Shown: positions 1-64,000 of the stretch, in pieces
Layout of the letters: each line of letters starts with the position of its first letter
Numbering within the stretch: the stretch's first letter is position 1
From: Verrucomicrobiota bacterium
GTDB taxonomy: Bacteria; Verrucomicrobiota; Verrucomicrobiia; Verrucomicrobiales; JBCCJK01
DNA length: 64,000 bases
Direction of reading: 5' to 3'
Assembly (NCBI GenBank): GCA_039027815.1
Contig: JBCCJK010000002.1
Coordinates: forward strand, 25,610-89,609
Made by a program: the position numbers and the translations under genes
Notes under the pieces: model-generated
Databases searched by the model: none
Seen by the model: only the letters and a program-made list of their open reading frames with translations
What the model was told of the DNA's origin: nothing

Positions 1-344
1 AGCTGCGGGCCATCTTCGGGCTGACGGAGCCTGCGGATCGCGCCAAGATTCTCGCCCTGGTGGCCGAGCTGCCCGGGGTCAAGAAAGCGCTCGCGCTCGA
101 TGGGCAGTCGGAGGGCGATGACTTCGCCGCCTCCGCCAAGGCCACCTTGGAGCAGTTGAGCGCGCTGACTCGCAAGCTGGGCATCGACGACGCCAGCACC
201 TTTGCCATCCAGACTTCCAATGGGCTCTTGAGCTTCTTCACTTACGGCAATGTCACCTTGGCCATCCTGCATGATGGTGCCAAGTTTGCGCCGGGCGTGC
301 GCGAGAAGCTCATCATTTGCACTCGAGAGCTGGCCGCTTTTTGA
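1..344 (+). CDS. Roadblock/LC7 (MglB-like) domain protein, 5'-partial (reading frame is open to the window edge)
   Basis: The frame containing ORF 60..344 stays open back to position 3. Small alpha/beta protein directly upstream of an MglA homolog. Roadblock-like pattern (..GVKKALALDGQ.. / ..LLSFFTYGNVTLAILHD..). Confidence 0.5.
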   Translation, partial: LRAIFGLTEPADRAKILALVAELPGVKKALALDGQSEGDDFAASAKATLEQLSALTRKLGIDDASTFAIQTSNGLLSFFTYGNVTLAILHDGAKFAPGVREKLIICTRELAAF

Positions 345-415
345 AGCGGATCGTCTCTCGATTGCTCGGGCTCCTCTCTCGCCCTCTCCCTGCCTGAACT
401 CCATCCTCTCTCTCC

Positions 416-1051
416 ATGGCTGTCATCAACGAAGACCGGCGCGAAGCCGTCTTGAAACTCGTCTACTGCGGAACGGCTCTCGGCGGCAAAACCAGCAATC
501 TCAATCATATCCACGGAGCTCTCCCGAGCGACAAGCGGGGGGATATGGTCTCGCTGGCAACCGCCGCCGACCGCACTCTTTTCTTTGATTTTCTCCCGGT
601 CAATGCGGTCGAGATCTGCGGCTACCAAGTGAAGTTTCAGCTCTACACCGTCCCCGGGCAGATCGTCTACAACGCCACCCGCCAGCTGGTGCTGAAGGGG
701 GTGGATGGGATCGTCTTCGTGGCCGACTCGGATGAGCGTCGCTTGGAAGAGAACGCGGAATCCCTCCGTTTCACTGAACAAAACCTGAAGGACAATGGCG
801 TGGAGCCAACCCAGCTCCCGACCGTTCTCCAATACAACAAACGCGATCTCCCAAACGCCGCCCCCATTGAAAACCTGCGTTATCTCCTCAACCGAGGCCT
901 GGTCCCGCGTCCCGAGTTCGAATCGGTCGCGACCGAGGGTCACCAAGTCTTCTCCACCATGGACGCCCTGACCCAACTCGTCCTCCAACGCTTCGAATCC
1001 TTCGTGACCCAAGAGGGAGCCAAGTCCGGCAGCAAGGTGGCGGCCAGCTAA
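416..1051 (+). CDS. mglA: MglA-family Ras-like small GTPase
   Basis: Near full-length resemblance to Myxococcus MglA: P-loop LVYCGTALGGKTSN, DRTLFFDFLP, switch II YTVPGQ, LKGVDGIVFVADS, G4 motif YNKRD. Confidence 0.85.
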   Translation: MAVINEDRREAVLKLVYCGTALGGKTSNLNHIHGALPSDKRGDMVSLATAADRTLFFDFLPVNAVEICGYQVKFQLYTVPGQIVYNATRQLVLKGVDGIVFVADSDERRLEENAESLRFTEQNLKDNGVEPTQLPTVLQYNKRDLPNAAPIENLRYLLNRGLVPRPEFESVATEGHQVFSTMDALTQLVLQRFESFVTQEGAKSGSKVAAS

Positions 1052-1072
1052 GACCTCGAAAAGCCTCCCACC

Positions 1073-1564
1073 ATGGAATCCGAGCACATGTTATTGGATG
1101 AGACGGCCCTGGCCCGCTTGGACCATGTCTTTGGCAATTTTCTGCAACAATCCCGCTGCCAATGGATCATGCTGGTGGACCAGACCGGGGCCATGCTCCG
1201 TCTCCGGAGCATGGCGGAAGCGCCGCCCGAAGTGGTGGGGCCGCTGGCGGCGGCTGCCGGGAGTGCCATGGCTCAGTTGTCCCAATGGTCCGGGCATGGA
1301 GCCGAGCCTTTCATCACGAGCGCGGTTGGCAGCAAGGGACTGTGTCTCTGGCCCTTCATGACCCGGCTCTTTTTGGCCTGCGGCTACGATCAGCAGAGTG
1401 CTCCGGCCCACCTTCGCGAATGCGCCGAGCGGTTTTCGCCTGTCTTTCTCGGCGCCATGTTGGGGACCGAAGGCGGGGAGGGCGCGGCTCCCGGGCTGGC
1501 TCAGTTCCCCTACCCAGCCCCGCCGGAGGGAGGCCAGCCGGATCGGTCGTTTCCGCAGGTCTGA
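1073..1564 (+). CDS. Second Roadblock/LC7-like (MglB/MglC-like) protein with a Pro/Gly-rich tail
   Basis: Lies 22 nt downstream of mglA. Core IMLVDQTGAMLRL...GSKGLCLWPFMTRLFLACGY fits the Roadblock fold pattern, but similarity is weak. Confidence 0.45.
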   Translation: MESEHMLLDETALARLDHVFGNFLQQSRCQWIMLVDQTGAMLRLRSMAEAPPEVVGPLAAAAGSAMAQLSQWSGHGAEPFITSAVGSKGLCLWPFMTRLFLACGYDQQSAPAHLRECAERFSPVFLGAMLGTEGGEGAAPGLAQFPYPAPPEGGQPDRSFPQV

Positions 1565-1652
1565 TCGCTTCTCGCTGAGCAGGTTGTGGGAGAAACTTTC
1601 CCCTTTTCCCTGAGGCCAGGTTGTTGTAAATAACCTTCGCATCGCGCCCGCG

Positions 1653-2342
1653 ATGCTCTCTCGACTCATGCTGGAGCTGATTCAGAAAGGAGGCCCGCTC
1701 ATGTGGCTGTTGCTTGGCTGCAGCATCGTGGTCTTCGCCATCGGTTTGGAGCGTCTCTTCGTCTACCGGAGCGCTTCCCTGCATCTCTCCCCCCTTCTTC
1801 AAGGCTTGGCGGTCCTGATCCGTCGCAAGAATTTTGCGGAAGCCTTGCGGGAATCCGCGGCCACGCCCGGGCCGATCGCCCGCGTCATCCACGCAGGGCT
1901 CCTTCGCCACGATTTGCCCCGGGGGGAACTGCGAGAGGTGGTGCGGGAGGCGGGGCAACTGGAGGTGCCGCGCTTGGAGCGCTTTTTGCCCATTCTCTTT
2001 TCCATCGCGATGGTGGCTCCGCTCATTGGTTTGCTCGGCACCCTCATCGGTCTCATCGACACCTGGATCAGCGTGAGTGAGGGGGCGGGCTTTGTCACGC
2101 CCGCCCGGCTTTCCCGAGGGGTGTATGAAAGTCTGGTCACCTCGGCCGCGGGCTTGACGGTGGCGCTTCCGGCTTACCTGACCTTTGCCTACCTCGCGAG
2201 CAAGGCGCGGGATTTGCGGCACGATATGGAGCGAGCGGGGATTGAGATTGTGAATTTGATCGACGATGCCCGCCGGGATGGGGAAATCGTGGAGTTTCGT
2301 CGGGAGACTCCTAAGAAGCGTCAAGAGCGGGCCGGCTCATGA
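1653..2342 (+). CDS. MotA/TolQ/ExbB-family proton channel protein
   Basis: N-terminal GGPLMWLLLGCSIVVFAIGLERL and C-terminal APLIGLLGTLIGLIDTW are typical ExbB/TolQ signatures. Three predicted TM segments. Confidence 0.8.
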   Translation: MLSRLMLELIQKGGPLMWLLLGCSIVVFAIGLERLFVYRSASLHLSPLLQGLAVLIRRKNFAEALRESAATPGPIARVIHAGLLRHDLPRGELREVVREAGQLEVPRLERFLPILFSIAMVAPLIGLLGTLIGLIDTWISVSEGAGFVTPARLSRGVYESLVTSAAGLTVALPAYLTFAYLASKARDLRHDMERAGIEIVNLIDDARRDGEIVEFRRETPKKRQERAGS

Positions 2343-2773
2343 AATTGGAAAGCACGCTGCCCCAGCAAGCGTGGACGCTGCATCTCTCGCCGGTGACCGA
2401 TGTCGTCCTCACGCTCCTGATTTTCTTTCTCCTGCTCTCGAACTTGATCCAGCCCAGTGGGGTGGAGCTGTCGGCTCCTCAGACGCGCTTTCACTTTGAT
2501 CCGACGGGCTTTGCCGAGGCCCGCTTGCTCTCGGTCACGGCCGCGGTGGAGGAGCCGGTCGTCTATCTCGACAATCGACGACTGAGCCTGCCCGAGTTCC
2601 AAGCCGAGCTGGATAAGATGCTCATGAAGGAGGGAGAGGACTTGCCCAGCTTTGTCATCAAAGCGGATGCCAGCGCTTCCCATGGAGTGGTCTTCCAAAT
2701 CGCGGAGGCGATCCAACTGCGAGGCATGCGGGCCGCTCTCCTGAATTTGGGAGAGGGGTCCCCACCGCCATGA
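2339..2773 (+). CDS. ExbD/TolR-family protein
   Basis: ATGA overlap with the upstream gene. Single TM segment SPVTDVVLTLLIFFLLL followed by a periplasmic domain. Confidence 0.75.
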   Translation: MKLESTLPQQAWTLHLSPVTDVVLTLLIFFLLLSNLIQPSGVELSAPQTRFHFDPTGFAEARLLSVTAAVEEPVVYLDNRRLSLPEFQAELDKMLMKEGEDLPSFVIKADASASHGVVFQIAEAIQLRGMRAALLNLGEGSPPP

Positions 2774-3501
2774 AAACGGACGAAGCGAAAGGCCCGGGCC
2801 TCCTCTTTTCTTGGCAGGGCAAAGTGGGGCGCTGGTGGGGCGCGTTGGCCTGTCTCGCGCTCTCGGCGCTCGTCCATCTGGTCCTGCTGCTGCTTTTTGT
2901 GAGCAAGCCCGCCACAGGCACGGTCGAGGAGCATGTGGGCGGCGAACTGGAAATCATCTCGGTCAGCACCCCGCTTGGTCGAGAGCTCCTCGCCACCATG
3001 GAGCATCGGGATCTCAGCTTCTTCTCCCCCGAGCCCGAAGCCCTGCCGGAGACCCCTTTCACGGCGGCCCCGGTTCCAGAATACCTAGCGCATCGCCTGC
3101 GGGCCTTGGAATCGCCTCCAGAGCGGGAAGAACGGGCCCTCCCGACTGTTTCCGAATGGGGGCGGGTCTACTTTCCGGAGCAGGGTGCGGCGATGGCGGC
3201 GCCTGGAGCGCCCGCTGAGCCGAGCCACCTGACGCCTCCGGTGCAAGTTTCTGGCCCCCTGGCCCAACGAGCGCTGCGGCATCTCCCCGTCCCCGAGGAG
3301 AGCGCTTGGCTGCGAGCGCTCGCGGGAGAGGTGGTGCGGGCGCGGGTGGAGGTCGATGCCGAAGGCCGCGTCCGGGGGCTCCTCTTGGACGCCACTCCCA
3401 ACTCGGAGATCGATCCTGGACTCCAGGCCTTCTTGCGCTCCCTGCGCTTCGCTCCCCAGCCGGGGCAGACCCGGCTTTCCGGGTGGATTCAAATCAACTG
3501 A
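2770..3501 (+). CDS. TonB-like energy-transducer protein (N-terminal TM anchor, Pro-rich linker, TonB_C-like end)
   Basis: ATGA overlap with exbD-like gene. TM anchor WWGALACLALSALVHLVLLLLF, Pro/Glu-rich middle, C-terminal ARVEVDAEGRVRGLLLDATP...LRFAPQP. Confidence 0.5.
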   Translation: MKTDEAKGPGLLFSWQGKVGRWWGALACLALSALVHLVLLLLFVSKPATGTVEEHVGGELEIISVSTPLGRELLATMEHRDLSFFSPEPEALPETPFTAAPVPEYLAHRLRALESPPEREERALPTVSEWGRVYFPEQGAAMAAPGAPAEPSHLTPPVQVSGPLAQRALRHLPVPEESAWLRALAGEVVRARVEVDAEGRVRGLLLDATPNSEIDPGLQAFLRSLRFAPQPGQTRLSGWIQIN

Positions 3502-3507
3502 GGCCCC

Positions 3508-3747
3508 ATGATTCAGGTCACCGTCCCCTTGCTGCTCTCCCTCTTTGCCCTGGTGGGGGTCTCCCTCTTGCTCTTGGCTTGGCTGCGGAGTGAGCGGGAT
3601 CGAGGGAGGTTCGAGCAGACGGAAGCGCCCCACCGCATTCGCTGCCAGGTCTGCGGGCACGAGTTCTCGGCCAAGCCCAGCAGCCGACCCATCGCTTGCC
3701 CAGCCTGCGGAAGACGGAACGAGCGGACCTTCCAGCGCGTTCCTTGA
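3508..3747 (+). CDS. Small membrane-anchored zinc-ribbon protein
   Basis: N-terminal TM helix followed by CQVCGH...CPACGRR (two CxxC pairs). Starts 7 nt after the TonB-like stop. Confidence 0.5.
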   Translation: MIQVTVPLLLSLFALVGVSLLLLAWLRSERDRGRFEQTEAPHRIRCQVCGHEFSAKPSSRPIACPACGRRNERTFQRVP

Positions 3748-3856
3748 GCCAGAGTGGGAGGGGGAGGCAGCGGGAGGCGGGGCCGGGAGGGTCAAAAGTT
3801 CCCGCTTGAGCTTTCCGCCACCCCCTGCTCTCATGCTCCCTCCTGATTTCCCTCTC

Positions 3857-5116
3857 ATGAACAGCGAACGAAGAGTGGTCATTACCGGCGTGGGCGTGGT
3901 TTCGCCGATTGGCAATGACACCGAGACCTTTCTCCAGAATTCCGTGGCCGGAAAAAGCGGGATCCGTGCGATCCAGGCCTTTGACCCGAGCGAGCTGCCG
4001 GTGCGGATCGCGGGCGAGGTTCTCGATTTCAACCCCAAGGCCTACTTCAAATCGCCCAAGGATGTCCGCCGGGCGGATCGCTTCACCCAGCTCGGGCTCG
4101 CCGCTTCCAAAATGGCCTACGAGCAAGCCGGCTTTGACATCGAGACCCCACCCGAGAACGCCGATCGCATCGCGACCATGGTCAGCAGTGGGATTGGCGG
4201 TCTCCAGATCATGACGATTCAGCATGAAATCCTCATGAACAAGGGCGCGCCCCGCGTCTCCCCCTTTGTCATTCCCATGATGATCGCCAATATCACGAGC
4301 GGAATTGTTTCCATGGAGTATGGGCTGCGCGGTCCCAACATGTCGATCGTGACGGCCTGTGCCACCGCCAATCACAATATCGGAGAAGCCTGGCGGATCA
4401 TCAAATTCGGTGATGCGGACGCTGCTTTGGCGGGCGGTTCCGAGGCGGCTATCGTGCGCCTCGGGGTGGTGGGCTTTGCCAACATGAAGGCCCTCAGCAC
4501 CCGGAATGACGATCCGGCCGCCGCCTCTCGACCCTTCGATACAGGTCGGGATGGCTTCGTGATGGGCGAAGGTGCGGGCGTGGTCATGATTGAAGAGCTG
4601 GAGCACGCCAAAAAACGCGGGGCGGAAATTTTGGCCGAGATCACGGGCTACGGGATTTCCGCGGACGCCTACCACATCACCTCGCCCCACCCGGAGGGCG
4701 AAGGGGCCAGCCGCTGCATGGAAATGGCCCTCGGCCACGCCCAACTCAATCCCGAGGACGTCGACTATGTGAACGCCCACGGCACCTCCACCCCCTTGGG
4801 AGACATCTGCGAAACCAAGGCCATCAAGCAGACCTTCGGGGAACACGCCAAGTCTGGGCTGAAAGTCTCTTCCACCAAGTCGATGACGGGCCACCTCTTG
4901 GGAGCGGCCGGCGGCGTCGAACTGGCCGCTTGCGTGGGCGCCATTCGGGACGGAGTTATTCCCCCCACGATCAATCTGGAAGACCAGGATCCCGAGTGCG
5001 ATTTGGATTATGTGGCCAACGAGGCCCGCGAAACGCCGGTCAAGGCCGCCCTGAGCAATAGTTTCGGTTTCGGGGGTCACAATGCCTCCATCCTAGTCGA
5101 GAAATTCGAGGGATAG
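3857..5116 (+). CDS. fabF: 3-oxoacyl-ACP synthase II
   Basis: MNSERRVVITGVGVVSPIGN start, active-site TACATANH, HITSPHPEG, NAHGTSTPLGD, SFGFGGHNASI. Confidence 0.95.
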   Translation: MNSERRVVITGVGVVSPIGNDTETFLQNSVAGKSGIRAIQAFDPSELPVRIAGEVLDFNPKAYFKSPKDVRRADRFTQLGLAASKMAYEQAGFDIETPPENADRIATMVSSGIGGLQIMTIQHEILMNKGAPRVSPFVIPMMIANITSGIVSMEYGLRGPNMSIVTACATANHNIGEAWRIIKFGDADAALAGGSEAAIVRLGVVGFANMKALSTRNDDPAAASRPFDTGRDGFVMGEGAGVVMIEELEHAKKRGAEILAEITGYGISADAYHITSPHPEGEGASRCMEMALGHAQLNPEDVDYVNAHGTSTPLGDICETKAIKQTFGEHAKSGLKVSSTKSMTGHLLGAAGGVELAACVGAIRDGVIPPTINLEDQDPECDLDYVANEARETPVKAALSNSFGFGGHNASILVEKFEG

Positions 5117-5142
5117 AGAGGGAGCCGCCCCCTTATGACAGC

Positions 5143-5520
5143 TCACCAGTCTAGTTTTCCTCGGAGGCGCTTTTTGTCTCCGTGGCGGCGTTTTTGCTCG
5201 ATGTTTTTTTTCTTCTGGCTGGCGGAGGGACGGCGTTTTTGAGCCCGGATTTTGGAACGACGGGCCAGTCGGTTCTGCCGGGCCGCGCGGGCTTGGGCTT
5301 CCAAGTGGTCGCAGAGGAGCTGGCGGGCTTCCTCTCGATTGGCGCTCAGGGAGCGACTGCTCTGGCACTTGATCTCCCAGCCGCTAGGAAGGTGTCGGAG
5401 CTGCACACAGGAGGAGGTTTTGTTGATCTTTTGGCCGCCGGCTCCCGAGCCCTTGATGAAACGCTCCTCGAGCTGGTCTTCCTCAATGCCGAGGGCACGC
5501 AGGCGAGCTTCCGAGTCCAT
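5143..5520 (-). CDS. ArfB/ICT1-like peptidyl-tRNA hydrolase (RF-1 domain, GGQ motif, basic C-terminal tail)
   Basis: GSGAGGQKINKTSSCVQLRH GGQ motif and a Lys/Arg-rich tail. Start placed at MDSEARL, inside the longer ORF 5143..5571. Confidence 0.75.
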   Translation of the reverse strand: MDSEARLRALGIEEDQLEERFIKGSGAGGQKINKTSSCVQLRHLPSGWEIKCQSSRSLSANREEARQLLCDHLEAQARAARQNRLARRSKIRAQKRRPSASQKKKNIEQKRRHGDKKRLRGKLDW

Positions 5521-5564
5521 CGCTAGAACCAATCGCAAATGCCCCGCTTGGCAAGCCTTGGCAG

Positions 5565-6980
5565 TTGCCACCGCGGCCCGTCCCGTCTAGGAAGGCTGCC
5601 CAAGCCAACTTCCTCGGATCTTTGAGTCAAAACCCAGCCCCCACCCTCTTCGGCACCGACGGTATTCGTGGGCCAGCCCACGAATACCCGCTCGACCTAG
5701 CCACCGTGCGCAAAGCCGGGCAGGCCTTTGCCAAGCTCCTTCGGGAGGGGGGAGAAGAAGGGCCCACCGTTCTGCTCGGTCGGGACACACGGGAGTCCGG
5801 CCCGGCGCTCACGCAGGCCTTGGCCGAGGGCTTGCAGGCGGCCGGCGCCCAGGTCATTTCCGCGGGCGTGCTGCCCACCCCAGCGGTCGCCATGGGGGTC
5901 CCGCACCAGTCCCTCTCGGGGGGGATCATGGTGACCGCTTCCCACAATCCGTTTGCGGACAACGGGCTCAAGTTCTTTGGAGCCGATGGCTTCAAGCTTC
6001 CGGACGAAGGCGAAGCAGCCCTGGAAGCTCTCCTGCACGATCCGGCCTTTGTGGAAGAGCGGGCCGGAGGAAAAGAACTTCCTGATCCGGGCATTCGGGA
6101 TCATTTTGTGGAACAGTCCGTGGCAGCGGTGGGGGGTGCAGGGGCCTTGGAGGGCTTGCGGATGGTGCTGGACCTGGCTCACGGTGCCTCGGTCCCAGTG
6201 GCGGAGGCCATTTTTACGAAAGCGGGCGCGGAGGTCAGCGTGGGGCAGGCCTCTCCTACGGGGCGGAATATCAACCAAGCTTGTGGGGCCATGCATCCGG
6301 AGTGGATGGCCGAGGCCGTGCTGGCGGAAGGGGCTGATTTGGGGGTGGCCTTGGATGGGGATGCCGATCGGGCCCTCTTCGCGGACGCTTCCGGGGCCCT
6401 CGTGAGCGGCGACCGGATTTTGGGCTTGGCGGCCCTCGCGCTCAAGAAAGCGGGCCAGTTGAAACAGAACGCCCTGGCGGTGACCGTCATGAGCAATCTC
6501 GGGCTGCACGCGGCCATGAAGGCGGCGGGAATCGCGGTCGAAGTGACGCCGGTGGGGGATCGGCACGTGGTCGAGCGCATGCGGGCCCGAGACCTCGTCC
6601 TGGGGGGCGAAAACAGCGGGCACGTCATCTTCCTGGACCAAGCCACCACGGGCGACGGGATTGCGACCGCGCTTCGCTTGGCGGTTCTCATGAAGGAAAG
6701 CGGGCAAAGCTTGGCCGAGCTCGCTGCTTTCATGGAAGAGTTTCCCCAGTGCAATCTGGCGTTGGAGGTCGCCCGGAAAACGCCCTTGGAGCAGGTCCCT
6801 GCCTTGCTGGCCGCCATCCAGCAAGCGGAAAAGGACCTTGCGCCAGACGGGCGCGTCCTGGTCCGCTATTCGGGCACCGAAGCCAAGATCCGGCTCTTGA
6901 CCGAACATGCCAGCCGGGAGCGGGCCCGGGCCGCCCTCGAACGGCTGGAAAGGGCCGTGGCCGAAACCATCGGTGCCTAA
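5565..6980 (+). CDS. glmM: Phosphoglucosamine mutase
   Basis: FGTDGIRG, phosphoserine loop TASHNPFADNGLKFF, DGDADR. The start is uncertain: non-ATG, either TTG 5565 or TTG 5622. Confidence 0.9.
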   Translation: MPPRPVPSRKAAQANFLGSLSQNPAPTLFGTDGIRGPAHEYPLDLATVRKAGQAFAKLLREGGEEGPTVLLGRDTRESGPALTQALAEGLQAAGAQVISAGVLPTPAVAMGVPHQSLSGGIMVTASHNPFADNGLKFFGADGFKLPDEGEAALEALLHDPAFVEERAGGKELPDPGIRDHFVEQSVAAVGGAGALEGLRMVLDLAHGASVPVAEAIFTKAGAEVSVGQASPTGRNINQACGAMHPEWMAEAVLAEGADLGVALDGDADRALFADASGALVSGDRILGLAALALKKAGQLKQNALAVTVMSNLGLHAAMKAAGIAVEVTPVGDRHVVERMRARDLVLGGENSGHVIFLDQATTGDGIATALRLAVLMKESGQSLAELAAFMEEFPQCNLALEVARKTPLEQVPALLAAIQQAEKDLAPDGRVLVRYSGTEAKIRLLTEHASRERARAALERLERAVAETIGA

Positions 6981-7002
6981 TACCAATTCTGCAGCTTGGT
7001 AT
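6980..7002 (+). repeat. 23-bp collapsed relic of the 206-bp repeat family (5' end ATACCAA fused to the 3' end TTCTGCAGCTTGGTAT)
   Basis: ataccaattctgcagcttggtat matches element positions 1-7 plus the last 16 nt. Junction falls at a shared CCAA. Its first base is the last base of the glmM TAA stop. Confidence 0.6.
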
Positions 7003-7034
7003 AAGAAAGAATCCTCAGGGTGGGGAAGCGGAGT

Positions 7035-7364
7035 TCAGCTTTCCACTTCCTTGACCTCTCCGGCAGCCGCGTTTTTGGCGACGGAAGCCAGGCCGTTCTT
7101 CAGCCCGGAGTCAGATTTGTATTGCTGGCTGGTGCCGACGATTTGCCCATTGGTCGATTTCAAGGTGAAATACTTTTTCCCGTTGCTGGCTTCCTTGACT
7201 TCAAAGCGGTCCTCCACCTGAGCGTTCTTTTTCACCGACTCGATGCCGTTGAGGCAGCCGGCTTTGTCTTTGTAGGCTTGGCCGGAAAGAATGATTTCGC
7301 CGTTTTTGGCTTTCAAGCGGAAATGAAATTTGCCGGTCTTGGGGCTTTTGAATACTTCGAACAT
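7035..7364 (-). CDS. YegP-family protein (tandem DUF1508)
   Basis: MFEVFKSPKTGKFHFRLKAKNGEIILSGQAY.. and ..KYFTLKSTNGQIVGTSQQY.. are two DUF1508 repeats collinear with E. coli YegP. Confidence 0.8.
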   Translation of the reverse strand: MFEVFKSPKTGKFHFRLKAKNGEIILSGQAYKDKAGCLNGIESVKKNAQVEDRFEVKEASNGKKYFTLKSTNGQIVGTSQQYKSDSGLKNGLASVAKNAAAGEVKEVES

Positions 7365-7431
7365 CGGTGGTTGGGTTGGGTTAGAAGCTTCTGGTGTAAC
7401 AAGTTCTGGCCGAAAAGACCATCCCAAAGTG

Positions 7432-7824
7432 TCATTTTTTGCTGAGCGATTCCAGAATCGCTGTCAGATGACCGGCGCCCTTGTCTTCCAAGAACTTTCC
7501 CAGGATGGAGCCAAACTGGGGAATGACTCCGGGGTCGATCTGAAGCTGTTTGAAGAGTCCGGCCAGCATGGCCAGATTCCCGAGACCTTTTCCCCCTCCC
7601 AACCCGCCCAGGAGACCACCCAGTTTCCCCATGGCCCCGCCATCGCTGGGAGCCTTCTTCAAAAAACCGGCCACCGCGTCTCCGCCCAAAAGATCCTGCA
7701 ACTTCCCAAAATCCTGTTGCGAGGCTTTCGTCTTGATGAGGTTCAAAATGGCTCCCAGGCCCCCTTCGGCCTGCTCTTGGCCGAGGCCTGTTTCCTTCAT
7801 GAGTTGACCGATCAATTCGTGCAT
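7432..7824 (-). CDS. DUF2780-like small Gly-rich protein
   Basis: [18 protein letters not shown]...FGKLQ plus a Gly-rich linker resembles DUF2780 family proteins. Confidence 0.5.
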
Positions 7825-7981
7825 CCAAGAGCCTGTCTTCGTGCGAAGCCAGCGTCAATCAAGAAAGGCGCCTGCTACCAGAAGAATCGCCAAGCAGCCA
7901 AAGATTCCCATTGGTGCTGGCGGGCAGGTGGGCCAAGCTGGACTCTTCTCTAGAAGGAGACCGACCCGCTCCTTACCCATT

Positions 7982-8884
7982 ATGTCACTCCAATTCTTTG
8001 ATCTTCCGACGGCCCCCGTGGGTTGCGCTCCTCTCACGCTGACTCGTCCCCTTTCCGAGTGTTTGGTGGGAGGGAAGTCCCTGCGGGCGGCTTGCGAGAG
8101 CCAAGCAGCCGGCTTGCAGGGAGGAGGGCCGCTTTTTTGGCCATCCACTTCTTGGATCGCACGAAAGGATTTGGAGGCGCTTTGGCAGCAGCCGAACGAG
8201 GCGGCCGTTTTGCGGGACGCCTTGGGCGAGGCCTTGGCTTGGCGAGGAGGTTCTCAGGGGGGACCGACCGAGAACGGGGTGGCTCTTTTGGCGTCGGCCG
8301 GGTCCTTCTCCCTTCGTTACTCCTGGGATTTGCTCGCTTTGCACGAGGCGCTCCTGGGAGCGGAGTCGAGCGGAGGGCGCATCCAAGGAGAGGTCTCTCC
8401 CCAGGCCGTGGTGGAGGGCAGCTTGCATCTGGGCAAGGGATCGCGGCTCCTCCCGGGGGTCTACCTTGAGGGCACCGTGGTTATTGGCGAAGGCTGCAAG
8501 ATTGGGCCAAATTGTTACCTCCGCGGCCCCACCTCCATCGGCGATGGCTGCCACATCGGCAACGCGGTCGAGATCAAAAATTCCATCCTCTACCCCGATA
8601 CCAGCGTGGGACACCTCAGCTATGTGGGGGATAGCATCATCGGGGCGGGAGTGAACTTGGGAGCCGGCACCATCACCTCCAATTACCGCCATGATGGAGG
8701 CTCTCATCGCTCCGAGATTGCGGGGGAATTGATCGATACGGGACGCCGAAAATTTGGCTGCATCCTCGGGGACGGCGTTCACACCGGAATTCACACTTCC
8801 CTCTATCCCGGGCGCAAGCTTTGGCCGCAGGTCACGACGCTCCCCGGTGAGGTCGTCCATCGGGACAAAAGGGGAGACGCTTGA
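7982..8884 (+). CDS. GlmU-like sugar nucleotidyltransferase-related protein with a left-handed beta-helix (hexapeptide repeats)
   Basis: C-terminal hexapeptide run [36 protein letters not shown]...[19 protein letters not shown] at 7982 chosen inside ORF 7841..8884. Confidence 0.55.
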
Positions 8885-8937
8885 GGAGGGGGAGGGCCTC
8901 TTCCCCGCCCCGCCTCAGGTCAGGCGGCAGCTTGGGT

Positions 8938-9369
8938 CTAGTTGCAACCGCAGCCGCCTCCTCCGCCTCCCCCACAGCAGCCGCCCTCCGGTTCGGCCAG
9001 CTCTTCTTCGGTGGGAAGACGACCCATCTCGAGTGTCATGCCGACTTGGCGCGAGATCTTTTTTTGGAGTTGGTGCAGGGCTTCCTGGGATTCGAGAAAG
9101 GCGGATGCGATTTCGTTATTCAGGAGGGTGTCGCGCGCGGCTTCGAATTGAGCCACTTCCTGATCGGTTAGCTGCACGCCCGATTGCTGCCGATGTCGCA
9201 GGTCTTCGCCCAATTCCTTGACGCTCTCGTACATCAGGCGAGCAGCTTGGTCGTTTTCAAAGCGTTCGATGTTCTCACGGAGCGCTTTCAGTTCGGGGTC
9301 CGCGAGAAGCGCTTCACAAAGTTCGGTGGCTTTCGCGAAGACGAGTGGTTCTTCAGTTAGGGTAGGCAT
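8938..9369 (-). CDS. YlbF/YmcA-family protein with a C-terminal Cys/Gly tail
   Basis: Helical YlbF-like core (ELCEALLADPELKALRENIERFENDQAARLMYE...) ending in PEGGCCGGGGGGGCGCN. Confidence 0.7.
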   Translation of the reverse strand: MPTLTEEPLVFAKATELCEALLADPELKALRENIERFENDQAARLMYESVKELGEDLRHRQQSGVQLTDQEVAQFEAARDTLLNNEIASAFLESQEALHQLQKKISRQVGMTLEMGRLPTEEELAEPEGGCCGGGGGGGCGCN

Positions 9370-9436
9370 GGTATAACATTAGGTGGAAAGTGGCTACGGG
9401 TCAATGAGGGGCCCGGATTCCTGGAGCGGGCGACTA

Positions 9437-9642
9437 ATACCAACCTCCAGAATTCACAGGTAGAATGGAGGGAAGGAGGTATGGGGAAGAGGCGCTGAAG
9501 CGCGGGGAAGGAAGAGCCGGTGTTTTTCGAGCCAGCGCTGCGTTGCTCCTCGGTTACGGTGCCTGCACCGCGCCCTCGTCGCGCCTTGGTCTGGCCCGAA
9601 ATCCACTCGGCCATTCTACCAGCCAATTCTGCAGCTTGGTAT
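9437..9642 (+). repeat. 206-bp MITE-like repeat, copy 1
   Basis: Starts ataccaacctccagaattcacaggtagaatgg and ends ccattctaccagccaattctgcagcttggtat (imperfect TIRs). Differs from the other copies only by scattered substitutions. Confidence 0.85.
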
Positions 9643-9796
9643 AAAGGCACTGGCAGCCGGACGGACGAGCCCCGTTCCCCTGCCCGGGGCGCAGTCAGCC
9701 AGGGGTCGCAGGCCGCAAGAAAAAGCCCTGTCTCACGGCGGCTAGGACCGCGCAAGACAGAGCTAGAAAGTCTTTCCTTAGAGAGAGGCGAGCGAT

Positions 9797-10261
9797 TCAG
9801 AAATCCGGCTCGTCTCCGTAGCCGAAGTCGCGCTTGCGATCGCGCCGCGGGCCGCCCTTTTTGTGGCCGCCTCCGCCTTTTTTGCCGTAGCCACCGCCAC
9901 CACCACTGGGTCCATCATCGCCCCAATCCCGGCCCCCGCCGCCATGGTCTCGGCGACCGCCCCCACCGCCACCTTTTTTGTAGCCACCGCCCCCACCCCC
10001 TTGAAAGCGAGGTTTCGGTTCACGCGGGCGGGCTTCATTCACTCGCAGAGGGCGTCCGCTGAAATCAGCCCCATCCATTTCTTCAATGGCCCGTTGGGCG
10101 CCTTCAGCTTCTTCCATGGAGACAAAGGCGAAGCCTTTGGATCGTCCGGTGTCGTGATCGACGATGATTTTCACTCGTGCCACGCTCCCAAACTCCGCAA
10201 AAGCGGCTTCGACGTCGGCCTCGCTGGCGTCATAGGGCAGGTTGCCCACATAGATGTCCAT
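9797..10261 (-). CDS. RRM-type RNA-binding protein with a Gly-rich tail
   Basis: RNP2 IYVGNL and RNP1 KGFAFVSM, followed by a GGGGGY/RGG-rich C-terminus. Confidence 0.9.
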   Translation of the reverse strand: MDIYVGNLPYDASEADVEAAFAEFGSVARVKIIVDHDTGRSKGFAFVSMEEAEGAQRAIEEMDGADFSGRPLRVNEARPREPKPRFQGGGGGGYKKGGGGGGRRDHGGGGRDWGDDGPSGGGGGYGKKGGGGHKKGGPRRDRKRDFGYGDEPDF

Positions 10262-10484
10262 TTCTTGATTCGGTATTCTCTAGGTGCGTCGCTGGGGTCA
10301 TCGGAAGGAAGAAGCGAATCAACGAGGCGGAACTTCACTTTTTCCCAAACCAGTCACGGGAGAGTGACTCGTTTCCATCTTTCGCTGAATGGATCGGATC
10401 GACGAGCCACCCTTCGGTAAGATTCGCCCGAGTATGCGGGGTTCCGCCAGGGAAGTCAATGCTCATCGTCGCTCGAGGCCGGTC

Positions 10485-10913
10485 TCATGAAGTCCCCAGC
10501 ACGCTGACCACCAGTTGCCGGGTATGAGGGACCGCCCGGTGCTCGAAGAGAAAGAGGCCCTGCCAAGTGCCGAGCGCCAAGCGGCCGTCCAGAAGCGGGA
10601 TGTTTTTGTCGACGTCGGTGAGACACATGCGGATGTGGGAGGGCATGTCGTCGGGTCCCTCCAGAGTGTGCTGAAAGTAGCTTTCGTTTTCCGGGACCAG
10701 GCGATCAAAGTAGGCGTGGAGATCGGCCCTCGCGGTGGGGTCGGCATTCTCCATGATGACGAGGCTGCAACTGGTGTGGCGCACGAAGACGGTCACGACC
10801 CCCGACCGCGCGCCGCTTTCTTGCGCGATGGCGGCCACGTGCTCGGTGATTTCGTAGGTGCCCTTGCCGCGAGTCGAGACACGGAAGCCGCCGCTGTGCG
10901 CGATCTGGCTCAC
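10485..10913 (-). CDS. YjbQ/UPF0047-family protein (secondary thiamine-phosphate synthase-like)
   Basis: VTVFVRHTSCSLVIMEN...GPDDMPSHI...LALGTWQGLFLFEHR is characteristic of the YjbQ family. Confidence 0.85.
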   Translation of the reverse strand: MSQIAHSGGFRVSTRGKGTYEITEHVAAIAQESGARSGVVTVFVRHTSCSLVIMENADPTARADLHAYFDRLVPENESYFQHTLEGPDDMPSHIRMCLTDVDKNIPLLDGRLALGTWQGLFLFEHRAVPHTRQLVVSVLGTS

Positions 10914-12463
10914 GAGGACTTCCGGGTGAGAAGCGACTTGCCGGTCATCCGATCTGGTTTTTCCAGACCGAGCAAGAAGAGAAGAGTCGGGGCGATGTCT
11001 GCCAGGATGCCCTCACGAAGCTCATATTCGGCATGATCGGCTCCCACGTAGAGCAGATGCACGAGGTTGGTGGTGTGAGCAGTGTGGGGCGAGCCGTCGC
11101 TTTTTTGATTCATCTGTTCGCAGTTCCCATGGTCGGCGCTGATGACCAGGCGTCCGCCGAGGGCCAGGGTTTTCTCGACCACTTGCTGCACCCCCCAATC
11201 GATTTTTTCGACCGCTTGGACGGCCGCCGAGATGTCGCCGGTGTGACCCACCATGTCGGGGTTGGCGAAGTTGAGGATGACGAGGTCGTAGTCGGCCAGC
11301 TGGCGGGTGATGGTTTCGGTGACTTGGTCAGCCGACATTTCCGGCTGGAGATCGTAAGTCGCCACTTTCGGGGAGGGGATGATCTCCCGCTCTTCCCCGG
11401 GAAAGGCCACTTCCTTCCCTCCGTTGAAGAAATAGGTCACGTGGGGATATTTCTCGGTTTCGGCAATGCGAAGTTGCTTCAGTCCGGCCCGACCGACCAC
11501 TTCGCCCAAGACGTCTTTCAGCTCGACCGGGGGGAAGACCACCGGCACGCCGTAGGTTTCGTCATATTCGGTCAAGGTGAGGTAGTGGGTTTTCGGTCGG
11601 CCCCCGCGCTCAAAGCCCACGAAGTCCTCCTGGAGAAAGGCCTGGGAGAGTTGGCGGGCGCGGTCCGCGCGGAAATTAAAAAACAAGATGACATCGCCGT
11701 CGCGCACCCGCTCTTCCTCGACGTGGCCGAAGACCATGGCAGGCAGGAACTCGTCCGTTTTGTTGAGTTGGCTGTAGCATTGCTCGACGGCTTCGGAAGC
11801 CAGCATTTCCCGCGGCTCGCCCTGGCCATGAACGATGGCGTCCCAAGCCACTTGGGTCCGGTCCCAACGATTGTCCCGGTCCATCGCGAAGTAGCGACCC
11901 ACCACCGTGGAGATGCGAGCTTTGGCTTCCGCCAGGGCGAGTTCGCAGTCGTGCAAGTAGTCCTTGCCCCGGGTGGGGGAGGTATCGCGGCCGTCGGTGA
12001 TGGCGTGGACCATGATGTCCTTCACCCCCGCTTGGTGGGCCGCCTGCGCGAGGGCCACCAGGTGGTTTTGATGGCTGTGAACGCCGCCATCGGAGACGAG
12101 CCCGATGAGATGCAGTCGAGTGGACTTGGCTTGGGTGAAAGCCTCGGTCAGCGCCGCGTTCGAGCCGAGTTCTTGCTCGTCGATGGCTTTGTTGATGCGG
12201 GTGAAATCTTGATACACGATCCGACCGGCCCCTAGATTGAGATGGCCGACCTCGGAATTGCCCATTTGCCCCTCGGGCAGGCCCACGTCCAGCCCACTCG
12301 CGCTCAGGCAATGGAGGGGGTAGGTTTGGTAGAGGTGATCGTGGAAAGGGGTTTGGGCGAGGAGGGTGGCATCGCCATTTTCCTCGGCCTTCTCGAGGCC
12401 ATCGGGGTTGATGCCCCAGCCATCACGGATGATGAAGACCACGGGTTGTTTCGGTGCAGACAT
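10910..12463 (-). CDS. gpmI: 2,3-bisphosphoglycerate-independent phosphoglycerate mutase
   Basis: VVFIIRDGWG, GNSEVGHLNLGAGR, LVSDGGVHSH, ADHGN motifs. ATG at 12463 (MSAPKQPVV) chosen inside the longer ORF. Confidence 0.95.
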   Translation of the reverse strand: MSAPKQPVVFIIRDGWGINPDGLEKAEENGDATLLAQTPFHDHLYQTYPLHCLSASGLDVGLPEGQMGNSEVGHLNLGAGRIVYQDFTRINKAIDEQELGSNAALTEAFTQAKSTRLHLIGLVSDGGVHSHQNHLVALAQAAHQAGVKDIMVHAITDGRDTSPTRGKDYLHDCELALAEAKARISTVVGRYFAMDRDNRWDRTQVAWDAIVHGQGEPREMLASEAVEQCYSQLNKTDEFLPAMVFGHVEEERVRDGDVILFFNFRADRARQLSQAFLQEDFVGFERGGRPKTHYLTLTEYDETYGVPVVFPPVELKDVLGEVVGRAGLKQLRIAETEKYPHVTYFFNGGKEVAFPGEEREIIPSPKVATYDLQPEMSADQVTETITRQLADYDLVILNFANPDMVGHTGDISAAVQAVEKIDWGVQQVVEKTLALGGRLVISADHGNCEQMNQKSDGSPHTAHTTNLVHLLYVGADHAEYELREGILADIAPTLLFLLGLEKPDRMTGKSLLTRKSS

Positions 12464-12619
12464 AGAGAAGAAGCGTGGGGATGGGTGGTGGGAGAGTTGC
12501 GGGCGCAAGGGTGGCGCGCGCCGGGAGTGGGGTCAATGAGCTTCCCGTGAATTTGCAGTCGCTTCGCTCCGTCCGAGAAAAAAACCGACACGGGATTCGC
12601 TTTTTCCCGCGTTCTTAGG

Positions 12620-14737
12620 ATGATGGAAGCCCCGATCCCCATGTCCCTCCTGCTCCGCTTTCTTTTCCTTTGCCCCCTGGCTGTCATTCAGGCTGGTCTG
12701 CCGACCCTGAGCGAATTCGAGGAACAGGCGGAAGAGTTTGGCGTTCGTCTCTCCCTCCCGGAGTTTCCCGCGGACGAGGAGGGAGTGGCTGCGCGGATCG
12801 ATGAGGTCATCGCGGGCTACACCGCGGTCGGCGATGAGATCGCGGCGCTCGCCGATGGGGAGCGAACCTTTGAAAACACAGTGGGTGCCCTCGATGGCTT
12901 GGAAGCGCTTTCCTGGAATCGGCTTTCTGCGGTCAACATTCTGGAAAACGCCAGCCCGGAGGCCGCCCTGCGCGAGGTGGCCCAGCGGGAGTTGCTCCGC
13001 TTCGAAGAGTTCGCCGTTTCCTTCGGCTACCGAGAAGACATCTATCGATCCGTGCGAGCCTACGCGGAGACCGAGCCCGTCCTCGAACTAGATCAAAAGA
13101 GACTGCTGAACGAAGTGCTGGTGGGCTACCGGCAGCAGGGTTTTGAATTGAGGCCGGAGAAGCGGGCCCAAGTCGAGGCGCTCAAAAAAGAGCTGAGCCG
13201 TGCCACCAACGATTTCAGTCGCAATATCCGCGAGAGCAGCGCCACCGTCATCTTGACCGCCGAAGAGCTGCGGGGCGTCCCGGAGAATCTCCTGGCCAAG
13301 CTGAAGACAGGCCAGGACGAATACACGGTCCAGGCGCAAATCGCCTGGCAGCTCTTGGGCGTTTTGCAGAATGCCCGCTCGGAGGAGGTGCGTCGAGAAG
13401 TCTATGTGGCCAGGTCGACCCACGCCATGGAGCTGAACGTGCCCGTGCTCACGGAAATGGTCCTTTTGCGAACACGCATCGCCAATCTTTTGGGCTACCC
13501 GACTTGGGCCGACTACAAAACGGAGTCCCGCATGGCCGGGAGCGAACAAGTGGTGCGGGAATTTCTCTCGGAGCTGAACGAAGGGCTGGCTCCCAAATTT
13601 GAGGAGGAGTTGGCTGTCCTTCGCCAACTAAAAGTCCGCGAGACCGGGCAGGCGGACGCGCAGGTCGAGATGTGGGACGTGCCCTACTTCCGCAATGTCT
13701 TGCAAAACCAGCAGTTCCAGATCGATCAAGAGGCCTTGCGGGCCTACTTCCCCTATGAGCCGACTCTCGAGGGAATGTTTGCGGTCTATGAGGAGATTTT
13801 CGGCCTCGAGATCCGGCAAATGGAGAACCCCAACCCTTGGCACCCCGAGGTCACCCTCTACGGGGTGATCGATAGCGAGACCGGCAAGCCCATGGGCTTG
13901 TTTTACCTCGACATGTTCCCCCGGGAGGGGAAATACAATCATTTCGCTCAATTTGGCATCATTGGCGGAAAGTTGGGTGCGGATGGAATCTACCAGCGGC
14001 CGACTGTGGCCCTCATCTGCAATTTCCCGCCACCCTCCTCAGACGAACCCTCCCTTTTGAGCTTCGACAATGTGGAAACGCTCTTCCACGAATTTGGGCA
14101 CGTCATGCACTCGGTGCTGACCGAAGCCCGCTATGCCAGCCATGCCTGCACGAGTGTCCCGCGAGATTTTGTGGAGATGCCTTCGCAGGTCTTGGAATAC
14201 TGGGTGACTGACAAAGCCACGCTCGACACCTTTGCCGCCGATTACCGGGACTCCTCCCAGAAGATCCCGGAGGAAGTCTTGGAGAATTTGCAGGCCGCGG
14301 AGTTGGCGACCGTGGGCATCCACTATCGTCGACAGATCAACTACGCGCTCGTCGATCTCCTTTTGCACACCTACGCCGCCCCCGAGCAAGTGACCGATGT
14401 GGCCCTGGTGGGAAACAGAGTGGCCGAGAATGTCTACCTCCCACCGCCTGAGGGAACGGCCTACGTGGCGGGCTTTGGCCACCTGACGCATTATGACGCG
14501 GGCTACTATGGCTATGCCTGGGCCGATGTCATCAGCGCTGATTTGGCCGATTACTTTGAGTCCTCCGAAAAGGGCTTTCTCAATCCAGAGCTGGGGCGGA
14601 GGCTGCGACATGAAATTCTCGCCAAAGGAGACTCTCGATCGCCCAGGGACTCCATCCGGGCCTTTCTCGGGAGGGACTACTCCATCACGCCCTTTCTGAA
14701 GAAAATCGGAGTGGAAGCCCCCACCGAAGCCCCCTAA
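12620..14737 (+). CDS. Secreted M3-family zinc metallopeptidase (oligopeptidase or peptidyl-dipeptidase type)
   Basis: HEFGHVMH zinc motif, downstream E in EMPSQ, signal-peptide-like N-terminus, length about 700 aa. Confidence 0.9.
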   Translation: MMEAPIPMSLLLRFLFLCPLAVIQAGLPTLSEFEEQAEEFGVRLSLPEFPADEEGVAARIDEVIAGYTAVGDEIAALADGERTFENTVGALDGLEALSWNRLSAVNILENASPEAALREVAQRELLRFEEFAVSFGYREDIYRSVRAYAETEPVLELDQKRLLNEVLVGYRQQGFELRPEKRAQVEALKKELSRATNDFSRNIRESSATVILTAEELRGVPENLLAKLKTGQDEYTVQAQIAWQLLGVLQNARSEEVRREVYVARSTHAMELNVPVLTEMVLLRTRIANLLGYPTWADYKTESRMAGSEQVVREFLSELNEGLAPKFEEELAVLRQLKVRETGQADAQVEMWDVPYFRNVLQNQQFQIDQEALRAYFPYEPTLEGMFAVYEEIFGLEIRQMENPNPWHPEVTLYGVIDSETGKPMGLFYLDMFPREGKYNHFAQFGIIGGKLGADGIYQRPTVALICNFPPPSSDEPSLLSFDNVETLFHEFGHVMHSVLTEARYASHACTSVPRDFVEMPSQVLEYWVTDKATLDTFAADYRDSSQKIPEEVLENLQAAELATVGIHYRRQINYALVDLLLHTYAAPEQVTDVALVGNRVAENVYLPPPEGTAYVAGFGHLTHYDAGYYGYAWADVISADLADYFESSEKGFLNPELGRRLRHEILAKGDSRSPRDSIRAFLGRDYSITPFLKKIGVEAPTEAP

Positions 14738-14748
14738 GCCTTTCTCCT

Positions 14749-16371
14749 ATGTGCCGCCCAGCCGCTCTCGCCCTCTCCTTTGTCGTGCTCGGCTTGGGGA
14801 GCGCTGGCTGTGTCGATCCAGATGCCAATGCGGACGCCGCGGCGGACGCCGGCATCCTCATCATGGGCAATGGGGAGGAGCCCAAAGGCCTCGACCCGCA
14901 CCTGGTCTCCGGGGTTCTCGAAAGCAATATCATCCGGGCCTTGTTCGAAGGCCTCTGCGTGGAGCATCCTTCGGAAAACGGGGTTTCCCTGCCCGGGGCG
15001 GCGCAAAGCTGGGAAGCCAATGAGGACTTCACCGAATGGACCTTCCACTTGCAGCCGGACGGGAAGTGGTCGGATGGAAAGGCGGTCACGACCGATGACT
15101 TCCTCTTCGCTTATGAAAGGATCTTGAGCGAGGAGCTGGCGGCCAAATACTCCGGCATGCTCTTCTTTCTGGAAAACGGCGAAGCCTTCCACAAAGGGGA
15201 AATCACGGATTTTTCCGAGGTCGGGGTGAGCGCTTCGGGGCCGCATACCCTCCATTTCAAGTTGCGGGGTCCCACGCCCTTTCTGCCGGAACTGACCAAA
15301 CACTACACCTGGTATCCGGTGCCTCGGCACGCGGTGCTGGCGCACGGGTCCATGACGGATCGTTTCACGCAGTGGACCGATCCCGAGAACTTGGTTTCGA
15401 ACGGTCCTTTCAAGCTGAAGGAATGGGTTTTCAATCGCTACATCGTAGCCGAGAAGAGCCCGACCTATTGGGACGCCGACGTAGTCAAGCTGAACGAGAT
15501 TCGCTACCTCCCCATCAAAAACGTCTACACCGAGGCCCGGATGTTTTTCGATAACCAACTGCACGTCAGCTACACCTTGGCCTCGGAGTTGATTGCCCAT
15601 GCCAAAGAGAACTATGCCGAAAACTTGCGACAAGAAACCTACCTCGGGACCTACTTCATCCGCTGCAATGTGGACCATGGTCCGCTCCGGGACGTGCGGG
15701 TTCGCCAGGCCCTTGGGATGGCGATCGATCGCCCAGCTCTCATCGAGAATGTGCTCAAAGGCGGCCAAAAGCCGGCTTTGGGGATGGTGCCGCCTTTTGG
15801 GGATTACCAATCGCCTGAAACCGTTGTCGGCCAATATGATCCTGAGCTGGCCAAGCAACTGATGGCCGAAGCGGGCTATCCCGGTGGCAAAGGCTTTCCT
15901 GACATCAGTCTCCTCATCACGGATAGCGAGACTTCCAAGGTGCTCTCGGAGGCCCTGCAAGCCATGTGGGAACAGACGCTTGGAATTCGCATCACCATCC
16001 GGCAGATGGAATGGGCCACCTACCTCAATGCCATGCAGAGACTGGATTATGACCTGGGCGTGGGCGGTTGGATCGGAGACTACCTCGACCCGACAACCTT
16101 CTTGGAAATGTGGATCAAGGACGGGGGCAACAACAACACCAGCTGGAGCAGCGTGGAGTATGAAACCTTGTTGCGGGAGGCCGAGCAGATGGCGGATCCG
16201 GCGGAACGCTTTGCCACCTTGCAAAGGGCGGAAACCCTCTTTCTCAATGACTGGCCCACCCTTCCCATCTTTTGGTATACCAGGAATTACCTGCTGCATC
16301 CCAGGCTAGAGGGGTGGCATCCCCTCTTGTTGGACAATCATCCCTTCAAGTTCCTCCACTTCTCCCCCTGA
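14749..16371 (+). CDS. ABC peptide transporter substrate-binding protein (family 5, OppA/DppA-like)
   Basis: Lipoprotein-like leader ending LGSAGC and SBP_bac_5-like sequence. First gene of the opp-like operon. Confidence 0.85.
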   Translation: MCRPAALALSFVVLGLGSAGCVDPDANADAAADAGILIMGNGEEPKGLDPHLVSGVLESNIIRALFEGLCVEHPSENGVSLPGAAQSWEANEDFTEWTFHLQPDGKWSDGKAVTTDDFLFAYERILSEELAAKYSGMLFFLENGEAFHKGEITDFSEVGVSASGPHTLHFKLRGPTPFLPELTKHYTWYPVPRHAVLAHGSMTDRFTQWTDPENLVSNGPFKLKEWVFNRYIVAEKSPTYWDADVVKLNEIRYLPIKNVYTEARMFFDNQLHVSYTLASELIAHAKENYAENLRQETYLGTYFIRCNVDHGPLRDVRVRQALGMAIDRPALIENVLKGGQKPALGMVPPFGDYQSPETVVGQYDPELAKQLMAEAGYPGGKGFPDISLLITDSETSKVLSEALQAMWEQTLGIRITIRQMEWATYLNAMQRLDYDLGVGGWIGDYLDPTTFLEMWIKDGGNNNTSWSSVEYETLLREAEQMADPAERFATLQRAETLFLNDWPTLPIFWYTRNYLLHPRLEGWHPLLLDNHPFKFLHFSP

Positions 16372-16372
16372 C

Positions 16373-17296
16373 ATGCTGCGGTATCTCGTCTCACGTCTGC
16401 TACAGGGGCTGCTCGTGATTTTTTGCCTGTATACCATCACCTTTTTTCTGGTGCGGGCCGTTCCGGGGGATCCTTTCACGGATGAGAAGGCCATGAGTGA
16501 GCAGAATATCGAGCGACAGAAGGCCTACTGGGGTCTCGATCAGCCGCTCCCGATTCAGTACCTACGCTCCCTTAAAAAAACCTTCCTGGAATTCGATTTC
16601 GGCCCTTCCATGAAAAAGGAGGGGCGACTTGTCATCGACATCATTGGCCAATCCTTTCCCGTCTCGTTTGTGCTCGGTTTCGGGTCGCTCGGTTTTGCTT
16701 TGCTGCTGGGAATTCCTTCCGGGATCCTTTCGGCGCTCAAGCGAAACTCGCCCGCCGATTATGCTTCCATGGGGGTGGCCCTGATCGGGATTTGCGTGCC
16801 GTCTTTCGTGATTGGCCCGGTGCTGGTGATCTTGGTGGCGGCCCAGGTCGCTTGGTTGAACGTGGCCGGTTGGGATTCGCCGACCGATTGGATCCTACCG
16901 TCCTTCACGCTCGGGTTTTCGACCGCGGCCTACATCGCGCGGCTGACGCGCGGGGGCATGTTGGACGTGCTCAATCAGGACTACATCCGAACGGCTTATG
17001 CCAAGGGCGTGCCGCCTTTGCGCGTCATCTTGCTCCATGCGCTGCGCGGTGGGGTCACTCCGGCCGTGGCCTTCATCGGCCCCGCCTTCGCGGCCCTCAT
17101 CAGTGGATCGTTCATTGTGGAGACCATCTTTTTCGTGCCCGGCATGGGGCAGCACTTTCTGAATGCCGCGACCGGCCGGGACTACACGCTCATGCAGGGG
17201 CTGGTCATGTTTTACGGCTTCTTGATCGTCTTGGCCAATCTGAGCGCAGACATCCTGCAAGCCGCTCTCAACCCACGCGTTCGTTTGACTGACTGA
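16373..17296 (+). CDS. ABC peptide transporter permease (OppB/DppB-like)
   Basis: MLRYLVSRLLQGLLVIF start typical of the family. EAA-loop region YIRTAYAKGV. Confidence 0.9.
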   Translation: MLRYLVSRLLQGLLVIFCLYTITFFLVRAVPGDPFTDEKAMSEQNIERQKAYWGLDQPLPIQYLRSLKKTFLEFDFGPSMKKEGRLVIDIIGQSFPVSFVLGFGSLGFALLLGIPSGILSALKRNSPADYASMGVALIGICVPSFVIGPVLVILVAAQVAWLNVAGWDSPTDWILPSFTLGFSTAAYIARLTRGGMLDVLNQDYIRTAYAKGVPPLRVILLHALRGGVTPAVAFIGPAFAALISGSFIVETIFFVPGMGQHFLNAATGRDYTLMQGLVMFYGFLIVLANLSADILQAALNPRVRLTD

Positions 17297-18243
17297 TGGC
17301 TTCGCTCGACTCACCCACAGGCGCGAAAGGGGTCTCGCTTACAGCGGATGCCCTGCGTCGATTGCTGGCCAATCGAATGGCGGTCGCGAGCTTGGTCATT
17401 TTGGGGCTCATGTTTTTCCTCTGTTTCGTAGGGGCGTGGTTTTGCCCCGATCCGGACCAGCAAGACCTTGGCAATAAGTTTTCAGGTCCGAGTGGAGCCC
17501 ATTGGCTGGGGACCGATCATCTGGGGCGGGATTTCTTATCCCGCATTCTCTTTGGAGGGCAGATTTCTCTTTTAGTGGGGCTGATCGCCGCCACCATCTC
17601 GCTTTTGATCGGCGTCGTTTATGGCGGCCTCTCCGGGTATCTCGGCGGGAAGGTGGATTCGCTCCTGATGCGGATTGTGGATATCCTTTATGCCCTGCCT
17701 TTCCTTCTCATTGTGATCCTTTTGAAGGTGGTGCTGGATGAGAATGTGGTGGAGGTCGTGAAGTATCTCACCGAAGAATGGAAGTGGGACAAAGAACAAG
17801 TCACTCGATTCGCCAACATTGTGCCGCTCTTCGTGGCGATTGGCATTTTGGGCTGGTTGACCATGGCGCGGATCACGCGGGCCCAGGTCCTGGCGATGCG
17901 AGATCTGGAGTTTGTGGAGGCCGCCCGCTCTTTGGGGCTTTCTCATGCCATCATCCTCTTCCGGCACATTCTGCCCAACATTTTAGGGCCCATCATCATT
18001 TACACCACTTTGACCATCCCCAGCTTCATTCTCTATGAGGCTTCGCTTTCTTATCTCGGCCTCGGGGTGGCCGCGCCCGATAGTTCTTGGGGCATTCTCT
18101 TGGACGACGGGGCCAATTACATGGAGACCAATCTGCAATTGCTCCTGCTGCCGGGAATCGCCTTCAGCATCACGCTCTTCGCCCTGAATTTCCTGGGAGA
18201 TGGACTCCGGGATGCGCTGGACGTCAAATCTTCCAAGGACTGA
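17296..18243 (+). CDS. ABC peptide transporter permease (OppC/DppC-like)
   Basis: HWLGTDHLGRD motif and BPD_transp_1 core. Start abuts the oppB-like stop. Confidence 0.9.
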   Translation: MASLDSPTGAKGVSLTADALRRLLANRMAVASLVILGLMFFLCFVGAWFCPDPDQQDLGNKFSGPSGAHWLGTDHLGRDFLSRILFGGQISLLVGLIAATISLLIGVVYGGLSGYLGGKVDSLLMRIVDILYALPFLLIVILLKVVLDENVVEVVKYLTEEWKWDKEQVTRFANIVPLFVAIGILGWLTMARITRAQVLAMRDLEFVEAARSLGLSHAIILFRHILPNILGPIIIYTTLTIPSFILYEASLSYLGLGVAAPDSSWGILLDDGANYMETNLQLLLLPGIAFSITLFALNFLGDGLRDALDVKSSKD

Positions 18244-18355
18244 AGTGCCAAGCATGACTTTCACCTAATGAATGAGGACTTGCCAGACCAGCGGAGTGGC
18301 CTTTTTCGCGATCCATCCTGAGTGAGCCCTCTCCCTTCACCCCAATGACTTTTCG

Positions 18356-19336
<981 letters not shown>

Positions 19337-19344
19337 CGATAGAG

Positions 19345-20139
19345 ATGCCTTTGTTAGAACTAGATGCGGTTACCAAGACCTTCACCAAGCGGTCCGGCTT
19401 GCTCGGTCGGAGCGTCGAGCAAGTGGAAGCGGTGAAAGAGGTGTCCCTGGCGGTCGAGAGGGGGGAGATCCTGGGCTTGGTGGGGGAATCGGGTTGTGGC
19501 AAGTCCACCTTGTCCCGCTGCGTGATGCAGCTGTTGCCGGTGACCTCGGGAAGGATTGTCTTGGAGGGCCAGGAGTTGACGGCGCTTTCCCAATGGCAGG
19601 TTCGTCCCTTGCGCTTGAATTTTCAGATGGTCTTCCAGGATCCCTATGCCTCACTCAATCCTCGCATGACCATCTTTTCGACTTTGGCCGAGGCCGTGCG
19701 GCAACGTCATCCGAGGGCGCAAGAGAGCGATTTGGAAAAGAGGATCGGGAAGCTCATGGAGACGGTCGGCTTGAGTGCCAAGGCGCTTCGGAAGTATCCG
19801 CATGAGTTTTCTGGCGGACAGCGACAGCGAATTGCGATCGCCCGCGCCTTGGCCCCTGAGCCTCGGCTCATCATCGCGGATGAGCCGGTCTCGGCGCTCG
19901 ATGTCTCGATCCAATCGCAGATTCTCAATCTCTTGAAACGGCTCAATCGAGAGTTCGATCTTACGATGATTTTCATCTCGCACGATCTTTCGGTGGTTCA
20001 CTACCTGGCCGACCGCATCGCGGTCATGCAGCTGGGCCAAATTGTGGAAGAAGGGGATGCGGAGGCGGTCTTCCAAAGTCCCCAGCACGATTACACCCGG
20101 ACCCTGCTTTCGGCCATTCCCCTGCTGAGCCCGAACTGA
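19345..20139 (+). CDS. ABC peptide transporter ATPase (OppF-like)
   Basis: Walker A GESGCGKST, signature FSGGQRQR, Walker B LIIADEPVSALD. ATG at 19345 chosen, 9 nt after the oppD-like stop. Confidence 0.9.
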   Translation: MPLLELDAVTKTFTKRSGLLGRSVEQVEAVKEVSLAVERGEILGLVGESGCGKSTLSRCVMQLLPVTSGRIVLEGQELTALSQWQVRPLRLNFQMVFQDPYASLNPRMTIFSTLAEAVRQRHPRAQESDLEKRIGKLMETVGLSAKALRKYPHEFSGGQRQRIAIARALAPEPRLIIADEPVSALDVSIQSQILNLLKRLNREFDLTMIFISHDLSVVHYLADRIAVMQLGQIVEEGDAEAVFQSPQHDYTRTLLSAIPLLSPN

Positions 20140-20233
20140 GGTCGGGGGAGCCGGAGAAAAGTCGGGGAGTTTTGCGACGTAAGGGTAAGGCCGGTCCGAG
20201 TTGCTGTCTGGCACCACCCACCCCCCCTCAATC

Positions 20234-20740
20234 ATGGAAGGCGTTCAAAAAATCGTTCTGCAACTGCCCGAAGGCACCTCTCTCAAATTCGGCTTGGAGA
20301 TGGACCGAGTCCGGATCGGACGGGCTCCCGACAATGATGTGGTCTTAGACGATGGGTCCATTTCCAATCACCACGCGGAATTGGTGGTTTCGGAAAGTGG
20401 CTGTGTTTTGAAGGATCTTCATTCCACCAACGGCATTTCCAAGGGCGGACTGGAGCAGGCGGAAATTTTGCTTCAGGATCTCGATATCGTGAAAATCGGT
20501 TCGGTGAGAATGCAGCTGCTGGCGCCGGGGAGCGAAGCGACTCTTTTTGACCAGCCCGATACCGACCCGCCTTTGCAACCGATGGCGGTGGTGGAGCAGG
20601 CGGAGCCTGAGGAGGAAAAAGAGGCGGGGGGCAGTTCGCTGGTGACCACTTTGACCTCGATTTTGGTGGTGATCGCGCTGGCCATCGGGGTGGCCTTGGC
20701 CCTCCTCTATTTCATTGATCGCTCTCAGAAGGGAGGGTGA
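20234..20740 (+). CDS. FHA-domain protein with a C-terminal TM anchor
   Basis: RIGRAPDNDVVLDDGSISNHHAEL...LKDLHSTNG FHA core. C-terminal hydrophobic LVTTLTSILVVIALAIGVALALLYF. Confidence 0.8.
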   Translation: MEGVQKIVLQLPEGTSLKFGLEMDRVRIGRAPDNDVVLDDGSISNHHAELVVSESGCVLKDLHSTNGISKGGLEQAEILLQDLDIVKIGSVRMQLLAPGSEATLFDQPDTDPPLQPMAVVEQAEPEEEKEAGGSSLVTTLTSILVVIALAIGVALALLYFIDRSQKGG

Positions 20741-20783
20741 CTTCAGAAGAAGGCCAAGGTGGCACCTCCCGGGCGAGGGATGG

Positions 20784-22859
20784 TTAGGGCTGGGCGGCGC
20801 GCTGGCTGAGATTTTGGGCGAGCTGGGCAGGGTCGCTGGTCGGAAGAAGGCATTGCCTGCCTTGGCAGACAAAGGCGGTCGGCCGGGTGGCTTGGTGGGC
20901 CAAGGTGGCGGTGAAGGGGTCGACCGGACCTTCGGTTCCCAGGACGAGCCGGGCCGGGCCGGGAGCGGCCAAACTGGCCCGGAGAAGGGCTCGGGTTTGG
21001 CTGGCCTGGGGGTCGCCCACCAGGACGATGCGGGTGAAGCCAGTTTGCATTTCGCTCAAGCCCAGGAGCATGGAGGGCAGCGCATGGGGGCTTCGCTCGA
21101 GGGTGTCTGCGAAATAGGCGAGGGTGTTTTCGGCCAGTTCACGGTAGCGGTTCTGGCCAGTGATTTCGGCCAAGCGGAGGAGGCTGCGGAGGGCGACTGA
21201 GTTTTCTGCGGGTGTGGCGCCGTCCCAGTCCGGCTTCATGCGGACGAAGAGGTCTTCCTGCTCGGGCGCTTGAAAAAACCCGCCTGCCTTCGGGTCATGA
21301 AAGCGAGCGATCATGGATTCGCTGATCTCGATGGCCCAGGCCAGAGTGCCCGCTTCCAAGGTGCTTTGATAGTGCCAGAGGAGCCCTTCCAAGAGAAAGG
21401 CGTAGTCTTCCAGAAGTTGGGCCCTATCCCGGTGGCCCTCGTGCCAGCGATGAGAGAGGCGTTTTGACCGGCTGTCCCAGAGGGCCTTTCGTAGGAAGGC
21501 GAGATTTTCCCGTGCGGCTTGGGCGTAGCGTTCCTCCTGCAAAAGCAGGCCGGCGCGGGCGCAAGCGCCCAACATAAGGCCGTTCCAGGAGGTGAGGATT
21601 TTGTCATCCAGCCCGGGGCGAATCCGTTGGCTGCGAGCTTCCAGGAGCTGGGCTCGGATTTGCGGGAGGGTTTCTTGTTCATCCGGGGTCAGTTGGCGGA
21701 AGGGGATGGCCTGGTGGAGGACGTTTTGGTTGAGGAGCGGTTGGGGGTCGCTGTGGTCGAGGAAATTGCCTGAGGGGGTCAGCCCATAGTGGCGGGTGGC
21801 GAGGTCGAGGAGCTGGTCATCGCCCAGGAGTTCGGCGATCTCGGCCAGCGTCCAGGTGTAGAACTTTCCTTCTTTGCCTTCACTATCGGCATCTTCGGCG
21901 GAGAAGAAGCCCCCTTGGGCGTGAGTCATGTCCCGGAGGAGGTAGTCGAGGGTGTCCCGCGCTGTCTGGGCGAAGCTCTCTTCCCCGGTCAGCCCCCAGA
22001 GATCGAGGTAGAGATGGACGAGCTGGGCGTTGTCGTAGAGCATTTTTTCAAAGTGAGGGACGAGCCATTCGCGGTCGACCGCGTAGCGGGCGAAGCCGCC
22101 GCCCAGTTGGTCGAAGATCCCGCCCTCCTGCATGCGGCGAGCGGTCGTGATGACTTGCTCAAGGGCGGCTTCCTCCCCTTGCAGCCAGCCCTGGTGCAAA
22201 AGAAAGAGCGGGTGGGAGGGCCGGGGAAACTTGGGGGCCCGGCCCCAGCCGCCTTGTTCGCGATCGTAGCCGCGTTGGAGCTCTTCCAAGGCCCGCGGGA
22301 GGAGATGGCTGGCCAGTTCGGGGTCCGGGGAGGGTGGGTCGGCGGCCAGGGCGTGGCGCAGTTGCTGGGCCGTCTGGGCGCCGTGCTGACGCACTTTGGC
22401 CCGCTCGTGGGTCCAGGTGTGGTGGAGGCTTTCCAAGACCATGGTGAAGCTGGCGCGGCCGTGGGCAGGCTGGGGCGGGAAGTAGGTCCCTCCGTAGAAG
22501 GGCTCGAGTTCCGGGGTGAGGAAGAGATGGAGAGGCCAGCCGCCGCCTTCGCTGGACAGGGCTTGGTAGGCGGCCATGTAGATTTGGTCCACATCGGGGC
22601 GCTCTTCGCGGTCCACCTTGATCGACACGAAGTGCTGATTGAGAAGGGCGGCGATGGCTTCGCTCTCGAAGGATTCGCGCTCCATGACATGACACCAGTG
22701 GCAGGTGGAGTAGCCGATGCTGAGGAGGATGGGCCGATCCAGTTCCCGGGCGCGAGCGAAGGCCGCTTCCCCCCAGGGATACCAGTCCACCGGATTGTGG
22801 AGGTGCTGGCGGAGGTAGGGGGAGGCTTCCCCGGCGAGGTGATTGGGCGGGTGGGGCAT
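20784..22859 (-). CDS. Thioredoxin-domain protein of the DUF255/YyaL (SPATA20-like) family
   Basis: N-terminal [13 protein letters not shown]...[16 protein letters not shown] thioredoxin-like motif followed by a long alpha/alpha-toroid-like region. Confidence 0.85.
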
Positions 22860-22984
22860 GGGGGTGGATCGAAGTGGCTATCGGCGGGACGGAGCTAGCC
22901 CATTCATACGACCAATGAACGATTTAGGCAGATTTCTGGCAATCGAAGACTGGCCAAGCGAAATGTTCGATCGTAGGGCGAGGG

Positions 22985-24541
22985 ATGAGTTCCTGGAACC
23001 GTTACCTCGATTGTTTGGTCCGCTACGAAGACCTCGGCTTTTCTCTCGACTACTCCCGCATGAGCTTCGGGGAGGATTTCTTCCATGCCATGGCTCCGGC
23101 TTGCGAGCGGGCCTTTTCTGATATGACGAAGTTGGAGGCGGGAGAGATCGCCAATCCAGACGAGGGGCGCATGGTGGGCCACTATTGGCTGCGTCGTCCG
23201 GACTTGGCTCCCAGCGAGCTGGCGGCCGAGATCGAAGCCGATTTGGCCAATGTGAAGGCCTTCGCGGCTGCCGTGCACCAGGGGGAAGTGGCGACCCCTG
23301 CCGGCCAGAAGTTCACGCGGGTCCTGCTGGTGGGGATCGGGGGTTCCGCGCTCGGCCCGCAGTTGGTCACCGAAGCCTTGACCGGCCATGACGCGGCGCT
23401 TTCGATTTCCTTTTTCGACAACACCGATCCCGACGGGTTTGATAAGATCCTGGCGGCCATTGGGAGCGAGTTGGCTACCACCTTGACGGTCGTGATTTCG
23501 AAATCGGGCGGCACCAAGGAGACCCGCAACGGCATGCTGGAAGCGGAAGCGGCCTACCAAAGGGCGGGCCTCGACTTTCCGAAATACGCGGCTGCCGTCA
23601 CGGGAACGGGCAGCCAGCTCGATCAGCACGCTCAGTCTCAAGGCTGGATCAAGCGCTTTCCCATGGCGGACTGGGTCGGAGGCCGGACCTCGGTCATGAG
23701 TGTGGTGGGCTTGGTCCCAGCGGCCCTCCAAGGGGTGGACCTGGATGCCTTTCTCGCGGGGGCCGCGGCCATGGATGCCAAGACGCGGACCCTGCCCACT
23801 CAAGAAAATGCCGCTATGATTTTGGCGCTCATGTGGTTCTACGCCGGGGGAGGGCGAGGGGCCAAGGACATGGTCGTCCTGCCCTACAAGGACCGCCTGG
23901 TGCTCTTTTCGAAATACCTCCAGCAACTGGTGATGGAGTCCTTGGGCAAGGAGCACGATCTCGATGGCAAGCTCGTTCATCAGGGAATCGCGGTCTACGG
24001 GAACAAGGGTTCGACCGACCAGCATGCCTATGTCCAACAGCTCCGGGATGGAGTGAACAATTTCTTTGCGACCTTCATCGAGGTCCGCGAGGCCCGGAGT
24101 GGCGAGTCCATGGAGGTCGATCCCGGAGCGACCAGCGGCGATTACTTGCAAGGATTCCTCCGCGGGACCCGCTCGGCCCTCAGTGGCAGTGGTCGCGAGA
24201 ACCTGACCTTGAGTATCCCACAGGTGGATGCCGCCAACCTGGGGCTTTTGATCGCTCTCTTCGAACGGGCGGTCAGCTTCTACGCCAGTTTGGTCAACAT
24301 CAATGCCTACCACCAACCGGGAGTGGAGGCGGGCAAGAAGGCCGCCACGCAATTCCTGGATCTGCTCGGCCGGGTCAAGGGCGCCCTTCGGGCGGAGGCC
24401 TGCCCAGCGGAGACGGTGGCGGAGGCTTTGGGGGCCGAGACCGAAGATGTCTACCACTGCCTGACTCACTTGGCTGCCAATGGGGTGGCGGTGCGGCAGG
24501 CAGGAGCGGGACCAGCGGAAGACAGCTTTTCGCTCGCCTAA
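22985..24541 (+). CDS. pgi: Glucose-6-phosphate isomerase
   Basis: [38 protein letters not shown], and [20 protein letters not shown] motifs. Confidence 0.9.
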
Positions 24542-24554
24542 CGCTCTTGGGTTG

Positions 24555-27347
24555 ATGTCCCCAGACCGGGAAAAAGGCAATCGAGCGAAAGTCCAGGCCC
24601 ACGCCAGTGAGCAGCTTCTCCCAGCCAAGAAGCGGAGCCGCTCGCGCACGGAGCTGATCCGCGTTTACAAGCGGTTCCTCAAGCTGGAGGAATACCGCAT
24701 CCGGATGGCTCACAAGGCGGGCGAGGGAGGGATCGAGATCTGCCAGCGACGCTCCTCCTTGCTCGATGTGGTCTTGGTGAATCTCTTCGAGACGGCGCTT
24801 TTGGAGGAGAATGGGGGCAAACGCCAAGTGGCCCACATCGCCATGGTGGCCACCGGAGGCTACGGCCGGGGTCTTCTCAATCCCTCCAGTGACATCGATC
24901 TCCACTTCATCGTGGGCTCCGCCTCGCTCCCCAAAAGCACTCAGGACTTCATCGAAGAGATTCTCTACATGCTTTGGGACGTGGGCTTCAAGGTGGGGCA
25001 TGCCACCCGCACGCTCAAGCAGACTCTACAGCAAGCCAGTGCAGATAACCAGACCAAGTCTTCTCTCATCGAGGCGCGCTTTCTTTGGGGCAAGCAAGCG
25101 CTCTTTGACTCCCTGCAAGCAAGCTTTCGCAAGAGCTGCATCGACCGCAAGGAGGCCGACTACTTGAAAATCCGCGTGGACGATATCCGGACCCGTCGCA
25201 AGAAATGGTTCAATACGGTCTTCTTGCAGGAACCCAATGTGAAGCAGAGTGCCGGGGGCCTGCGCGATTACCAAAACATGATCTGGATCACCTGGGTCAA
25301 GCGCAACACGCTCGATCTTCAGGTCTTGGTGGAGGAGGGCTATCTGGCCGAGCGGAGTTTCAATGAATTGCAGCGGGCCTATGACTTCCTTCTGCGAGTG
25401 CGCAATGAGCTGCATTATGAGTATGGGCGGGGCAATGACCTCTTGACCCTCCAAATGCAGGGCGTGGTCGCCAAGAATTTCGCCTACCCTCAGCACACCA
25501 TCCTCCGGAAGATTGAGGCTTTTATGCGGGATTACTACACCCACACGCGGGCCTTACTTCATCATGTGAACGCGGTCTTGGATGCCTTCCAAATCGAGGT
25601 GGAGGAGGAAGAGCGGGAAGGTTTTCGCGGGCTCTTCTCCCTCAAAAACGCTCGGGAAGAACACTTTGATGGGTTCTTCTCCCGCGAGAGCCGGATCTTC
25701 CCAGAGCACGATGAGATCTTCTTTCAGGACCCCGGGCGCATCATGCGGGTCTTCCAGCACACCCAGCTCCGCTACCTGCGCTTCTCGCCCGAGCTGGTGC
25801 AGCTCTTCACGGCGCAGCTGCTGAAGGTCGATCAGGAATTCCGCTACCACGCCGACCACCGGGCCGTTTTTGAATCGATCCTGAGCCGCAAAGGCGAGGT
25901 CGGTCCGACGCTTCGCCGGATGCATCGGCTGGACTTTCTCGGTCGCTACCTCCCCGAGTTTGGAAAGCTGACCTGCCTGGTGCAGCACGAGTTCTTCCAC
26001 CGCTACACCGCGGACGAGCACACCCTCCGCTGCATTGATGAAATGGATGGCCTGCTCGACACCGATCACCAAAGCCTCGGGCTCTTGCAAAAGCTCTTCC
26101 GCGACTTCCCCGAGCCCTTCATCCTCTACCTCGCCCTCATCCTGCACGACACGGGCCGGGCCGAGAACGTGCGGCGGCACGAGGACGGCAGCGCCATGCT
26201 AGCCAGCCAAGTGGCCAAGCGCTTGCAGATCAAGTCGGATCGACGTCGCCTGCTCATGTTCCTGGTGGATCACCATCTGACCTTTTGGAGAACGGCCACC
26301 ACCAAGAACATCGACGACCCGGAAGTGGTCATCGAGTTCGCTAAGATCACACGCAGCCAACTCCATCTCGATGCGCTCCTCATTTTCACCTACGCTGATT
26401 CGAAAGGGACGAATGAGGAAGCCTGGTCCTCTTGGAAAGAGAGCTTGATGCTGCGGCTCTATCGTCACACGACCGGCTACTTCGAGGACCAGCAGGCTTT
26501 TCACAGTCGCTTCAGCCGGCCCTTGGCCGAGGTCCGCAAGGAGGTGGACCGCCTTTTGCCGGAGACCTTCGCGGCCGAGACCAAGGCGCATTTCGCCTAC
26601 ATGCCGGAGCACTACTTTTACCGCCCGGATTCGGAGGCCATCGCCCGCCACATCCGCATGGTGAAAGAGCATCGGGACCTCCTCGAGTCGAGCGGAGAGG
26701 CTTGCGTCACGCCCTCCATCACTTGGGTCGAACACCCGAACCGGGGAACGAGTGAGCTGCTGGTTTGCTCGGAGGAGAGGGAGCTGCTCCTGGCGAGCAT
26801 CGCTGCGGCTTTGGCTGCCCAGAACCTGACGGTCATGCGGGCGGACATTTTCACCCGAGTGGATGGACTGGTGCTCGATATCTTCCACGTCCGCACCACC
26901 AACTTTGAGCCGGTCCGCTCAAAGCGAATCCTCCGCCAGTTCGAGGCGGATCTCGCGAAAACCTGCCAGCCGACCGAATCGCTTTTCGGTGACCTCTTGC
27001 AGCGAGCTTCCGGGCATGTCCGGACACGTAAGGTGGGCCTGGTCGGCTTTCCCCAGCGGGTCTACGTGCAGACAAACGACCCGAAGGTCACCACGGTGGA
27101 AGTCCAGGCGCAGGACCGGATTGGACTGCTTTTCGATCTCTTCTTTACCCTGCGGACTTTGGATCTGGAAGTGGTCCAGGCGCGGATTCACACTGAAAAA
27201 GGGGCGGCTCTCGATAGCTTCTCCATTTTGGACGAACGGCACGAGCCCCTCAAGGACGCGGTCAAGCTGCAAGCGGTCCAGTCGGCGCTCGAAGACGCCA
27301 TCGGGATCGAACATGAGGCGGCTCATCAATCGCCGCCCCTTTCCTGA
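24555..27347 (+). CDS. glnD: [Protein-PII] uridylyltransferase/uridylyl-removing enzyme
   Basis: Nucleotidyltransferase motif ATGGYGRGLLNPSSDIDL, HD domain LALILHDTGR, two C-terminal ACT-like segments. Confidence 0.85.
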   Translation: MSPDREKGNRAKVQAHASEQLLPAKKRSRSRTELIRVYKRFLKLEEYRIRMAHKAGEGGIEICQRRSSLLDVVLVNLFETALLEENGGKRQVAHIAMVATGGYGRGLLNPSSDIDLHFIVGSASLPKSTQDFIEEILYMLWDVGFKVGHATRTLKQTLQQASADNQTKSSLIEARFLWGKQALFDSLQASFRKSCIDRKEADYLKIRVDDIRTRRKKWFNTVFLQEPNVKQSAGGLRDYQNMIWITWVKRNTLDLQVLVEEGYLAERSFNELQRAYDFLLRVRNELHYEYGRGNDLLTLQMQGVVAKNFAYPQHTILRKIEAFMRDYYTHTRALLHHVNAVLDAFQIEVEEEEREGFRGLFSLKNAREEHFDGFFSRESRIFPEHDEIFFQDPGRIMRVFQHTQLRYLRFSPELVQLFTAQLLKVDQEFRYHADHRAVFESILSRKGEVGPTLRRMHRLDFLGRYLPEFGKLTCLVQHEFFHRYTADEHTLRCIDEMDGLLDTDHQSLGLLQKLFRDFPEPFILYLALILHDTGRAENVRRHEDGSAMLASQVAKRLQIKSDRRRLLMFLVDHHLTFWRTATTKNIDDPEVVIEFAKITRSQLHLDALLIFTYADSKGTNEEAWSSWKESLMLRLYRHTTGYFEDQQAFHSRFSRPLAEVRKEVDRLLPETFAAETKAHFAYMPEHYFYRPDSEAIARHIRMVKEHRDLLESSGEACVTPSITWVEHPNRGTSELLVCSEERELLLASIAAALAAQNLTVMRADIFTRVDGLVLDIFHVRTTNFEPVRSKRILRQFEADLAKTCQPTESLFGDLLQRASGHVRTRKVGLVGFPQRVYVQTNDPKVTTVEVQAQDRIGLLFDLFFTLRTLDLEVVQARIHTEKGAALDSFSILDERHEPLKDAVKLQAVQSALEDAIGIEHEAAHQSPPLS

Positions 27348-29961
27348 GCGCGGCGCACCGGAAGGAGGGTTCCAGGCTGCCCCGGGGTGCGTAGTTTTTC
27401 CGGTGCTCTGGAGTCTTTTCCAACTGCTGATCCTGCGTCGCCTCCGGGATCGTCCCCTGGTCAGTGTTCTCACCGTGGTGAGCATCGCGCTGGGAGTGGC
27501 GGTCTTCCTGGCCATCCGCATCACCAACACCAGCGCGACGGCGGCCTTTCAATCGACGCTCGACGTGGTGAGCGGTCGCAGCCACCTAGTGGTCTCCGCC
27601 CGGACGGAGGACTTGGATGAAGACTTCTTCCCCCAGGTGGCCCAGGTCGAGGGCATCGCGGCCGCCACTCCCTTGGTGGAAGGCTATGCCGTGCTTCCCG
27701 AGCACCCCGGGGAGTACCTCCATCTCTTCGGGGTGGATCTGTTCACGAACGCCCCCTTCCTCCCGCCTCAGACCGAAGAGGGCTTTACCGGGGAGTTCGA
27801 CACCGAAGCCTTTCTTTCCCAGGCGGCCACCGTCTCGCTGAGTGAGGCGATGAGGGAACGCTGCGGCTTGGTCGAAGGGGAGGCCGTCTTGCTGGAAATC
27901 GATGGCCGACGGGTTGAAGTCCAGGTCAGCGCGATGGGCTCCGAGGCCTTTTTGGGCAGTGGCCAATCCAGTCACCAAGCCATCATGGACATTGGGTGGG
28001 CCCAAGAACTCTTGGGCCGGGTGGGAGGGCTTTCCTCTGTCCAAGTCCGGCTGGAAAATCCCCGGGAGATCGACCTCATGATCGAGCGCCTCCGCGGTCA
28101 ACTGGGCCAGGCCAATCTGGCCATCGCGCCGCCCGAAGCCCGCAGTCGCCAGGTCGGGAACATGCTTTCGGGCTTCCAGCTCAACCTGACCGCGCTCAGC
28201 TTGATCGCCCTCTTGGTGGGGGTGTTCCTGGTCTACAGCACTTCGGTGGCGTCGGTGGTGCAACGTCGACCCGAGATCGGCACGCTGAAAAGCCTCGGCG
28301 CCAGCCCGGCTCAGATTCGAGGCCTCTTTCTGGGCGAGGCTCTCTGCTTCGGAGCGCTCGGGATCGTTTTGGGCAGTCTGGGCGGAATTCTCCTGGCGCG
28401 GGCGCTCACGAGTGCGGTGGGAGAGACCATCAGCGCGCACTACTTGCTCCTCACGATCGAGAACTTGGCTCTGGCGCCGACGGACTTCGTCTGGGGCGCG
28501 CTGGCGGGCTTGACGGCCTGCGTGGTGGGCAGCCTCGCGCCGGCCGCAGAGGCGGCCCGGGTCGATCCGGTCCAGGCCTTGCATCCCGGTCGACTGCAAG
28601 AGCGCCAGCTTGGACGGGTGGCGGGTATGGCCCTTTGGGGCTTGCTTCTCATTGGCTTGGCCGGGCTGCTGAGTTGGCTGGCGCTGGAAACGGGTCCGCC
28701 TTGGTTAAGCTTCCTGGCTTGTCTCAGCCTGACCTTTGGCTGTGCCCTGCCTTGCCCCTGGGTGGCAGATCGTTTGGGCAAGGGGATTCTCCGCAGCTCG
28801 CTCGTCTTCCCGGTCTCCCTTCAGCTCGGGTTTCAGACCTTCCAGCGTTCGCTTCATCGGAGCGGGGTCACCATCGCGGCCCTCATGACGGCCCTTGCCA
28901 TGACGACGGGCGTCACGTTGATGATCGCCAGCTTCCGCGACACCGTGGGCACCTGGATCGGCCAGAGCATGCACGCCGACCTCTACCTGACGCCCGCTGC
29001 CAACGAAGTGCTCGGGCTGCAATCCCTCTTCCCCACCACGCTCTACCAGAAACTCCAGCAGGCCGAGTGGGTCGAGAAAACGGAGACCGTCCGCGAGGTC
29101 CCGCTGACCTTGGTCGATGGCGAGGCCACCACGCTGCGGGTCATCGATGCCCGGGATGGCAACCGCTATCGCTTTCTCGGAGGCGACCACTTGCAGAAGT
29201 TCCAAGCGGCCCAGGAGGAGGGGGCAGTCATGGTCTCAGAGGCCTACGCGAGGCGCTTTCAGGTTGGCGAAGGCGATTCGATTTGGCTCCCCACGCCGCA
29301 GGGGGAGAGGGAGTTCCAGATCGCGGGCGTTTACTTCGACTACTCGGATGACCGGGGTCGCATCGTGCTCTGGCGGGAGCACTTCCGCTCGCTCTGGCAA
29401 GAGGATCGTTTTCACTCCCTGTCCCTGACCTTGCGCGGCCCTCTCCCGCCGGAGCGGGCGATCGAGAAGATCCGGGAGTTGGCGGCGGGAGAGGGGGCGC
29501 TCCAGATCTACTCCAATCGAACGCTCCGGGAGCGGGTCTTTGAAATCTTCGACCAGACCTTTGCCATCACGTATGCGCTGCGGGGGGTCGCGCTCGTGGT
29601 GGCGGTCTTGGGGATCGTGCTGACGCTGACCACGCTTATCCGAGAGCGGGCGCGAGAGGTCTCCGTCCTGCGCTCCCTCGGCGGCAGCCCCTGGCAGGTG
29701 CAAGCGCTCCATTGGACGGAGGCGGGTTGCATCGGACTGGTCAGCAGTCTGGTGGGGGTGGGGTGCGGTTTTGGGCTGGCGCTCATTCTGACCTGGGTCG
29801 TCAACCGGGCCTTCTTCGGCTGGACCATCCAGTTTGCCCCCAATCTGACCGACCTCTTGCTGACACCGCTCGCGGCCACGTTGGCGGCCATCGTGGCCAG
29901 CCTCCTCCCGGCCAAGGCCGCCGCCAGCCAACCCATCGCCTCCTCCCTCCGAACCGAATGA
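27313..29961 (+). CDS. Large FtsX/MacB-type ABC transporter permease (duplicated FtsX domains)
   Basis: Two FtsX-like 4-TM modules (..EIGTLKSLGASPAQI.. and ..EVSVLRSLGGSPWQV..). Start ambiguous: ATG 27313 overlaps glnD, GTG 27403 does not. Confidence 0.8.
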   Translation: MRRLINRRPFPERGAPEGGFQAAPGCVVFPVLWSLFQLLILRRLRDRPLVSVLTVVSIALGVAVFLAIRITNTSATAAFQSTLDVVSGRSHLVVSARTEDLDEDFFPQVAQVEGIAAATPLVEGYAVLPEHPGEYLHLFGVDLFTNAPFLPPQTEEGFTGEFDTEAFLSQAATVSLSEAMRERCGLVEGEAVLLEIDGRRVEVQVSAMGSEAFLGSGQSSHQAIMDIGWAQELLGRVGGLSSVQVRLENPREIDLMIERLRGQLGQANLAIAPPEARSRQVGNMLSGFQLNLTALSLIALLVGVFLVYSTSVASVVQRRPEIGTLKSLGASPAQIRGLFLGEALCFGALGIVLGSLGGILLARALTSAVGETISAHYLLLTIENLALAPTDFVWGALAGLTACVVGSLAPAAEAARVDPVQALHPGRLQERQLGRVAGMALWGLLLIGLAGLLSWLALETGPPWLSFLACLSLTFGCALPCPWVADRLGKGILRSSLVFPVSLQLGFQTFQRSLHRSGVTIAALMTALAMTTGVTLMIASFRDTVGTWIGQSMHADLYLTPAANEVLGLQSLFPTTLYQKLQQAEWVEKTETVREVPLTLVDGEATTLRVIDARDGNRYRFLGGDHLQKFQAAQEEGAVMVSEAYARRFQVGEGDSIWLPTPQGEREFQIAGVYFDYSDDRGRIVLWREHFRSLWQEDRFHSLSLTLRGPLPPERAIEKIRELAAGEGALQIYSNRTLRERVFEIFDQTFAITYALRGVALVVAVLGIVLTLTTLIRERAREVSVLRSLGGSPWQVQALHWTEAGCIGLVSSLVGVGCGFGLALILTWVVNRAFFGWTIQFAPNLTDLLLTPLAATLAAIVASLLPAKAAASQPIASSLRTE

Positions 29962-31049
29962 AATTCTGGCTGCTCCTCCTTCTGAGCCAGGCCCCCCTGG
30001 GGGCCCTCGCGACCGAATGGCCCGAATGGCAAAAGGCCCTGCCCGGTTGGGAATACCAATTCCCGGCGGACCACTACGCCCACGACGCCTTCAAGACGGA
30101 GTGGTGGTATTTCACGGGCCACCTCGCGACCGAGGAAGGGCGCCCCTACGGTTTTCAGATCACCTTTTTTCGCCAAGGGCTGCGACCGCCCGGTTCGGTG
30201 GCGGTGGCCTCCCGCTTTGTGCGGGATCATTTCCAGTTTGGACACTTCGCCTTGAGTGATCTGCGGGCGCGAGCGTTCTGGTACACGCAGGAGATCGATC
30301 GAGGGGCCTTCGGCGGCTCGGGTGTGGGCCGGCCCGGTTCAACCCAGCTCGTTTTTCTGAAGGACTGGGAGCTTCATCTGACCGAGGACGGCGGCTTTCA
30401 CGTTATCGCGGAGAGCGAGGGACGGCGGCTGGAGCTGACTCTGCGTCCGACGCGAGGGCCGATTTTCAACGGCCAGAATGGAGTCAGCCAAAAAGCGGTC
30501 GGTCTCGGCAATGCCACCCATTATTACACCTTTCCGCGACTCCAAGCCACGGGCACGCTGGTGGCGAAGCCGGGTCGGAAAGCGGAGTCTGTCTCGGGCG
30601 AAGTTTGGCTGGATCGAGAGTGGGGCTCGAACCAACTGGCCAGCAACCAAGTGGGCTGGGATTGGTTCTCCCTCCAATTCGCCAATGGCGATAGCCTGAT
30701 GCTCTACCAGCTGCGGCAGTCCGATGGGAGCGCCGACCCCATGTCGAGCGGGACCTGGATTCCCCGCGAGGGGGAGCCAATCCACCTCAAGAAAAACGAC
30801 TTCGATTTGCTCCCGCGCCGGACCTGGAAAAGCCCCCGGACCGAAGGGGAGTATCCCATCGATTGGACCCTGCGGGTGCCCAGCCAAGGGGTGGATCTGG
30901 AAGTGAAAGCGGTCTTTCCGGCACAGGAACTCGTCTTGGAGCCGATCGGCTACTGGGAGGGCGTGGTGAAGGCCAAGGGAAGCCATGAGGGAGAGGGCTA
31001 CCTCGAGATGACGGGCTACGCTGACGAGTTGGAAACCCTTCAGGATTAG
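29958..31049 (+). CDS. AttH/CrtC-like lipocalin-fold protein (hydroxyneurosporene-synthase-like family)
   Basis: ATGA overlap with the permease. Signal peptide, then FPADHYAHDAFKTEWWYFTGHL, typical of the AttH/CrtC family. Confidence 0.7.
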   Translation: MKFWLLLLLSQAPLGALATEWPEWQKALPGWEYQFPADHYAHDAFKTEWWYFTGHLATEEGRPYGFQITFFRQGLRPPGSVAVASRFVRDHFQFGHFALSDLRARAFWYTQEIDRGAFGGSGVGRPGSTQLVFLKDWELHLTEDGGFHVIAESEGRRLELTLRPTRGPIFNGQNGVSQKAVGLGNATHYYTFPRLQATGTLVAKPGRKAESVSGEVWLDREWGSNQLASNQVGWDWFSLQFANGDSLMLYQLRQSDGSADPMSSGTWIPREGEPIHLKKNDFDLLPRRTWKSPRTEGEYPIDWTLRVPSQGVDLEVKAVFPAQELVLEPIGYWEGVVKAKGSHEGEGYLEMTGYADELETLQD

Positions 31050-31142
31050 GGGCTGAGGAAGGTTTTCAGGACTTTTTTGCCCTTTTTTGGGCCGCCGCGT
31101 GCGAGGGTCGGGCGGCTTCCTGTAGGGCCTCAAAAACGTTTT

Positions 31143-31483
31143 CCAACAGACCACGCTCTTCGATCAGGCGAAGCAACAATTGCTATCGCTCTTCTGATCT
31201 TTTCGGATCTCGCGACAGCGCGGCACGGCTCTCGTGGAATCTCAACTCGCGACGCGCGTGAATTTGCTGCCTGCTGCGGAGTCGATCTACGTGTGGGAGG
31301 GGAAGATCCAGCAGGAGGGGGAGATTGTGGCCATCGCCAAGACCGCGATGGAAAAGAAAGACGCGCTGGAGTCTTGAGTCTTATCTGGCCACCTACCATC
31401 CCTACGAAGTTCCCGAGCTGGTGCTGCTGCCCATGGCAGATGGGGGTGGGGAGTCTATGCGATGGGTGCGGGGTGCCTTGTGA
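31143..31483 (+). pseudogene. cutA: cutA (divalent-cation tolerance protein) pseudogene, frame-disrupted
   Basis: CutA-like peptide is split across frames: ..ALVESQLATRVNLLPAAESIYVWEGKIQQEGEIVAIAKTAMEKKDALES* then +1 frame ..SYLATYHPYEVPELVLLPMADG.. A tandem 7-bp duplication gagtctt/gagtctt (31369-31382) causes the shift. The N-terminal part is in yet another frame and has no clear start. Confidence 0.65.
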
Positions 31484-31504
31484 AAGAGGCTGTGCAAGGG
31501 GCGT

Positions 31505-32833
31505 ATGGCCGCCGACTGCAGGACAGACAACTTGCCGCTTTCGGGGAATCAACGACTCTGTTCCATGGACAGCGGAAAACAGGGGCTGACGCGTGATTAT
31601 GTCCGAGAGCTGCTGGGTGGTCGCGATCCCGAGGAGGTGGCAGAGCAGTTGTTGCCTCACGGGGGGGATGCTCCACGTTCGTTTTGGCCGAGTGCTTCGA
31701 CAGATCCTTCTCGTGTGGAGCGTTTGTGGAAGCGGCTAGGGGCGACTTCCAACCCCGCGCTCTGGGATAGCTGGACGCAGGCGAATGCAGGAGCCTTTGC
31801 CGGGAATATCGAGAATTTCATTGGGACGACGAAGATTCCCACGGGGATCGCGGGGCCGCTCCGGGTGAACGGCCTGCACGCGCAGGGAGAGTACCCTATT
31901 CCCTTGGCGACTTCCGAGGCGGCGTTGGTGGCGAGCTATCATCGCGGGATTTGCCTGCTGAATGCGGCGGGGGGCTGCTCGGCGATGGTGGTCTATGAAT
32001 CGGTGGCGCGCGCGCCGGCCTTCCTCTTTGATACCATCGGGGATGCGGGGCGGTTTTTGGTTTGGGTGACGGAGCAATTGGAGGCGCTGAAGCGTGTCGC
32101 CGGGACTACGACATCGCATGGAGAGTTGCGGGATGTGGCGGTGACAGTGGAGGGCAATCATGTGTATCTCTCGCTAGAGTTCTTTACCGGTGATGCGTCC
32201 GGGCAGAATATGGTCACGATCGCGGCGGAGGCGGTTTGTGCCTTTATCGATCAAGAGTCTCCGGTGCCGATTCGAGCGATGTATGTCGAAGGCAATCTTT
32301 CCGGTGATAAGAAGGCGAGCGCGAAAGCCTTCACGGATACGCGGGGCAAAAAAGTGACAGCAGAGGCGGTGTTGCCGTCGGCCTTGGTGGAGAAATTTCT
32401 GCATTGTTCGGCTCAGGCGATGACGGAGTACTGGCGGGTGTCAGCTGTGGGTGGAGTGCTGAGCGGAACGCTGGGGGTGCAAGGCCATTTTGCCAATGGC
32501 TTGGCGGCGTTCTATCTGGCGACGGGTCAGGATGTAGCTTGTGTGGCGGAAAGCGCAGTGGGTGTGACGCGATTTGAGCTGACGGAGGGCGGAGACCTCT
32601 ATGCGTCGGTGACGCTGCCCGCGTTGATGATTGGCAGTGTGGGCGGCGGGACAGGATTACCAAGTCAGCGAGCGGCACTGGAGCTTCTGGGATTGTCGGG
32701 AACGGGGAAGGCGCGGGCCTTGGCGGAGGTTTGCTGTGGGACGCTGCTGGGTGGGGAATTGTCGATCATTGGGGCCTTGGCGGCTGGAGAATTCACCCGC
32801 GCACACCAGAAGCTGGCGCGAAAACATTCCTAG
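31505..32833 (+). CDS. Class-I HMG-CoA reductase family enzyme (soluble bacterial type), orphan
   Basis: ENFIGTTKIPTGIAGPL, PLATSEAALVAS, FFTGDASGQNM, SGDKKAS, FYLATGQDVACVAES, GSVGGGTGL, GELSIIGALAAGEFTRAH; collinear with the Streptomyces class-I enzyme. Start is ATG 31505 (GGGG 6 nt upstream) or ATG 31565. Confidence 0.85.
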   Translation: MAADCRTDNLPLSGNQRLCSMDSGKQGLTRDYVRELLGGRDPEEVAEQLLPHGGDAPRSFWPSASTDPSRVERLWKRLGATSNPALWDSWTQANAGAFAGNIENFIGTTKIPTGIAGPLRVNGLHAQGEYPIPLATSEAALVASYHRGICLLNAAGGCSAMVVYESVARAPAFLFDTIGDAGRFLVWVTEQLEALKRVAGTTTSHGELRDVAVTVEGNHVYLSLEFFTGDASGQNMVTIAAEAVCAFIDQESPVPIRAMYVEGNLSGDKKASAKAFTDTRGKKVTAEAVLPSALVEKFLHCSAQAMTEYWRVSAVGGVLSGTLGVQGHFANGLAAFYLATGQDVACVAESAVGVTRFELTEGGDLYASVTLPALMIGSVGGGTGLPSQRAALELLGLSGTGKARALAEVCCGTLLGGELSIIGALAAGEFTRAHQKLARKHS

Positions 32834-32886
32834 AATCAATGATTCTATCCAAATGATCGATTGGACTGGGCTGCTTGCGGCGAACT

Positions 32887-33798
32887 ATGATCGAAGCCAT
32901 GCAGAAGTGGTGGATGTACCAGAAGGAGCGTTTTCCGCTCGCGGCGCATGGCCCGTTGGTCTTGGCGTTCAGCGCGGGAGCGGTAGCGTATTCGGCGCTC
33001 TTGACGGGGGTGGCGGAGGTGCCTTGGCGAGCTTGGGTGGTGGCTTTCGGGGTTTGCTTGCTTTTCTTCCTGCAGCTGCGGATTGCGGATGAATTCAAGG
33101 ATGCGGAGGAGGATCGGCGTTGGCGTCCGTATCGGCCGGTGCCGCGTGGGTTGGTATCGCTGGGTGAGTTGCGGCTGATCTTCATCCTGTGCGCTTTACT
33201 CCAAGCAGGGCTTGTGGTTTGGCTGCACGTGGGATTGCTGTGGGGTTTATTTTTCGGCTGGGCGTATCTTTCGCTTATGAGCGTGGAGTTCTTCGCTCCG
33301 GAATGGTTGAAGGCGCGGCCGATTACGTATTTGTGGACCCACATGCTCATCATGCCGATCGTGGATTGGTTCGCCACGGCCTGCTTGTGGCTGCCGCTGG
33401 GCAAGCCGCCGAGCTTGGGGCTGACGTGGTTTCTGGCGGCGAGTTTTGCCAATGGTCTGGTGATCGAGCTGGGGCGGAAGATACGTCGTGTGGAGGATGA
33501 GGAAGAGGGTGTGCCGACGTATTCGAAGCTCTGGGGGGCGGGGCAAGCGCTCCGCGTTTGGTGGGGTTGTCTGCTGGCGGTAGTGATATTCGCGCTGTTG
33601 GCGGCGTGGTATGTGAGTGGTATGGTGACGGCGATTGTTCTTTTACTGACTGGACTGGTGGCTTGTGGTTTTGCGACGCTTCGCTTCCGCCGAGGTTCGT
33701 CCGGCAAGGTGTTGGAGGGGGCGGCCGGGTCGATGACGATTGCGCTGTATCTCGGAGTGGGGTTGGCCCCTTTGTGGTTGCAGGAGGTGGTGCGATGA
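32887..33798 (+). CDS. UbiA-superfamily membrane prenyltransferase-like protein
   Basis: About 8 TM segments. First Asp-rich motif RIADEFKDAEEDRRWRPYRPVPRG and second motif RRVEDEEEGVPTYSKLWG match the UbiA family pattern. Confidence 0.75.
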   Translation: MIEAMQKWWMYQKERFPLAAHGPLVLAFSAGAVAYSALLTGVAEVPWRAWVVAFGVCLLFFLQLRIADEFKDAEEDRRWRPYRPVPRGLVSLGELRLIFILCALLQAGLVVWLHVGLLWGLFFGWAYLSLMSVEFFAPEWLKARPITYLWTHMLIMPIVDWFATACLWLPLGKPPSLGLTWFLAASFANGLVIELGRKIRRVEDEEEGVPTYSKLWGAGQALRVWWGCLLAVVIFALLAAWYVSGMVTAIVLLLTGLVACGFATLRFRRGSSGKVLEGAAGSMTIALYLGVGLAPLWLQEVVR

Positions 33799-36191
33799 AA
33801 ATTCGTTTTCCAGAAGAGATCTCGGGTGACCATCCGCTGGGCGGGAAAGCGGCGGCCTTGGTGGCTTTGGCGCAAAGCGGATTGTCGATTCCGCCATGGT
33901 TTGTGGTGCTGGAGGGCAGGGAGGAAGTGGGGTTGCCGGAGGCTTTGGCGCGTTTGGGTGGCGAAGTCTTTGCGGTGCGGTCTTCGGCGGGTGATGAGGA
34001 TGGGGCCAGTGACTCGTTTGCGGGACAGTTTGATAGCTTCTTGAATGCGCCGCCGGAGCGGGTTGCCGAACGGATCGAGGCGGTGCGGGCGAGTGGTCGT
34101 GCGGCTCGCGTGGCGTTGTATCGCGAGAGCCGAGGTCGTGAAGAACCCCGTTCCATGGCGGTGCTGGTGCAGCGGATGATTCAGGCCGAGAAGGCAGGAG
34201 TGGCCTTTTCGGCAGATCCCCTCAGCGGTCGGCGCTCCCTGGTGCGTCTTTCGGCAGTGCGCGGCTTGGGGGAGGCTTTGGTTTCCGGTGAGGCGGAGGG
34301 TGAGGATTGGCAGGTGGCGGAAGAAGCGGAGCGTGTAGCGGGGCCGGACGTGCTGCGCGAGCACGAGGCGATGCAGGTGGCGGATCTGGCGCGGGCTTGC
34401 GAACAGTTCTTCGGCGTGCCGCAGGATATTGAGTGGGCCTTCGATGCGGCGGGGAAACTCTGGCTCTTGCAATCGAGGCCGATCACCACGCTCGGGCAGT
34501 TGCCGGACCCAGAGGATACGCTTCGCGTTTGGGATAACAGCAACATTGCGGAGAGTTATTCCGGTATCACGACGCCGCTGACCTACTCCTTTGCCCGTAA
34601 AGCTTATGCAGAAGTGTATCGCGCGTTCTGCCGGATTCTTCAGGTGCCCAAGCGACGGATCTTCCGCAGTGAGGCGGTCTTTGAGGAGATGATCGGGCAG
34701 GTGCGGGGGCGGGTGTATTACAACCTGCTGAGTTGGTATCGCGTGCTGGCGCTCTTGCCGGGCTTTTCGCTGAATCGCGGCTTTATGGAGCAGATGATGG
34801 GCGTGCGCGAGCCTTTACCTGAAGAGCTGGTGGAGAAGGTGATGGTAGAGGCGAAAACACATCCTGTGGCGGATGCCCTGGCGTTGGGGCGGACTTTGGC
34901 TGGCGTGGTCTGGGGGCAATTTACGCTGCGTGGGCGGATTCGTGCGTTTTATCGTCGATTGAACCGAGCGCTCGCTCCGTGCGATCCGGGTGCGATGCGT
35001 GGAGAGGAGTTGGCGGCGGCGTATCGCGATCTAGAGAAACGACTGCTGACGCGCTGGGACGCGCCGCTGGTAAACGACTTTCTGGCGATGATCGCTTACG
35101 GGGTTCTGAAAGGGCTGGCGAAAAAGTGGGCCAAGGATGCGGGTGGTGATTACGCGAATCGCTTGGTCTCACGTGTTGGTGGTGTCGTGAGTGCGGAGCC
35201 TGCTAGGCGGATGCGGGAAATGGCCGCTATGATCGAAGAAGAAACGGCGCGGTTTCTGATTGATTCCGAGCAGCCCTGGCAACGGCGGGAGGCTCGATTG
35301 CGCGAGCTGGAAGAGGTAGGCAAGGCCTACCAAGCCTACTTGGATCGTTTCGGCGACCGTTGTCTGGAGGAGTTGAAGTTGGAGAGTCGGAACTTACGTG
35401 ATGATCCTTCGACGCTGTTGGCCGGTATCGGAGCGTTGGCTTTATCGCCGCGCGAGCCTTCGGCGGAGGAGTCCCTGGAAGAGAGAAGAATCGAGAACCC
35501 GTTCGGGCGCTGGATTTTCCGGCGCGTGGCCGAATGGGCAGTGGCGCGGGTCCGGGATCGGGAGAATCTGCGATTTGAGCGGACGCGGGTCTTTGGTCGT
35601 GTGCGGGATTTGGCGCGAGCTATGGGACGACGGTTGGCGGCGGATGGTCGATTGGCAGATGCGGAAGATGTGTTCTTTCTGGAGATGGAGGAGGTGGTGG
35701 GGGTGTTCGAGGCGAGGAGAGCAGGAGACGATTTGCGCGGGATGGCAGAGGAGCGGAAGCGGCTTTTCAGAGAGTATCGCGAGCAGCCAACGCCGCCGGA
35801 CCGTTTTGAAACCCGTGGCCCACTTTGGCGAAATGCCTTGCAGGCGGAACTGACCCATAAAGTGCTGGAGGGAGATTTGCGAGGTACGGGGGCTTCGCCG
35901 GGTGTGGTGCGTGGAAAGGTGCGCGTAGTGGAGAATCCGCAGGGAGTAACGTTGCGGGCGGGAGAGATTTTGGTGGCGCGACAGACTGATCCCGGATGGA
36001 TCGTTTTGTTCACGGCGGCGGCGGGTCTCCTCGTCGAGCGTGGCAGTGTGCTTTCGCATTCGGCGATTGTCTCGCGCGAGCTGGGACTGCCTTGCGTGGT
36101 GGGCTTGACGGGAATTTGTGAAGCGCTGCAGGAAGGCGATGAAGTGGAACTAGATGGAGCCAGTGGCGTGGTGCGCCGATTTCCCTCGTGA
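33795..36191 (+). CDS. PEP-utilising-enzyme family phosphotransferase (N-terminal PPDK-type ATP-grasp, long middle domain, C-terminal swivel His domain; no PEP/pyruvate TIM-barrel domain)
   Basis: ATGA overlap with the upstream gene. N-terminus GGKAAALVALAQSGLSIPPWFVV. C-terminus GASPGVVRGKVRVV...GEILVARQTDPGWIVLF...ERGSVLSHSAIVSRELGLPCVVG. Length and architecture resemble rifampin phosphotransferase rather than PpsA. Confidence 0.8.
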   Translation: MKIRFPEEISGDHPLGGKAAALVALAQSGLSIPPWFVVLEGREEVGLPEALARLGGEVFAVRSSAGDEDGASDSFAGQFDSFLNAPPERVAERIEAVRASGRAARVALYRESRGREEPRSMAVLVQRMIQAEKAGVAFSADPLSGRRSLVRLSAVRGLGEALVSGEAEGEDWQVAEEAERVAGPDVLREHEAMQVADLARACEQFFGVPQDIEWAFDAAGKLWLLQSRPITTLGQLPDPEDTLRVWDNSNIAESYSGITTPLTYSFARKAYAEVYRAFCRILQVPKRRIFRSEAVFEEMIGQVRGRVYYNLLSWYRVLALLPGFSLNRGFMEQMMGVREPLPEELVEKVMVEAKTHPVADALALGRTLAGVVWGQFTLRGRIRAFYRRLNRALAPCDPGAMRGEELAAAYRDLEKRLLTRWDAPLVNDFLAMIAYGVLKGLAKKWAKDAGGDYANRLVSRVGGVVSAEPARRMREMAAMIEEETARFLIDSEQPWQRREARLRELEEVGKAYQAYLDRFGDRCLEELKLESRNLRDDPSTLLAGIGALALSPREPSAEESLEERRIENPFGRWIFRRVAEWAVARVRDRENLRFERTRVFGRVRDLARAMGRRLAADGRLADAEDVFFLEMEEVVGVFEARRAGDDLRGMAEERKRLFREYREQPTPPDRFETRGPLWRNALQAELTHKVLEGDLRGTGASPGVVRGKVRVVENPQGVTLRAGEILVARQTDPGWIVLFTAAAGLLVERGSVLSHSAIVSRELGLPCVVGLTGICEALQEGDEVELDGASGVVRRFPS

Positions 36192-37282
36192 GCAGCGAAG
36201 TGCAAGAACACGCGGCCTTCGATCGCATTCGCTATGCGTTTCCCTGGGAGGATGCGGAGATACTGGTGGCTGCCTTGCAACCAAGGGGGAGGCGCTGTCT
36301 GAGCATTGGAGCATCGGGCGATAATAGTTTGGCTCTGCTGGCAGCGGGGGCGGAGTCGGTCTTAGCCGCAGAGCTGAATCCGGCGCAGATTGCGTGTCTA
36401 GAGCTGCGTGTGGCGGCGTTTGGTTGTTTGGAGTGGCAGGAGCTCTTGCAGTTGCTGGGCGTGCGAGCTTGTGGGGATCGGGCAGTTTTGTATCGGCGTT
36501 GCCGGGAGGGGTTGTCCTCGGAGGCGTGTGCTTTCTGGGATGCTTGTGATTGGGAAAAAGCGCGCAGTCCGGCGAGTGATGGAAAGTTCGAGCGCTACTT
36601 CGCGATGTTCCGTCGGGTGGTGCTGCCCTTGTGCCATTCCCGTAGACGGGTGGCGGAACTGCTGGAGTCGAGAAGTAGGGAGGAGCGTCGGCGCTTTCAC
36701 GATGAGGTCTGGGACAACCGTCGCTGGCGGGCGCTCTTTGCGGTGTTCTTCTCGCGTCGCGTGATGGGTTGGCTGGGCCGCGATCCGGCCTTTTTTCGCT
36801 ATGTGGAAGGCTCGGTAGCGGAACGGATTCGTGGGCGGGTCCGTCATGCCTTGGTGGAACTGGATCCGTCCGCCAATCCCTATCTTCGGTTTATTCTAAA
36901 CGGCGCGTATGGCGATTGTCTGCCACCAACATTCCGAGAGGAGAACTTCCCGCGTATTCGCGAAGCCTTGGCTGAGGGGCGGCTGGAGATTCATCGAGGG
37001 CCAGTTGAGGGTGTGAAAGAAGCGAGGTTCGATGCTTTCAATCTCAGCGATATCTTCGAGTACATGAGCGCGGATGCTACGGAGTCTGTGCTGCGGTCTT
37101 TGCTATCGCGGGCGAGGGGGGGAGCTCGATTGGCTTACTGGAACATGCTGGCACCGCGAAGCCGACCGGAGTCGTTGGCGCATCGGTTGCGACCTTTGGA
37201 GGAGGAAGCGGCGCGTCTCTTTCAGCGTGATCCGGCGTTTTTTTACAGTCGCTTTGTGGTGGAGGAGGTGACGGATGGCTGA
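36188..37282 (+). CDS. BtaA-like SAM-dependent 3-amino-3-carboxypropyl transferase family protein (DUF3419)
   Basis: GTGA overlap with the upstream gene. IRYAFPWEDAEIL and CLSIGASGDNSLALL resemble the DUF3419/BtaA N-terminal and SAM-binding motifs. Confidence 0.65.
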   Translation: MSSEVQEHAAFDRIRYAFPWEDAEILVAALQPRGRRCLSIGASGDNSLALLAAGAESVLAAELNPAQIACLELRVAAFGCLEWQELLQLLGVRACGDRAVLYRRCREGLSSEACAFWDACDWEKARSPASDGKFERYFAMFRRVVLPLCHSRRRVAELLESRSREERRRFHDEVWDNRRWRALFAVFFSRRVMGWLGRDPAFFRYVEGSVAERIRGRVRHALVELDPSANPYLRFILNGAYGDCLPPTFREENFPRIREALAEGRLEIHRGPVEGVKEARFDAFNLSDIFEYMSADATESVLRSLLSRARGGARLAYWNMLAPRSRPESLAHRLRPLEEEAARLFQRDPAFFYSRFVVEEVTDG

Positions 37283-38558
37283 TGCGATCGGCATGGCGGG
37301 GGTGCTTTTGGGAATGGTGGCTTGGATGGCGCTGGTGCCGCGTTTTGGTTGGTCGCCGGAGTTATCGAGAAAAGCGGTGCATGTCGGACTCGGGCTGGGG
37401 TGCCTGGGATTTCCGTGGCTTTTTTCTTCGCCGCTCTCGGTCTGGATTCTGGCCGGTCTGGCTGTGGCGGTGCTGGCGGGGCTTCGTCGGCTGGAGCTGG
37501 GCAAGGCGCTGCATGGCGTGGAACGGCAATCGCTCGGCGATCTGTTGTTTCCGCTGGGCGTGGCGACGGTCTTCACGACGGCGCGTGGCGATGCCATGGC
37601 CTTTGTGATTCCAGTGGGGATTCTGGCGCTGGCGGATGCGGTGGGCGCGGTGGGTGGTGTGCGATACGGGAGGGTGTCCTATACGACCTGGAAGGGAACG
37701 AAGTCGGTCGAGGGTTCGGCGCTCTTTTTCCTGACAGCATTTCTGCTGGCGCATCTCGGCCTCTTGCTGGGGACGGAGGAGACGCGGTGGACCTGTGTCT
37801 TGGTGGCCTTGGCGATCGCTTTGCTTGGTATGGTGATCGAGGGATTGCTGGGCGATGGGTGGGACAATTTTGTTTTGCCAGTGGGGCTCTGGTTGGTGCT
37901 GGATCGAGCGTTGGAGCGGTCGCTTTTGGGGCAGGTGGTTTCGGTGGTCTTCGTGGTGGCGCTCTTCGCTCTGGTGCTACTGCTGCGCCGGTCGAGTAGT
38001 CTGGATGGCGGCGGATTGCTGGCGGCGGTTCTTTTTGGCTATGCTTGTGCGACGCTGGGGGGCGCGACGTTCCTATGGCCGCCCCTGGTATTGTTCGCGG
38101 TGCATCTTGTGACGACGCGCGCCATCGCTGATCGCAAGAGTCTACAGCATGGGCTGAGGGAGATCGCTGCGGTGGCGGCGCCGAGCTTGGTCTGGTTGCT
38201 CTTGTATGAGTTGAACCTGGTTTCCTATGCCGGTGCGCTGGCCGGGCATGTTCTGGCGAGTGCTGTGCTGCTCGGGCTGATGCATGTGGGCACGCGACGT
38301 TTTTTGGGGCTGTCGGGCGTGGGCTGGAACTTGGGTCTGGCGAAGCCTTTGCTGGGGTTGCTGCTGCCTTGGCTGGCGTTGCGCCGTTTTGCATGGGATG
38401 GCTGGCTCGGGGTGATTTTCGGGCTGTCGGGGCTCGTGGGCGCGATGGTGGTTTTTTATCGTTTCGGCTGGCGCAGGGCAGGCAATGGCTGGAACTGGTC
38501 TTGGAAGGCCGTGGCGGCGGGAGGGGTTTCCCTGGGGGCGTTTCTTTTGCCGTTATGA
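37275..38558 (+). CDS. Polytopic membrane protein: N-terminal dolichol/phytol-kinase-like (CTP-dependent polyprenol kinase family) domain fused to about 200 aa of extra TM helices
   Basis: 8-nt overlap with the upstream gene. SRKAVHVGLG, LALADAVGAVGGVRYGR, KGTKSVEGSALFF, MVIEGLLGDGWDNFVLP match the polyprenol kinase/CDS-like family pattern. Confidence 0.65.
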   Translation: MADAIGMAGVLLGMVAWMALVPRFGWSPELSRKAVHVGLGLGCLGFPWLFSSPLSVWILAGLAVAVLAGLRRLELGKALHGVERQSLGDLLFPLGVATVFTTARGDAMAFVIPVGILALADAVGAVGGVRYGRVSYTTWKGTKSVEGSALFFLTAFLLAHLGLLLGTEETRWTCVLVALAIALLGMVIEGLLGDGWDNFVLPVGLWLVLDRALERSLLGQVVSVVFVVALFALVLLLRRSSSLDGGGLLAAVLFGYACATLGGATFLWPPLVLFAVHLVTTRAIADRKSLQHGLREIAAVAAPSLVWLLLYELNLVSYAGALAGHVLASAVLLGLMHVGTRRFLGLSGVGWNLGLAKPLLGLLLPWLALRRFAWDGWLGVIFGLSGLVGAMVVFYRFGWRRAGNGWNWSWKAVAAGGVSLGAFLLPL

Positions 38559-39499
38559 AGCCGGACCTTTTTCTGCGAGACGAGTTTCCGGATGGAGAAG
38601 CGCCCTACGAGGCGGCGCAGCAAGGTGCGGATGCGTGGTTGTGTGTGCCGGGGGCTCATTGCGGCTTGTGGTGGTCGAAGGTGCCTGCGCTGCCGGGGCG
38701 TCGAATGGGTTGTGTGGGTGCGTATGCGGCGGTGGAGCGGGAGGCGGGGCGCGGATTGCTGGAGCAGGCGGTTGCGCTTTTGGGGGAGCGCGGGGTTGAG
38801 GCCGTGGTCGGTCCCATGAATGGCAACACCTGGCGACCGCATCGGTTGGTAGTGGAAAGCGATGGGCGTCCTCCGTTTTTCCTAGAGCCTCGGAATCCGG
38901 AGGCGTGGGTGGAGGATTTTCGGATGGCAGGCTTCTCCGAGTTGGCGACCTATAGTTCTTCGGAGGTGCCGTTGACGGAGTCGCCGGATTTGGGGCATAT
39001 TGAGAATCGATTGGCTGCACGAGGTATTCAGTTTCGCTCGCTTGATCGGAATCGCTTCGGCGGGGAGCTGGAGAGGATTTTTGCTGTTTGCTTGGAAGCG
39101 TTTGCGCAGAATTATCTCTACACGCCGTTGGAGAGGGAGGAGTTCCTGGCAGCCTATGGGAAGATGGCTCCTCATGTGCGACCGGAGCTGGTAGCTCTGG
39201 CGGAGAGAGAGGATAGATTGGAAGGATTTTTGTTCGCCTTGCCCGACTTGGCGGCGGTGCAAGCGGGTCGAGAGCCTTCCCTGATTCTGAAGACGCTGGC
39301 GGTGCGACCGAAACGTGACTTGGCGGGGCTAGGCAGTGTGCTGGTGTCGCGGGTGCAGGCGGCGGGTCGGCGAGCAGGCTTTCGTAAGGCCTTGCATGTG
39401 ATGCAGCACGAGAACAATGCCTCGCGAAGACTCAGTTCGCGCTTTGGTGACCAAGTGTTTCGACGCTATGCTCTTTTTGCCAAGGAGGTGACAAGATGA
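38555..39499 (+). CDS. GNAT-like N-acyltransferase
   Basis: ATGA overlap with the upstream gene. C-terminal LKTLAVRPKRDLAGLGSVLVSRVQAAGRRAGF resembles the GNAT acyl-CoA binding motif. N-terminal domain unassigned. Confidence 0.55.
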   Translation: MKPDLFLRDEFPDGEAPYEAAQQGADAWLCVPGAHCGLWWSKVPALPGRRMGCVGAYAAVEREAGRGLLEQAVALLGERGVEAVVGPMNGNTWRPHRLVVESDGRPPFFLEPRNPEAWVEDFRMAGFSELATYSSSEVPLTESPDLGHIENRLAARGIQFRSLDRNRFGGELERIFAVCLEAFAQNYLYTPLEREEFLAAYGKMAPHVRPELVALAEREDRLEGFLFALPDLAAVQAGREPSLILKTLAVRPKRDLAGLGSVLVSRVQAAGRRAGFRKALHVMQHENNASRRLSSRFGDQVFRRYALFAKEVTR

Positions 39500-41028
39500 A
39501 TCTGTCGATTTTGCTCGATGACTGGGCGGAACGCGCTCCGGAGAGAGCGGCGCTGGTGGAATCCCGGCCTCGACGGCGTGTTGTTTCCTATCGTGAGTTG
39601 GCGGAACGGGTGCGTGGGTTTTCGGGGGAATTCCGGGCGGCGGGACTGCAGCCAGGGGACGGTGTGGTGATTTTGCATCCGGTTGGGATCGGGTTTTATG
39701 AAATTCTGTTAGCTGCCTGGCGCGCGGGTCTGGTGGCGGTGATTGTAGATCCTTCACGTGGGCCGGATTTTGTGAATCGCTGTTGCCAACGCCTGCGTCC
39801 TAAGGCGCTGGTGGTGAGCCCATTAGCGGGCTGGCTGCGTATGCTTTATCCGGCTTTGCGACGGATTCCCGTTGTCTGGCAGGCGGGAGGATGGAGTCCG
39901 AGGGTGAGGCGATGGGTGCCGGCGAAAGGCGTTGAGGCAGAAGCGGTGGAGTCCACGCATCCGGCTTTGGTCACGTTTACCAGCGGCACTACGGGTGGGC
40001 CGAAGGCAGCGGTGCGATCGCAGGGCTTCTTGCTGGCGCAGCATCGCGCCTTGGCTTCGTCGATTTCGCTACGGGAAGGAGAAGTGGATTTGATCACGCT
40101 GCCGGTGTTCGCCATTGCGAATTTGGCATCGGGGCTGACTTCTGTCATTGCGGATATGGATCTGCGTCATCCGGCGCGGGTCCAGGCGGAGCGGATCATC
40201 GCGCAGGTGGCCGTAGAGCGGGTGACTCGTTGTGCTGCTTCGCCAGCGTTGTTTCAGGCCCTGTTACGAGGAAAGGCGTTCCCGGCATTCCAGGCCATTT
40301 ACACGGGCGGGGCGCCTGTCTTTCCGTCTTTGTTGCGAGCACTTCGGGAAGCTCGTCCAGAGATGTCGGTGTATTCGGTGTATGGTTCGACCGAAGCTGA
40401 GCCGATGGCGCATGTGGAAGAGGGTGAAATCGAGGAACGAGATTGGGAGAGGATGCGTGAAGGACGGGGGCTCTTGGTGGGAAAACCGGTGCCGGAGGTG
40501 CGGTTGGCTATCGTCGAGGATAGAGGAGGTCAGCCTTTGGCGGCGATGACGAAGGGGGAGTTTGCTCGCCTCGTGCGTGGTCGGGGGGAGATCGTTGTAG
40601 CAGGCGATCATGTGCTTCAGGGCTACCTCGATGGCGTGGGTGACGAGGAGACGAAGTTCCGTGTCGATGGCGAAACCTGGCATCGGACTGGCGATGCGGG
40701 TGTGTTGGATGAAAGGGGGCGTCTCTGGTTGCTGGGTCGGCTGTCGGCAGGCGTGGAGGTGGAGGGGCGGTATTGGTATCCCTTTGAGGTGGAGGTGCGC
40801 GTCGATGGTTTGGAGGGCGTGGCTCGAAGCGCGTTTGTGGAGATCGGAGGGAGGCGCTGGGTATTTGTGGAAACGATGGCTGGGGCTTCCCTCTGCGAAG
40901 GGCAGGTGCGGGCAGTGTTAGGAGAAGTGCCGGTGGATGAAGTGCGTTTGGTGAAGCGGATTCCTGTGGACAATCGGCATGAGGCGAAGGTGGATTATGT
41001 GAAGTTGAGAAGATGGCCGGGAATGTAA
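39496..41028 (+). CDS. AMP-dependent synthetase/ligase (acyl-CoA or acyl-AMP forming)
   Basis: ATGA overlap with the upstream gene. AMP-binding motif LVTFTSGTTGGPKAAV, YGSTEAEP, WHRTGDAG. Confidence 0.85.
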   Translation: MNLSILLDDWAERAPERAALVESRPRRRVVSYRELAERVRGFSGEFRAAGLQPGDGVVILHPVGIGFYEILLAAWRAGLVAVIVDPSRGPDFVNRCCQRLRPKALVVSPLAGWLRMLYPALRRIPVVWQAGGWSPRVRRWVPAKGVEAEAVESTHPALVTFTSGTTGGPKAAVRSQGFLLAQHRALASSISLREGEVDLITLPVFAIANLASGLTSVIADMDLRHPARVQAERIIAQVAVERVTRCAASPALFQALLRGKAFPAFQAIYTGGAPVFPSLLRALREARPEMSVYSVYGSTEAEPMAHVEEGEIEERDWERMREGRGLLVGKPVPEVRLAIVEDRGGQPLAAMTKGEFARLVRGRGEIVVAGDHVLQGYLDGVGDEETKFRVDGETWHRTGDAGVLDERGRLWLLGRLSAGVEVEGRYWYPFEVEVRVDGLEGVARSAFVEIGGRRWVFVETMAGASLCEGQVRAVLGEVPVDEVRLVKRIPVDNRHEAKVDYVKLRRWPGM

Positions 41029-41115
41029 CTCTTGGCGTTTTCCGGGTTGGAAGAATGGGTTCTCCCCCTTTTTTGCTCCCGATTTCGGTGCGGGTCGTGC
41101 TATTCTTTGTGGCGC

Positions 41116-42279
41116 ATGGAGATCCTTCTCGAGATCCTTTCCTTTCTGCGGTCCCAGCCGCAGGCGGCCGCTTTGGGCTTCGTTCTGGGGATGGCAGCCG
41201 TTTTGGTTTTCCTCTTTGGAACGAAGTTGGGCAAGGGGCTGGCCCACTGGCTGACGGGTCGCACCCAGCGGGCGCTCAGGAGGGAATTGGAAGCGCTCAA
41301 GGCGCGGATTGCTGAGACCGAAGAAGTCTTGGACCACGTGAAAGATCTCTCGAAGTCGATCTGGATCCAGCGGCCCGTGAAAGAGGGCGCGCCGGAAGCC
41401 CGCCCTTTGGAAGAGAAGTCCGCTCGCATCATTTCGGTCTTCAATCTCAAGGGCGGAGTGGGGAAAACCACCCTGACCGTCAATCTCTCGGCCGCGCTTT
41501 CCAAGATGGCCTTGACGCATCTGGGCGAACGAGAACCGCGCATCCTGATGGTGGATGCCGATTGGCAAGGGACGCTCACCGCGGGTTGTCTCGAGGGCCG
41601 GGATTACAGGGAGCTGGTGGCGACCAAGCGGATGACGGATCGTCTTCTGGTGAATGACCCCGAGTTCCCACTGGAGGTGGCCCATGCCACCCATCCTGTG
41701 CCCGGGCTCGAGCTAGTCCGCCTGCTGGGAGCGAACGGAGATCTCGGAACCCTGGAAGAGATCCAACTTCTCAAATGGGCCATCGGAGAAACCGAGCATG
41801 ACCCGCGCTTTGCCCTCCGCCGTTGGTTGCAGTCGACCGCTGTGCAGGAGTATTTCGACTACATCCTCATCGATTGTCCACCCCGGCTGAGTGCCGCTTC
41901 GGTGGCGGCCTTGGCGGCATCGGACTCGGTCTTGGTGCCAGTGGTGCCAGACGATTATTCCATGAACGCCGTGCCCATTCTTCTGAAAAGCCTCGGTCCT
42001 CTTGGTAACAAATTAGGCGTGCAGCTAAAAATCGCCGGGGTGGTCGTCAACCACGCCCCTCCCAATGGCCTCACCATGGTGATGGAGCGCAAGTTGAAGC
42101 AGTTGGAGAACGATCTCGAAATCGTTTGGAAGCAGCGGGTGGGGGTCTACTGGCAGGAGGAATGGGTCATTCGGCGATTCAACGGAGCTGCCTTGGAATC
42201 GGGGCCTTTCCCGGGTTTGCACTCGACGCAACGAGCCACCTTCGACGCCTTGGCCGAAAAGGTGGCTTCCATCACCTAG
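41116..42279 (+). CDS. Membrane-anchored ParA/MinD-like ATPase (TM helix, coiled coil, deviant Walker A)
   Basis: TM segment AAALGFVLGMAAVLVFLFG, coiled coil LRRELEALKARIAETEEVL, deviant Walker A ISVFNLKGGVGKTTLTVNLS, Walker B YILIDCPP. Confidence 0.7.
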   Translation: MEILLEILSFLRSQPQAAALGFVLGMAAVLVFLFGTKLGKGLAHWLTGRTQRALRRELEALKARIAETEEVLDHVKDLSKSIWIQRPVKEGAPEARPLEEKSARIISVFNLKGGVGKTTLTVNLSAALSKMALTHLGEREPRILMVDADWQGTLTAGCLEGRDYRELVATKRMTDRLLVNDPEFPLEVAHATHPVPGLELVRLLGANGDLGTLEEIQLLKWAIGETEHDPRFALRRWLQSTAVQEYFDYILIDCPPRLSAASVAALAASDSVLVPVVPDDYSMNAVPILLKSLGPLGNKLGVQLKIAGVVVNHAPPNGLTMVMERKLKQLENDLEIVWKQRVGVYWQEEWVIRRFNGAALESGPFPGLHSTQRATFDALAEKVASIT

Positions 42280-42286
42280 GAGAGCG

Positions 42287-42754
42287 ATGCGACTAGAAAA
42301 ACTCATCCGAGCCCTGCGAAAGACGGCCGCCCAGGTGCAAGCCGGCGGGAAGCGCGCGGAGGCCACCCGTTTCAACAAGGTGGCCGATGTCTTGGACGCT
42401 TACGGCTTGGGTCCGAGCAAGATCGAGGATCTCGGAAAGGAGTTGCAGGCGAGAGCCCCCAAAAAGCGGGCCCCCAAAAAGAAGGCAGCCCAAAAGAAAA
42501 CCGCCCGGCCGCTGGCGGAGCTGGTGGAGGGAGTGGTGGCTGGCTACCGAGCGGCCCAGGAGAAGGCCTATGCCAAGAGTCTCCGGGAAGAGGATTTGGC
42601 GGTCCTCAAAAAGACAGCCAACCAGCCCACGCTCCCGATCTTGCGGCAAGCCTTTCAGGAACTGGATCTTTCCATGCCGAGGACAAAACGGGCGGCGGTC
42701 GAGTTTCTTTGTGAATCCGTGAGGGAAAGCCAGCGGCGGGCCAGCCGGTGGTAG
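42287..42754 (+). CDS. Hypothetical Lys-rich protein (possible ParA partner)
   Basis: AGGAGAG SD-like sequence 3-9 nt upstream. Central APKKRAPKKKAAQKKTARP basic tract. I recognise no family. Confidence 0.45.
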   Translation: MRLEKLIRALRKTAAQVQAGGKRAEATRFNKVADVLDAYGLGPSKIEDLGKELQARAPKKRAPKKKAAQKKTARPLAELVEGVVAGYRAAQEKAYAKSLREEDLAVLKKTANQPTLPILRQAFQELDLSMPRTKRAAVEFLCESVRESQRRASRW

Positions 42755-42780
42755 TCTACGAACTAGGTCTTTTGCGAGTT

Positions 42781-42986
42781 ATACCAACCTCCAGAATTGG
42801 CTGGTATAATGGAGGGAAGGTGTTGTGGGGAAGAGGCGCTGAAGCGCGGGGAAGGAAGAGCCGGTGTCTTTCGAGACAGCGCTGGGTTGCTCCTCGGTTA
42901 CGGTGCCTGCACCGCGCCCTCGTCGCGCCTTGGTCTGGCCCGAAATCCACTCGGCCATTCTACCAGCCAATTCTGCAGCTTGGTAT
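42781..42986 (+). repeat. 206-bp MITE-like repeat, copy 2
   Basis: Same termini and length. Here the 5' arm reads gaattggctggta, a perfect complement of the 3' arm. The last base is shared with the TAA stop of the minus-strand rlmM-like gene. Confidence 0.85.
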
Positions 42987-43969
42987 TACCGCTGCGCCAA
43001 GAGCGCCAGTTCTCGATGATGGGGGCGGAGGAGTTGGAGGCGGATTTTTGAGAATTCCATTTCGCGGAGCGTGGCGAACCAGGCTTCTTTTTCGGCGACT
43101 TGCGTGGGGTCGGTCAGTTTCAGCGTCATGAGCGCTCCTCGGATGGTGGGGGCCATTTGGCAAAAACGGGCACACTCCTTGAGGATGACTTCCGGGGATT
43201 GGTTCATGTCCGAGAGAAACCAGGTGACTCCTCGGCCGAGTTCTTTCTTGCTGACGAGGGCCGCGGGTTTGCGGCAGTGGTAGAACCAGGCTTGGTCCTG
43301 TGGTGCCTGGGATCGCTTGGGGATGGCTTGCTTCATGACGACGTCGTCCAAGTTCGCGGGATCCACACCGATGACGGAGACGCCCCGGTTGAGCAGGGCC
43401 AGCACGACGCCACCGGGAGCGGCCCCGAGCTCGACGGCGATGTCCTTTTCAGAAAATTGTAGACCGAAGAAGCGGATGGCTTCTTCTAACTTCAGCCATG
43501 CCCGGGAGGGGGAAGTCTCCGGCATGACGAGGCCGGCGTCGCCTGCGGGGTCTCTGCTCAGGTGTTTCTGGTGACGATGGATGCCGGTCCAGAACTCTTC
43601 TTCACCCAGCTTGACGATGGTTCCCACGAGTTCGTCGGGATGGGGATGGTTCTTATCCGCTTCCAAAGGCACCCCCCGCATGCCTCGGTCTTGGTAGCGA
43701 GCTTGGTGAAGGACCTTGATTTCGCCGAGAAGGTCTTTGGCTTCTGCGTGACTGGCCGCTTTGCCGAGGGAGAGGCAGAGTCGGCGCGCGCAAGCGATCT
43801 CTGCTTGCAGGGAGTCGAGGGTAAAAGGCTCCTCGCCCTTAAAGGTCACGAACCCTTTCCGCTGATAGCTCAGGCGCCAGCCGAGCCCCATCGATTCCAC
43901 CTCCAGCTTGAGAGCTTTCTCGGTTCGCGGGTTGGTGAGGGCGAAGAGGAAGTCGGACTGCATGGTCAT
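42986..43969 (-). CDS. RlmM-like (FtsJ-type) rRNA 2'-O-methyltransferase with a THUMP-like N-terminal domain
   Basis: SPSRAWLKLEEA, VELGAAPGGVVLALL and WFLSDM are collinear with the RlmM/FtsJ family. Confidence 0.65.
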   Translation of the reverse strand: MTMQSDFLFALTNPRTEKALKLEVESMGLGWRLSYQRKGFVTFKGEEPFTLDSLQAEIACARRLCLSLGKAASHAEAKDLLGEIKVLHQARYQDRGMRGVPLEADKNHPHPDELVGTIVKLGEEEFWTGIHRHQKHLSRDPAGDAGLVMPETSPSRAWLKLEEAIRFFGLQFSEKDIAVELGAAPGGVVLALLNRGVSVIGVDPANLDDVVMKQAIPKRSQAPQDQAWFYHCRKPAALVSKKELGRGVTWFLSDMNQSPEVILKECARFCQMAPTIRGALMTLKLTDPTQVAEKEAWFATLREMEFSKIRLQLLRPHHRELALLAQR

Positions 43970-44006
43970 TCGAAGGGGAAAACCTGATTGAAATTCGGTC
44001 GGCTAG

Positions 44007-44020
44007 GATATACGTATATC
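44007..44020. promoter_or_regulatory. Perfect 14-bp palindrome GATATACGTATATC, candidate VapB operator
   Basis: Palindrome ends 5 nt upstream of the vapB ATG in an AT-rich intergenic gap. TA antitoxins usually autoregulate through such operators. Confidence 0.5.
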
Positions 44021-44025
44021 TTCAG

Positions 44026-44259
44026 ATGAAAACTACGGTCTTCACATCGGGCGGCTCCCAAGCGGTTCGCATCCCGAAGGAGTTTCGTTTCGACACCAAG
44101 CGGGTGGAGATTGAACGAAAGGGGGGTGCGTTGATTCTTCGTCCTGTCTTGGAAGACAATGCTTGGCCTAAGGGTTACATTGAAGCGATTCGGGAGCAGG
44201 CGGTAGGAGAGGATTTTGCGCGACCTCCACAAGGCGAGCATCGTGACGTGTCGTGGTGA
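44026..44259 (+). CDS. vapB: VapB-type antitoxin (AbrB/SpoVT fold)
   Basis: SGGSQAVRIPKEFRF motif, 77 aa, stop overlaps the vapC start (TGATG). Confidence 0.8.
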   Translation: MKTTVFTSGGSQAVRIPKEFRFDTKRVEIERKGGALILRPVLEDNAWPKGYIEAIREQAVGEDFARPPQGEHRDVSW

Positions 44260-44654
44260 TGGTGTTGCTCGATACTGATACGTGTATAGATATTTTGCGG
44301 GCGGAGCCAGCGGTCCTGGAGCGTTTCGCTGCGCTGCTTGGCAAGACGGCGTTTCTTTCTAGCATTTCCTACCATGAGCTGCGCTACGGCGCGCTGCACT
44401 CGTCTTCGCCTGAGCGGCATCTCTTGGCGTTGGCTACCTTTTTGGAACCTTTGCAGGTTCTTCCCTTTACGGTTACTTCCGCGAGGGTTTCTGCGGAGAT
44501 CAGTGAGGAGCTGACGAGAAAGGGTAAACGGATTGGTCCTCTGGATACCCTGATCGCGGGACATGCTCGCGAGCATGCGCTGACCCTAATCACCGGAAAT
44601 ACGCAGGAGTTTGGCCGGGTTTTGGGACTTCGGCTGGAGGATTGGAGAGGGTAG
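44259..44654 (+). CDS. vapC: VapC-type PIN-domain toxin
   Basis: MVLLDTDTCID start, ...PLDTLIAGHA...LITGNTQEF, acidic PIN residues in the expected order. Confidence 0.85.
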   Translation: MVLLDTDTCIDILRAEPAVLERFAALLGKTAFLSSISYHELRYGALHSSSPERHLLALATFLEPLQVLPFTVTSARVSAEISEELTRKGKRIGPLDTLIAGHAREHALTLITGNTQEFGRVLGLRLEDWRG

Positions 44655-44712
44655 CTGACTTGGTGCGCACTGATTTGGGAAGACACGGAGGTCGTCCCTC
44701 CGGGAGCGGTTA

Positions 44713-45396
44713 TTAGGGGTAGCGGTAGCCCGCGCCGTGGACGGTTTGGATGAGTTGGGGGTCGGTGGGGTCGGATTCGATTTTTTTGCGGAGTTGGCTG
44801 ATGTGCTGGTCGAGGCTGCGGCTGTGCGGGTAGTAGTCCAGGCCCCAGGCGTGCTCGTAAAGCTGGTCGCGGGTGATTACTTTTCCCCGGTGGCGATGGA
44901 GGAGTTGGAGGATCTTGAGGTCTCGGAGAGAGAGCTGGATTTCTTGGCCGTTTCTCAAGGCTCGGAGCTCGCTGGGCAGGACTTGGAGGGGGCCGAGGTC
45001 GAAGTCTTCGAGGGTGGCGTCTTTCTGGGTGAGGAGTTGGGTGCGGCGGAGGATGGCGCGGATGCGGGCCAGGATTTCGCGGACGCCGAAGGGTTTGGCG
45101 ATGTAGTCGTCGGCCCCGAGTTCGAGGCCGAGGACGGTGTCGATTTCTTCGGCTTTGGCGCTCAAGAAGAGGAGGGGGATGGCGGGGTCGGTGCGGCGGA
45201 TGCGTTTGCAGACTTCGTAGCCGTCGAGCTCGGGCATCATGACGTCGAGGCAGACGAGGTCTGGCTTTTCCCGGTTGAAGAGGTCGATGGCTTCGCGGCC
45301 GTTGGCGGCGGCGGCCACGGTGAAGCCTTCTTTCTCGAGGAGTTGGGTGAGGCCTTCCCGGGTGTAGCGATCGTCTTCGGCTATCAAAAGTTTCAC
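44713..45396 (-). CDS. OmpR-family response regulator
   Basis: GTG start. Receiver KLLIAEDD...DLVCLDVMMPELDG...LSAK. Winged-helix C-terminus IQTVHGAGYRY. Confidence 0.9.
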   Translation of the reverse strand: MKLLIAEDDRYTREGLTQLLEKEGFTVAAAANGREAIDLFNREKPDLVCLDVMMPELDGYEVCKRIRRTDPAIPLLFLSAKAEEIDTVLGLELGADDYIAKPFGVREILARIRAILRRTQLLTQKDATLEDFDLGPLQVLPSELRALRNGQEIQLSLRDLKILQLLHRHRGKVITRDQLYEHAWGLDYYPHSRSLDQHISQLRKKIESDPTDPQLIQTVHGAGYRYP

Positions 45397-45429
45397 TTTG
45401 GGAGTTTGCTCGTTTTCAGGATTCAGTTT

Positions 45430-47151
45430 TCAGGCGGACTGCTCGCTTCGCTTGGCAGTTTTTTGGATCAACGGGGAATCCGGAAGGGGGAGGGTGAGGA
45501 CGAAGTGGGCGCCTTTGCTGGATTCGCGGAGTGCGAGGGTGGCGTTCATTTCTTGGGCCAGGGTTCGGGCGATGCTGAGTCCGATGCCGGTGCCGCTCAC
45601 GCCTTCGGTCAGTTGGTCGCTCAGGCGGGTGAAGGGGGTGAAGATTTTTTCGCGGGCGTGTTGGGGGATGCCGGGGCCTTGGTCTTGGATGTGGATTTCG
45701 ATGCTCCCGTTGACGTCGTGGCTGGCGATGTGGGCTCGGCCTCCTTGGGCGGCGTATTTTTCGATGTTGCTGAGGAGGTTGCCTAGGATTTGCTCGAGGG
45801 CGTCGGGGTCGGCGGAGGCGGTTTGGGTGCTTTGGAGGTCGGTCTCGACGGTGATGCCGGCGGCGTCGAGGGTGGGTTGCCAGTGGGCGAGGGTTTGTTG
45901 GATGCAGGTGTTGGGGTTGAGGGGTTGGGGGTGGAGTTGGAGCTTTTGGCGGTCGGCGCGGGCGAAGCTGAGGACGTTTTGGATGAGCCGGGAGAGGCGG
46001 GAGCTTTCTTCCTGGACGATGTGGAGGGATTGCGCAGCGGGGTGGGCAGGGCCGCCGTCGAGGTCTTCGGCGGCCATTTCGGTGTAAAGCCGGATGTTGG
46101 TAAGGGGGGTTTTCAGTTCGTGGCTGACTTGGTTGACGAAGGAGACGCGTTGGGAGGCTTCGCGGAGGGCGCGGTTGTTTTCCCGGTAGAACCACCAGGC
46201 GAGGAGAAGGAGGACAAGGGCGAGGGCGGCCAGGTTGAGGAGGACGCTGAGGGGGAGGCCGGTCCGGGGGGCGGGAATGGTGGCAGAGTAGTAGTCGAGA
46301 GTCCAGCTTTCGAGAGGGGGGGAGAGGATGAGCGAGAGGAGGGGGACTTGGCTGGCCTCCGGGCGGTGGGCTCCCCATTGATGGAGGATTTCCCGGGTGG
46401 CGCTGCGCAGGACGATGCGGGTGTCCGGGAGGGAGGCTTTCCCGCCGAGCCGGGAGGGGAGGTCGCCGATGAGACGCGCCAGGAAGGCGGCGCGATTGAT
46501 TTCGGCGCCCAGGGTTTGACCGTTGTCGAGGCGGACCCAGTGGAGGAGGCCGATGTCGCTCCCATGAAAGAAGGCGTGCCAGCCGGTTTCCTGAGTGCTG
46601 ACACGAGCCCGGGGGAGGCTGCGCTGGCGGGCTTGTTTTAAGCCAAAGGCGGGGGCTTGAGAGCGCTCGGGCGCGAGGGGGGCGAGGAGGTCTTCTTCCA
46701 GCTCGTTTGGCGGGGGGGAAGGGCGGGCCGTTTCCTCTTCGCCAAAGCGGAGGCCAGAGGCCCAGATGGCCTGGGTGTGGTCGAGGAATTCCAAGGAGGC
46801 GGGGTTCCGGGTGTCGGGGGCGGGGTAGAGGAGTCGGGAATCGGCATCCAGGAGAAAGGCGTGGCGGACGAGGGGGGTGGCGATGGCGCTCGGTTCGAGG
46901 GTGGCGGCGGCCCTTTGGTAGGCTTGCAGAAGCTGCTGCTCGATGCGGAGCAGTTCGCTCCGAAAGGTGGCGTCGATTTCGTTCAGCTGCTGTTCGATGA
47001 GGGATTCGAAGCGTTCGGCGGTTTGCGTTTGTTCCTTGAGGCTCATTTCCCAAGCCAAGACCGCCAGAAGCCCGAGGGGGATCAGGACGAGCAGGGCGAA
47101 GGGGACTGAAGTTTTCAGGTTCAAGTTTTTATACCAACCTCCAGAATTCAC
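45430..47151 (-). CDS. Sensor histidine kinase (periplasmic sensor domain between two TM segments)
   Basis: HisKA SHELKTPLTNI. HATPase motifs NLLSNIEKY, DQGPGI, GTGIGLSIAR. Start is non-ATG: GTG 47151 lies inside repeat copy 3; the alternative TTG 47124 lies outside it. Confidence 0.85.
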   Translation of the reverse strand: MNSGGWYKNLNLKTSVPFALLVLIPLGLLAVLAWEMSLKEQTQTAERFESLIEQQLNEIDATFRSELLRIEQQLLQAYQRAAATLEPSAIATPLVRHAFLLDADSRLLYPAPDTRNPASLEFLDHTQAIWASGLRFGEEETARPSPPPNELEEDLLAPLAPERSQAPAFGLKQARQRSLPRARVSTQETGWHAFFHGSDIGLLHWVRLDNGQTLGAEINRAAFLARLIGDLPSRLGGKASLPDTRIVLRSATREILHQWGAHRPEASQVPLLSLILSPPLESWTLDYYSATIPAPRTGLPLSVLLNLAALALVLLLLAWWFYRENNRALREASQRVSFVNQVSHELKTPLTNIRLYTEMAAEDLDGGPAHPAAQSLHIVQEESSRLSRLIQNVLSFARADRQKLQLHPQPLNPNTCIQQTLAHWQPTLDAAGITVETDLQSTQTASADPDALEQILGNLLSNIEKYAAQGGRAHIASHDVNGSIEIHIQDQGPGIPQHAREKIFTPFTRLSDQLTEGVSGTGIGLSIARTLAQEMNATLALRESSKGAHFVLTLPLPDSPLIQKTAKRSEQSA

Positions 47152-47336
47152 CGGAAGAATGGAGGAGAGGTGTTGTGGGGAAGAGGCGCTGAAGCGCGGG
47201 GAAGGGAGAGCCGGTGTCTTTCGAGCCAGCGCCGCGTTGCTCCTCGGTTACGGTGCCTGCACCGCGCCCTCGTGGCGCCTTGGTCTGGCCCGAAATCCAC
47301 TCGGCCATTCTACCAACTAATTCTGCAGCTTGGTAT
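47131..47336 (+). repeat. 206-bp MITE-like repeat, copy 3
   Basis: Same termini and length. Lies between the vWA gene stop and the histidine kinase start, and overlaps the longest kinase ORF by 21 nt. Confidence 0.85.
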
Positions 47337-47453
47337 TCGTTTTCAGAAAGAAGAGGCCCGGCGCAAGGCCGGGCCTCTGGGGAAGTGAGGTGGGTGAGGG
47401 AGAAGGGGGCGGGACCTCCGCCCTCGCTCTTCGGGGTTTAGTTTTTGCGGGGT

Positions 47454-48782
47454 TTAGTTTTTGGAGCGGTAGCCGCTGTTTTGGGTGACTTTTTCGTTTT
47501 GGCGCTGGGTCATGGCTTTGCGTTTTTCGTTCCATTCGGCCCCGATGAGGTTTTCGGCGTCGTCTCGGTTGAAGCCTGCCTCCACCCGAAGCCTGGGAGC
47601 AGCGTAGGTGGTGGCGGCTTCGTCGAGGATGAGGGCGTTTTCCCGGAGGACGGCTTTAGCTTCTTCGATTTTACCCTGATCGCGCAGGCGCATGGCGGCG
47701 AAGTTGCGTTCGTTGGCGAGGAAGTCGACGACGGCGATCATGACTTCTTTGTTGGCGGCTTCCTCGGCGGCGGCCGGGTCGTCCGTGAGGCGGGCGACCG
47801 ATCGGGTTTCCAAGGTTTCGCGTTGGTCGGTCTTCATGTTGCGATAGGTGACGCGGGCGTCGGCGATGGCTTGGTCGCGGTTGGCTTGGCTGGCGGGAAT
47901 TTCGTATTCCACGAGGAGGAATTTCTCCTGTTCGGCGTAGAGCTGGTTGAGGGCGATTTTGATCTTCTGGCCTTCGATGGTGGCTTCCCGTCCGAGGACG
48001 CGCACGGGGCGGATGCCGTCGGCGATTTCGATTTCGATTTCGATGGCTTGGGCCACCACGGATTGGAGGTCGCCGAGTTCTTGGTCGAAGACGGCGGCCA
48101 GCTCCTGAGGCGTTTCCACGAAGCTGTGGGTGCCATCCGAGCGGAGGGCGAGCTGGTTCATGAGGTCTTCATTGTAGCCGCCGCCCAGGCCGATGGTGGT
48201 GACGGCGATGCCTTCCCGGGCGAGCGAGGAGCCGAGGTCGCCGAGTTCCTGAGGCGTTTGCGGGCCGACGTTGGCCTGGCCATCCGAGAGGAGGATGATG
48301 CGATTGACGGCCTCAGCTTGTTTGAATTTGCGGAGTTCTTCCGCGCCTTTGGAGATGCCGGCAAAGAGGGCGGTGCTGCCGCCGCTGGTGATTTCGTCGA
48401 TGGCGGCGTAGATGGCTTTTTTATGGGTGAGTTTGGTGGCGGGGACGAGGACATCCACGGTGTCGTCGTAGGTGACAATCGAGAGGATGTCTCGCGCGCT
48501 CAGGCGGGAGACGGCCATTTTGGCGGCTTGGCGGGCGTGGGCGATTTTTTGCCCCGACATGGAGCCCGAGCGGTCGAGCACGATGGTGACATTGATGGGC
48601 GCTCGCTCGGCCTCCGGCTCCATGGGGAAGCCGGTTAGCCCGACTTTGAGGTAGGAGCTTTGGGTTTCTCCCGCGAAGAGGAGGGGGTGGCTGAGCTCGG
48701 ATCGGAGGAGGAGCTGGTCCTGGACGGCGGGGGCGCTTTGGAAAGCGAGGGCGGTGAAGGCAGTGAGTAGGATTTTCTTCAT
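47454..48782 (-). CDS. Secreted von Willebrand factor type A (vWA) domain protein
   Basis: Signal peptide, MIDAS motif VLDRSGSMSG, ..GGSTALFAG.., ..ILLSDGQAN.. Confidence 0.85.
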   Translation of the reverse strand: MKKILLTAFTALAFQSAPAVQDQLLLRSELSHPLLFAGETQSSYLKVGLTGFPMEPEAERAPINVTIVLDRSGSMSGQKIAHARQAAKMAVSRLSARDILSIVTYDDTVDVLVPATKLTHKKAIYAAIDEITSGGSTALFAGISKGAEELRKFKQAEAVNRIILLSDGQANVGPQTPQELGDLGSSLAREGIAVTTIGLGGGYNEDLMNQLALRSDGTHSFVETPQELAAVFDQELGDLQSVVAQAIEIEIEIADGIRPVRVLGREATIEGQKIKIALNQLYAEQEKFLLVEYEIPASQANRDQAIADARVTYRNMKTDQRETLETRSVARLTDDPAAAEEAANKEVMIAVVDFLANERNFAAMRLRDQGKIEEAKAVLRENALILDEAATTYAAPRLRVEAGFNRDDAENLIGAEWNEKRKAMTQRQNEKVTQNSGYRSKN

Positions 48783-48920
48783 TGGGCAACAGGGTTGGTT
48801 GGTCCTCTACTGGGCGGCGCGGGCAGGGAAATGTCGTCAGCGGGGGGTTTGGAAATTGTAAGATGATTGTCAGCTTGAGGGAGCGGCTGCGTTTGCGGGA
48901 ATTCGGTTTTCAGTTTTACT

Positions 48921-49862
48921 GTGCGACCCATGACAGATTTCCAGGTGCTTCTGTTTTACCTTTACACGCCGATGGCGGATCCGGAGGGGTATCGGGATCG
49001 GCACCGCGTACTTTGTGAATCACTGGAGCTGAAGGGACGAGTCTTGGTGGCGAAGGAGGGCCTCAACGGGACGGTTTCGGGAACAGCGGAGAATTGTGAG
49101 CGCTACCGGGAGGCGCTGCGCCAAGACCCGGTCACAGCGGAGATGGTCTTCAAGACGGATCCGGTGGCAGGGCATGTTTTTCCCCGACTTTCCATCAAGG
49201 TGCGCGAGGAGATTGTGAGTCTGGGACTGGGGGAGGAGGATGTGAAGCCGTGGGAGGAGACGGGTCGGTCTTTGAGCCCGCGAGAGTGGCGGGAAAGGAT
49301 GGAGCAGGAAGAGGTGATCCTTTTGGATGGGCGGAATGAGTATGAGTCGGACCTGGGTCGCTTCGAGGGGGCGATCTGCCCACCGGTGGCGAATTTCCGC
49401 GAGTTTCCCGATTGGATCCGCGAGCATCTGGCCGGGGCCAAGGAACGGCCCATTTTGACCTACTGCACGGGGGGGATCCGCTGCGAGAAGCTTTCGGGGT
49501 TTCTCCTGAGGGAAGGCTTTCGTGAGGTCTACCAGCTCGAGGGGGGGATCGTGAGTTATGGGAAAGATGAGACGGTCCAAGGCGAGAAGTTTGAGGGGCA
49601 GTGTTATGTCTTCGACGAGCGGGTCGGGGTGGCGGTCAATCGGGCGGAGCCGCCCAAGGTGGTTTCCCGCTGCTCTCTCTGCGGCGAACCTTCGGACCGC
49701 TATGTGAACTGTGGCTTTTCTGGCTGCAATGCGCGGCTTTTCCTTTGTGAGGCTTGCCAGGAAAAGGAGGGGTGTTTCTGCAAGGAGGCTTGTCGGGAGG
49801 CGAGCGAAGTCCCCGAGACAAATGAATGCGTGCACGACGCCTCCGTCTCAGCATCACCATGA
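48921..49862 (+). CDS. trhO: Rhodanese-domain protein of the UPF0176/TrhO (YceA) family, Cys-rich C-terminus
   Basis: LLFYLYTPMADPE...GRVLVAKEGLNGTVSG, rhodanese active-site region YCTGGIRCEK, C-terminal CxxC-rich tail. Confidence 0.8.
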   Translation: MRPMTDFQVLLFYLYTPMADPEGYRDRHRVLCESLELKGRVLVAKEGLNGTVSGTAENCERYREALRQDPVTAEMVFKTDPVAGHVFPRLSIKVREEIVSLGLGEEDVKPWEETGRSLSPREWRERMEQEEVILLDGRNEYESDLGRFEGAICPPVANFREFPDWIREHLAGAKERPILTYCTGGIRCEKLSGFLLREGFREVYQLEGGIVSYGKDETVQGEKFEGQCYVFDERVGVAVNRAEPPKVVSRCSLCGEPSDRYVNCGFSGCNARLFLCEACQEKEGCFCKEACREASEVPETNECVHDASVSASP

Positions 49863-50431
49863 CCTCACAAGAAAACTCGCCCGCAGCCACGCAAGAATGG
49901 CGCAACTGGTTCGATAAAAACGGCAATCGCCTCCTCCTCTTCTCCCGGCAGCAGACCCGCTCGGCTGCGGACGCGGAGGATGTGCTGCAAGACGCCATCA
50001 TCCGCCTCTGGAAGTGGCGCTTGAACAAGGGGGAAGACCCCAACCAGCTTCCCAGTCTGGCGGAGGCTTACACGGCCATCCGCCGGACGGCCATTGACCT
50101 CGGTCGCAAGGAGACCCGCCGGGTCAAGCGGGAGCAAAATGTGGTGGAGTTCGACGATGAGTTCGGCGTCACTTGGTTCGAGAGTTCGCTCGAAGAAGAC
50201 GAACGAGATGAGCAGTTGCGCGATGCCATGAAAGAGCTACCGGACAAGTTCAAGGAGGTGTTGACGCTCAAGATTTGGACTGGTTTGACCTTTGCGCAAA
50301 TCGCTGAGACCCTCGATATCCCACAAAACACCGCTGCCTCCCGCTATCGCTACGCCCTGGAAGCGCTCCGCCGAAAAATCGTGGGCAAAGCAAATTATTC
50401 CGATTTTAACAACATGATGCTTTTGGCCTGA
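49859..50431 (+). CDS. ECF-type sigma-70 factor
   Basis: ATGA overlap with the trhO stop. Region 2 AEDVLQDAIIRLW. Region 4 HTH LTFAQIAETLDIPQNTAASRYRYALEALR. Confidence 0.85.
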   Translation: MTSQENSPAATQEWRNWFDKNGNRLLLFSRQQTRSAADAEDVLQDAIIRLWKWRLNKGEDPNQLPSLAEAYTAIRRTAIDLGRKETRRVKREQNVVEFDDEFGVTWFESSLEEDERDEQLRDAMKELPDKFKEVLTLKIWTGLTFAQIAETLDIPQNTAASRYRYALEALRRKIVGKANYSDFNNMMLLA

Positions 50432-50449
50432 CGCTTGAGTTGCGAAATT

Positions 50450-51001
50450 ATGAGTGAGCTGACCACAGAAGAAATCGAAGCCCGACTCCAAGCGCTGGTT
50501 CCGGCAGCGCCCACCGCCCGCTTGAAGGACCGGATCGAGAAGGCGCTTCTTTCCGATGATCCCCTGCCCGCCGCGCTTCCCGAGCCAGAAAAGGGCAAGG
50601 TCCTTCGCCCCAGCTTCCTGCGATGGGTGCCGGTGGCGGCGGCTGCCTGTCTCGCGCTTTTCCTTAGCATGCAGGTGATCCCGCAATTGCAGGGAACCCA
50701 AGAGACGGTTTTGGCGGGGGTCCATGCCGAGGCCCCGATGGAGAGCCCTTCTAGCACCCCGGCCATTGCAGGCGTGGAAGCTCCGATCTCCCCCGTTTCT
50801 CTCTCGGAAGGGGATGCATCAGCCAAGCTGGTGCGGACGGTCGATGAGGGAGTGCGGCAGTTGGCTAATGGGCAAGTGGTGCGCGTGCTGCGCTACGAGT
50901 ATTTGGATTCGAAGGAGTTTGTGGACCCGGCGACGGGGCGGAATGTGCGAATGACCCTCCCCCGAACCGAGTGGCGGCAAGTTCCTGCCAAGTTGGATTG
51001 A
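50450..51001 (+). CDS. Putative anti-sigma factor (single-pass membrane protein)
   Basis: Immediately downstream of the ECF sigma gene. Short cytoplasmic N-terminus, TM segment WVPVAAAACLALFLSM, extracytoplasmic C-terminus. Call rests on position only. Confidence 0.45.
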   Translation: MSELTTEEIEARLQALVPAAPTARLKDRIEKALLSDDPLPAALPEPEKGKVLRPSFLRWVPVAAAACLALFLSMQVIPQLQGTQETVLAGVHAEAPMESPSSTPAIAGVEAPISPVSLSEGDASAKLVRTVDEGVRQLANGQVVRVLRYEYLDSKEFVDPATGRNVRMTLPRTEWRQVPAKLD

Positions 51002-51029
51002 TATCGACTGCCCCGATCAAGATCGATCT

Positions 51030-51980
51030 ATGAAGCGGACGTTCGTTTCAACTGCGGTCCTGTGCTCGCTGGTGACTTTTGCGAGTGGGCAAGCAGGACA
51101 AGCGACTGAGGATTCTGCTAGGCAGGCTTGGTTAGGCATCGCCACCAACAAGCTGCCGGAGATCCTTTATCAGCATCTCGACATCCCGACCGGTTCGGGC
51201 CTGGCGGTCGATTACGTGGCGCCCGGGAGTCCGGCGGAGCGAGGGGGCTTGCAGAAAGACGACATTCTGGTGCGGCTTGACGAACAACTCCTGATCAATC
51301 CGGAACAACTCTCGGTCTTGGTGCGCCAACGGGCGGTCGGCTCGACCGCCACCCTGGAAGTCCTTCGCAAAAAGGAGCCGCTGTCCTTGCAGGTCGAGTT
51401 TGGTTCTTTGCCCCCGGCCATGGCTGAGAAGAGACCGCTTCCGTCTTCGCCTTCGGGGGGCGCTTCTTCCATCGATCAGCTTTTGGAGGAGTTTTTGGGT
51501 GAGGACCTCTTGGGAGACGCTCTCGACCGCTTGCGCCAGGAGGGTGGGGTGAGAGGGGTGGATCCTCTCTTGATGGACCAGTTTCAATCCCTTCTGGAAA
51601 ATCGGCTGGGGGAGGTCCTCCCACCGAGCGGGCCTGGGGTCCATCGTCGGGTCATGAATTTCGACGGAGAGGAGCTGCTTCTCCAGGATCAAGAGGGCTC
51701 CATCAAGGTTTTCTCGAAAGAAGGCAAGAAATGGTTGGAGGCACGCGATGGAGACAATGAGGTGGTCTTCAGTGGCCCCTACGAGACGGAAGAGGAGAAG
51801 GCCAAGGTGCCGGAAGCGCTCCGGGATCGTTTGGGGTCGGTTTCAATGGCCGGGGGGGACCTTTCCGAGCAACTTCGCCAGACGTTCCAGTTTCAGTTGC
51901 CACCTGTGCCGGCCGTTCCCGAAGGGGAGGGCGAGGGGTTGAAGGAGTTGATTCCCGAGCTGCCGTCGGAAGAGGACTAA
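51030..51980 (+). CDS. Secreted PDZ-domain protein
   Basis: Signal peptide. PDZ core GLAVDYVAPGSPAERGGLQKDDILVRLDEQLL. Confidence 0.7.
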   Translation: MKRTFVSTAVLCSLVTFASGQAGQATEDSARQAWLGIATNKLPEILYQHLDIPTGSGLAVDYVAPGSPAERGGLQKDDILVRLDEQLLINPEQLSVLVRQRAVGSTATLEVLRKKEPLSLQVEFGSLPPAMAEKRPLPSSPSGGASSIDQLLEEFLGEDLLGDALDRLRQEGGVRGVDPLLMDQFQSLLENRLGEVLPPSGPGVHRRVMNFDGEELLLQDQEGSIKVFSKEGKKWLEARDGDNEVVFSGPYETEEEKAKVPEALRDRLGSVSMAGGDLSEQLRQTFQFQLPPVPAVPEGEGEGLKELIPELPSEED

Positions 51981-52064
51981 TTTTCCTTCTCCCGAACTGG
52001 GTCGAACTGAGGTTTCGGGATTCAGGCAGTTGGCCCTTCTGCCACTTGGTCTGGCTGCTTCTTT

Positions 52065-52754
52065 TTACAGTGGGAGGAGGGAGATGTTTCTCCAGCGGAC
52101 TTGGAAGGGGCCGACTCCGGGTTTGATGCTGTGGACTTGAAAGCCGAGGAAGCCTTCCGAGAAGTGGGAAGTGCTGTCTTCTCCATCGGTCACGAGCTGG
52201 TCATTGATCCAGACCCGAATTCTTTTTCCTTCGACCCGAATTTTGTAGTGGTTCCAGTCTTCTTTGAGGTAGGCCTTGGCAGCGGTTTTGGGCGAGCCTT
52301 CCACCAGCCACCCGCCCACGCCTTCAAAGTAAATCGAGCCGGCTTTGTTGTTGGCGGCGATTTCCACTTGGGGTCCAGTGAGGCTGCCGGATTTGGTCCG
52401 CTTGCTGGCTTTCTTGAGGGTGGTTCCGGTGAGTTCTTCGGGCAGGTTTTCCGTGCTGTCGATCGAACGAATCTGCACCCCGCTATTGAGCTTGGGATCA
52501 CATTGGACCTCGAAGGTGAGTTCGAAGTCGGAGAAGGTTTGCTCCGGGCAGAGGAAGGTGTTGGGAGACTTCGGCTGAGTCGTTCCCACGATGGCCCCTT
52601 CGACGACCTCGTAAGTGGCTCGGCCTCCTTTGACTGACCAGCCCTCCAGGTCCGTCCCGTTAAAAAGCTGGATGGGCTCGGCCGCGTGGAGGCAAGAGCT
52701 GGCCAGCGCGCTGGAGAGAAGAAGAGAGAGGGGCAGGGGGCGGGGAGTTTTCAT
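52065..52754 (-). CDS. DUF1080 (3-keto-disaccharide hydrolase-like) secreted protein
   Basis: Signal peptide, LFNGTDLEGW, ...FLGFQVH...VRWRNISL pattern. Confidence 0.8.
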   Translation of the reverse strand: MKTPRPLPLSLLLSSALASSCLHAAEPIQLFNGTDLEGWSVKGGRATYEVVEGAIVGTTQPKSPNTFLCPEQTFSDFELTFEVQCDPKLNSGVQIRSIDSTENLPEELTGTTLKKASKRTKSGSLTGPQVEIAANNKAGSIYFEGVGGWLVEGSPKTAAKAYLKEDWNHYKIRVEGKRIRVWINDQLVTDGEDSTSHFSEGFLGFQVHSIKPGVGPFQVRWRNISLLPL

Positions 52755-52784
52755 GGTTGGAAAATGGGGAGGAAGGGGGGCAGG

Positions 52785-53537
52785 TTACAGTTCCTTGACC
52801 AAGATATTACGGAAGTGAATGAGGCCTTCTTCCGCCTTGTGAACTTGCAGGGCAAAATAGCCGCTCAGGAACTCTTCATTTTGAAAATGGGCGCACGGCA
52901 CTCCATTGACCCAAGTTTTGACGGTGGCGCCCTCGGCGTGGATGGTGATGCGGTTCCAGTCATCGAACTTGACGGCCTGACGGGCTTCTTGGTGGGCATC
53001 CAGCCAGAGGGGGTAGAGAAAGCCTCCCAATCCTTGGCCGTAGACGCCGCCCGTCCACCCGCGTTTCCGGGCGGCTTCTTCCAGCTCGACCTGCGGCCCC
53101 TGGACGCCTCCTCGGCCGATGACTCGGGAGCGGAATTGAATGCCAGAGTTGCCTTGGAGAAGCCATTTGAACTCCACCGTGAAGATGAAGTCCGTGAAGT
53201 CGTCTCGAACCGTGCAGAGGTAGGAATTGGCCTGGGGTGGCACGTAGGTGCCCACGATGGCTTCCCCTTCTGCGTGGTAGAGATTGTCGGCTCCGCGCTG
53301 GACCCAGCCATCAAGGTTCTTTCCATTGTAGAGCGAGACGAAGCCCTGGCTCAAGTCTGGCTCGGGGTCGGTGTTGAGAAGCATGGCCGAAGGCTCCGGG
53401 GTGGAGGGCTTTTCGCGCAGCTTTTGGTAGAGCTTCTCAAATCGGGGAGCGAGCTGCGGGGCTTCGGGCTCGTCCGCCAGGCCGGGGGAGGCCCCGGCGA
53501 GCAAGCAGGCTACGGAGAGGGGGAGGAAGTATTTCAT
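52785..53537 (-). CDS. DUF1080 (3-keto-disaccharide hydrolase-like) secreted protein
   Basis: ATG 53537 (MKYFLPLSVACLLAG) inside the longer ORF. LYNGKNLDGW, ...YFALQVH...IHFRNILV. Confidence 0.8.
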   Translation of the reverse strand: MKYFLPLSVACLLAGASPGLADEPEAPQLAPRFEKLYQKLREKPSTPEPSAMLLNTDPEPDLSQGFVSLYNGKNLDGWVQRGADNLYHAEGEAIVGTYVPPQANSYLCTVRDDFTDFIFTVEFKWLLQGNSGIQFRSRVIGRGGVQGPQVELEEAARKRGWTGGVYGQGLGGFLYPLWLDAHQEARQAVKFDDWNRITIHAEGATVKTWVNGVPCAHFQNEEFLSGYFALQVHKAEEGLIHFRNILVKEL

Positions 53538-53652
53538 GGTTTGTCTTTTATGCTTTCCATGGGCCTTCGACGGCAGGCGGTTGGTTAAAATCGATTTTTG
53601 TGCGTGGCGATGAAAAATTTTTGTCAGGCCTCTCGAGGTCTGTCTCAGCCCC

Positions 53653-55512
53653 GTGAAGCATTCTGTACTCGTTCCTTTCGGTTTCTTTTTTATGGCGGCC
53701 CCGACTGCTTTGTTGGCGGAGTTGGAAAAGCCCAACATCGTTTGGATCTGCGGCGAGGATCTCGGGGCGCAGTTGAGTCCTTATGGTGAAGAGCACGCCC
53801 GGCGGGCGGAGACGCCCCATATCGACTGGTTGGCCAGCCAGGGCCTGACTTACCAAATCGCTTGGTCGAATTTTCCGGTGTGCCGCCCCGCGCGGACCAC
53901 TTTGGCCATGGGTATGTATGCGGAGAGCCTGGGTGGGCAGCATATGCGCTCGGTGATCCCGCGCCCGCCGGGTTCCAAAATGTATCCCGAGATTCTCCAA
54001 GAAGAGGGCTATGAGACCATCAACCATGGCAAGGAGGACTACGCCATCAAGAAGGTGAAAGGGCTCTGGAGCAGCCAGGCGGATCTGGCCACCGCCAAGC
54101 AGCCATTCTTCATGAAGCTGCAAGACGGCAAGCTCCATGAGGGTGGGGTGCGGGCCAAAATGAAAGAGCTGAGCCAGGAGACCCTCCCCCGCTACGACCT
54201 TCCGGGTTTCCAACCGGACATCCCCGAGATGCATCGTGCTTGGCATGCGCTTTATCGACGGATCGAGGAGTTTGACGCGAAGATCGGTCGCTGGCTTGAG
54301 ACGATGGAAGAGCAGGGTCTGATGGAGAACACCATCATTATGCTGTGGGGGGACCACGGCCCCGGCCTGGCCCGCGGCAAGAGACACACGAGGGACTTTG
54401 GTCTACGCGTTCCCCTGATTTTTTATATTCCGGAGAAGTTTCGCGCCCATTTGGCTCCGGAGGAGTATCGGCCGGGTGGGGTGAGTGAGCGCCCGGTGGG
54501 GTTTGTGGATATCGCGCCCACCATGTTGAGCCTGGCCGGCATCGAAGCGCCGGAGATGATGCAAGGCGAGCCCTTTATGGGTCCGTTTGCCAAAGCCCCT
54601 TCCCGCTATGTCTTTGGCGCGCGGGGGCGGATGGATGAACGGATCGATATGGTGCGGACGGTGCGGGATGAGCGTTACCAACTGTTGCGAAATTACCAGC
54701 CTCACTTGCCCTATGGCCAACATGTCGCGACGCTCTTCAAAAATGAGGTGATGGGGCCGTGGCAGCGCTTGAGCGCTAGCGGCCAGATCAAGCCGCCGCC
54801 GGCTACCTACTGGGAACGCAAGCCTCCGATCGAGCTTTATGATCTGCAAGAGGATCCCGATCAAATTCACAATCTGGCGGAGGATCCGCAGGTTCGTCCG
54901 ATTCGCGATCGGCTCCTGGCCGCCTTGCACCAGCATCAGGAATCCATCCGCGATACCGGCTTCCTGCCCGAGGCCCAGATTCATAGCCGCCCGGCCAAGA
55001 ACCAATCGCCATACGAGTGGGCTCAATCGCCTGCCTATGAGCTTGAGAGGATCCGGAGGATGGCGGAGCTGGCAGCCGATACGTCCCCGGAAGCGGGGCC
55101 GCAGTTGCTGGCTGGCTTGGAGGATGAGGACCCAGCGATCCAATACTGGGCGGCTTTGGGCTTTCTCAACCGAGGGAGCGAGGTGGGGCGCGCCCACCTG
55201 GAAGAGCTGCGATCTTTCAGCGAAAGCGGGAGCGCTCCGACGGCCCGGGTGGCGACGGCGGAGGCGCTCGTCCAGTATGGGGAGGTCCAAGATCGGGCCG
55301 TCGGTCTGGCGGTCTTGCTGGAGCTGGCCGACCAAGAAACGCCCTCTTCGGACCAGTATGTGGCCTTGGCGGCTCTCAATGCCTTGGACCGTTTGGGGGA
55401 AGCCGCTCTCCCCCTTTACCCGGAGCTGAAGGAGCTGAAGGCGGCCAAGTATGGAGCCTTGGTGCTCTCGGAAACGCTTCTGCCGAGGTTGGAAAGCTTT
55501 CGAGGGCGGTAG
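53653..55512 (+). CDS. Arylsulfatase fused to C-terminal HEAT-like repeats
   Basis: Sulfatase N-terminus NIVWICGEDLG with formylglycine motif CRPAR(TTL). C-terminal repeats EDEDPAIQYWAALGFL / APTARVATAEALVQYG / YVALAALNALDRLG. Confidence 0.8.
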   Translation: MKHSVLVPFGFFFMAAPTALLAELEKPNIVWICGEDLGAQLSPYGEEHARRAETPHIDWLASQGLTYQIAWSNFPVCRPARTTLAMGMYAESLGGQHMRSVIPRPPGSKMYPEILQEEGYETINHGKEDYAIKKVKGLWSSQADLATAKQPFFMKLQDGKLHEGGVRAKMKELSQETLPRYDLPGFQPDIPEMHRAWHALYRRIEEFDAKIGRWLETMEEQGLMENTIIMLWGDHGPGLARGKRHTRDFGLRVPLIFYIPEKFRAHLAPEEYRPGGVSERPVGFVDIAPTMLSLAGIEAPEMMQGEPFMGPFAKAPSRYVFGARGRMDERIDMVRTVRDERYQLLRNYQPHLPYGQHVATLFKNEVMGPWQRLSASGQIKPPPATYWERKPPIELYDLQEDPDQIHNLAEDPQVRPIRDRLLAALHQHQESIRDTGFLPEAQIHSRPAKNQSPYEWAQSPAYELERIRRMAELAADTSPEAGPQLLAGLEDEDPAIQYWAALGFLNRGSEVGRAHLEELRSFSESGSAPTARVATAEALVQYGEVQDRAVGLAVLLELADQETPSSDQYVALAALNALDRLGEAALPLYPELKELKAAKYGALVLSETLLPRLESFRGR

Positions 55513-55538
55513 CTCTCGGGCCTTGTTTTGTGAGCGGC

Positions 55539-56921
55539 CTATTTCGGCGGTTCGGGCATGTTGGCGACGAGGCCGCGAAGGCGGGTGAGGACGGCGGCGT
55601 ATTCCGGGTTGTCTGCCAGGTTGTAGTGTTCCTCCGGGTCATGCTGGTGATCGTAGAGGGCCTCGCTGCCTCGTTTCCAGAGGGTGTAGCGATAGCGTGG
55701 ATCCCGCACGGAGCGGTCTCCATTGCAGTAGGAGTAGGCGATTTCTCGTCGGGGCGCGTTCGGGTCCTGCAAGAGCGGGACGAGGCTGAGCCCTTCGAGG
55801 TGGTCCGGCGGCTCCAGTCCGCAGAGTTCGGCCAAGGTGGGGTAGAGATCGATGAACTCCACGATGCGATCGGTGCTCTGGCCTGCTTGCGCCATCCCGG
55901 GGCTGGAAATCAGGAGGGGAGCGCGGCAGGATCGCTCAAAGAGGACTGCTTTGTTCCAGTAGTCTTTCTCTCCGACTTGGAAGCCGTGATCGCCGAAGAA
56001 GACAATGTGGGTGTTCTTCAGCAGGCCCTTGGCCTCCATGTGGTCGAGGACGCGACCCAGTTGCTCATCCATGTAGGAGGTGCCCGCATAGTAGGCTTGC
56101 ATGGCGCGGAGCTTTTCTTCGTGGGTCATGTTCTGGAAGGCCTTTTGGAAGACGTGATAGAAGGCGTAGTCCGGCACGGTGCTGGCATCGCCTGGGGTCT
56201 GGGGGAGCTGGAGCGAGTCGAGTGGATAGAGGTCGAAGAAGCGTTTGGGCGCGAAGAAGGGGTCGTGCGGTCGGGCGAAGCCGACCGCGAGGAAGAAGGG
56301 CACCCCGTCCGCTGCCAGTTCATCCGCCCGCCGGATGGTGGCGCGGGCGATTTGGAAGTCCTTGAGAAACTCTTCGCCTTCGGTGACGGAGCGCCATTGG
56401 AACCAGGGCACGGTGTCATCGCCCAGCATGGCTCCTGGGCCTCGGGTCCGTTTTTCTTGTCCTTGCTGATAGAATCGCGGTTCCCGGTCCATCGGAAGAA
56501 GGTCGCCGGTGTAGAGGTCGGAAATCTGGGTCCAGGACTGGGGATCGCGCTGGTGGAAGACTTTGCCGGTGGAGATGGCCCGGTAGCCATTTTCTTTGAA
56601 GAGCTGGGGGAGGGTGACGAGATCGGGCAGGAGTTCCCGGAGGGAATCGGCGTTGTTGAGGTTGCCGCTGGTGCCGGGGTAGAGGCCGGAGAGGAAGGAA
56701 TTGCGGCTGGGGTTGCAGAGCGGGTATTGGCAGTAGGCTCGATTGAACTGGAGGCTGCGCGCCCGAAGCCGGTCGAGGTGAGGGGTCTGCACCAAGGGGT
56801 GTCCGTAGGAGGCGATGTCGACATTGAGGTCGTCGACCACGATGAAGAGCACATTGGGGGCGCTTGCTAGTCCGCCCAGTGGCAAGCCAGCCACCAAGAG
56901 GGCGAGGAGGAAGGGTTTCAT
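55539..56921 (-). CDS. Sulfatase (iduronate-2-sulfatase-like)
   Basis: ATG 56921 (MKPFLLALLVAG). NVLFIVVDDL, formylglycine motif CNPSRNSFLSG, FGDHG. Confidence 0.85.
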   Translation of the reverse strand: MKPFLLALLVAGLPLGGLASAPNVLFIVVDDLNVDIASYGHPLVQTPHLDRLRARSLQFNRAYCQYPLCNPSRNSFLSGLYPGTSGNLNNADSLRELLPDLVTLPQLFKENGYRAISTGKVFHQRDPQSWTQISDLYTGDLLPMDREPRFYQQGQEKRTRGPGAMLGDDTVPWFQWRSVTEGEEFLKDFQIARATIRRADELAADGVPFFLAVGFARPHDPFFAPKRFFDLYPLDSLQLPQTPGDASTVPDYAFYHVFQKAFQNMTHEEKLRAMQAYYAGTSYMDEQLGRVLDHMEAKGLLKNTHIVFFGDHGFQVGEKDYWNKAVLFERSCRAPLLISSPGMAQAGQSTDRIVEFIDLYPTLAELCGLEPPDHLEGLSLVPLLQDPNAPRREIAYSYCNGDRSVRDPRYRYTLWKRGSEALYDHQHDPEEHYNLADNPEYAAVLTRLRGLVANMPEPPK

Positions 56922-57067
56922 TTCGGTGGAGACGGTGGAGCAGGTTTTCCGGGTGCCAAACGACAAATCTCCTTTCCTGCTCTCTTCCTTGGACTGGGCC
57001 AAGAGCGGAGTCGCGCTCGGGGAGACGGTCGCTTGACGGAGAAGGGGGCCAAGCGTAGCGCCGCTGG

Positions 57068-58063
57068 ATGGCGGCTGCTGCGGAATTCCCTCCTCCTCCT
57101 CCTCCTTCCGAGGGCCCGCCTTGGGCGGTCGAGCTGCGAGATCTGCGAGTCGATTACGGGGAGACTCTGGCGGTCAATGATCTCACCCTTCAGATCCGGC
57201 GGGGCGAGGTCTTCGGGCTGGTCGGTCCGAATGGGGCCGGGAAGACGAGCACCTTCAAAGTGCTCGCGACCCTGCTGGAGCCGACCTACGGGGAGGTGCG
57301 GATCGGGGGGCTGGACTTGGCCGAGGAACCGTCAGCGGTTCGCAGTCGCTTAGGCTACATGCCCGATCTCGCACCCGTCCCGAGCGACTTGCGGGTCTGG
57401 GAATTTCTCGATTTCTTCGGAGCGGCCCACGGGCTTTCCTCTCAGGAGAGAGCGGAGCGCAGCGAGGAGTCTCTCCAAGCGGTCCGCCTGACCGAAAAAC
57501 GCCAGGCGAAGTGCTCGGACCTTTCTCGAGGGATGAAGCAGCGACTGGTGCTGGCCAAGGTCATGCTGCATCGGCCAGAGCTGCTCATTCTGGACGAGCC
57601 GGCCAGTGGCATGGATCCCTTGTCCCGCCTGGCTTTGCGGGAATCCCTCCAGGCCTGGGCCAAGGAGGGGCGTGCGGTCGTGGTCAGTTCTCACATCCTG
57701 GGCGAGCTGTCTGAGATGTGCACCCGGATTGGGGTGCTGCATCAAGGAGCGCTCTTGGCGGAGGGACCAGTCGATGAGGTGGCCAATCGCTTGGCAGGCC
57801 AAGGCCGGAAGATCCGCGTGCGCTTTTTGCCGGGGCCGAGGGCGGGGGAGCGGATGGCTTCGCTTGTGCAAGAGGACCCTGCGGTGACCGGTTTGGAGCT
57901 AGAGGAGGGCGAGGCGATTTTTTTCTACGCCGGCCAGGCAGAGGAGCAGGTCGCGCTTCTGAGACGCTTGGTCGAGGGGGGGCTGCAGGTGGAGAGTTTC
58001 GCCGAGGAGCGGGCTCGCTTGGAGGAGGCCCTGGTGAGCTTGGATGGGGGGGAGCAGGAGTGA
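57068..58063 (+). CDS. ABC transporter ATP-binding protein (ABC-2/DrrA-like)
   Basis: Walker A GPNGAGKTS, signature LSRGMKQR, Walker B LLILDEPASGMD. Confidence 0.85.
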   Translation: MAAAAEFPPPPPPSEGPPWAVELRDLRVDYGETLAVNDLTLQIRRGEVFGLVGPNGAGKTSTFKVLATLLEPTYGEVRIGGLDLAEEPSAVRSRLGYMPDLAPVPSDLRVWEFLDFFGAAHGLSSQERAERSEESLQAVRLTEKRQAKCSDLSRGMKQRLVLAKVMLHRPELLILDEPASGMDPLSRLALRESLQAWAKEGRAVVVSSHILGELSEMCTRIGVLHQGALLAEGPVDEVANRLAGQGRKIRVRFLPGPRAGERMASLVQEDPAVTGLELEEGEAIFFYAGQAEEQVALLRRLVEGGLQVESFAEERARLEEALVSLDGGEQE

Positions 58064-59724
58064 GAGAGGGGACCTGGTGGAAGAATCCGATTTTTCGGCG
58101 CTATGTCCGCTCGCGCTTGCGCTGGCAGTCTTTTTTCAGCTGGGGGCTGGTCATGCTGCTGCTGACGGGCTTTGTCTATCTGCTGTCCTTTCTTTTGACG
58201 CGGGAGCGCTTGCTTTCGGCCGGGATGGGGGAGGCGCTCGCCCAGCGGGAGGGCTTCCGGGCCACCCTTCTTCCCCTGCTGGTGGTGCAGGGAATCATGC
58301 TGCTGCTGATGGGCACGGGGGCGGTGGCGTCCGGCATTGGCCGGGAGAGAGAGGAGGGCATGGTGGACTACCAACGCCTGACGCCTCTTTCCCCCGCGAC
58401 CAAGGCCTTGGGCTACCTCTTTGGCCTGCCGGTGCGCGAGTATGCCTTCTTCCTGCTGACGGTGCCCTTTTTGGTGGCCACCGCGGTGGGCGGAGCCATC
58501 CCCTTGGGTGCTTTGCTGCGCGTTTACAGCGTCTTTTTCGCTTCGGCCTGTCTTTATCACCTCACGGGGTTGGTGGCGGGTTTGGTTTTGAAGCGCTCGG
58601 CCATGGCGGCTCGGGGAACGCAATTCCTGGTGGTGGTTCTGTATCTCCTGATGCCGCGTTTTTCCGATTTGGGGATTTCTTTTTTTGAGTACCTCACGGT
58701 CCGGCCGGTGGCCCTGGCCGAGTTCCAATCCTTGCTCGATTTCGATCTGGGAGACGGGGACGCGGTTTGGTTGCAGGGGGTGCCGCTTTTCCATCTGGAA
58801 GTGGAGCAGGCGGTTTTTTCCTTGCTGCTGCAGACGGGCTTGGCGGTGGTGTTGTTTGCCATCGTGCGGCGGCGCTGGGCCCGGCAGGCAGGCTTGCTTC
58901 TCGGTAAGAACTTCGCGCTGGGGGCGTTCTCGGCCATGCTGCTGCTCTTGGTCGGCCATCTCATCCCGATGGTGCGAAGCGAAGCCCTCTTCGAGCTGCG
59001 CTCCGCTTCTTGGTGGCGCACGACCTCGGGGTGGGGGGCCTTGGGGCAGACGGCCCTGATCGGCTTGGTGGCTTTGGCGTCCTTCGGCATGCTGGTGACG
59101 GTGGTGGGAGGGCTGCTCACGCTGGCCATTACCCCCGGCCGGGAAATGATCCTGCGCGGTCTCCGCCGGGCTCGCAAGCGTTCGCTGAAACGGCTGTCGC
59201 TTTCGGCCGATGAGTCCCCGAGTGGGCTCTATGTGCTGGGAATCGTTGGGCTGGTATCGCTGGCCTGGTGGCTGCTGGCCCGCGAGCTGAGCGGGCTGCC
59301 ACGGATGGCGGAGGCCCTGCCTTCTGGGACGCCTTTTTGGTCCTATCTTCTGGTGCCGATTTTGGCCATCGGGCTGGCGCATTGGACGTGGGAGTGCTTC
59401 GGCCCGCGAGGCTTGTTTGTTCTGGTGGTGCCGGGCTGGATTCTCCCCCCGATGGTGGGGGTGATCTTGATTTCGGCCCAGCTGATCGAGCCCCAGGCGG
59501 TCTATCTCCTGGCGTGGAATCCGGTGACGCTTTGCTTCTTCCAAGTGTTCCGGGAGATGAGGGTGCCGGATACCTTGCCCTTGGCCCCCGCGTATTGGCT
59601 TTCCTTGGCAGGGCATGGCTTGGCTTGGGGCTGCTTGGGCTGGTGGCGAGGGAAGATGAGTCGGCGTTTGCAGCAAGCGGTGGCCAGCAACGAGCGGGTT
59701 TCCTTTCCTCAGGAGTTCACTTGA
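58060..59724 (+). CDS. Large polytopic membrane protein, presumed permease partner of the ABC ATPase
   Basis: 4-nt overlap with the ATPase gene. More than 10 hydrophobic segments. I recognise no family motif. Confidence 0.5.
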   Translation: MREGTWWKNPIFRRYVRSRLRWQSFFSWGLVMLLLTGFVYLLSFLLTRERLLSAGMGEALAQREGFRATLLPLLVVQGIMLLLMGTGAVASGIGREREEGMVDYQRLTPLSPATKALGYLFGLPVREYAFFLLTVPFLVATAVGGAIPLGALLRVYSVFFASACLYHLTGLVAGLVLKRSAMAARGTQFLVVVLYLLMPRFSDLGISFFEYLTVRPVALAEFQSLLDFDLGDGDAVWLQGVPLFHLEVEQAVFSLLLQTGLAVVLFAIVRRRWARQAGLLLGKNFALGAFSAMLLLLVGHLIPMVRSEALFELRSASWWRTTSGWGALGQTALIGLVALASFGMLVTVVGGLLTLAITPGREMILRGLRRARKRSLKRLSLSADESPSGLYVLGIVGLVSLAWWLLARELSGLPRMAEALPSGTPFWSYLLVPILAIGLAHWTWECFGPRGLFVLVVPGWILPPMVGVILISAQLIEPQAVYLLAWNPVTLCFFQVFREMRVPDTLPLAPAYWLSLAGHGLAWGCLGWWRGKMSRRLQQAVASNERVSFPQEFT

Positions 59725-59753
59725 CCTCCCGGTGAGATGACGTTGAAGGAGGC

Positions 59754-61151
59754 ATGGCCGATTTCACTCCCATCGCCGAAAAAATGCGCCGAGCTGGTTT
59801 GGGCGAGCCCGTGATTCGCTCCTTCGAGCGCAACTACCAGGCGCTGGTGGCCGGTTCCAGCACGGACATTCCCGAGGCCAGCATTCGCCCAGCGGTCGAT
59901 CTTCCTCGTGCGGACCAGTTGCCCGAAGGCGATGACTCGCTGCTTTCCCAAGCGGTCGTGATCAAACTGAACGGCGGTCTGGGCACGAGTATGGGGCTTT
60001 CAAAGGCCAAGTCTCTTTTGGAGGTGCGGGATGGGCAATCGTTTCTCGATCTGATCGCGAAGCAGGTCGCCTGGCGGCGGGCCCAGGGGGCGCCCACCCT
60101 GCGGTTTCTGCTCATGAACAGTTTTTCGACGAGCGAGGACTCCCGGGCGGCGCTGGCCAAGCATCCCGAGCTGGGCCCCCCAGAGGAGCTGGAGTTTGTC
60201 CAAAACAAGGTCCCCAAGCTCTCGGCCTCTGATTTTTCGGCGGCCCAATGGGCGGCCCAACCGGAACTGGAATGGTGCCCGCCCGGCCACGGGGATCTCT
60301 ACCTGGCCTTGGCTGGTTCCGGGAAGCTGGCGGCGCTTTTGGCTGAGGGCGTGAAGTATGCGTTCATTTCCAATGCGGACAATCTGGGGGCGTGGCCGGA
60401 TCCGGCCATTCTTCGCCATTTCGCCGAGAGCGAGAGTTCGTTTCTGATGGAGGTGACGCGGCGGACCGAGAGCGATAAGAAAGGAGGGCACTTGGCAGTG
60501 CGGGTGGCGGATGAGCAGCTGGTGCTGCGGGAGGTGGCGCAGTGTCCGGAGGAGGACCTCGAGCGCTTCCAAGACATTGCCAGACACCGCTTTTTCAATA
60601 CCAACAATCTCTGGGTTCGGCTGGATCGCCTACAAGAGGCGCTCGAAGCCAACGACGGGATCTTTCCCCTGCCGTGCATTCGCAACCAAAAGACGGTCGA
60701 TCCACGAGAGGGCGATTCCCCAGCGGTCTTCCAGCTGGAAACGGCCATGGGGGCGGCGGTCGAGTGCTTTGGCGACGCCACGGCCCTGGAGGTGCCCCGC
60801 TCTCGTTTCGCCCCGGTCAAGCTGACCTCCGATCTGCTGGCGCTGCGCTCGGACGCCTTTCAAGTGACGGAGGACTTTCGGTTGGAGTTGGTGGCCGAGC
60901 GAGAGGGCCAGCCTCCTTTCATCGAGCTAGATAAGAAGCACTACAAGCTAGTGGAAGGCTTGGACGCTCTTTTGGCGACCGGTGTCCCCTCCTTGGCGGC
61001 TTGCCAACGGCTTTCGGTGCAAGGGCCGGCCCGCTTTGCCGAGGGGGTCCGTTGTCAGGGTGAGGTGACCTTTGAGAATCCGGGGGACGAGGTGGCCGTG
61101 ATTCCGGCGGGGACCTATCAGGATGAGAAGGTTTCGCTTTCTGGTTCCTGA
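59754..61151 (+). CDS. UTP--glucose-1-phosphate uridylyltransferase of the eukaryote-type UDPGP family
   Basis: VIKLNGGLGTSMGLSKAKSLLEVRDGQSFLDL, LLMNSFSTSEDS, PPGHGDLY and ISNADNLGA are collinear with eukaryotic UGPase and unlike GalU. Confidence 0.85.
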   Translation: MADFTPIAEKMRRAGLGEPVIRSFERNYQALVAGSSTDIPEASIRPAVDLPRADQLPEGDDSLLSQAVVIKLNGGLGTSMGLSKAKSLLEVRDGQSFLDLIAKQVAWRRAQGAPTLRFLLMNSFSTSEDSRAALAKHPELGPPEELEFVQNKVPKLSASDFSAAQWAAQPELEWCPPGHGDLYLALAGSGKLAALLAEGVKYAFISNADNLGAWPDPAILRHFAESESSFLMEVTRRTESDKKGGHLAVRVADEQLVLREVAQCPEEDLERFQDIARHRFFNTNNLWVRLDRLQEALEANDGIFPLPCIRNQKTVDPREGDSPAVFQLETAMGAAVECFGDATALEVPRSRFAPVKLTSDLLALRSDAFQVTEDFRLELVAEREGQPPFIELDKKHYKLVEGLDALLATGVPSLAACQRLSVQGPARFAEGVRCQGEVTFENPGDEVAVIPAGTYQDEKVSLSGS

Positions 61152-61170
61152 TCGCTCGAGAGGCCGCCTC

Positions 61171-61376
61171 ATACCAAGCTCCAGAATTCACTGTTAGAAT
61201 GGAGGGAAGGTGTTGTGGGGAAGAGGCGCTGAAGCGCGGGGAAGGAAGAGCCGGTGTCTTTCGAGCCAGCCCTGCGTTGCTCCTCGGTTACGGTGCCTGT
61301 ACCGCGCCCTCGTGGCGCCTTGGTCTGGCCCGAAATCCACTCGGCCATTCTACCAGCCAATTCTGCAGCTTGGTAT
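61171..61376 (+). repeat. 206-bp MITE-like repeat, copy 4 (first unit of a tandem dimer)
   Basis: Same termini and length. Separated from copy 5 by a single C (61377). Confidence 0.85.
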
Positions 61377-61377
61377 C

Positions 61378-61583
61378 ATACCAAGCTTCAGAATTCACTG
61401 GTAGAATGGAGGAAAGGTGTTGTGGGGAAGAGGCGCTGAAGCGCGGGGAAGGGAGAGCCGGTGTCTTTCGAGCCAGCCCAGCGTTGCTTCTCGGTTACGG
61501 TGCCTGCACCGCGCCCTCGTCGCGCCTTGGTCTGGCCCGAAATCCACTCGGCCATTCTACCAGCCAATTCTGGACCTTGGTAT
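61378..61583 (+). repeat. 206-bp MITE-like repeat, copy 5 (second unit of a tandem dimer)
   Basis: Same length. The 3' terminus carries substitutions (ttctggaccttggtat). Confidence 0.85.
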
Positions 61584-61631
61584 AACGCATCGTGTTCCCG
61601 TGACAGGTCAGGGGAGCAATCTCTCCAAAGT

Positions 61632-62399
61632 TTACTGCGGGTTGACCGGGGTTTGCGTGTTCGGGTTCGGCTGTTCGAACTCAAAGCCATTCCCAAATCC
61701 TCCGGGAAAGAGTGGGAAGAATGGGCCGAAGCCCAAGGGAGTGGGAGCGGGGGTCTCCGGGCCCGCTTCTTGAGGAGTCGGGATCAGGGTCTTGGGTCCT
61801 TTGGGCGAGCTTTTGAAGCCGTTTTTGCCCCCGGTTGTGATGGCGCTCGGGTCATTGCCTAAGATGCGCGTGATGGCACCCCGAATTTCCGCCTCCGCGT
61901 AGGGCGCGTTGCGAATGGCGCAGGCCTGGATGACGGGGGCCTGTGTGGGGTAGGCCGAGACGGCAGCCGCCACGATTTCACTCACGATTTCGGCCGAACC
62001 TTCTACCGAGACGATGGCCGTGCTCACGATCTCGCAGGCATACTGGGGAAACTGCAGCATGTAATCCTCGACGATGTTGAGAAGCATCCCAGGGGCGCGT
62101 TCGATGTCGTCCTCCACCTTTTTTGAAAGTTCGAGGGCATCCTCGGGTTGGTGGGCTTGCATGGCCGTCGGGATGAGCACCCGGTCGCCCGCTTCGGCGG
62201 CCAGCACGGTGGGCTCTTGGTCGACGGCGGCCGCAGCAATCGTCACTTGAGAAACTGCTGCTCCCAGGAGGGAATTCGTTTCCTGAGAAGCGCCCATGGC
62301 AGTGGGGACCAGGAGGCGATCGCCCGGCTCGATGGCCAAAGCAGGAAGGCTCAAGACCACGAGGGCGAGAGGGATCAAAGTGAGAGGAGCGTTCTTCAT
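61632..62399 (-). CDS. Hypothetical secreted protein with an internal duplicated motif and a Gly/Phe/Pro-rich tail
   Basis: ATG 62399 (MKNAPLTLIPLALVVLSLPALA signal peptide). GDRLLVPTAMGA / GDRVLIPTAMQA repeat. Tail GFGPFFPLFPGGFGNGFEFE. Confidence 0.5.
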   Translation of the reverse strand: MKNAPLTLIPLALVVLSLPALAIEPGDRLLVPTAMGASQETNSLLGAAVSQVTIAAAAVDQEPTVLAAEAGDRVLIPTAMQAHQPEDALELSKKVEDDIERAPGMLLNIVEDYMLQFPQYACEIVSTAIVSVEGSAEIVSEIVAAAVSAYPTQAPVIQACAIRNAPYAEAEIRGAITRILGNDPSAITTGGKNGFKSSPKGPKTLIPTPQEAGPETPAPTPLGFGPFFPLFPGGFGNGFEFEQPNPNTQTPVNPQ

Positions 62400-62632
62400 G
62401 ACTTTGCGTGTTGGGAATGAGAATAACCGATCCCGTGAGGATTGGTCAATCCAAAATTTATAGAAATTCAGAAAAAGAACAGATAATTCTATCAAAAATG
62501 AGAATATTGGGCAGGGAGGGAGAGTCGACGAGGGGGAACTTCCCGGGGGGCGTTTCCGTTCTGAGATTTTTTCTATCGGTCTGGCCTTGGTCTGATATGT
62601 TCGGCCACCTTTTTTCCCGAGCCTTCTTAGCA

Positions 62633-63520
62633 ATGATTTCCCAACCTGTGCGGACTGTCCTTCTCATCGCTCTCTCGATCTTTCCCCTTCTCTCCCTGGG
62701 CGGTTGTCGAGGACGGGGCGGCAGCGATGGTCCGGCGGTCATTGTGAGCGATGAGAGCAAGCCGGACGGTCAGGGGCGGAATTCGAATGCCCGGGCCCGA
62801 CGCGCCATTGAGTATGATGGCCCGGTCCGCAGGAATCCCGACATCGTGGTGCGGGGCAATTACACCCCCGATGGCAGGCAGATCACGTGGTCGCGAGCCA
62901 ATGTCCCCGGGCCCTTCGTGGCCTTGACTTTCGACGATGGTCCGCATCCCACGAATACCCCGCGTCTCTTGGACATTCTGAAGCGACGCAACATCACGGC
63001 GACCTTTTTTGTGGTTGGCTCGAACACCAACGCCTACCCGGGCATCATCCGGCGGATGGTGGCGGAGGGCCACGAGGTGGCCAACCACACGGTCAACCAT
63101 CCCAATCTGACCCAGCTCTCCCAGAACGGGGTGCGCCGGGAACTCGATGGATCGCGCGACGCCATCCAACGAGCCTGCGGGGTGACCCCCACTCTGATGC
63201 GACCGCCTTACGGCGCGCTTTCCCGCTACCAGCGAGCCTGGATCATGGAGGAGTATCGCTACCCCACCATTTTGTGGGACGTGGACCCGCGGGACTGGAC
63301 GCGACCTGGCGCGGCCGTGGTGGCGGACCGCATTGTCAAGGGCACCCGCAATGGCTCGATCATCCTGGCCCATGACATCCACGCTCCCACCATCGATGCC
63401 ATGCCTTCGACCTTGGACCGATTGCTCGGGAAGGGGTTTCGCTTCGTCACGGTCTCGGAGCTTTTGGCCTTGCATCAAGCGAGCGCTCCCACTCCCGAGG
63501 CGACCGGGACCGAGGAGTAA
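62633..63520 (+). CDS. Polysaccharide deacetylase (NodB homology domain) lipoprotein
   Basis: Lipobox LLSLGGC. NodB motifs TFDDGP, HEVANHTVNHP, MRPPYG, ILAHD. Confidence 0.85.
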   Translation: MISQPVRTVLLIALSIFPLLSLGGCRGRGGSDGPAVIVSDESKPDGQGRNSNARARRAIEYDGPVRRNPDIVVRGNYTPDGRQITWSRANVPGPFVALTFDDGPHPTNTPRLLDILKRRNITATFFVVGSNTNAYPGIIRRMVAEGHEVANHTVNHPNLTQLSQNGVRRELDGSRDAIQRACGVTPTLMRPPYGALSRYQRAWIMEEYRYPTILWDVDPRDWTRPGAAVVADRIVKGTRNGSIILAHDIHAPTIDAMPSTLDRLLGKGFRFVTVSELLALHQASAPTPEATGTEE

Positions 63521-63582
63521 GCCGACCCGCCTGGCGCCCGCGGATGAGGCTGGCGTGATCCCACCCCGAGTTTGACTTTTTC

Positions 63583-64000
63583 ATGACGCCGCCTGCCCCG
63601 CCTGCTGATACGGATCGTGCCCCTCAGGAGGAGAAACCCGTGAGCAAGAGGCGAACGCTTCTCAGGCGGACGTGCAGCACGCTGGTGCTCTGGGCGCTCG
63701 TGACGGTGGCGCTCTTATTGAGTGAAGGCTGGCTCTTTTTCCTGATCTTGGGAGGCATTTCTTTGCTGGGCTTGTGGGAGTATCTTTTGATGCTCGGCCC
63801 CCAGGTGCCGTCTCCCCTGCGGGTCTTCTCTTTTTTGAGTGGCCTACTCTACCTGGGAGCGATGTATGCCTGGCTCCATCTCACGGGGGACCCGGTCGTG
63901 GGACAGCTCGATACCGGGATGTTGGTGCTCCTGATGATCGGCGCCTTCATTTTCCAATTGAGCGGCCGCTTCCGGGAGGAGCGGTCCATTTGGGATGTCA
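63583..64000 (+). CDS. Phosphatidate cytidylyltransferase-like membrane protein, 3'-partial (runs off the window)
   Basis: ATG 63583 opens a frame to the window end. Basic N-terminus (KRRTLLRR), then TM helices with a ..LGLWEY.. pattern typical of the CdsA N-terminal region. The catalytic C-terminal part is not visible. Confidence 0.45.
   Translation, partial: MTPPAPPADTDRAPQEEKPVSKRRTLLRRTCSTLVLWALVTVALLLSEGWLFFLILGGISLLGLWEYLLMLGPQVPSPLRVFSFLSGLLYLGAMYAWLHLTGDPVVGQLDTGMLVLLMIGAFIFQLSGRFREERSIWDV

Follow-up and report, generated by a model that had tools for sequence, protein, structure and literature searches.

An MglA switch cassette beside an ExbB/ExbD/TonB-like operon in a Verrucomicrobiota genome

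Overview

A 64,000-nucleotide stretch of a Verrucomicrobiota genome, here called the window, opens with genes for an MglA GTPase and Roadblock-domain proteins, followed on the same strand by an ExbB/ExbD/TonB-like motor. A reading of this DNA from sequence alone had proposed a physically linked, GTPase-gated envelope motor. Relatives resolve two modules, scaffold(Roadblock)-MglA-MglB and ExbB-ExbD-TonB-like-ZnR79, and we document their gene identities, boundaries and conservation patterns here. On balance we lean towards reading the polarity switch and the motor, a housekeeping energiser of TonB/Tol type, as two units set side by side. They would then be neighbours, possibly with read-through, and not one dedicated GTPase-motor system.

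Gene content of the window

All seven same-strand ORFs that had been described are present (Table 1), and the ATGA overlaps are real at 2339-2342 (exbB/exbD) and 2770-2773 (exbD/TonB-like). The zinc-ribbon gene does lie just 3' of the TonB-like gene, at a spacing of 6 nt after the stop codon. An 88-nt gap before exbB holds for a start at 1653; the ATG at 1668 (MLELIQKGG) is consistent with homologues and is probably the start, which widens the gap to 103 nt. The gene identities had essentially been recognized correctly, except that the partial first ORF is not a small protein and the TonB-like call is weak.

Table 1. Features at the start of the window
Feature	Position	Strand	Remark
C-terminal end (113 codons) of 626-aa Pro/Ala/Ser-rich protein, Roadblock/LC7-like domain	1..344	+	full gene = L001 229-2109
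mglA, group-1 small Ras-like GTPase, 211 aa	416..1051	+	aligns with MglA structures over its full length
divergent mglB-like Roadblock protein, 163 aa, Pro-rich disordered tail	1073..1564	+	position and family profiles
junction between the two modules	1565..1667	.	88 nt (exbB start 1653) or 103 nt (ATG 1668)
exbB/tolQ-like proton-channel stator subunit, 229 aa	1653..2342	+	Pfam MotA_ExbB; probable start 1668
exbD/tolR-like subunit, 144 aa	2339..2773	+	Pfam ExbD; ATGA overlap with exbB
TonB/TolA-like energy transducer, 243 aa	2770..3501	+	sub-threshold tonB_Cterm and family profile
ZnR79, 79 aa, TM helix and zinc ribbon, fourth gene of the exbB operon	3508..3747	+	orthologue conservation
fabF (beta-ketoacyl-ACP synthase II)	3857..5116	+	TIGR03150 1.8e-188, above cutoff; neighbour, outside both modules

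MglA and its Roadblock partners

The GTPase aligns over its full length with MglA of T. thermophilus (3t12_A, 3.9e-56) and M. xanthus (6hjh_A, 3.4e-55). It carries the P-loop GTALGGKT, a DRT motif with the Arg finger beside the switch-I Thr, the G3 motif TVPGQ and the G4 motif NKRD. Judged by these motifs it is a textbook group-1 MglA as defined in PMC4316618, a 2014 survey in which group-1 MglA was not reported from Verrucomicrobiota. NCBI lists the exact protein, from a Verrucomicrobiota bacterium, under the name GTPase domain-containing protein, and JGI has named several of its relatives MglA.

The following ORF (p163; 158 aa if translation began at the alternative start 1088) is the positional orthologue of an ORF of 155-176 aa found after mglA in 74 distinct loci. 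Pfam Robl_LC7 matches 37 of 38 sampled members of this family, and the family profile finds M. xanthus MglB (6izw_B) at 6.4e-35. On its own p163 has no Pfam match, and a word search gave no close relatives. When compared with the family from which it had been excluded, p163 was recovered with an HMM E-value of 3.4e-6 and an hhalign probability of 81% (E 1.2e-5, residues 5-72). An AF2 model built with the MglB-family alignment (pLDDT 60.5) shows the order helix-strand-strand-helix-strand-strand-helix; its top 30 Foldseek matches are all MglB (E 1.5e-4, TM 0.6-0.75). These profile and model comparisons identify p163 as a very divergent MglB.

Divergence of this degree could also mean that p163 is a decaying MglB devoid of GAP function, in which case MglA would have its real partner in the Roadblock domain of the large protein encoded upstream, and a single functional Roadblock regulator would replace the proposed GAP-plus-GEF pair. 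In this direction point the identity of just 9-22% to 37 family members that are themselves well conserved, the missing Pfam match that 37 of 38 relatives do have, a family profile matched by the N-terminal half only, AF2 confidence below 50 at residues 75-87 and from residue 133 on, and three related same-strand loci that keep scaffold and mglA without mglB. The ORF is nevertheless intact with a third-position GC of 0.76, the same as its neighbours, its predicted fold is still best matched by MglB, and the helix-2 segment LAAAAGSA aligns with the conserved ALAAGAF motif. We consider decay improbable.

The partial ORF upstream of mglA had been taken for a small Roadblock protein, which is ruled out: the whole gene, visible on an identical 11-kb contig, encodes a Pro/Ala-rich protein whose C-terminal domain is the part retained in the window. 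Homologues of 329-1257 aa lie directly 5' of mglA in most Verrucomicrobial loci. Robl_LC7 matches 19 of 31 C-terminal domains in this family (best 2.9e-10), and the family profile finds the PDB Roadblock proteins 7f8f (4e-8) and MglC 7ct3 (0.023). The window copy of the domain has no Pfam match of its own and gave a pLDDT of 46.9 in single-sequence AF2. Neither Roadblock protein of the window thus matches Robl_LC7 alone, although both families do, and their Roadblock identity rests on family-level evidence, not on single-sequence Pfam matches. Of the two proposed Roadblock partners one is MglB-like and the other is a domain of a large protein, probably a scaffold or localisation factor.

The ExbB-ExbD-TonB-like-ZnR79 operon

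The ExbB and ExbD assignments are solid. ExbB matches Pfam MotA_ExbB at 1.1e-22 and, among NCBIfam models, tolQ (4.5e-20) better than exbB (5.8e-10), both far under the equivalog cutoffs; orthologues with 47-57% identity were found in 17 genome loci and 80 metagenome loci. ExbD matches Pfam ExbD at 9e-14, and its TM segment PVTDVVLTLLIFF contains the Asp expected of ExbD/TolR proteins.

The third protein has a short cytoplasmic N-terminus carrying F-x-W; a single TM helix containing S32-x3-H36 follows, and a linker then leads to a divergent TonB_C-like domain. Its score with TIGR01352 tonB_Cterm stays below threshold (18.3 bits with a cutoff of 27.1, E 0.0022). Residues A7, W15, H36, G199 and F227 do not vary in the family alignment, and S32 hardly does; Pfam TonB_C is found in 9 of 23 members (best 2.3e-4) and TonB_2 in 3 of 23, and among PDB entries the profile scores best with TonB C-terminal domains (6i97, E 0.0063). 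The evidence for a TonB-like protein at sequence level is weak but consistent.

ZnR79 has its TM helix at the N-terminus, followed by a basic stretch and a zinc ribbon of the form CxxC-x14-CPxCG-xxNER, which would face the cytoplasm. Domain searches returned generic zinc-ribbon matches, all of them sub-threshold, and comparison with solved zinc ribbons, the GltJ entry included, gave no specific match. All 50 distinct orthologues lie 3' of the TonB-like gene, with C46, C49, C64, P65, C67, G68 and N71-E72-R73 invariant.

Conservation and linkage of the two modules

The order scaffold(Roadblock)-MglA-MglB is conserved across Verrucomicrobiota, and the trio recurs in most of 80 MglA loci, 59 of which have no exbB nearby. 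The ExbB-ExbD-TonB-like-ZnR79 block is complete in all 37 informative metagenome loci (those with at least 2.2 kb after exbB; exbD and ZnR79 present in every one). Downstream of the block fabF follows in every locus with room for it. Upstream, among the 32 loci with at least 3 kb before exbB, a divergent dcw cluster (rsmH, ftsI, murE) is found in 29 and mglA in just 2. The block is therefore tied to fabF and the dcw cluster far more tightly than to mglA.

We then counted linkage from both sides. Among 60 informative MglA loci, drawn from GTDB species representatives, the exbB block lies within a few kb of mglA in 16 (6 same-strand, 10 convergent) and is absent in 44. Counted from the ExbB side, MglA is nearby in 2 of 32 and 1 of 14 informative loci, about 6-7%. 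The adjacency is non-random, being far more frequent than chance would give for two random genes. The same-strand form occurs in three separate clades of the MglA tree, and the two configurations are not interconvertible by one inversion. In the convergent loci fabF faces mglB, so that co-transcription is impossible there. Partial cassettes also occur before exbB: scaffold and MglA without MglB in L012, L023 and L056, and the scaffold alone in L131 and L089. The proposed linkage thus recurs, but it is missing from most MglA loci and rare from the ExbB side; a lack of conserved linkage, named beforehand as an argument against the motor, is in part what the unlinked and convergent loci show.

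In every same-strand relative the junction measures roughly 90-290 nt, compared with about -4 to +70 nt inside the modules. In L158 the distance from the mglB-like gene to the first possible exbB start is 37 nt, and 106 nt to the homology-consistent start. Within the window junction we found no sigma-70-like promoter, no significant RNA structure (z -0.93) and no Rfam match; one weak hairpin resembling a terminator lies at 1588-1602, but the number of such hairpins (8) does not exceed the chance expectation (5.7±2.3). Since no junction terminator or promoter could be shown, co-transcription is possible in the window genome. The gap that same-strand relatives keep here is part of the case for a boundary between the modules.

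Comparison with known systems

The first module resembles the MglA/MglB switch of M. xanthus and T. thermophilus (PDB 3t12, 6izw) in full-length MglA alignment, TVPGQ G3 motif, intrinsic Arg finger and an MglB-family Roadblock gene immediately 3' of mglA. It differs in its lineage, Verrucomicrobiota, and in its extremely divergent MglB. A second Roadblock-domain protein is also present in Myxococcus, as MglC; here it is instead the C-terminal domain of a Pro-rich protein conserved 5' of mglA, an architecture of which we found no description.

The second module shares with the ExbB-ExbD-TonB and TolQ-TolR-TolA systems of Proteobacteria the order channel, plug, transducer, overlapping genes, MotA_ExbB and ExbD domains, and a transducer with an S-x3-H helix and a TonB_C-like C-terminal domain. 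Unlike these systems it scores far under the NCBIfam equivalog cutoffs for tolQ/tolR and exbB/exbD, no tolB or pal follows the block, ZnR79 is an invariant fourth gene, and the conserved neighbours are dcw and fabF.

Both modules together recall the M. xanthus Agl-Glt machinery (AglRQS TolQR-like motor; GltG; GltJ with its ZnR-linker-GYF switch), in that MglA and MglB have near them a channel of TolQ/ExbB type, a single-pass transducer of TonB_C type and a zinc ribbon on the cytoplasmic side. The window, however, has one ExbD-like gene where Agl-Glt has two TolR-like subunits, and neither a GYF domain nor Glt outer-membrane or periplasmic genes. Its zinc ribbon sits in a membrane protein of its own instead of being fused to the TonB-like protein, and shows no specific sequence similarity to that of GltJ. 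The Myxococcus mglBA operon, in contrast to the window, is not adjacent to motor genes. Elsewhere in the window there are no genes for pili, Glt components or TonB-dependent receptors, and the vicinity showed no homologues of RomR/RomX, Frz or AglZ.

Coupled or juxtaposed units

The hypothetical GTPase-gated motor would require functional coupling, with the MglA/MglB switch and the Roadblock-domain scaffold recruiting, positioning or gating the ExbB/ExbD/TonB-like machine. The candidate cytoplasmic handles would be ZnR79, the cytoplasmic domain of ExbB or the N-terminus of the TonB-like protein with its conserved F-x-W, and the whole would be a split, minimal counterpart of GltJ with AglRQS. 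It could serve surface motility, localised uptake, or the placement at pole or septum of a Tol-like machine next to the dcw cluster. There is precedent in M. xanthus: the zinc ribbon of TonB-like GltJ binds the C-terminal helix of MglB, with a four-fold gain in GAP efficiency, its linker binds MglA-GTP (PMC11135422), and a TolQR-like motor has GltG and GltJ as its TonB-like partners (PMC11761067). An adjacency that takes two configurations, spans several clades and reaches 27% of informative MglA loci, the partial cassettes kept before exbB and the short L158 gap to the first possible start speak in the same direction. Against coupling stand the unlinked majority (44 of 60 MglA loci and about 93% of ExbB-block loci), the convergent arrangement of 10 of the 16 linked cases, the generic nature of the ZnR79 similarity, and the missing GYF domain, second TolR-like gene and Glt-type genes; moreover, ZnR-GYF proteins show no correlation with mglAB operons in lineages other than Myxococcales (PMC11135422). 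Because adjacency recurs and the GltJ zinc ribbon binds MglB in Myxococcus, we retain coupling as a tentative and rather unlikely alternative.

Read as two juxtaposed units, the first is an MglA switch cassette of the Pro-rich Roadblock-ending protein, group-1 MglA and the divergent MglB. MglA would cycle between GTP and GDP, with one or both Roadblock partners acting as GAP or regulator by analogy to Thermus and Myxococcus, and the cassette would most likely control an envelope or surface machine spatially, in a polar manner. The second unit is a four-gene operon in which the ExbB/ExbD proton channel would use proton-motive force to drive a single-pass TonB/TolA-type transducer carrying the S-x3-H helix motif, with ZnR79 as a putative membrane-anchored zinc-ribbon accessory that faces the cytoplasm. 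This unit looks like a TonB- or Tol-type housekeeping energiser of the envelope in the lineage, since in most relatives it lies between the dcw division and cell-wall cluster and fabF.

Organization of the locus

Within the window, which is 61% G+C, the sequence-only reading had placed seven same-strand ORFs in the opening 3.75 kb. All seven were found on the plus strand, and the ATGA overlaps it had reported are present at exbB/exbD and exbD/tonB-like. The gene for ZnR79, a 79-aa protein with a TM helix and a zinc ribbon, starts 6 nt past the tonB-like stop codon, and fabF begins after a further 109 nt. The 163-aa ORF downstream of mglA is separated from the first exbB ATG by 88 nt. Orthologues of exbB consistently begin with M-x4-(Q/K)-KGG, which places the start at ATG 1668 in the window and the gap at 103 nt; in same-strand relatives the gap before exbB is always roughly 90–290 nt. 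A separate promoter or terminator before exbB, together with uncorrelated expression, had been named as a point against a GTPase-gated motor; a promoter/terminator scan, RNA folding and an Rfam search of the junction gave nothing above chance. The locus consists of two modules, the MglA cassette and the exbB block, with sharp internal organization and a soft junction.

The remainder of the window carries housekeeping and metabolism genes, including those for an RF-1-family (ArfB-like) protein, glmM, iPGM, an M3 peptidase, PGI, an Opp-type binding protein with permeases, a MacB/FtsX-type permease, a PPDK-like enzyme, a histidine kinase and a sulfatase. The genes examined there, namely the nearest downstream neighbors and ten of the largest ORFs, included none for pili, gliding or TonB-dependent receptors.

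Features of the window and of related loci (L numbers) from other genomes and metagenomes
Locus	Position	Strand	Feature
Window	..344	+	scaffold gene, 3' end
Window	416–1051	+	mglA
Window	1073–1564	+	mglB-like, 163-aa ORF
Window	1565–1667		junction between the modules
Window	1653–2342	+	exbB, from first ATG
Window	2339–2773	+	exbD
Window	2770–3501	+	tonB-like
Window	2770–2850	+	cytoplasmic N-terminus of TonB-like protein
Window	3508–3747	+	ZnR79
Window	3747–3857		interval lacking the IMPDH/NMO-family gene
Window	3857–5116		fabF
Window	5143–64000		housekeeping and metabolism genes
L001	229–270		N-terminal motif of 626-aa scaffold, just outside the window
L002, L003, L009, L020, L029, L059, L072, L077, L131, L158			same N-terminal motif
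L012	7296–8956		scaffold-mglA, then exbB
L023	9905–11414		scaffold-mglA, then exbB
L056	9998–11457		scaffold-mglA, then exbB
L131	8903–10711		short scaffold-type gene, then exbB
L089	2–1058		short scaffold-type gene, then exbB
L158	2727–3953		408-aa MglB-like protein (also L163, L160)
L030	13014–14192	-	IMPDH/NMO-family gene
L030	16347–18456		divergent dcw cluster
L127	3336–9516		divergent dcw cluster
L101, L119, L141, L159, L094			divergent dcw cluster

The MglA GTPase

Among bacterial Ras-like polarity switches, MglA is the best understood, and to our knowledge nearly all of its known effectors come from Myxococcus. The 211-aa window protein aligns full-length with crystallized MglA from both T. 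thermophilus (3t12_A, 3.9e-56) and M. xanthus (6hjh_A, 3.4e-55), the structure matches spanning residues 1–193. It contains GxxxxGKT, a DRT arginine finger beside the switch-I threonine, TVPGQ and NKRD. Its G3 motif reads LYTVPGQ, with TVPGQ instead of DxxGQ, and is invariant in an alignment of MglA homologues, as are D52, R53 and T54. The window segment AADRTLFFDF pairs with M. xanthus ETDRTLFFDF, in which the intrinsic arginine finger sits next to the conserved threonine of G2, and the mglB-family gene is coupled to mglA at a distance of 21 nt. Full-length similarity, TVPGQ, the arginine finger and the coupled mglB together assign the window protein, as judged from its sequence, to group 1 of MglA, which was defined by these features including the TVPGQ form of G3 (Wuichet & Sogaard-Andersen 2014; PMC4316618). 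Group-1 MglA was not reported from Verrucomicrobia in that survey (PMC4316618). Thousands of MglA relatives are on record today; the nearest (50–63% identity) are mostly Verrucomicrobial, and databases already list this exact protein for a Verrucomicrobiota MAG. The window MglA adds a member to a known family.

A divergent MglB downstream of mglA

The 163-aa protein showed no Pfam match at E up to 0.1, Robl_LC7 included, and a word-indexed homology search recovered only the protein itself. Since that search had found no orthologues, these were taken by position from related loci, 74 of which, all distinct, carry an ORF of 155–176 aa 3' of mglA, often overlapping it. Robl_LC7 was matched by 37 of the 38 sampled members, i.e. 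by all 37 positional orthologues with the window protein as the exception, and the family profile matches M. xanthus MglB at 6.4e-35. With 9–22% identity to the family, the window protein is an outlier. Against a family profile built without it, it gave a weak match restricted to the N-terminal half (hhalign probability 81%, E 1.2e-5, residues 5–72), and an HMM search of the window with the MglB family returned it as the sole match (E 3.4e-6). AF2 prediction, with MglB homologues as the folding alignment, yielded a Roadblock-type topology (helix-strand-strand-helix-strands-helix) at modest confidence (pLDDT 60.5; about 82 over residues 11–50). The top Foldseek matches of this model were all MglB (E 1.5e-4, TM 0.6–0.75). 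Because of the Pfam matches of its orthologues, the family-profile match, the predicted fold and the structural matches, we conclude that the 163-aa ORF is a divergent MglB, possibly one that is degenerating. In L158 and two further loci the MglB-like protein has a highly acidic tail of ~270 residues; in L158 its gene leaves a gap of 37 nt to the earliest possible exbB start and of 106 nt to the homology-consistent one.

A proline-rich scaffold with a Roadblock domain upstream of mglA

An identical 11-kb contig revealed that the partial first ORF is the end of a 626-aa Pro/Ala/Ser-rich protein, which ruled out its reading as a small Roadblock protein. Homologues of 329–1257 aa lie directly 5' of mglA in most Verrucomicrobial loci and share a conserved domain of ~110 residues at the C-terminus. 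The window copy of this domain has no Robl_LC7 match alone; 19 of 31 family members do (best 2.9e-10), the family profile matches solved Roadblock proteins (7f8f at 4e-8, MglC at 0.023), and the window copy is homologous to family members, for instance to that of L003 at 2.8e-17. The single-sequence AF2 model of the window domain was unusable (pLDDT 46.9). Profile-profile comparison with the MglB family showed no similarity, so that a duplicate of MglB was rejected. The C-terminal domain is accordingly best described, from profile matches, as a predicted Roadblock domain that is not specifically MglB-like. Of the two Roadblock proteins proposed by the sequence-only reading, the downstream one thus stands as a divergent MglB by family profile and fold, whereas the upstream small protein does not. 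Robl_LC7 was matched by neither window protein taken alone, but by members of their families (37/38 and 19/31).

The large Roadblock-domain proteins share a hydrophobic/basic N-terminal motif (MAFSFRKMIS, MAFSFRNLFKKE, MTIPFLSYFKRGK, MRLPFFRSPK, MGFFKNLFSKGD), which resembles an amphipathic peptide that would bind a membrane or a partner. In three related genomes (L012, L023, L056) scaffold and mglA are followed directly by exbB with no mglB within 7–10 kb; this absence suggests that the scaffold Roadblock domain may stand in for MglB. Two loci have a short scaffold-type gene directly 5' of exbB without mglA or mglB, the L131 product being a 329-aa protein with a MAFSF N-terminus and a C-terminal Roadblock domain. 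Close MglA relatives in Methylomirabilota/Rokubacteria MAGs (L011, L017, L027, L048, L064, L070, L071, L073, L080, L084) are accompanied by mglB, with no Roadblock-scaffold gene upstream, and the scaffold therefore seems specific to Verrucomicrobial cassettes.

The ExbB-ExbD-TonB-like motor and ZnR79

The assignments of ExbB (Pfam MotA_ExbB 1.1e-22, 80.6 bits vs a gathering cutoff of 22.9) and ExbD (Pfam ExbD 9e-14, 52.1 bits vs 25.4) are secure. Both remain far under the NCBIfam equivalog cutoffs for TolQ/TolR and ExbB/ExbD alike, ExbB reaching 72.3 bits with tolQ (cutoff 221) and 39.3 bits with exbB (cutoff 206). Paralogues of either were not found in the window. The 243-aa TonB-like protein scored 18.3 bits with TIGR01352 tonB_Cterm, sub-threshold against the cutoff of 27.1; TonB_C was matched by 9 of 23 family members (best 2.3e-4), and the best PDB matches of the family profile were TonB C-terminal domains (E 0.006). 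Its single N-terminal TM helix carries S32-x3-H36, with H36 invariant and S32 nearly invariant across 23 orthologues. The S-x3-H motif is the signature of TonB and TolA and couples the transducer to ExbB/TolQ. Only about 24 residues are cytoplasmic. They include an L-x-F-x-W motif (residues 11–15; in 23 orthologues W15 never varies and F13 hardly does), a candidate docking peptide.

ZnR79 is laid out as a TM helix, a basic stretch and CxxC-x14-CPxCG-xxNER, and its conserved residues are retained in fifty orthologues. It matched no curated family, and comparison with solved zinc ribbons, among them the GltJ entry, gave no specific match. An exhaustive search of representatives was dominated by multi-zinc-finger proteins, with few 79-aa relatives at about 1e-7.

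Genomic linkage of the two modules

Scanning one genome per GTDB species gave 80 MglA loci; the 60 in which 6 kb or more of sequence follows mglA were informative. The exbB block lies immediately 3' of the MglA cassette on the same strand in 6 and is convergent, with fabF facing mglB, in 10. The mglA-exbBD linkage, whose conservation had been proposed as a check, is present in 16 of the 60 and absent in 44. Four further loci on short contigs show convergent fabF alone. In a neighbor-joining MglA tree the same-strand layout falls into three separate clades (window/L022/L158, L012/L023/L056 and L020/L059), the convergent one into a single Chthoniobacterales clade. Same-strand loci have the division/cell-wall (dcw) cluster neither upstream nor downstream. 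One inversion relating the two layouts was rejected, as it would put dcw after fabF, which is not seen. Since the convergent layout prevails among the linked relatives, co-transcription is not conserved.

A metagenome scan with the ExbB alignment gave 80 loci. exbD and ZnR79 were present in all 37 with room for them, and fabF follows the block wherever the contig reaches far enough; ZnR79 belongs to the exbB operon and not to mglA. Of the 32 loci whose upstream sequence reaches 3 kb or more, 29 have a divergent dcw cluster (rsmH, ftsI, murE, murF) and only 2 the MglA cassette, which follows fabF in 1 of 14. The exbB operon has the look of a housekeeping unit, spread across the phylum and associated with dcw and fabF. 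The dcw neighbor also contains an ftsL-sized ORF, and in dcw-linked loci a small protein of ~170 aa with an RHS/YD-repeat match is often encoded, singly or in a pair, just 5' of exbB. A ~390-aa IMPDH/NMO-family gene (Pfam IMPDH 7e-52), whose product may be an enoyl-ACP-reductase-like enzyme, usually separates ZnR79 from fabF; it is absent from the window, L022, L087, L131 and L158.

Comparison with known systems and interpretation

Membership in the Agl-Glt system was rejected. GltJ combines ZnR-linker-GYF, a TM helix and TonB_C in one protein, whereas the window zinc ribbon resides on a separate 79-aa protein, and Pfam detected a GYF domain in none of the proteins. In Agl-Glt the motor is also heteromeric, contains two TolR-like subunits and is encoded together with Glt envelope proteins; the window locus has one ExbD-like gene, and no Glt genes were found among the window genes examined (nearest downstream neighbors and ten of the largest ORFs, housekeeping). 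Tol-Pal was rejected as well: tolB and pal follow tolQRA there, whereas ZnR79 and fabF follow in the window and all relatives, and scores are under the cutoffs. The literature searched on MglA with Verrucomicrobia, ExbB or Planctomycetes contained no description of this linkage; the scaffold-Roadblock/MglA/MglB triad and the four-gene ExbB-ExbD-TonB-like-ZnR79 operon are both variants for which no description was found.

As the best explanation of the locus we lean towards a polarity-switch cassette juxtaposed with a TonB/Tol-type envelope energizer. That the cassette and the motor are also functionally coupled would fit an adjacency of 27% among informative MglA loci, which is far above random expectation and occurs in two configurations not interconvertible by one inversion, as well as the genomes that keep just scaffold and MglA (L012, L023, L056) or just the scaffold (L131, L089) in front of exbB. 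In M. xanthus, TonB-like GltJ connects MglA with the TolQR-like Agl motor (PMC11135422; PMC11761067), its linker binding MglA-GTP and its zinc ribbon binding MglB and raising GAP activity four-fold (PMC11135422). In view of this coupling, it is suggestive that mglAB here neighbors genes for a TonB-like protein and a membrane zinc ribbon. ZnR79, however, does not specifically resemble the GltJ ribbon or any other solved one, the window lacks a GYF domain, a second ExbD and detectable Glt genes, and ZnR-GYF proteins are uncorrelated with mglAB outside Myxococcales (PMC11135422), so that we regard functional coupling as rather doubtful. A more specific form, a minimal GTPase-controlled envelope motor in Verrucomicrobiota, we consider unlikely: MglA/MglB and the Roadblock scaffold would localize or gate the ExbB/ExbD/TonB-like machine via ZnR79, as an evolutionarily independent or ancestral counterpart of MglA-GltJ-AglRQS, and the motor might serve polar or septal envelope remodeling near dcw or a form of surface motility.

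If the adjacency reflects function, it would represent a second, much simpler system linking a small GTPase to a TolQR/ExbBD-type motor and would show the shape of the ancestral MglA-motor connection. Whichever reading holds, two uncharacterized, widely conserved Verrucomicrobial components emerge: the proline-rich scaffold with its C-terminal Roadblock domain, found 5' of mglA in most Verrucomicrobial loci, and ZnR79, which is invariably the fourth gene in the dcw/fabF-linked ExbB-ExbD-TonB-like operon of this phylum. In cultured Verrucomicrobia both should be readily accessible to genetics.

Follow-up and report, generated by a model that had tools for sequence, protein, structure and literature searches.

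Five copies of a 206-bp element are scattered through the intergenic gaps of a 64,000-nt stretch of DNA from a bacterium of the Verrucomicrobiota, the whole of which is referred to here as the window and the gene content of which is otherwise housekeeping. The copies align without gaps over all 206 columns, just as the initial annotation had described them, with 95.6–97.6% identity to their consensus and with 10–14 substitutions and no indels separating any two of them. The invariant blocks that it quoted are likewise correct, and the 31-mer belonging to the third block occurs five times in the window, where no occurrence is expected. All five copies lie on one strand, the sense of their core being that of the minus strand, a co-orientation that had been pointed out before and that has a chance probability of about 1/8–1/16. 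In addition, a sensitive BLAST search of the consensus against the window finds a 23-bp relic, which had also been recognised, that retains two termini and has lost the interior between two CCAA microhomologies. No further copy was found in the window by a covariance model, on which the five copies score 69–80 bits and the next best site 16 bits. The copies and the relic are located as follows.

6980–7002, minus strand: relic, 23 bp, ATACCAA joined to TTCTGCAGCTTGGTAT; adjoins the phosphoglucomutase stop codon
9437–9642, minus strand: copy c1, flanked by minus-strand YlbF-like and RRM genes
42781–42986, minus strand: copy c2, between convergent genes
47131–47336, minus strand: copy c3, flanked by minus-strand histidine-kinase and VWA genes
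61171–61376, minus strand: copy c4, 206 bp, left half of a tandem pair; core sense on the minus strand
61378–61583, minus strand: copy c5, 206 bp, right half of the tandem pair, 1 nt from c4

The gene contexts agree with those originally given, c1 and c3 lying between tandem minus-strand genes and c2, the c4/c5 pair and the relic between convergent 3′ ends. The insertion spots are AT-rich intergenic islands at gene ends, and stop codons seem to act as suppliers of TA-rich targets in this genome of 61% G+C. At c2 the terminal T (42984–42988) is part of the TAA stop of an FtsJ-like ORF, of which it is the first base in the minus-strand reading, and at 6978–6982 the final A of the phosphoglucomutase TAA stop is also the first base of the relic. 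The two members of the tandem pair differ at 10 positions; because they are no more alike than other pairs of copies, c4 and c5 are two independent insertions into adjacent TA sites and not a duplication. The copies form a star phylogeny, and they are young. None of the 38 ORFs in the window, when scanned against Pfam, contains a transposase or recombinase domain, in agreement with the earlier statement that no transposase is present. The TIRs and TA flanks described below, the dispersed intergenic copies, the relic, the adjacent independent insertions and the want of coding capacity are together those of a MITE-like element, as had been proposed.

Architecture of the hairpin

The minus strand of the element folds with −96.5 kcal/mol (z = −6.0 relative to shuffled sequences), as compared with z = −2.7 for the plus strand. 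Its terminal arms are 31–32 nt long, imperfect and 84–91% complementary, in keeping with the TIRs of about 32 bp initially reported, and on the minus strand the layout runs from a 31-bp outer TIR stem through an inner stem to a core at element positions 54–101. Read on this same strand, the conserved module consists of a stem (P1), a purine-rich internal loop of 16/17 nt, with AAGGCGCGACGAGGGA as its 5′ strand and GACCGAGGAGCAACGCn as its 3′ strand, and a hairpin (P2). The whole is asymmetric because a 48-nt unpaired segment is found on the 3′ side only. The apex of the hairpin is the loop of P2, at plus-strand element positions ~127–130; the variable cluster near the centre (element positions 96–105), which had been placed at about 96–106 and taken for the apex, is in fact the junction of stem P1 and the core. 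The parts of c4 and the modules of the other copies have the following coordinates.

61171–61201, unstranded: TIR arm of c4, the more variable one; partner of 61346–61376
61202–61249, minus strand: 48-nt unpaired segment of c4, pyrimidine-rich (purine-rich on the plus strand), with a mini-hairpin GCGC-UUCA-GCGC
61259–61335, minus strand: conserved module of c4 (P1, internal loop, P2), covariance model 74.2 bits
61276–61323, minus strand: invariant core CCAAGG…GCAAC of c4
61346–61376, unstranded: TIR arm of c4, the better conserved one; pairs with 61171–61201
61466–61542, minus strand: conserved module of c5, 79.5 bits
9525–9601, minus strand: conserved module of c1, 76.9 bits
42869–42945, minus strand: conserved module of c2, 68.7 bits
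47219–47295, minus strand: conserved module of c3, 72.0 bits

The plus-strand side of the unpaired segment (61202–61249 and its equivalents in the other copies) is rich in G-tracts, GGGAAGGTGTTGTGGGGAAGAGGCGCTGAAGCGCGGGGAAGG, and has predicted G-quadruplex potential. On that strand it starts with GGAGG beside an ATG, which opens a 128-aa ORF (61199–61585) spanning the dimer; this ORF across c4/c5 is probably non-coding.

Host lineage and relatives of the element

Exact look-up of the window's proteins returns matches only to short Logan contigs of run SRR22824308, and the closest genomes for a UDP-glucose pyrophosphorylase gene near the element are Verrucomicrobiota MAGs with at most 61% amino-acid identity, so that the host is a verrucomicrobial lineage without a close sequenced representative. 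This accounts for the fact that exact 20–25-mers of the element have no match in GTDB genomes, JGI metagenomes or IMG/VR, and the 206-bp subfamily is private to this unsampled lineage. Two of the Logan contigs cover ~42,961–47,196 and ~47,286–61,200 of the window, and every contig end (4/4, in L001, L262 and L263) is located within copy c2, c3 or c4; the repeat is therefore a point of breakage in short-read assemblies of the organism.

When a profile of the five copies was run with nhmmer against 1.27 Mb of verrucomicrobial DNA around UDPGP homologues, there was a single significant match (E = 3e-8), at locus L061 in a Roseibacillus MAG. This is a complete element of ~204 bp with the ATACCA…TGGTAT ends of the window copies, in which the TIR sequence is different, the inner stems are fully compensated and the core is nearly identical. 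The bases common to the window element and L061 define a gapped pattern, CCAAGGCGC-N22-30-ACCGAGNAGCAAC, which matches at least 100 loci in JGI metagenomes, where chance would give no more than a handful. The same architecture is seen at about 83 of them, in the form of a long near-perfect palindromic hairpin, at the apex of which CCAAGGCGCGACGAGGGAGC is followed by a variable hairpin and then by GACCGAGGAGCAACGC. Since the pattern had fixed part of the core, and had thereby inflated the apparent conservation in the first 77 sequences, a covariance model (R1) was built, and it recovered 120 members across the sequences searched. These members come from soil, freshwater and marine samples and from at least three verrucomicrobial lineages, Roseibacillus and Chthoniobacterales MAGs included. 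Among the copies that are independent of the pattern are two in the Chthoniobacterales MAG L056 and one in L018, two inverted pairs on a contig from a viral collection (L195/L200), and the second cores of larger soil elements.

Many contigs of relatives carry two or three copies in either orientation, and several cores are located at contig ends. With respect to flanking genes, as judged by crude gene calls, 7 relatives are sense, 9 antisense, 10 convergent and 8 divergent, an unbiased distribution that counts against a cis role in host mRNAs; the single orientation noted in the window is hence not, as had been supposed, a trait of the family. Clustering of the neighbour ORFs of the 83 loci revealed no conserved partner gene, the clusters being made up only of spurious ORFs overlying the element and of ordinary housekeeping genes. 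Lengths are characteristic of each subfamily (158–166, 183–197, 206 and 268–282 bp). The strict length that the initial annotation had read as the mark of a structured RNA or terminator-like element thus stands as a property of subfamilies, but among the window copies it is also to be expected because they are young.

Two variations on the architecture are found among the relatives. In one of the Chthoniobacterales copies (L056 107–237) the P2 loop is enlarged by an insertion of 56 nt and the remainder of the module is intact, from which it follows that the apex of P2 is dispensable. The 268–282-bp relatives contain two inverted modules ~110 nt apart (L163 384–575, L111 614–805, L095 5770–5961, L195 3160–3345 and others), of which one is highly conserved, at 80–90 bits, and the other, on the opposite strand, is a diverged and distinct type that scores 26–45 bits and is itself conserved among soil contigs.

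Conservation and covariation

The relatives were compared in an alignment (A4) of 77 non-redundant cores over 83 columns, representing 29 P1 subfamilies, in which P1 pairs columns 1–14 with 70–83 and P2 pairs columns 32–38 with 45–51. The stem cells are paired in 79% of cases versus 54% in shuffles, and both-sided changes occur in 19/21 stem pairs. Covariation, which the initial annotation had named as a check on structure, is evident among these relatives, with a score of 0.58 as against 0.19 in shuffles and 0.12–0.16 in slid registers. The stems and termini of the subfamilies are unrelated in sequence, yet the stems covary, and P2 varies in sequence and in length while its pairing persists. 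In the 26 distinct rows that are independent of the search pattern, core positions are 85–100% conserved: A16-G17-G18, A62 and G67 are each present in 26/26 rows, G20-C21 and A26 in 25/26, and G54-A55 and C63-G64-C65 in 24–25/26. As the loop is near-invariant in these rows also, its conservation is real.

The module is thus under strong purifying selection across a superfamily of TA-flanked hairpin elements, and, because its stems covary and the length of P2 varies, it acts as a folded single strand, whether RNA or single-stranded DNA. A deeply conserved structured centre with covarying stems, shared by a large environmental superfamily, upholds the earlier impression that the element is more constrained than a decaying MITE. 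As for the internal loop, its two strands can be drawn as one uninterrupted helix in which G-C pairs separate three tandem G·A/A·G steps. In five lineages loop positions 24/56 have changed from C-G to G-C, and in L018 positions 27/53 have changed from G-C to A-U; G24 stands opposite G56 in several members, which is at odds with such a helix. The tandem-G·A helix is accordingly put forward as a proposal with partial support.

Strand, chemistry and promoter-like motif

The pair that closes P2 is G·U in 38/77 cores and A·C in 0/77. This pattern, together with the capacity of the purine-rich strand for G·A pairing, speaks for the window's minus strand as the one that folds. With the closing pair excluded, the stems contain 56 G·U and 50 A·C, that is, no strand bias, and they behave like a symmetric DNA palindrome. 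A strand test based on G·U pairs in MFE structures had given a modest bias towards the sense strand; the alignment count traces that bias to a single position, and the test was dropped as evidence for RNA.

What favours RNA is the occurrence of a −10-like motif upstream of the core, together with the lower variability of the arm in which it is found. The motif is present in every copy.

61347–61355, minus strand: TGGTAGAAT, extended −10-like motif, inward-facing, 5′ of the sense core of c4
9613–9621, 42957–42965, 47307–47315 and 61554–61562, minus strand: TGGTAGAAT in the other copies

The string TGnTAnAAT occurs 11 times in the window versus 0.9 expected, and 8/11 occurrences are within elements. 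Variable sites number 4 in the arm with the motif, upstream of the sense core, versus 13 in the other arm. The motif sits inside the TIR, which has other grounds for being conserved, and a −35 element was not detected. Intrinsic terminators were sought around c2 and c4/c5 on both strands with 0 sites returned. The hairpin lacks a U-tract behind it and is therefore no intrinsic terminator; the element is not a transcription terminator, and the terminator-like role suggested for it is not borne out.

Ends, target sites and mobilisation

All copies are bounded by A-TA-CC…GG-TA-T and have no other flanking direct repeat, and the relic and the Roseibacillus element L061 are likewise flanked A-TA…TA-T. 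Among 30 relatives with resolved ends, 18 are flanked by TA at both ends, 11 at one end and 1 at neither, and these TA flanks most often lie within C-TA-G. The terminal signature common to the relatives, when palindromes are extended to their outer limit, is 5′-(T)AGTG…CACT(A)-3′. From such flanks we infer a duplication of TA at the insertion sites, no empty site having been recovered among the loci searched; the invariant A…T beside the TA may belong either to the TIR or to an ATAT target.

TA is the sole insertion target of IS630/Tc1-mariner elements, which duplicate it; IS630 has a preference for TA within CTAG, and TA flanks on one side only occur even in vitro (PMC2170065). Because the element has TIRs and TA flanks, which are signatures of its ends, it would be mobilised in trans by a transposase of the Tc1/IS630 type. 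IS630 and ISY100 share with it the TA target and short TIRs, and the flanks seen here agree with theirs; they differ in being autonomous elements of ~1.1 kb that encode a DDE transposase, no such gene having been found here, so that the link is through end signatures only. Neither the window nor ~2.6 Mb of related DNA yielded a cognate transposase, and a search of that related DNA with TIR pairs gave no longer element with matching ends, which is to say that the autonomous partner with the same TIRs that had been envisaged did not appear there.

Interpretation and alternatives

We consider it probable, though by no means assured, that the window contains young copies of a TA-inserting hairpin MITE with a conserved folded central module, mobilised by Tc1/IS630, in which the module is most probably a transcribed RNA. 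Under this scheme a non-autonomous MITE would most likely be cut out and pasted into TA dinucleotides by a DDE transposase of the Tc1/IS630 type, the gene for which would lie elsewhere and be bounded by ATACCAAGCTGCAGAATT…. The centre of the palindrome carries, unlike that of ordinary MITEs, an asymmetric module of ~50 nt (P1, internal loop, P2). The folded strand would most probably be an RNA transcribed from the window minus strand, because every copy has the inward-facing TGGTAGAAT just upstream of the core. The invariant loop, able to zip into a tandem G·A helix, would then probably form a platform that is used by a conserved protein or in RNA processing, and such a platform might favour the persistence of the element, although both of these last steps are speculative. 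A bolder form of the argument, which we offer tentatively and regard as rather less than probable, holds that the module is an undescribed and widespread functional RNA, either a new ribozyme or the scaffold for some conserved protein, and that it owes its spread among Verrucomicrobiota and further environmental bacteria to a superfamily of TA-inserting hairpin transposons, with the RNA, and not the transposon ends, as the selected unit. The elements may even depend on the module RNA for their propagation.

The strand that folds might instead be DNA. If the hairpin were extruded during replication or transfer and its loop were a site of recognition or nicking, the element could spread without a DDE transposase, the strand-specific enzyme being an HUH/Y1 transposase, as in REPIN-RAYT systems and IS200/IS605 PATEs, or else a primase or an RNA polymerase such as acts at the single-strand origins of plasmids. 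Several observations fit: the stems have no bias of G·U over A·C save at one position, the near-perfect palindrome of each element has a conserved, strand-asymmetric part at its centre, some relatives have two inverted cores in the manner of REP doublets, and the ~2.6 Mb of related DNA contained no DDE partner. Tandem G·A pairs, moreover, are stable in DNA and RNA alike. We nevertheless judge this unlikely, since TA/CTAG flanks together with long TIRs mark Tc1/IS630 elements and not HUH elements, which have neither TIRs nor target-site duplications; since the elements end in AGTG…CACT or ATACC…GGTAT and lack the GTAG/CGTC tag that REPs carry; since there is no Y1/HUH gene within the window; and since G·U at the base of P2 in half of the members is more typical of RNA. 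Quite unlikely, in our estimation, is that these are ordinary MITEs without any fold, whose centre has been conserved by recent descent or horizontal spread, or as a duplex protein site like that for IHF in Correia elements. Bacterial MITEs can indeed carry central protein-binding sites and promoters (PMC10969869), and the search pattern does inflate the apparent conservation in the first 77 sequences. However, the core is also conserved in the 26 distinct copies independent of the pattern, and it is kept across the 29 stem subfamilies; as the TIRs and stems of these subfamilies have no sequence in common, descent alone would not spare just the core. P2 varies in sequence and length and still remains paired, something that a duplex binding site does not need, and the element turns up in samples from soil, fresh water and the sea and in three or more verrucomicrobial lineages.

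The covarying stems and invariant loop, the promoter-like motif and the lack of a match to any known family, which leaves room for a new RNA class, could also be those of a non-mobile family of small-RNA or ribozyme genes, in which the long stems were part of the RNA and the TA flanks incidental. This we hold to be very unlikely, because five near-identical copies and a relic within 64 kb, several copies per contig in both orientations and in non-orthologous contexts, breaks in assembly where the copies occur, and termini bounded by TA are all properties of mobile repeats, and because there is no conserved neighbouring gene. Finally, the location of the copies at gene 3′ ends, three times between convergent genes, and the great stability of the hairpin would suit a bidirectional intrinsic terminator or a hairpin at mRNA ends between genes, but other things speak against it: there is no U-tract on either strand, the terminator scan gives 0 sites, a 206-nt hairpin with an invariant internal loop far exceeds the needs of a terminator, and relatives are found about equally in divergent and tandem contexts. 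We give that explanation hardly any credence.

Comparison with known systems

No match to a described RNA family was obtained, although the initial annotation had allowed for one: Rfam 15 gave 0 matches at gathering thresholds for the window and for 15 member loci, with hairpin and other ribozymes, SRP, Acido-Lenti-1 and HEARO among the families not matched; with permissive scans included and 25 member loci taken, it again has no match, the permissive scans returning only spurious miRNA-hairpin matches. Plasmid records searched by BLAST in distant mode had no match to the element, and no description of the CCAAGGCGCGACGAGGG…GACCGAGGAGCAACGC module was found in a literature search that also used the core as a text string and covered few subscription journals. 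Several other identities were considered and set aside. A tRNA origin was suggested by a D-arm-like stretch, GGCCGAGUGG, despite which ARAGORN finds nothing in the window or at L061. A sigma-54 promoter in the antisense core fits one subfamily only on inspection, and the K-turn and hairpin-ribozyme readings of the loop misfit the consensus by inspection and have no Rfam match.

The class of bacterial MITEs that includes Correia/NEMIS of Neisseria, ERIC and RUP consists of non-autonomous elements of 100–200 bp with TIRs, insertion at TA and many intergenic copies; they form long hairpins, have internal promoter-like sequences and give rise to RNA cut by RNase III/E, with a central IHF site in Correia (PMC10969869). 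By analogy these would be the closest functional counterparts of the window element, which resembles them in size class, TIRs, TA insertion, hairpin and promoter-like motif and has no sequence relationship to them. In that class the whole element is one sequence family within a genus or family, whereas here only the ~50-nt core is common and the stems and termini are unrelated; and where Correia has a duplex protein site, there is here a module of covarying stem, invariant loop and stem.

REPINs are strictly intergenic, are present in hundreds of copies and are mobilised by RAYT transposases. They are like the present relatives in being short, hairpin-forming, non-autonomous repeats, and some relatives have two inverted cores. 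REPs, however, are 20–40 bp long, have the GTAG/CGTC tag and are without TA flanks or long TIRs, and the elements here differ on all of these counts; at 158–282 bp, TA-flanked and with AGTG…CACT or ATACC…GGTAT ends, they do not have the REP form. No RAYT (Y1 transposase) domain was found within the 64-kb window. IS200/IS605 PATEs have no TIRs and no target duplication and possess a subterminal hairpin at each end, and the elements here depart from them in their long TIRs that pair end to end and in their TA flanks. The ωRNA/HEARO of IS200/605 and the bridge RNA of IS110 are likewise conserved folded non-coding modules in mobile elements, selected above the rest of the element, but they accompany TnpB, IscB or an IS110 recombinase, whereas here there is no conserved neighbour gene and no Rfam match.

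MITEs are usually seen as decaying deletion derivatives that are constrained only at their ends. In this superfamily the ends and stems of the subfamilies have diverged beyond recognition while the central folded module is almost invariant, and the selected unit is therefore the module and not the transposon ends. The module, which has over 100 natural variants, is described by a covariance model and contains an invariant loop that is defined, is a candidate for a new structured nucleic-acid motif, carried by abundant yet little-studied soil and aquatic bacteria, the assemblies of which it would explain as fragmented at specific points. Were it a catalytic RNA, or one that has a protein partner, it would offer a bacterial parallel to the functional RNAs of eukaryotic SINEs and retrozymes.

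Other features of the window

Frames +1 and −1 are open through the full 206 bp in all five copies, and the translated frames resemble no protein among 5.8 billion clusters. Rickettsia palindromic elements can sit in frame inside genes, and the open frames recall them. Plus-strand GC skew at 32001–48000 is unusually high, at 0.22–0.28 per 8-kb bin versus ~0–0.1 elsewhere in the window. Between c2 and c3, at ~44170–44660 (2543–3231 of contig L263), lies a PIN-domain gene with an adjoining 91-aa gene, a toxin-antitoxin-like arrangement.
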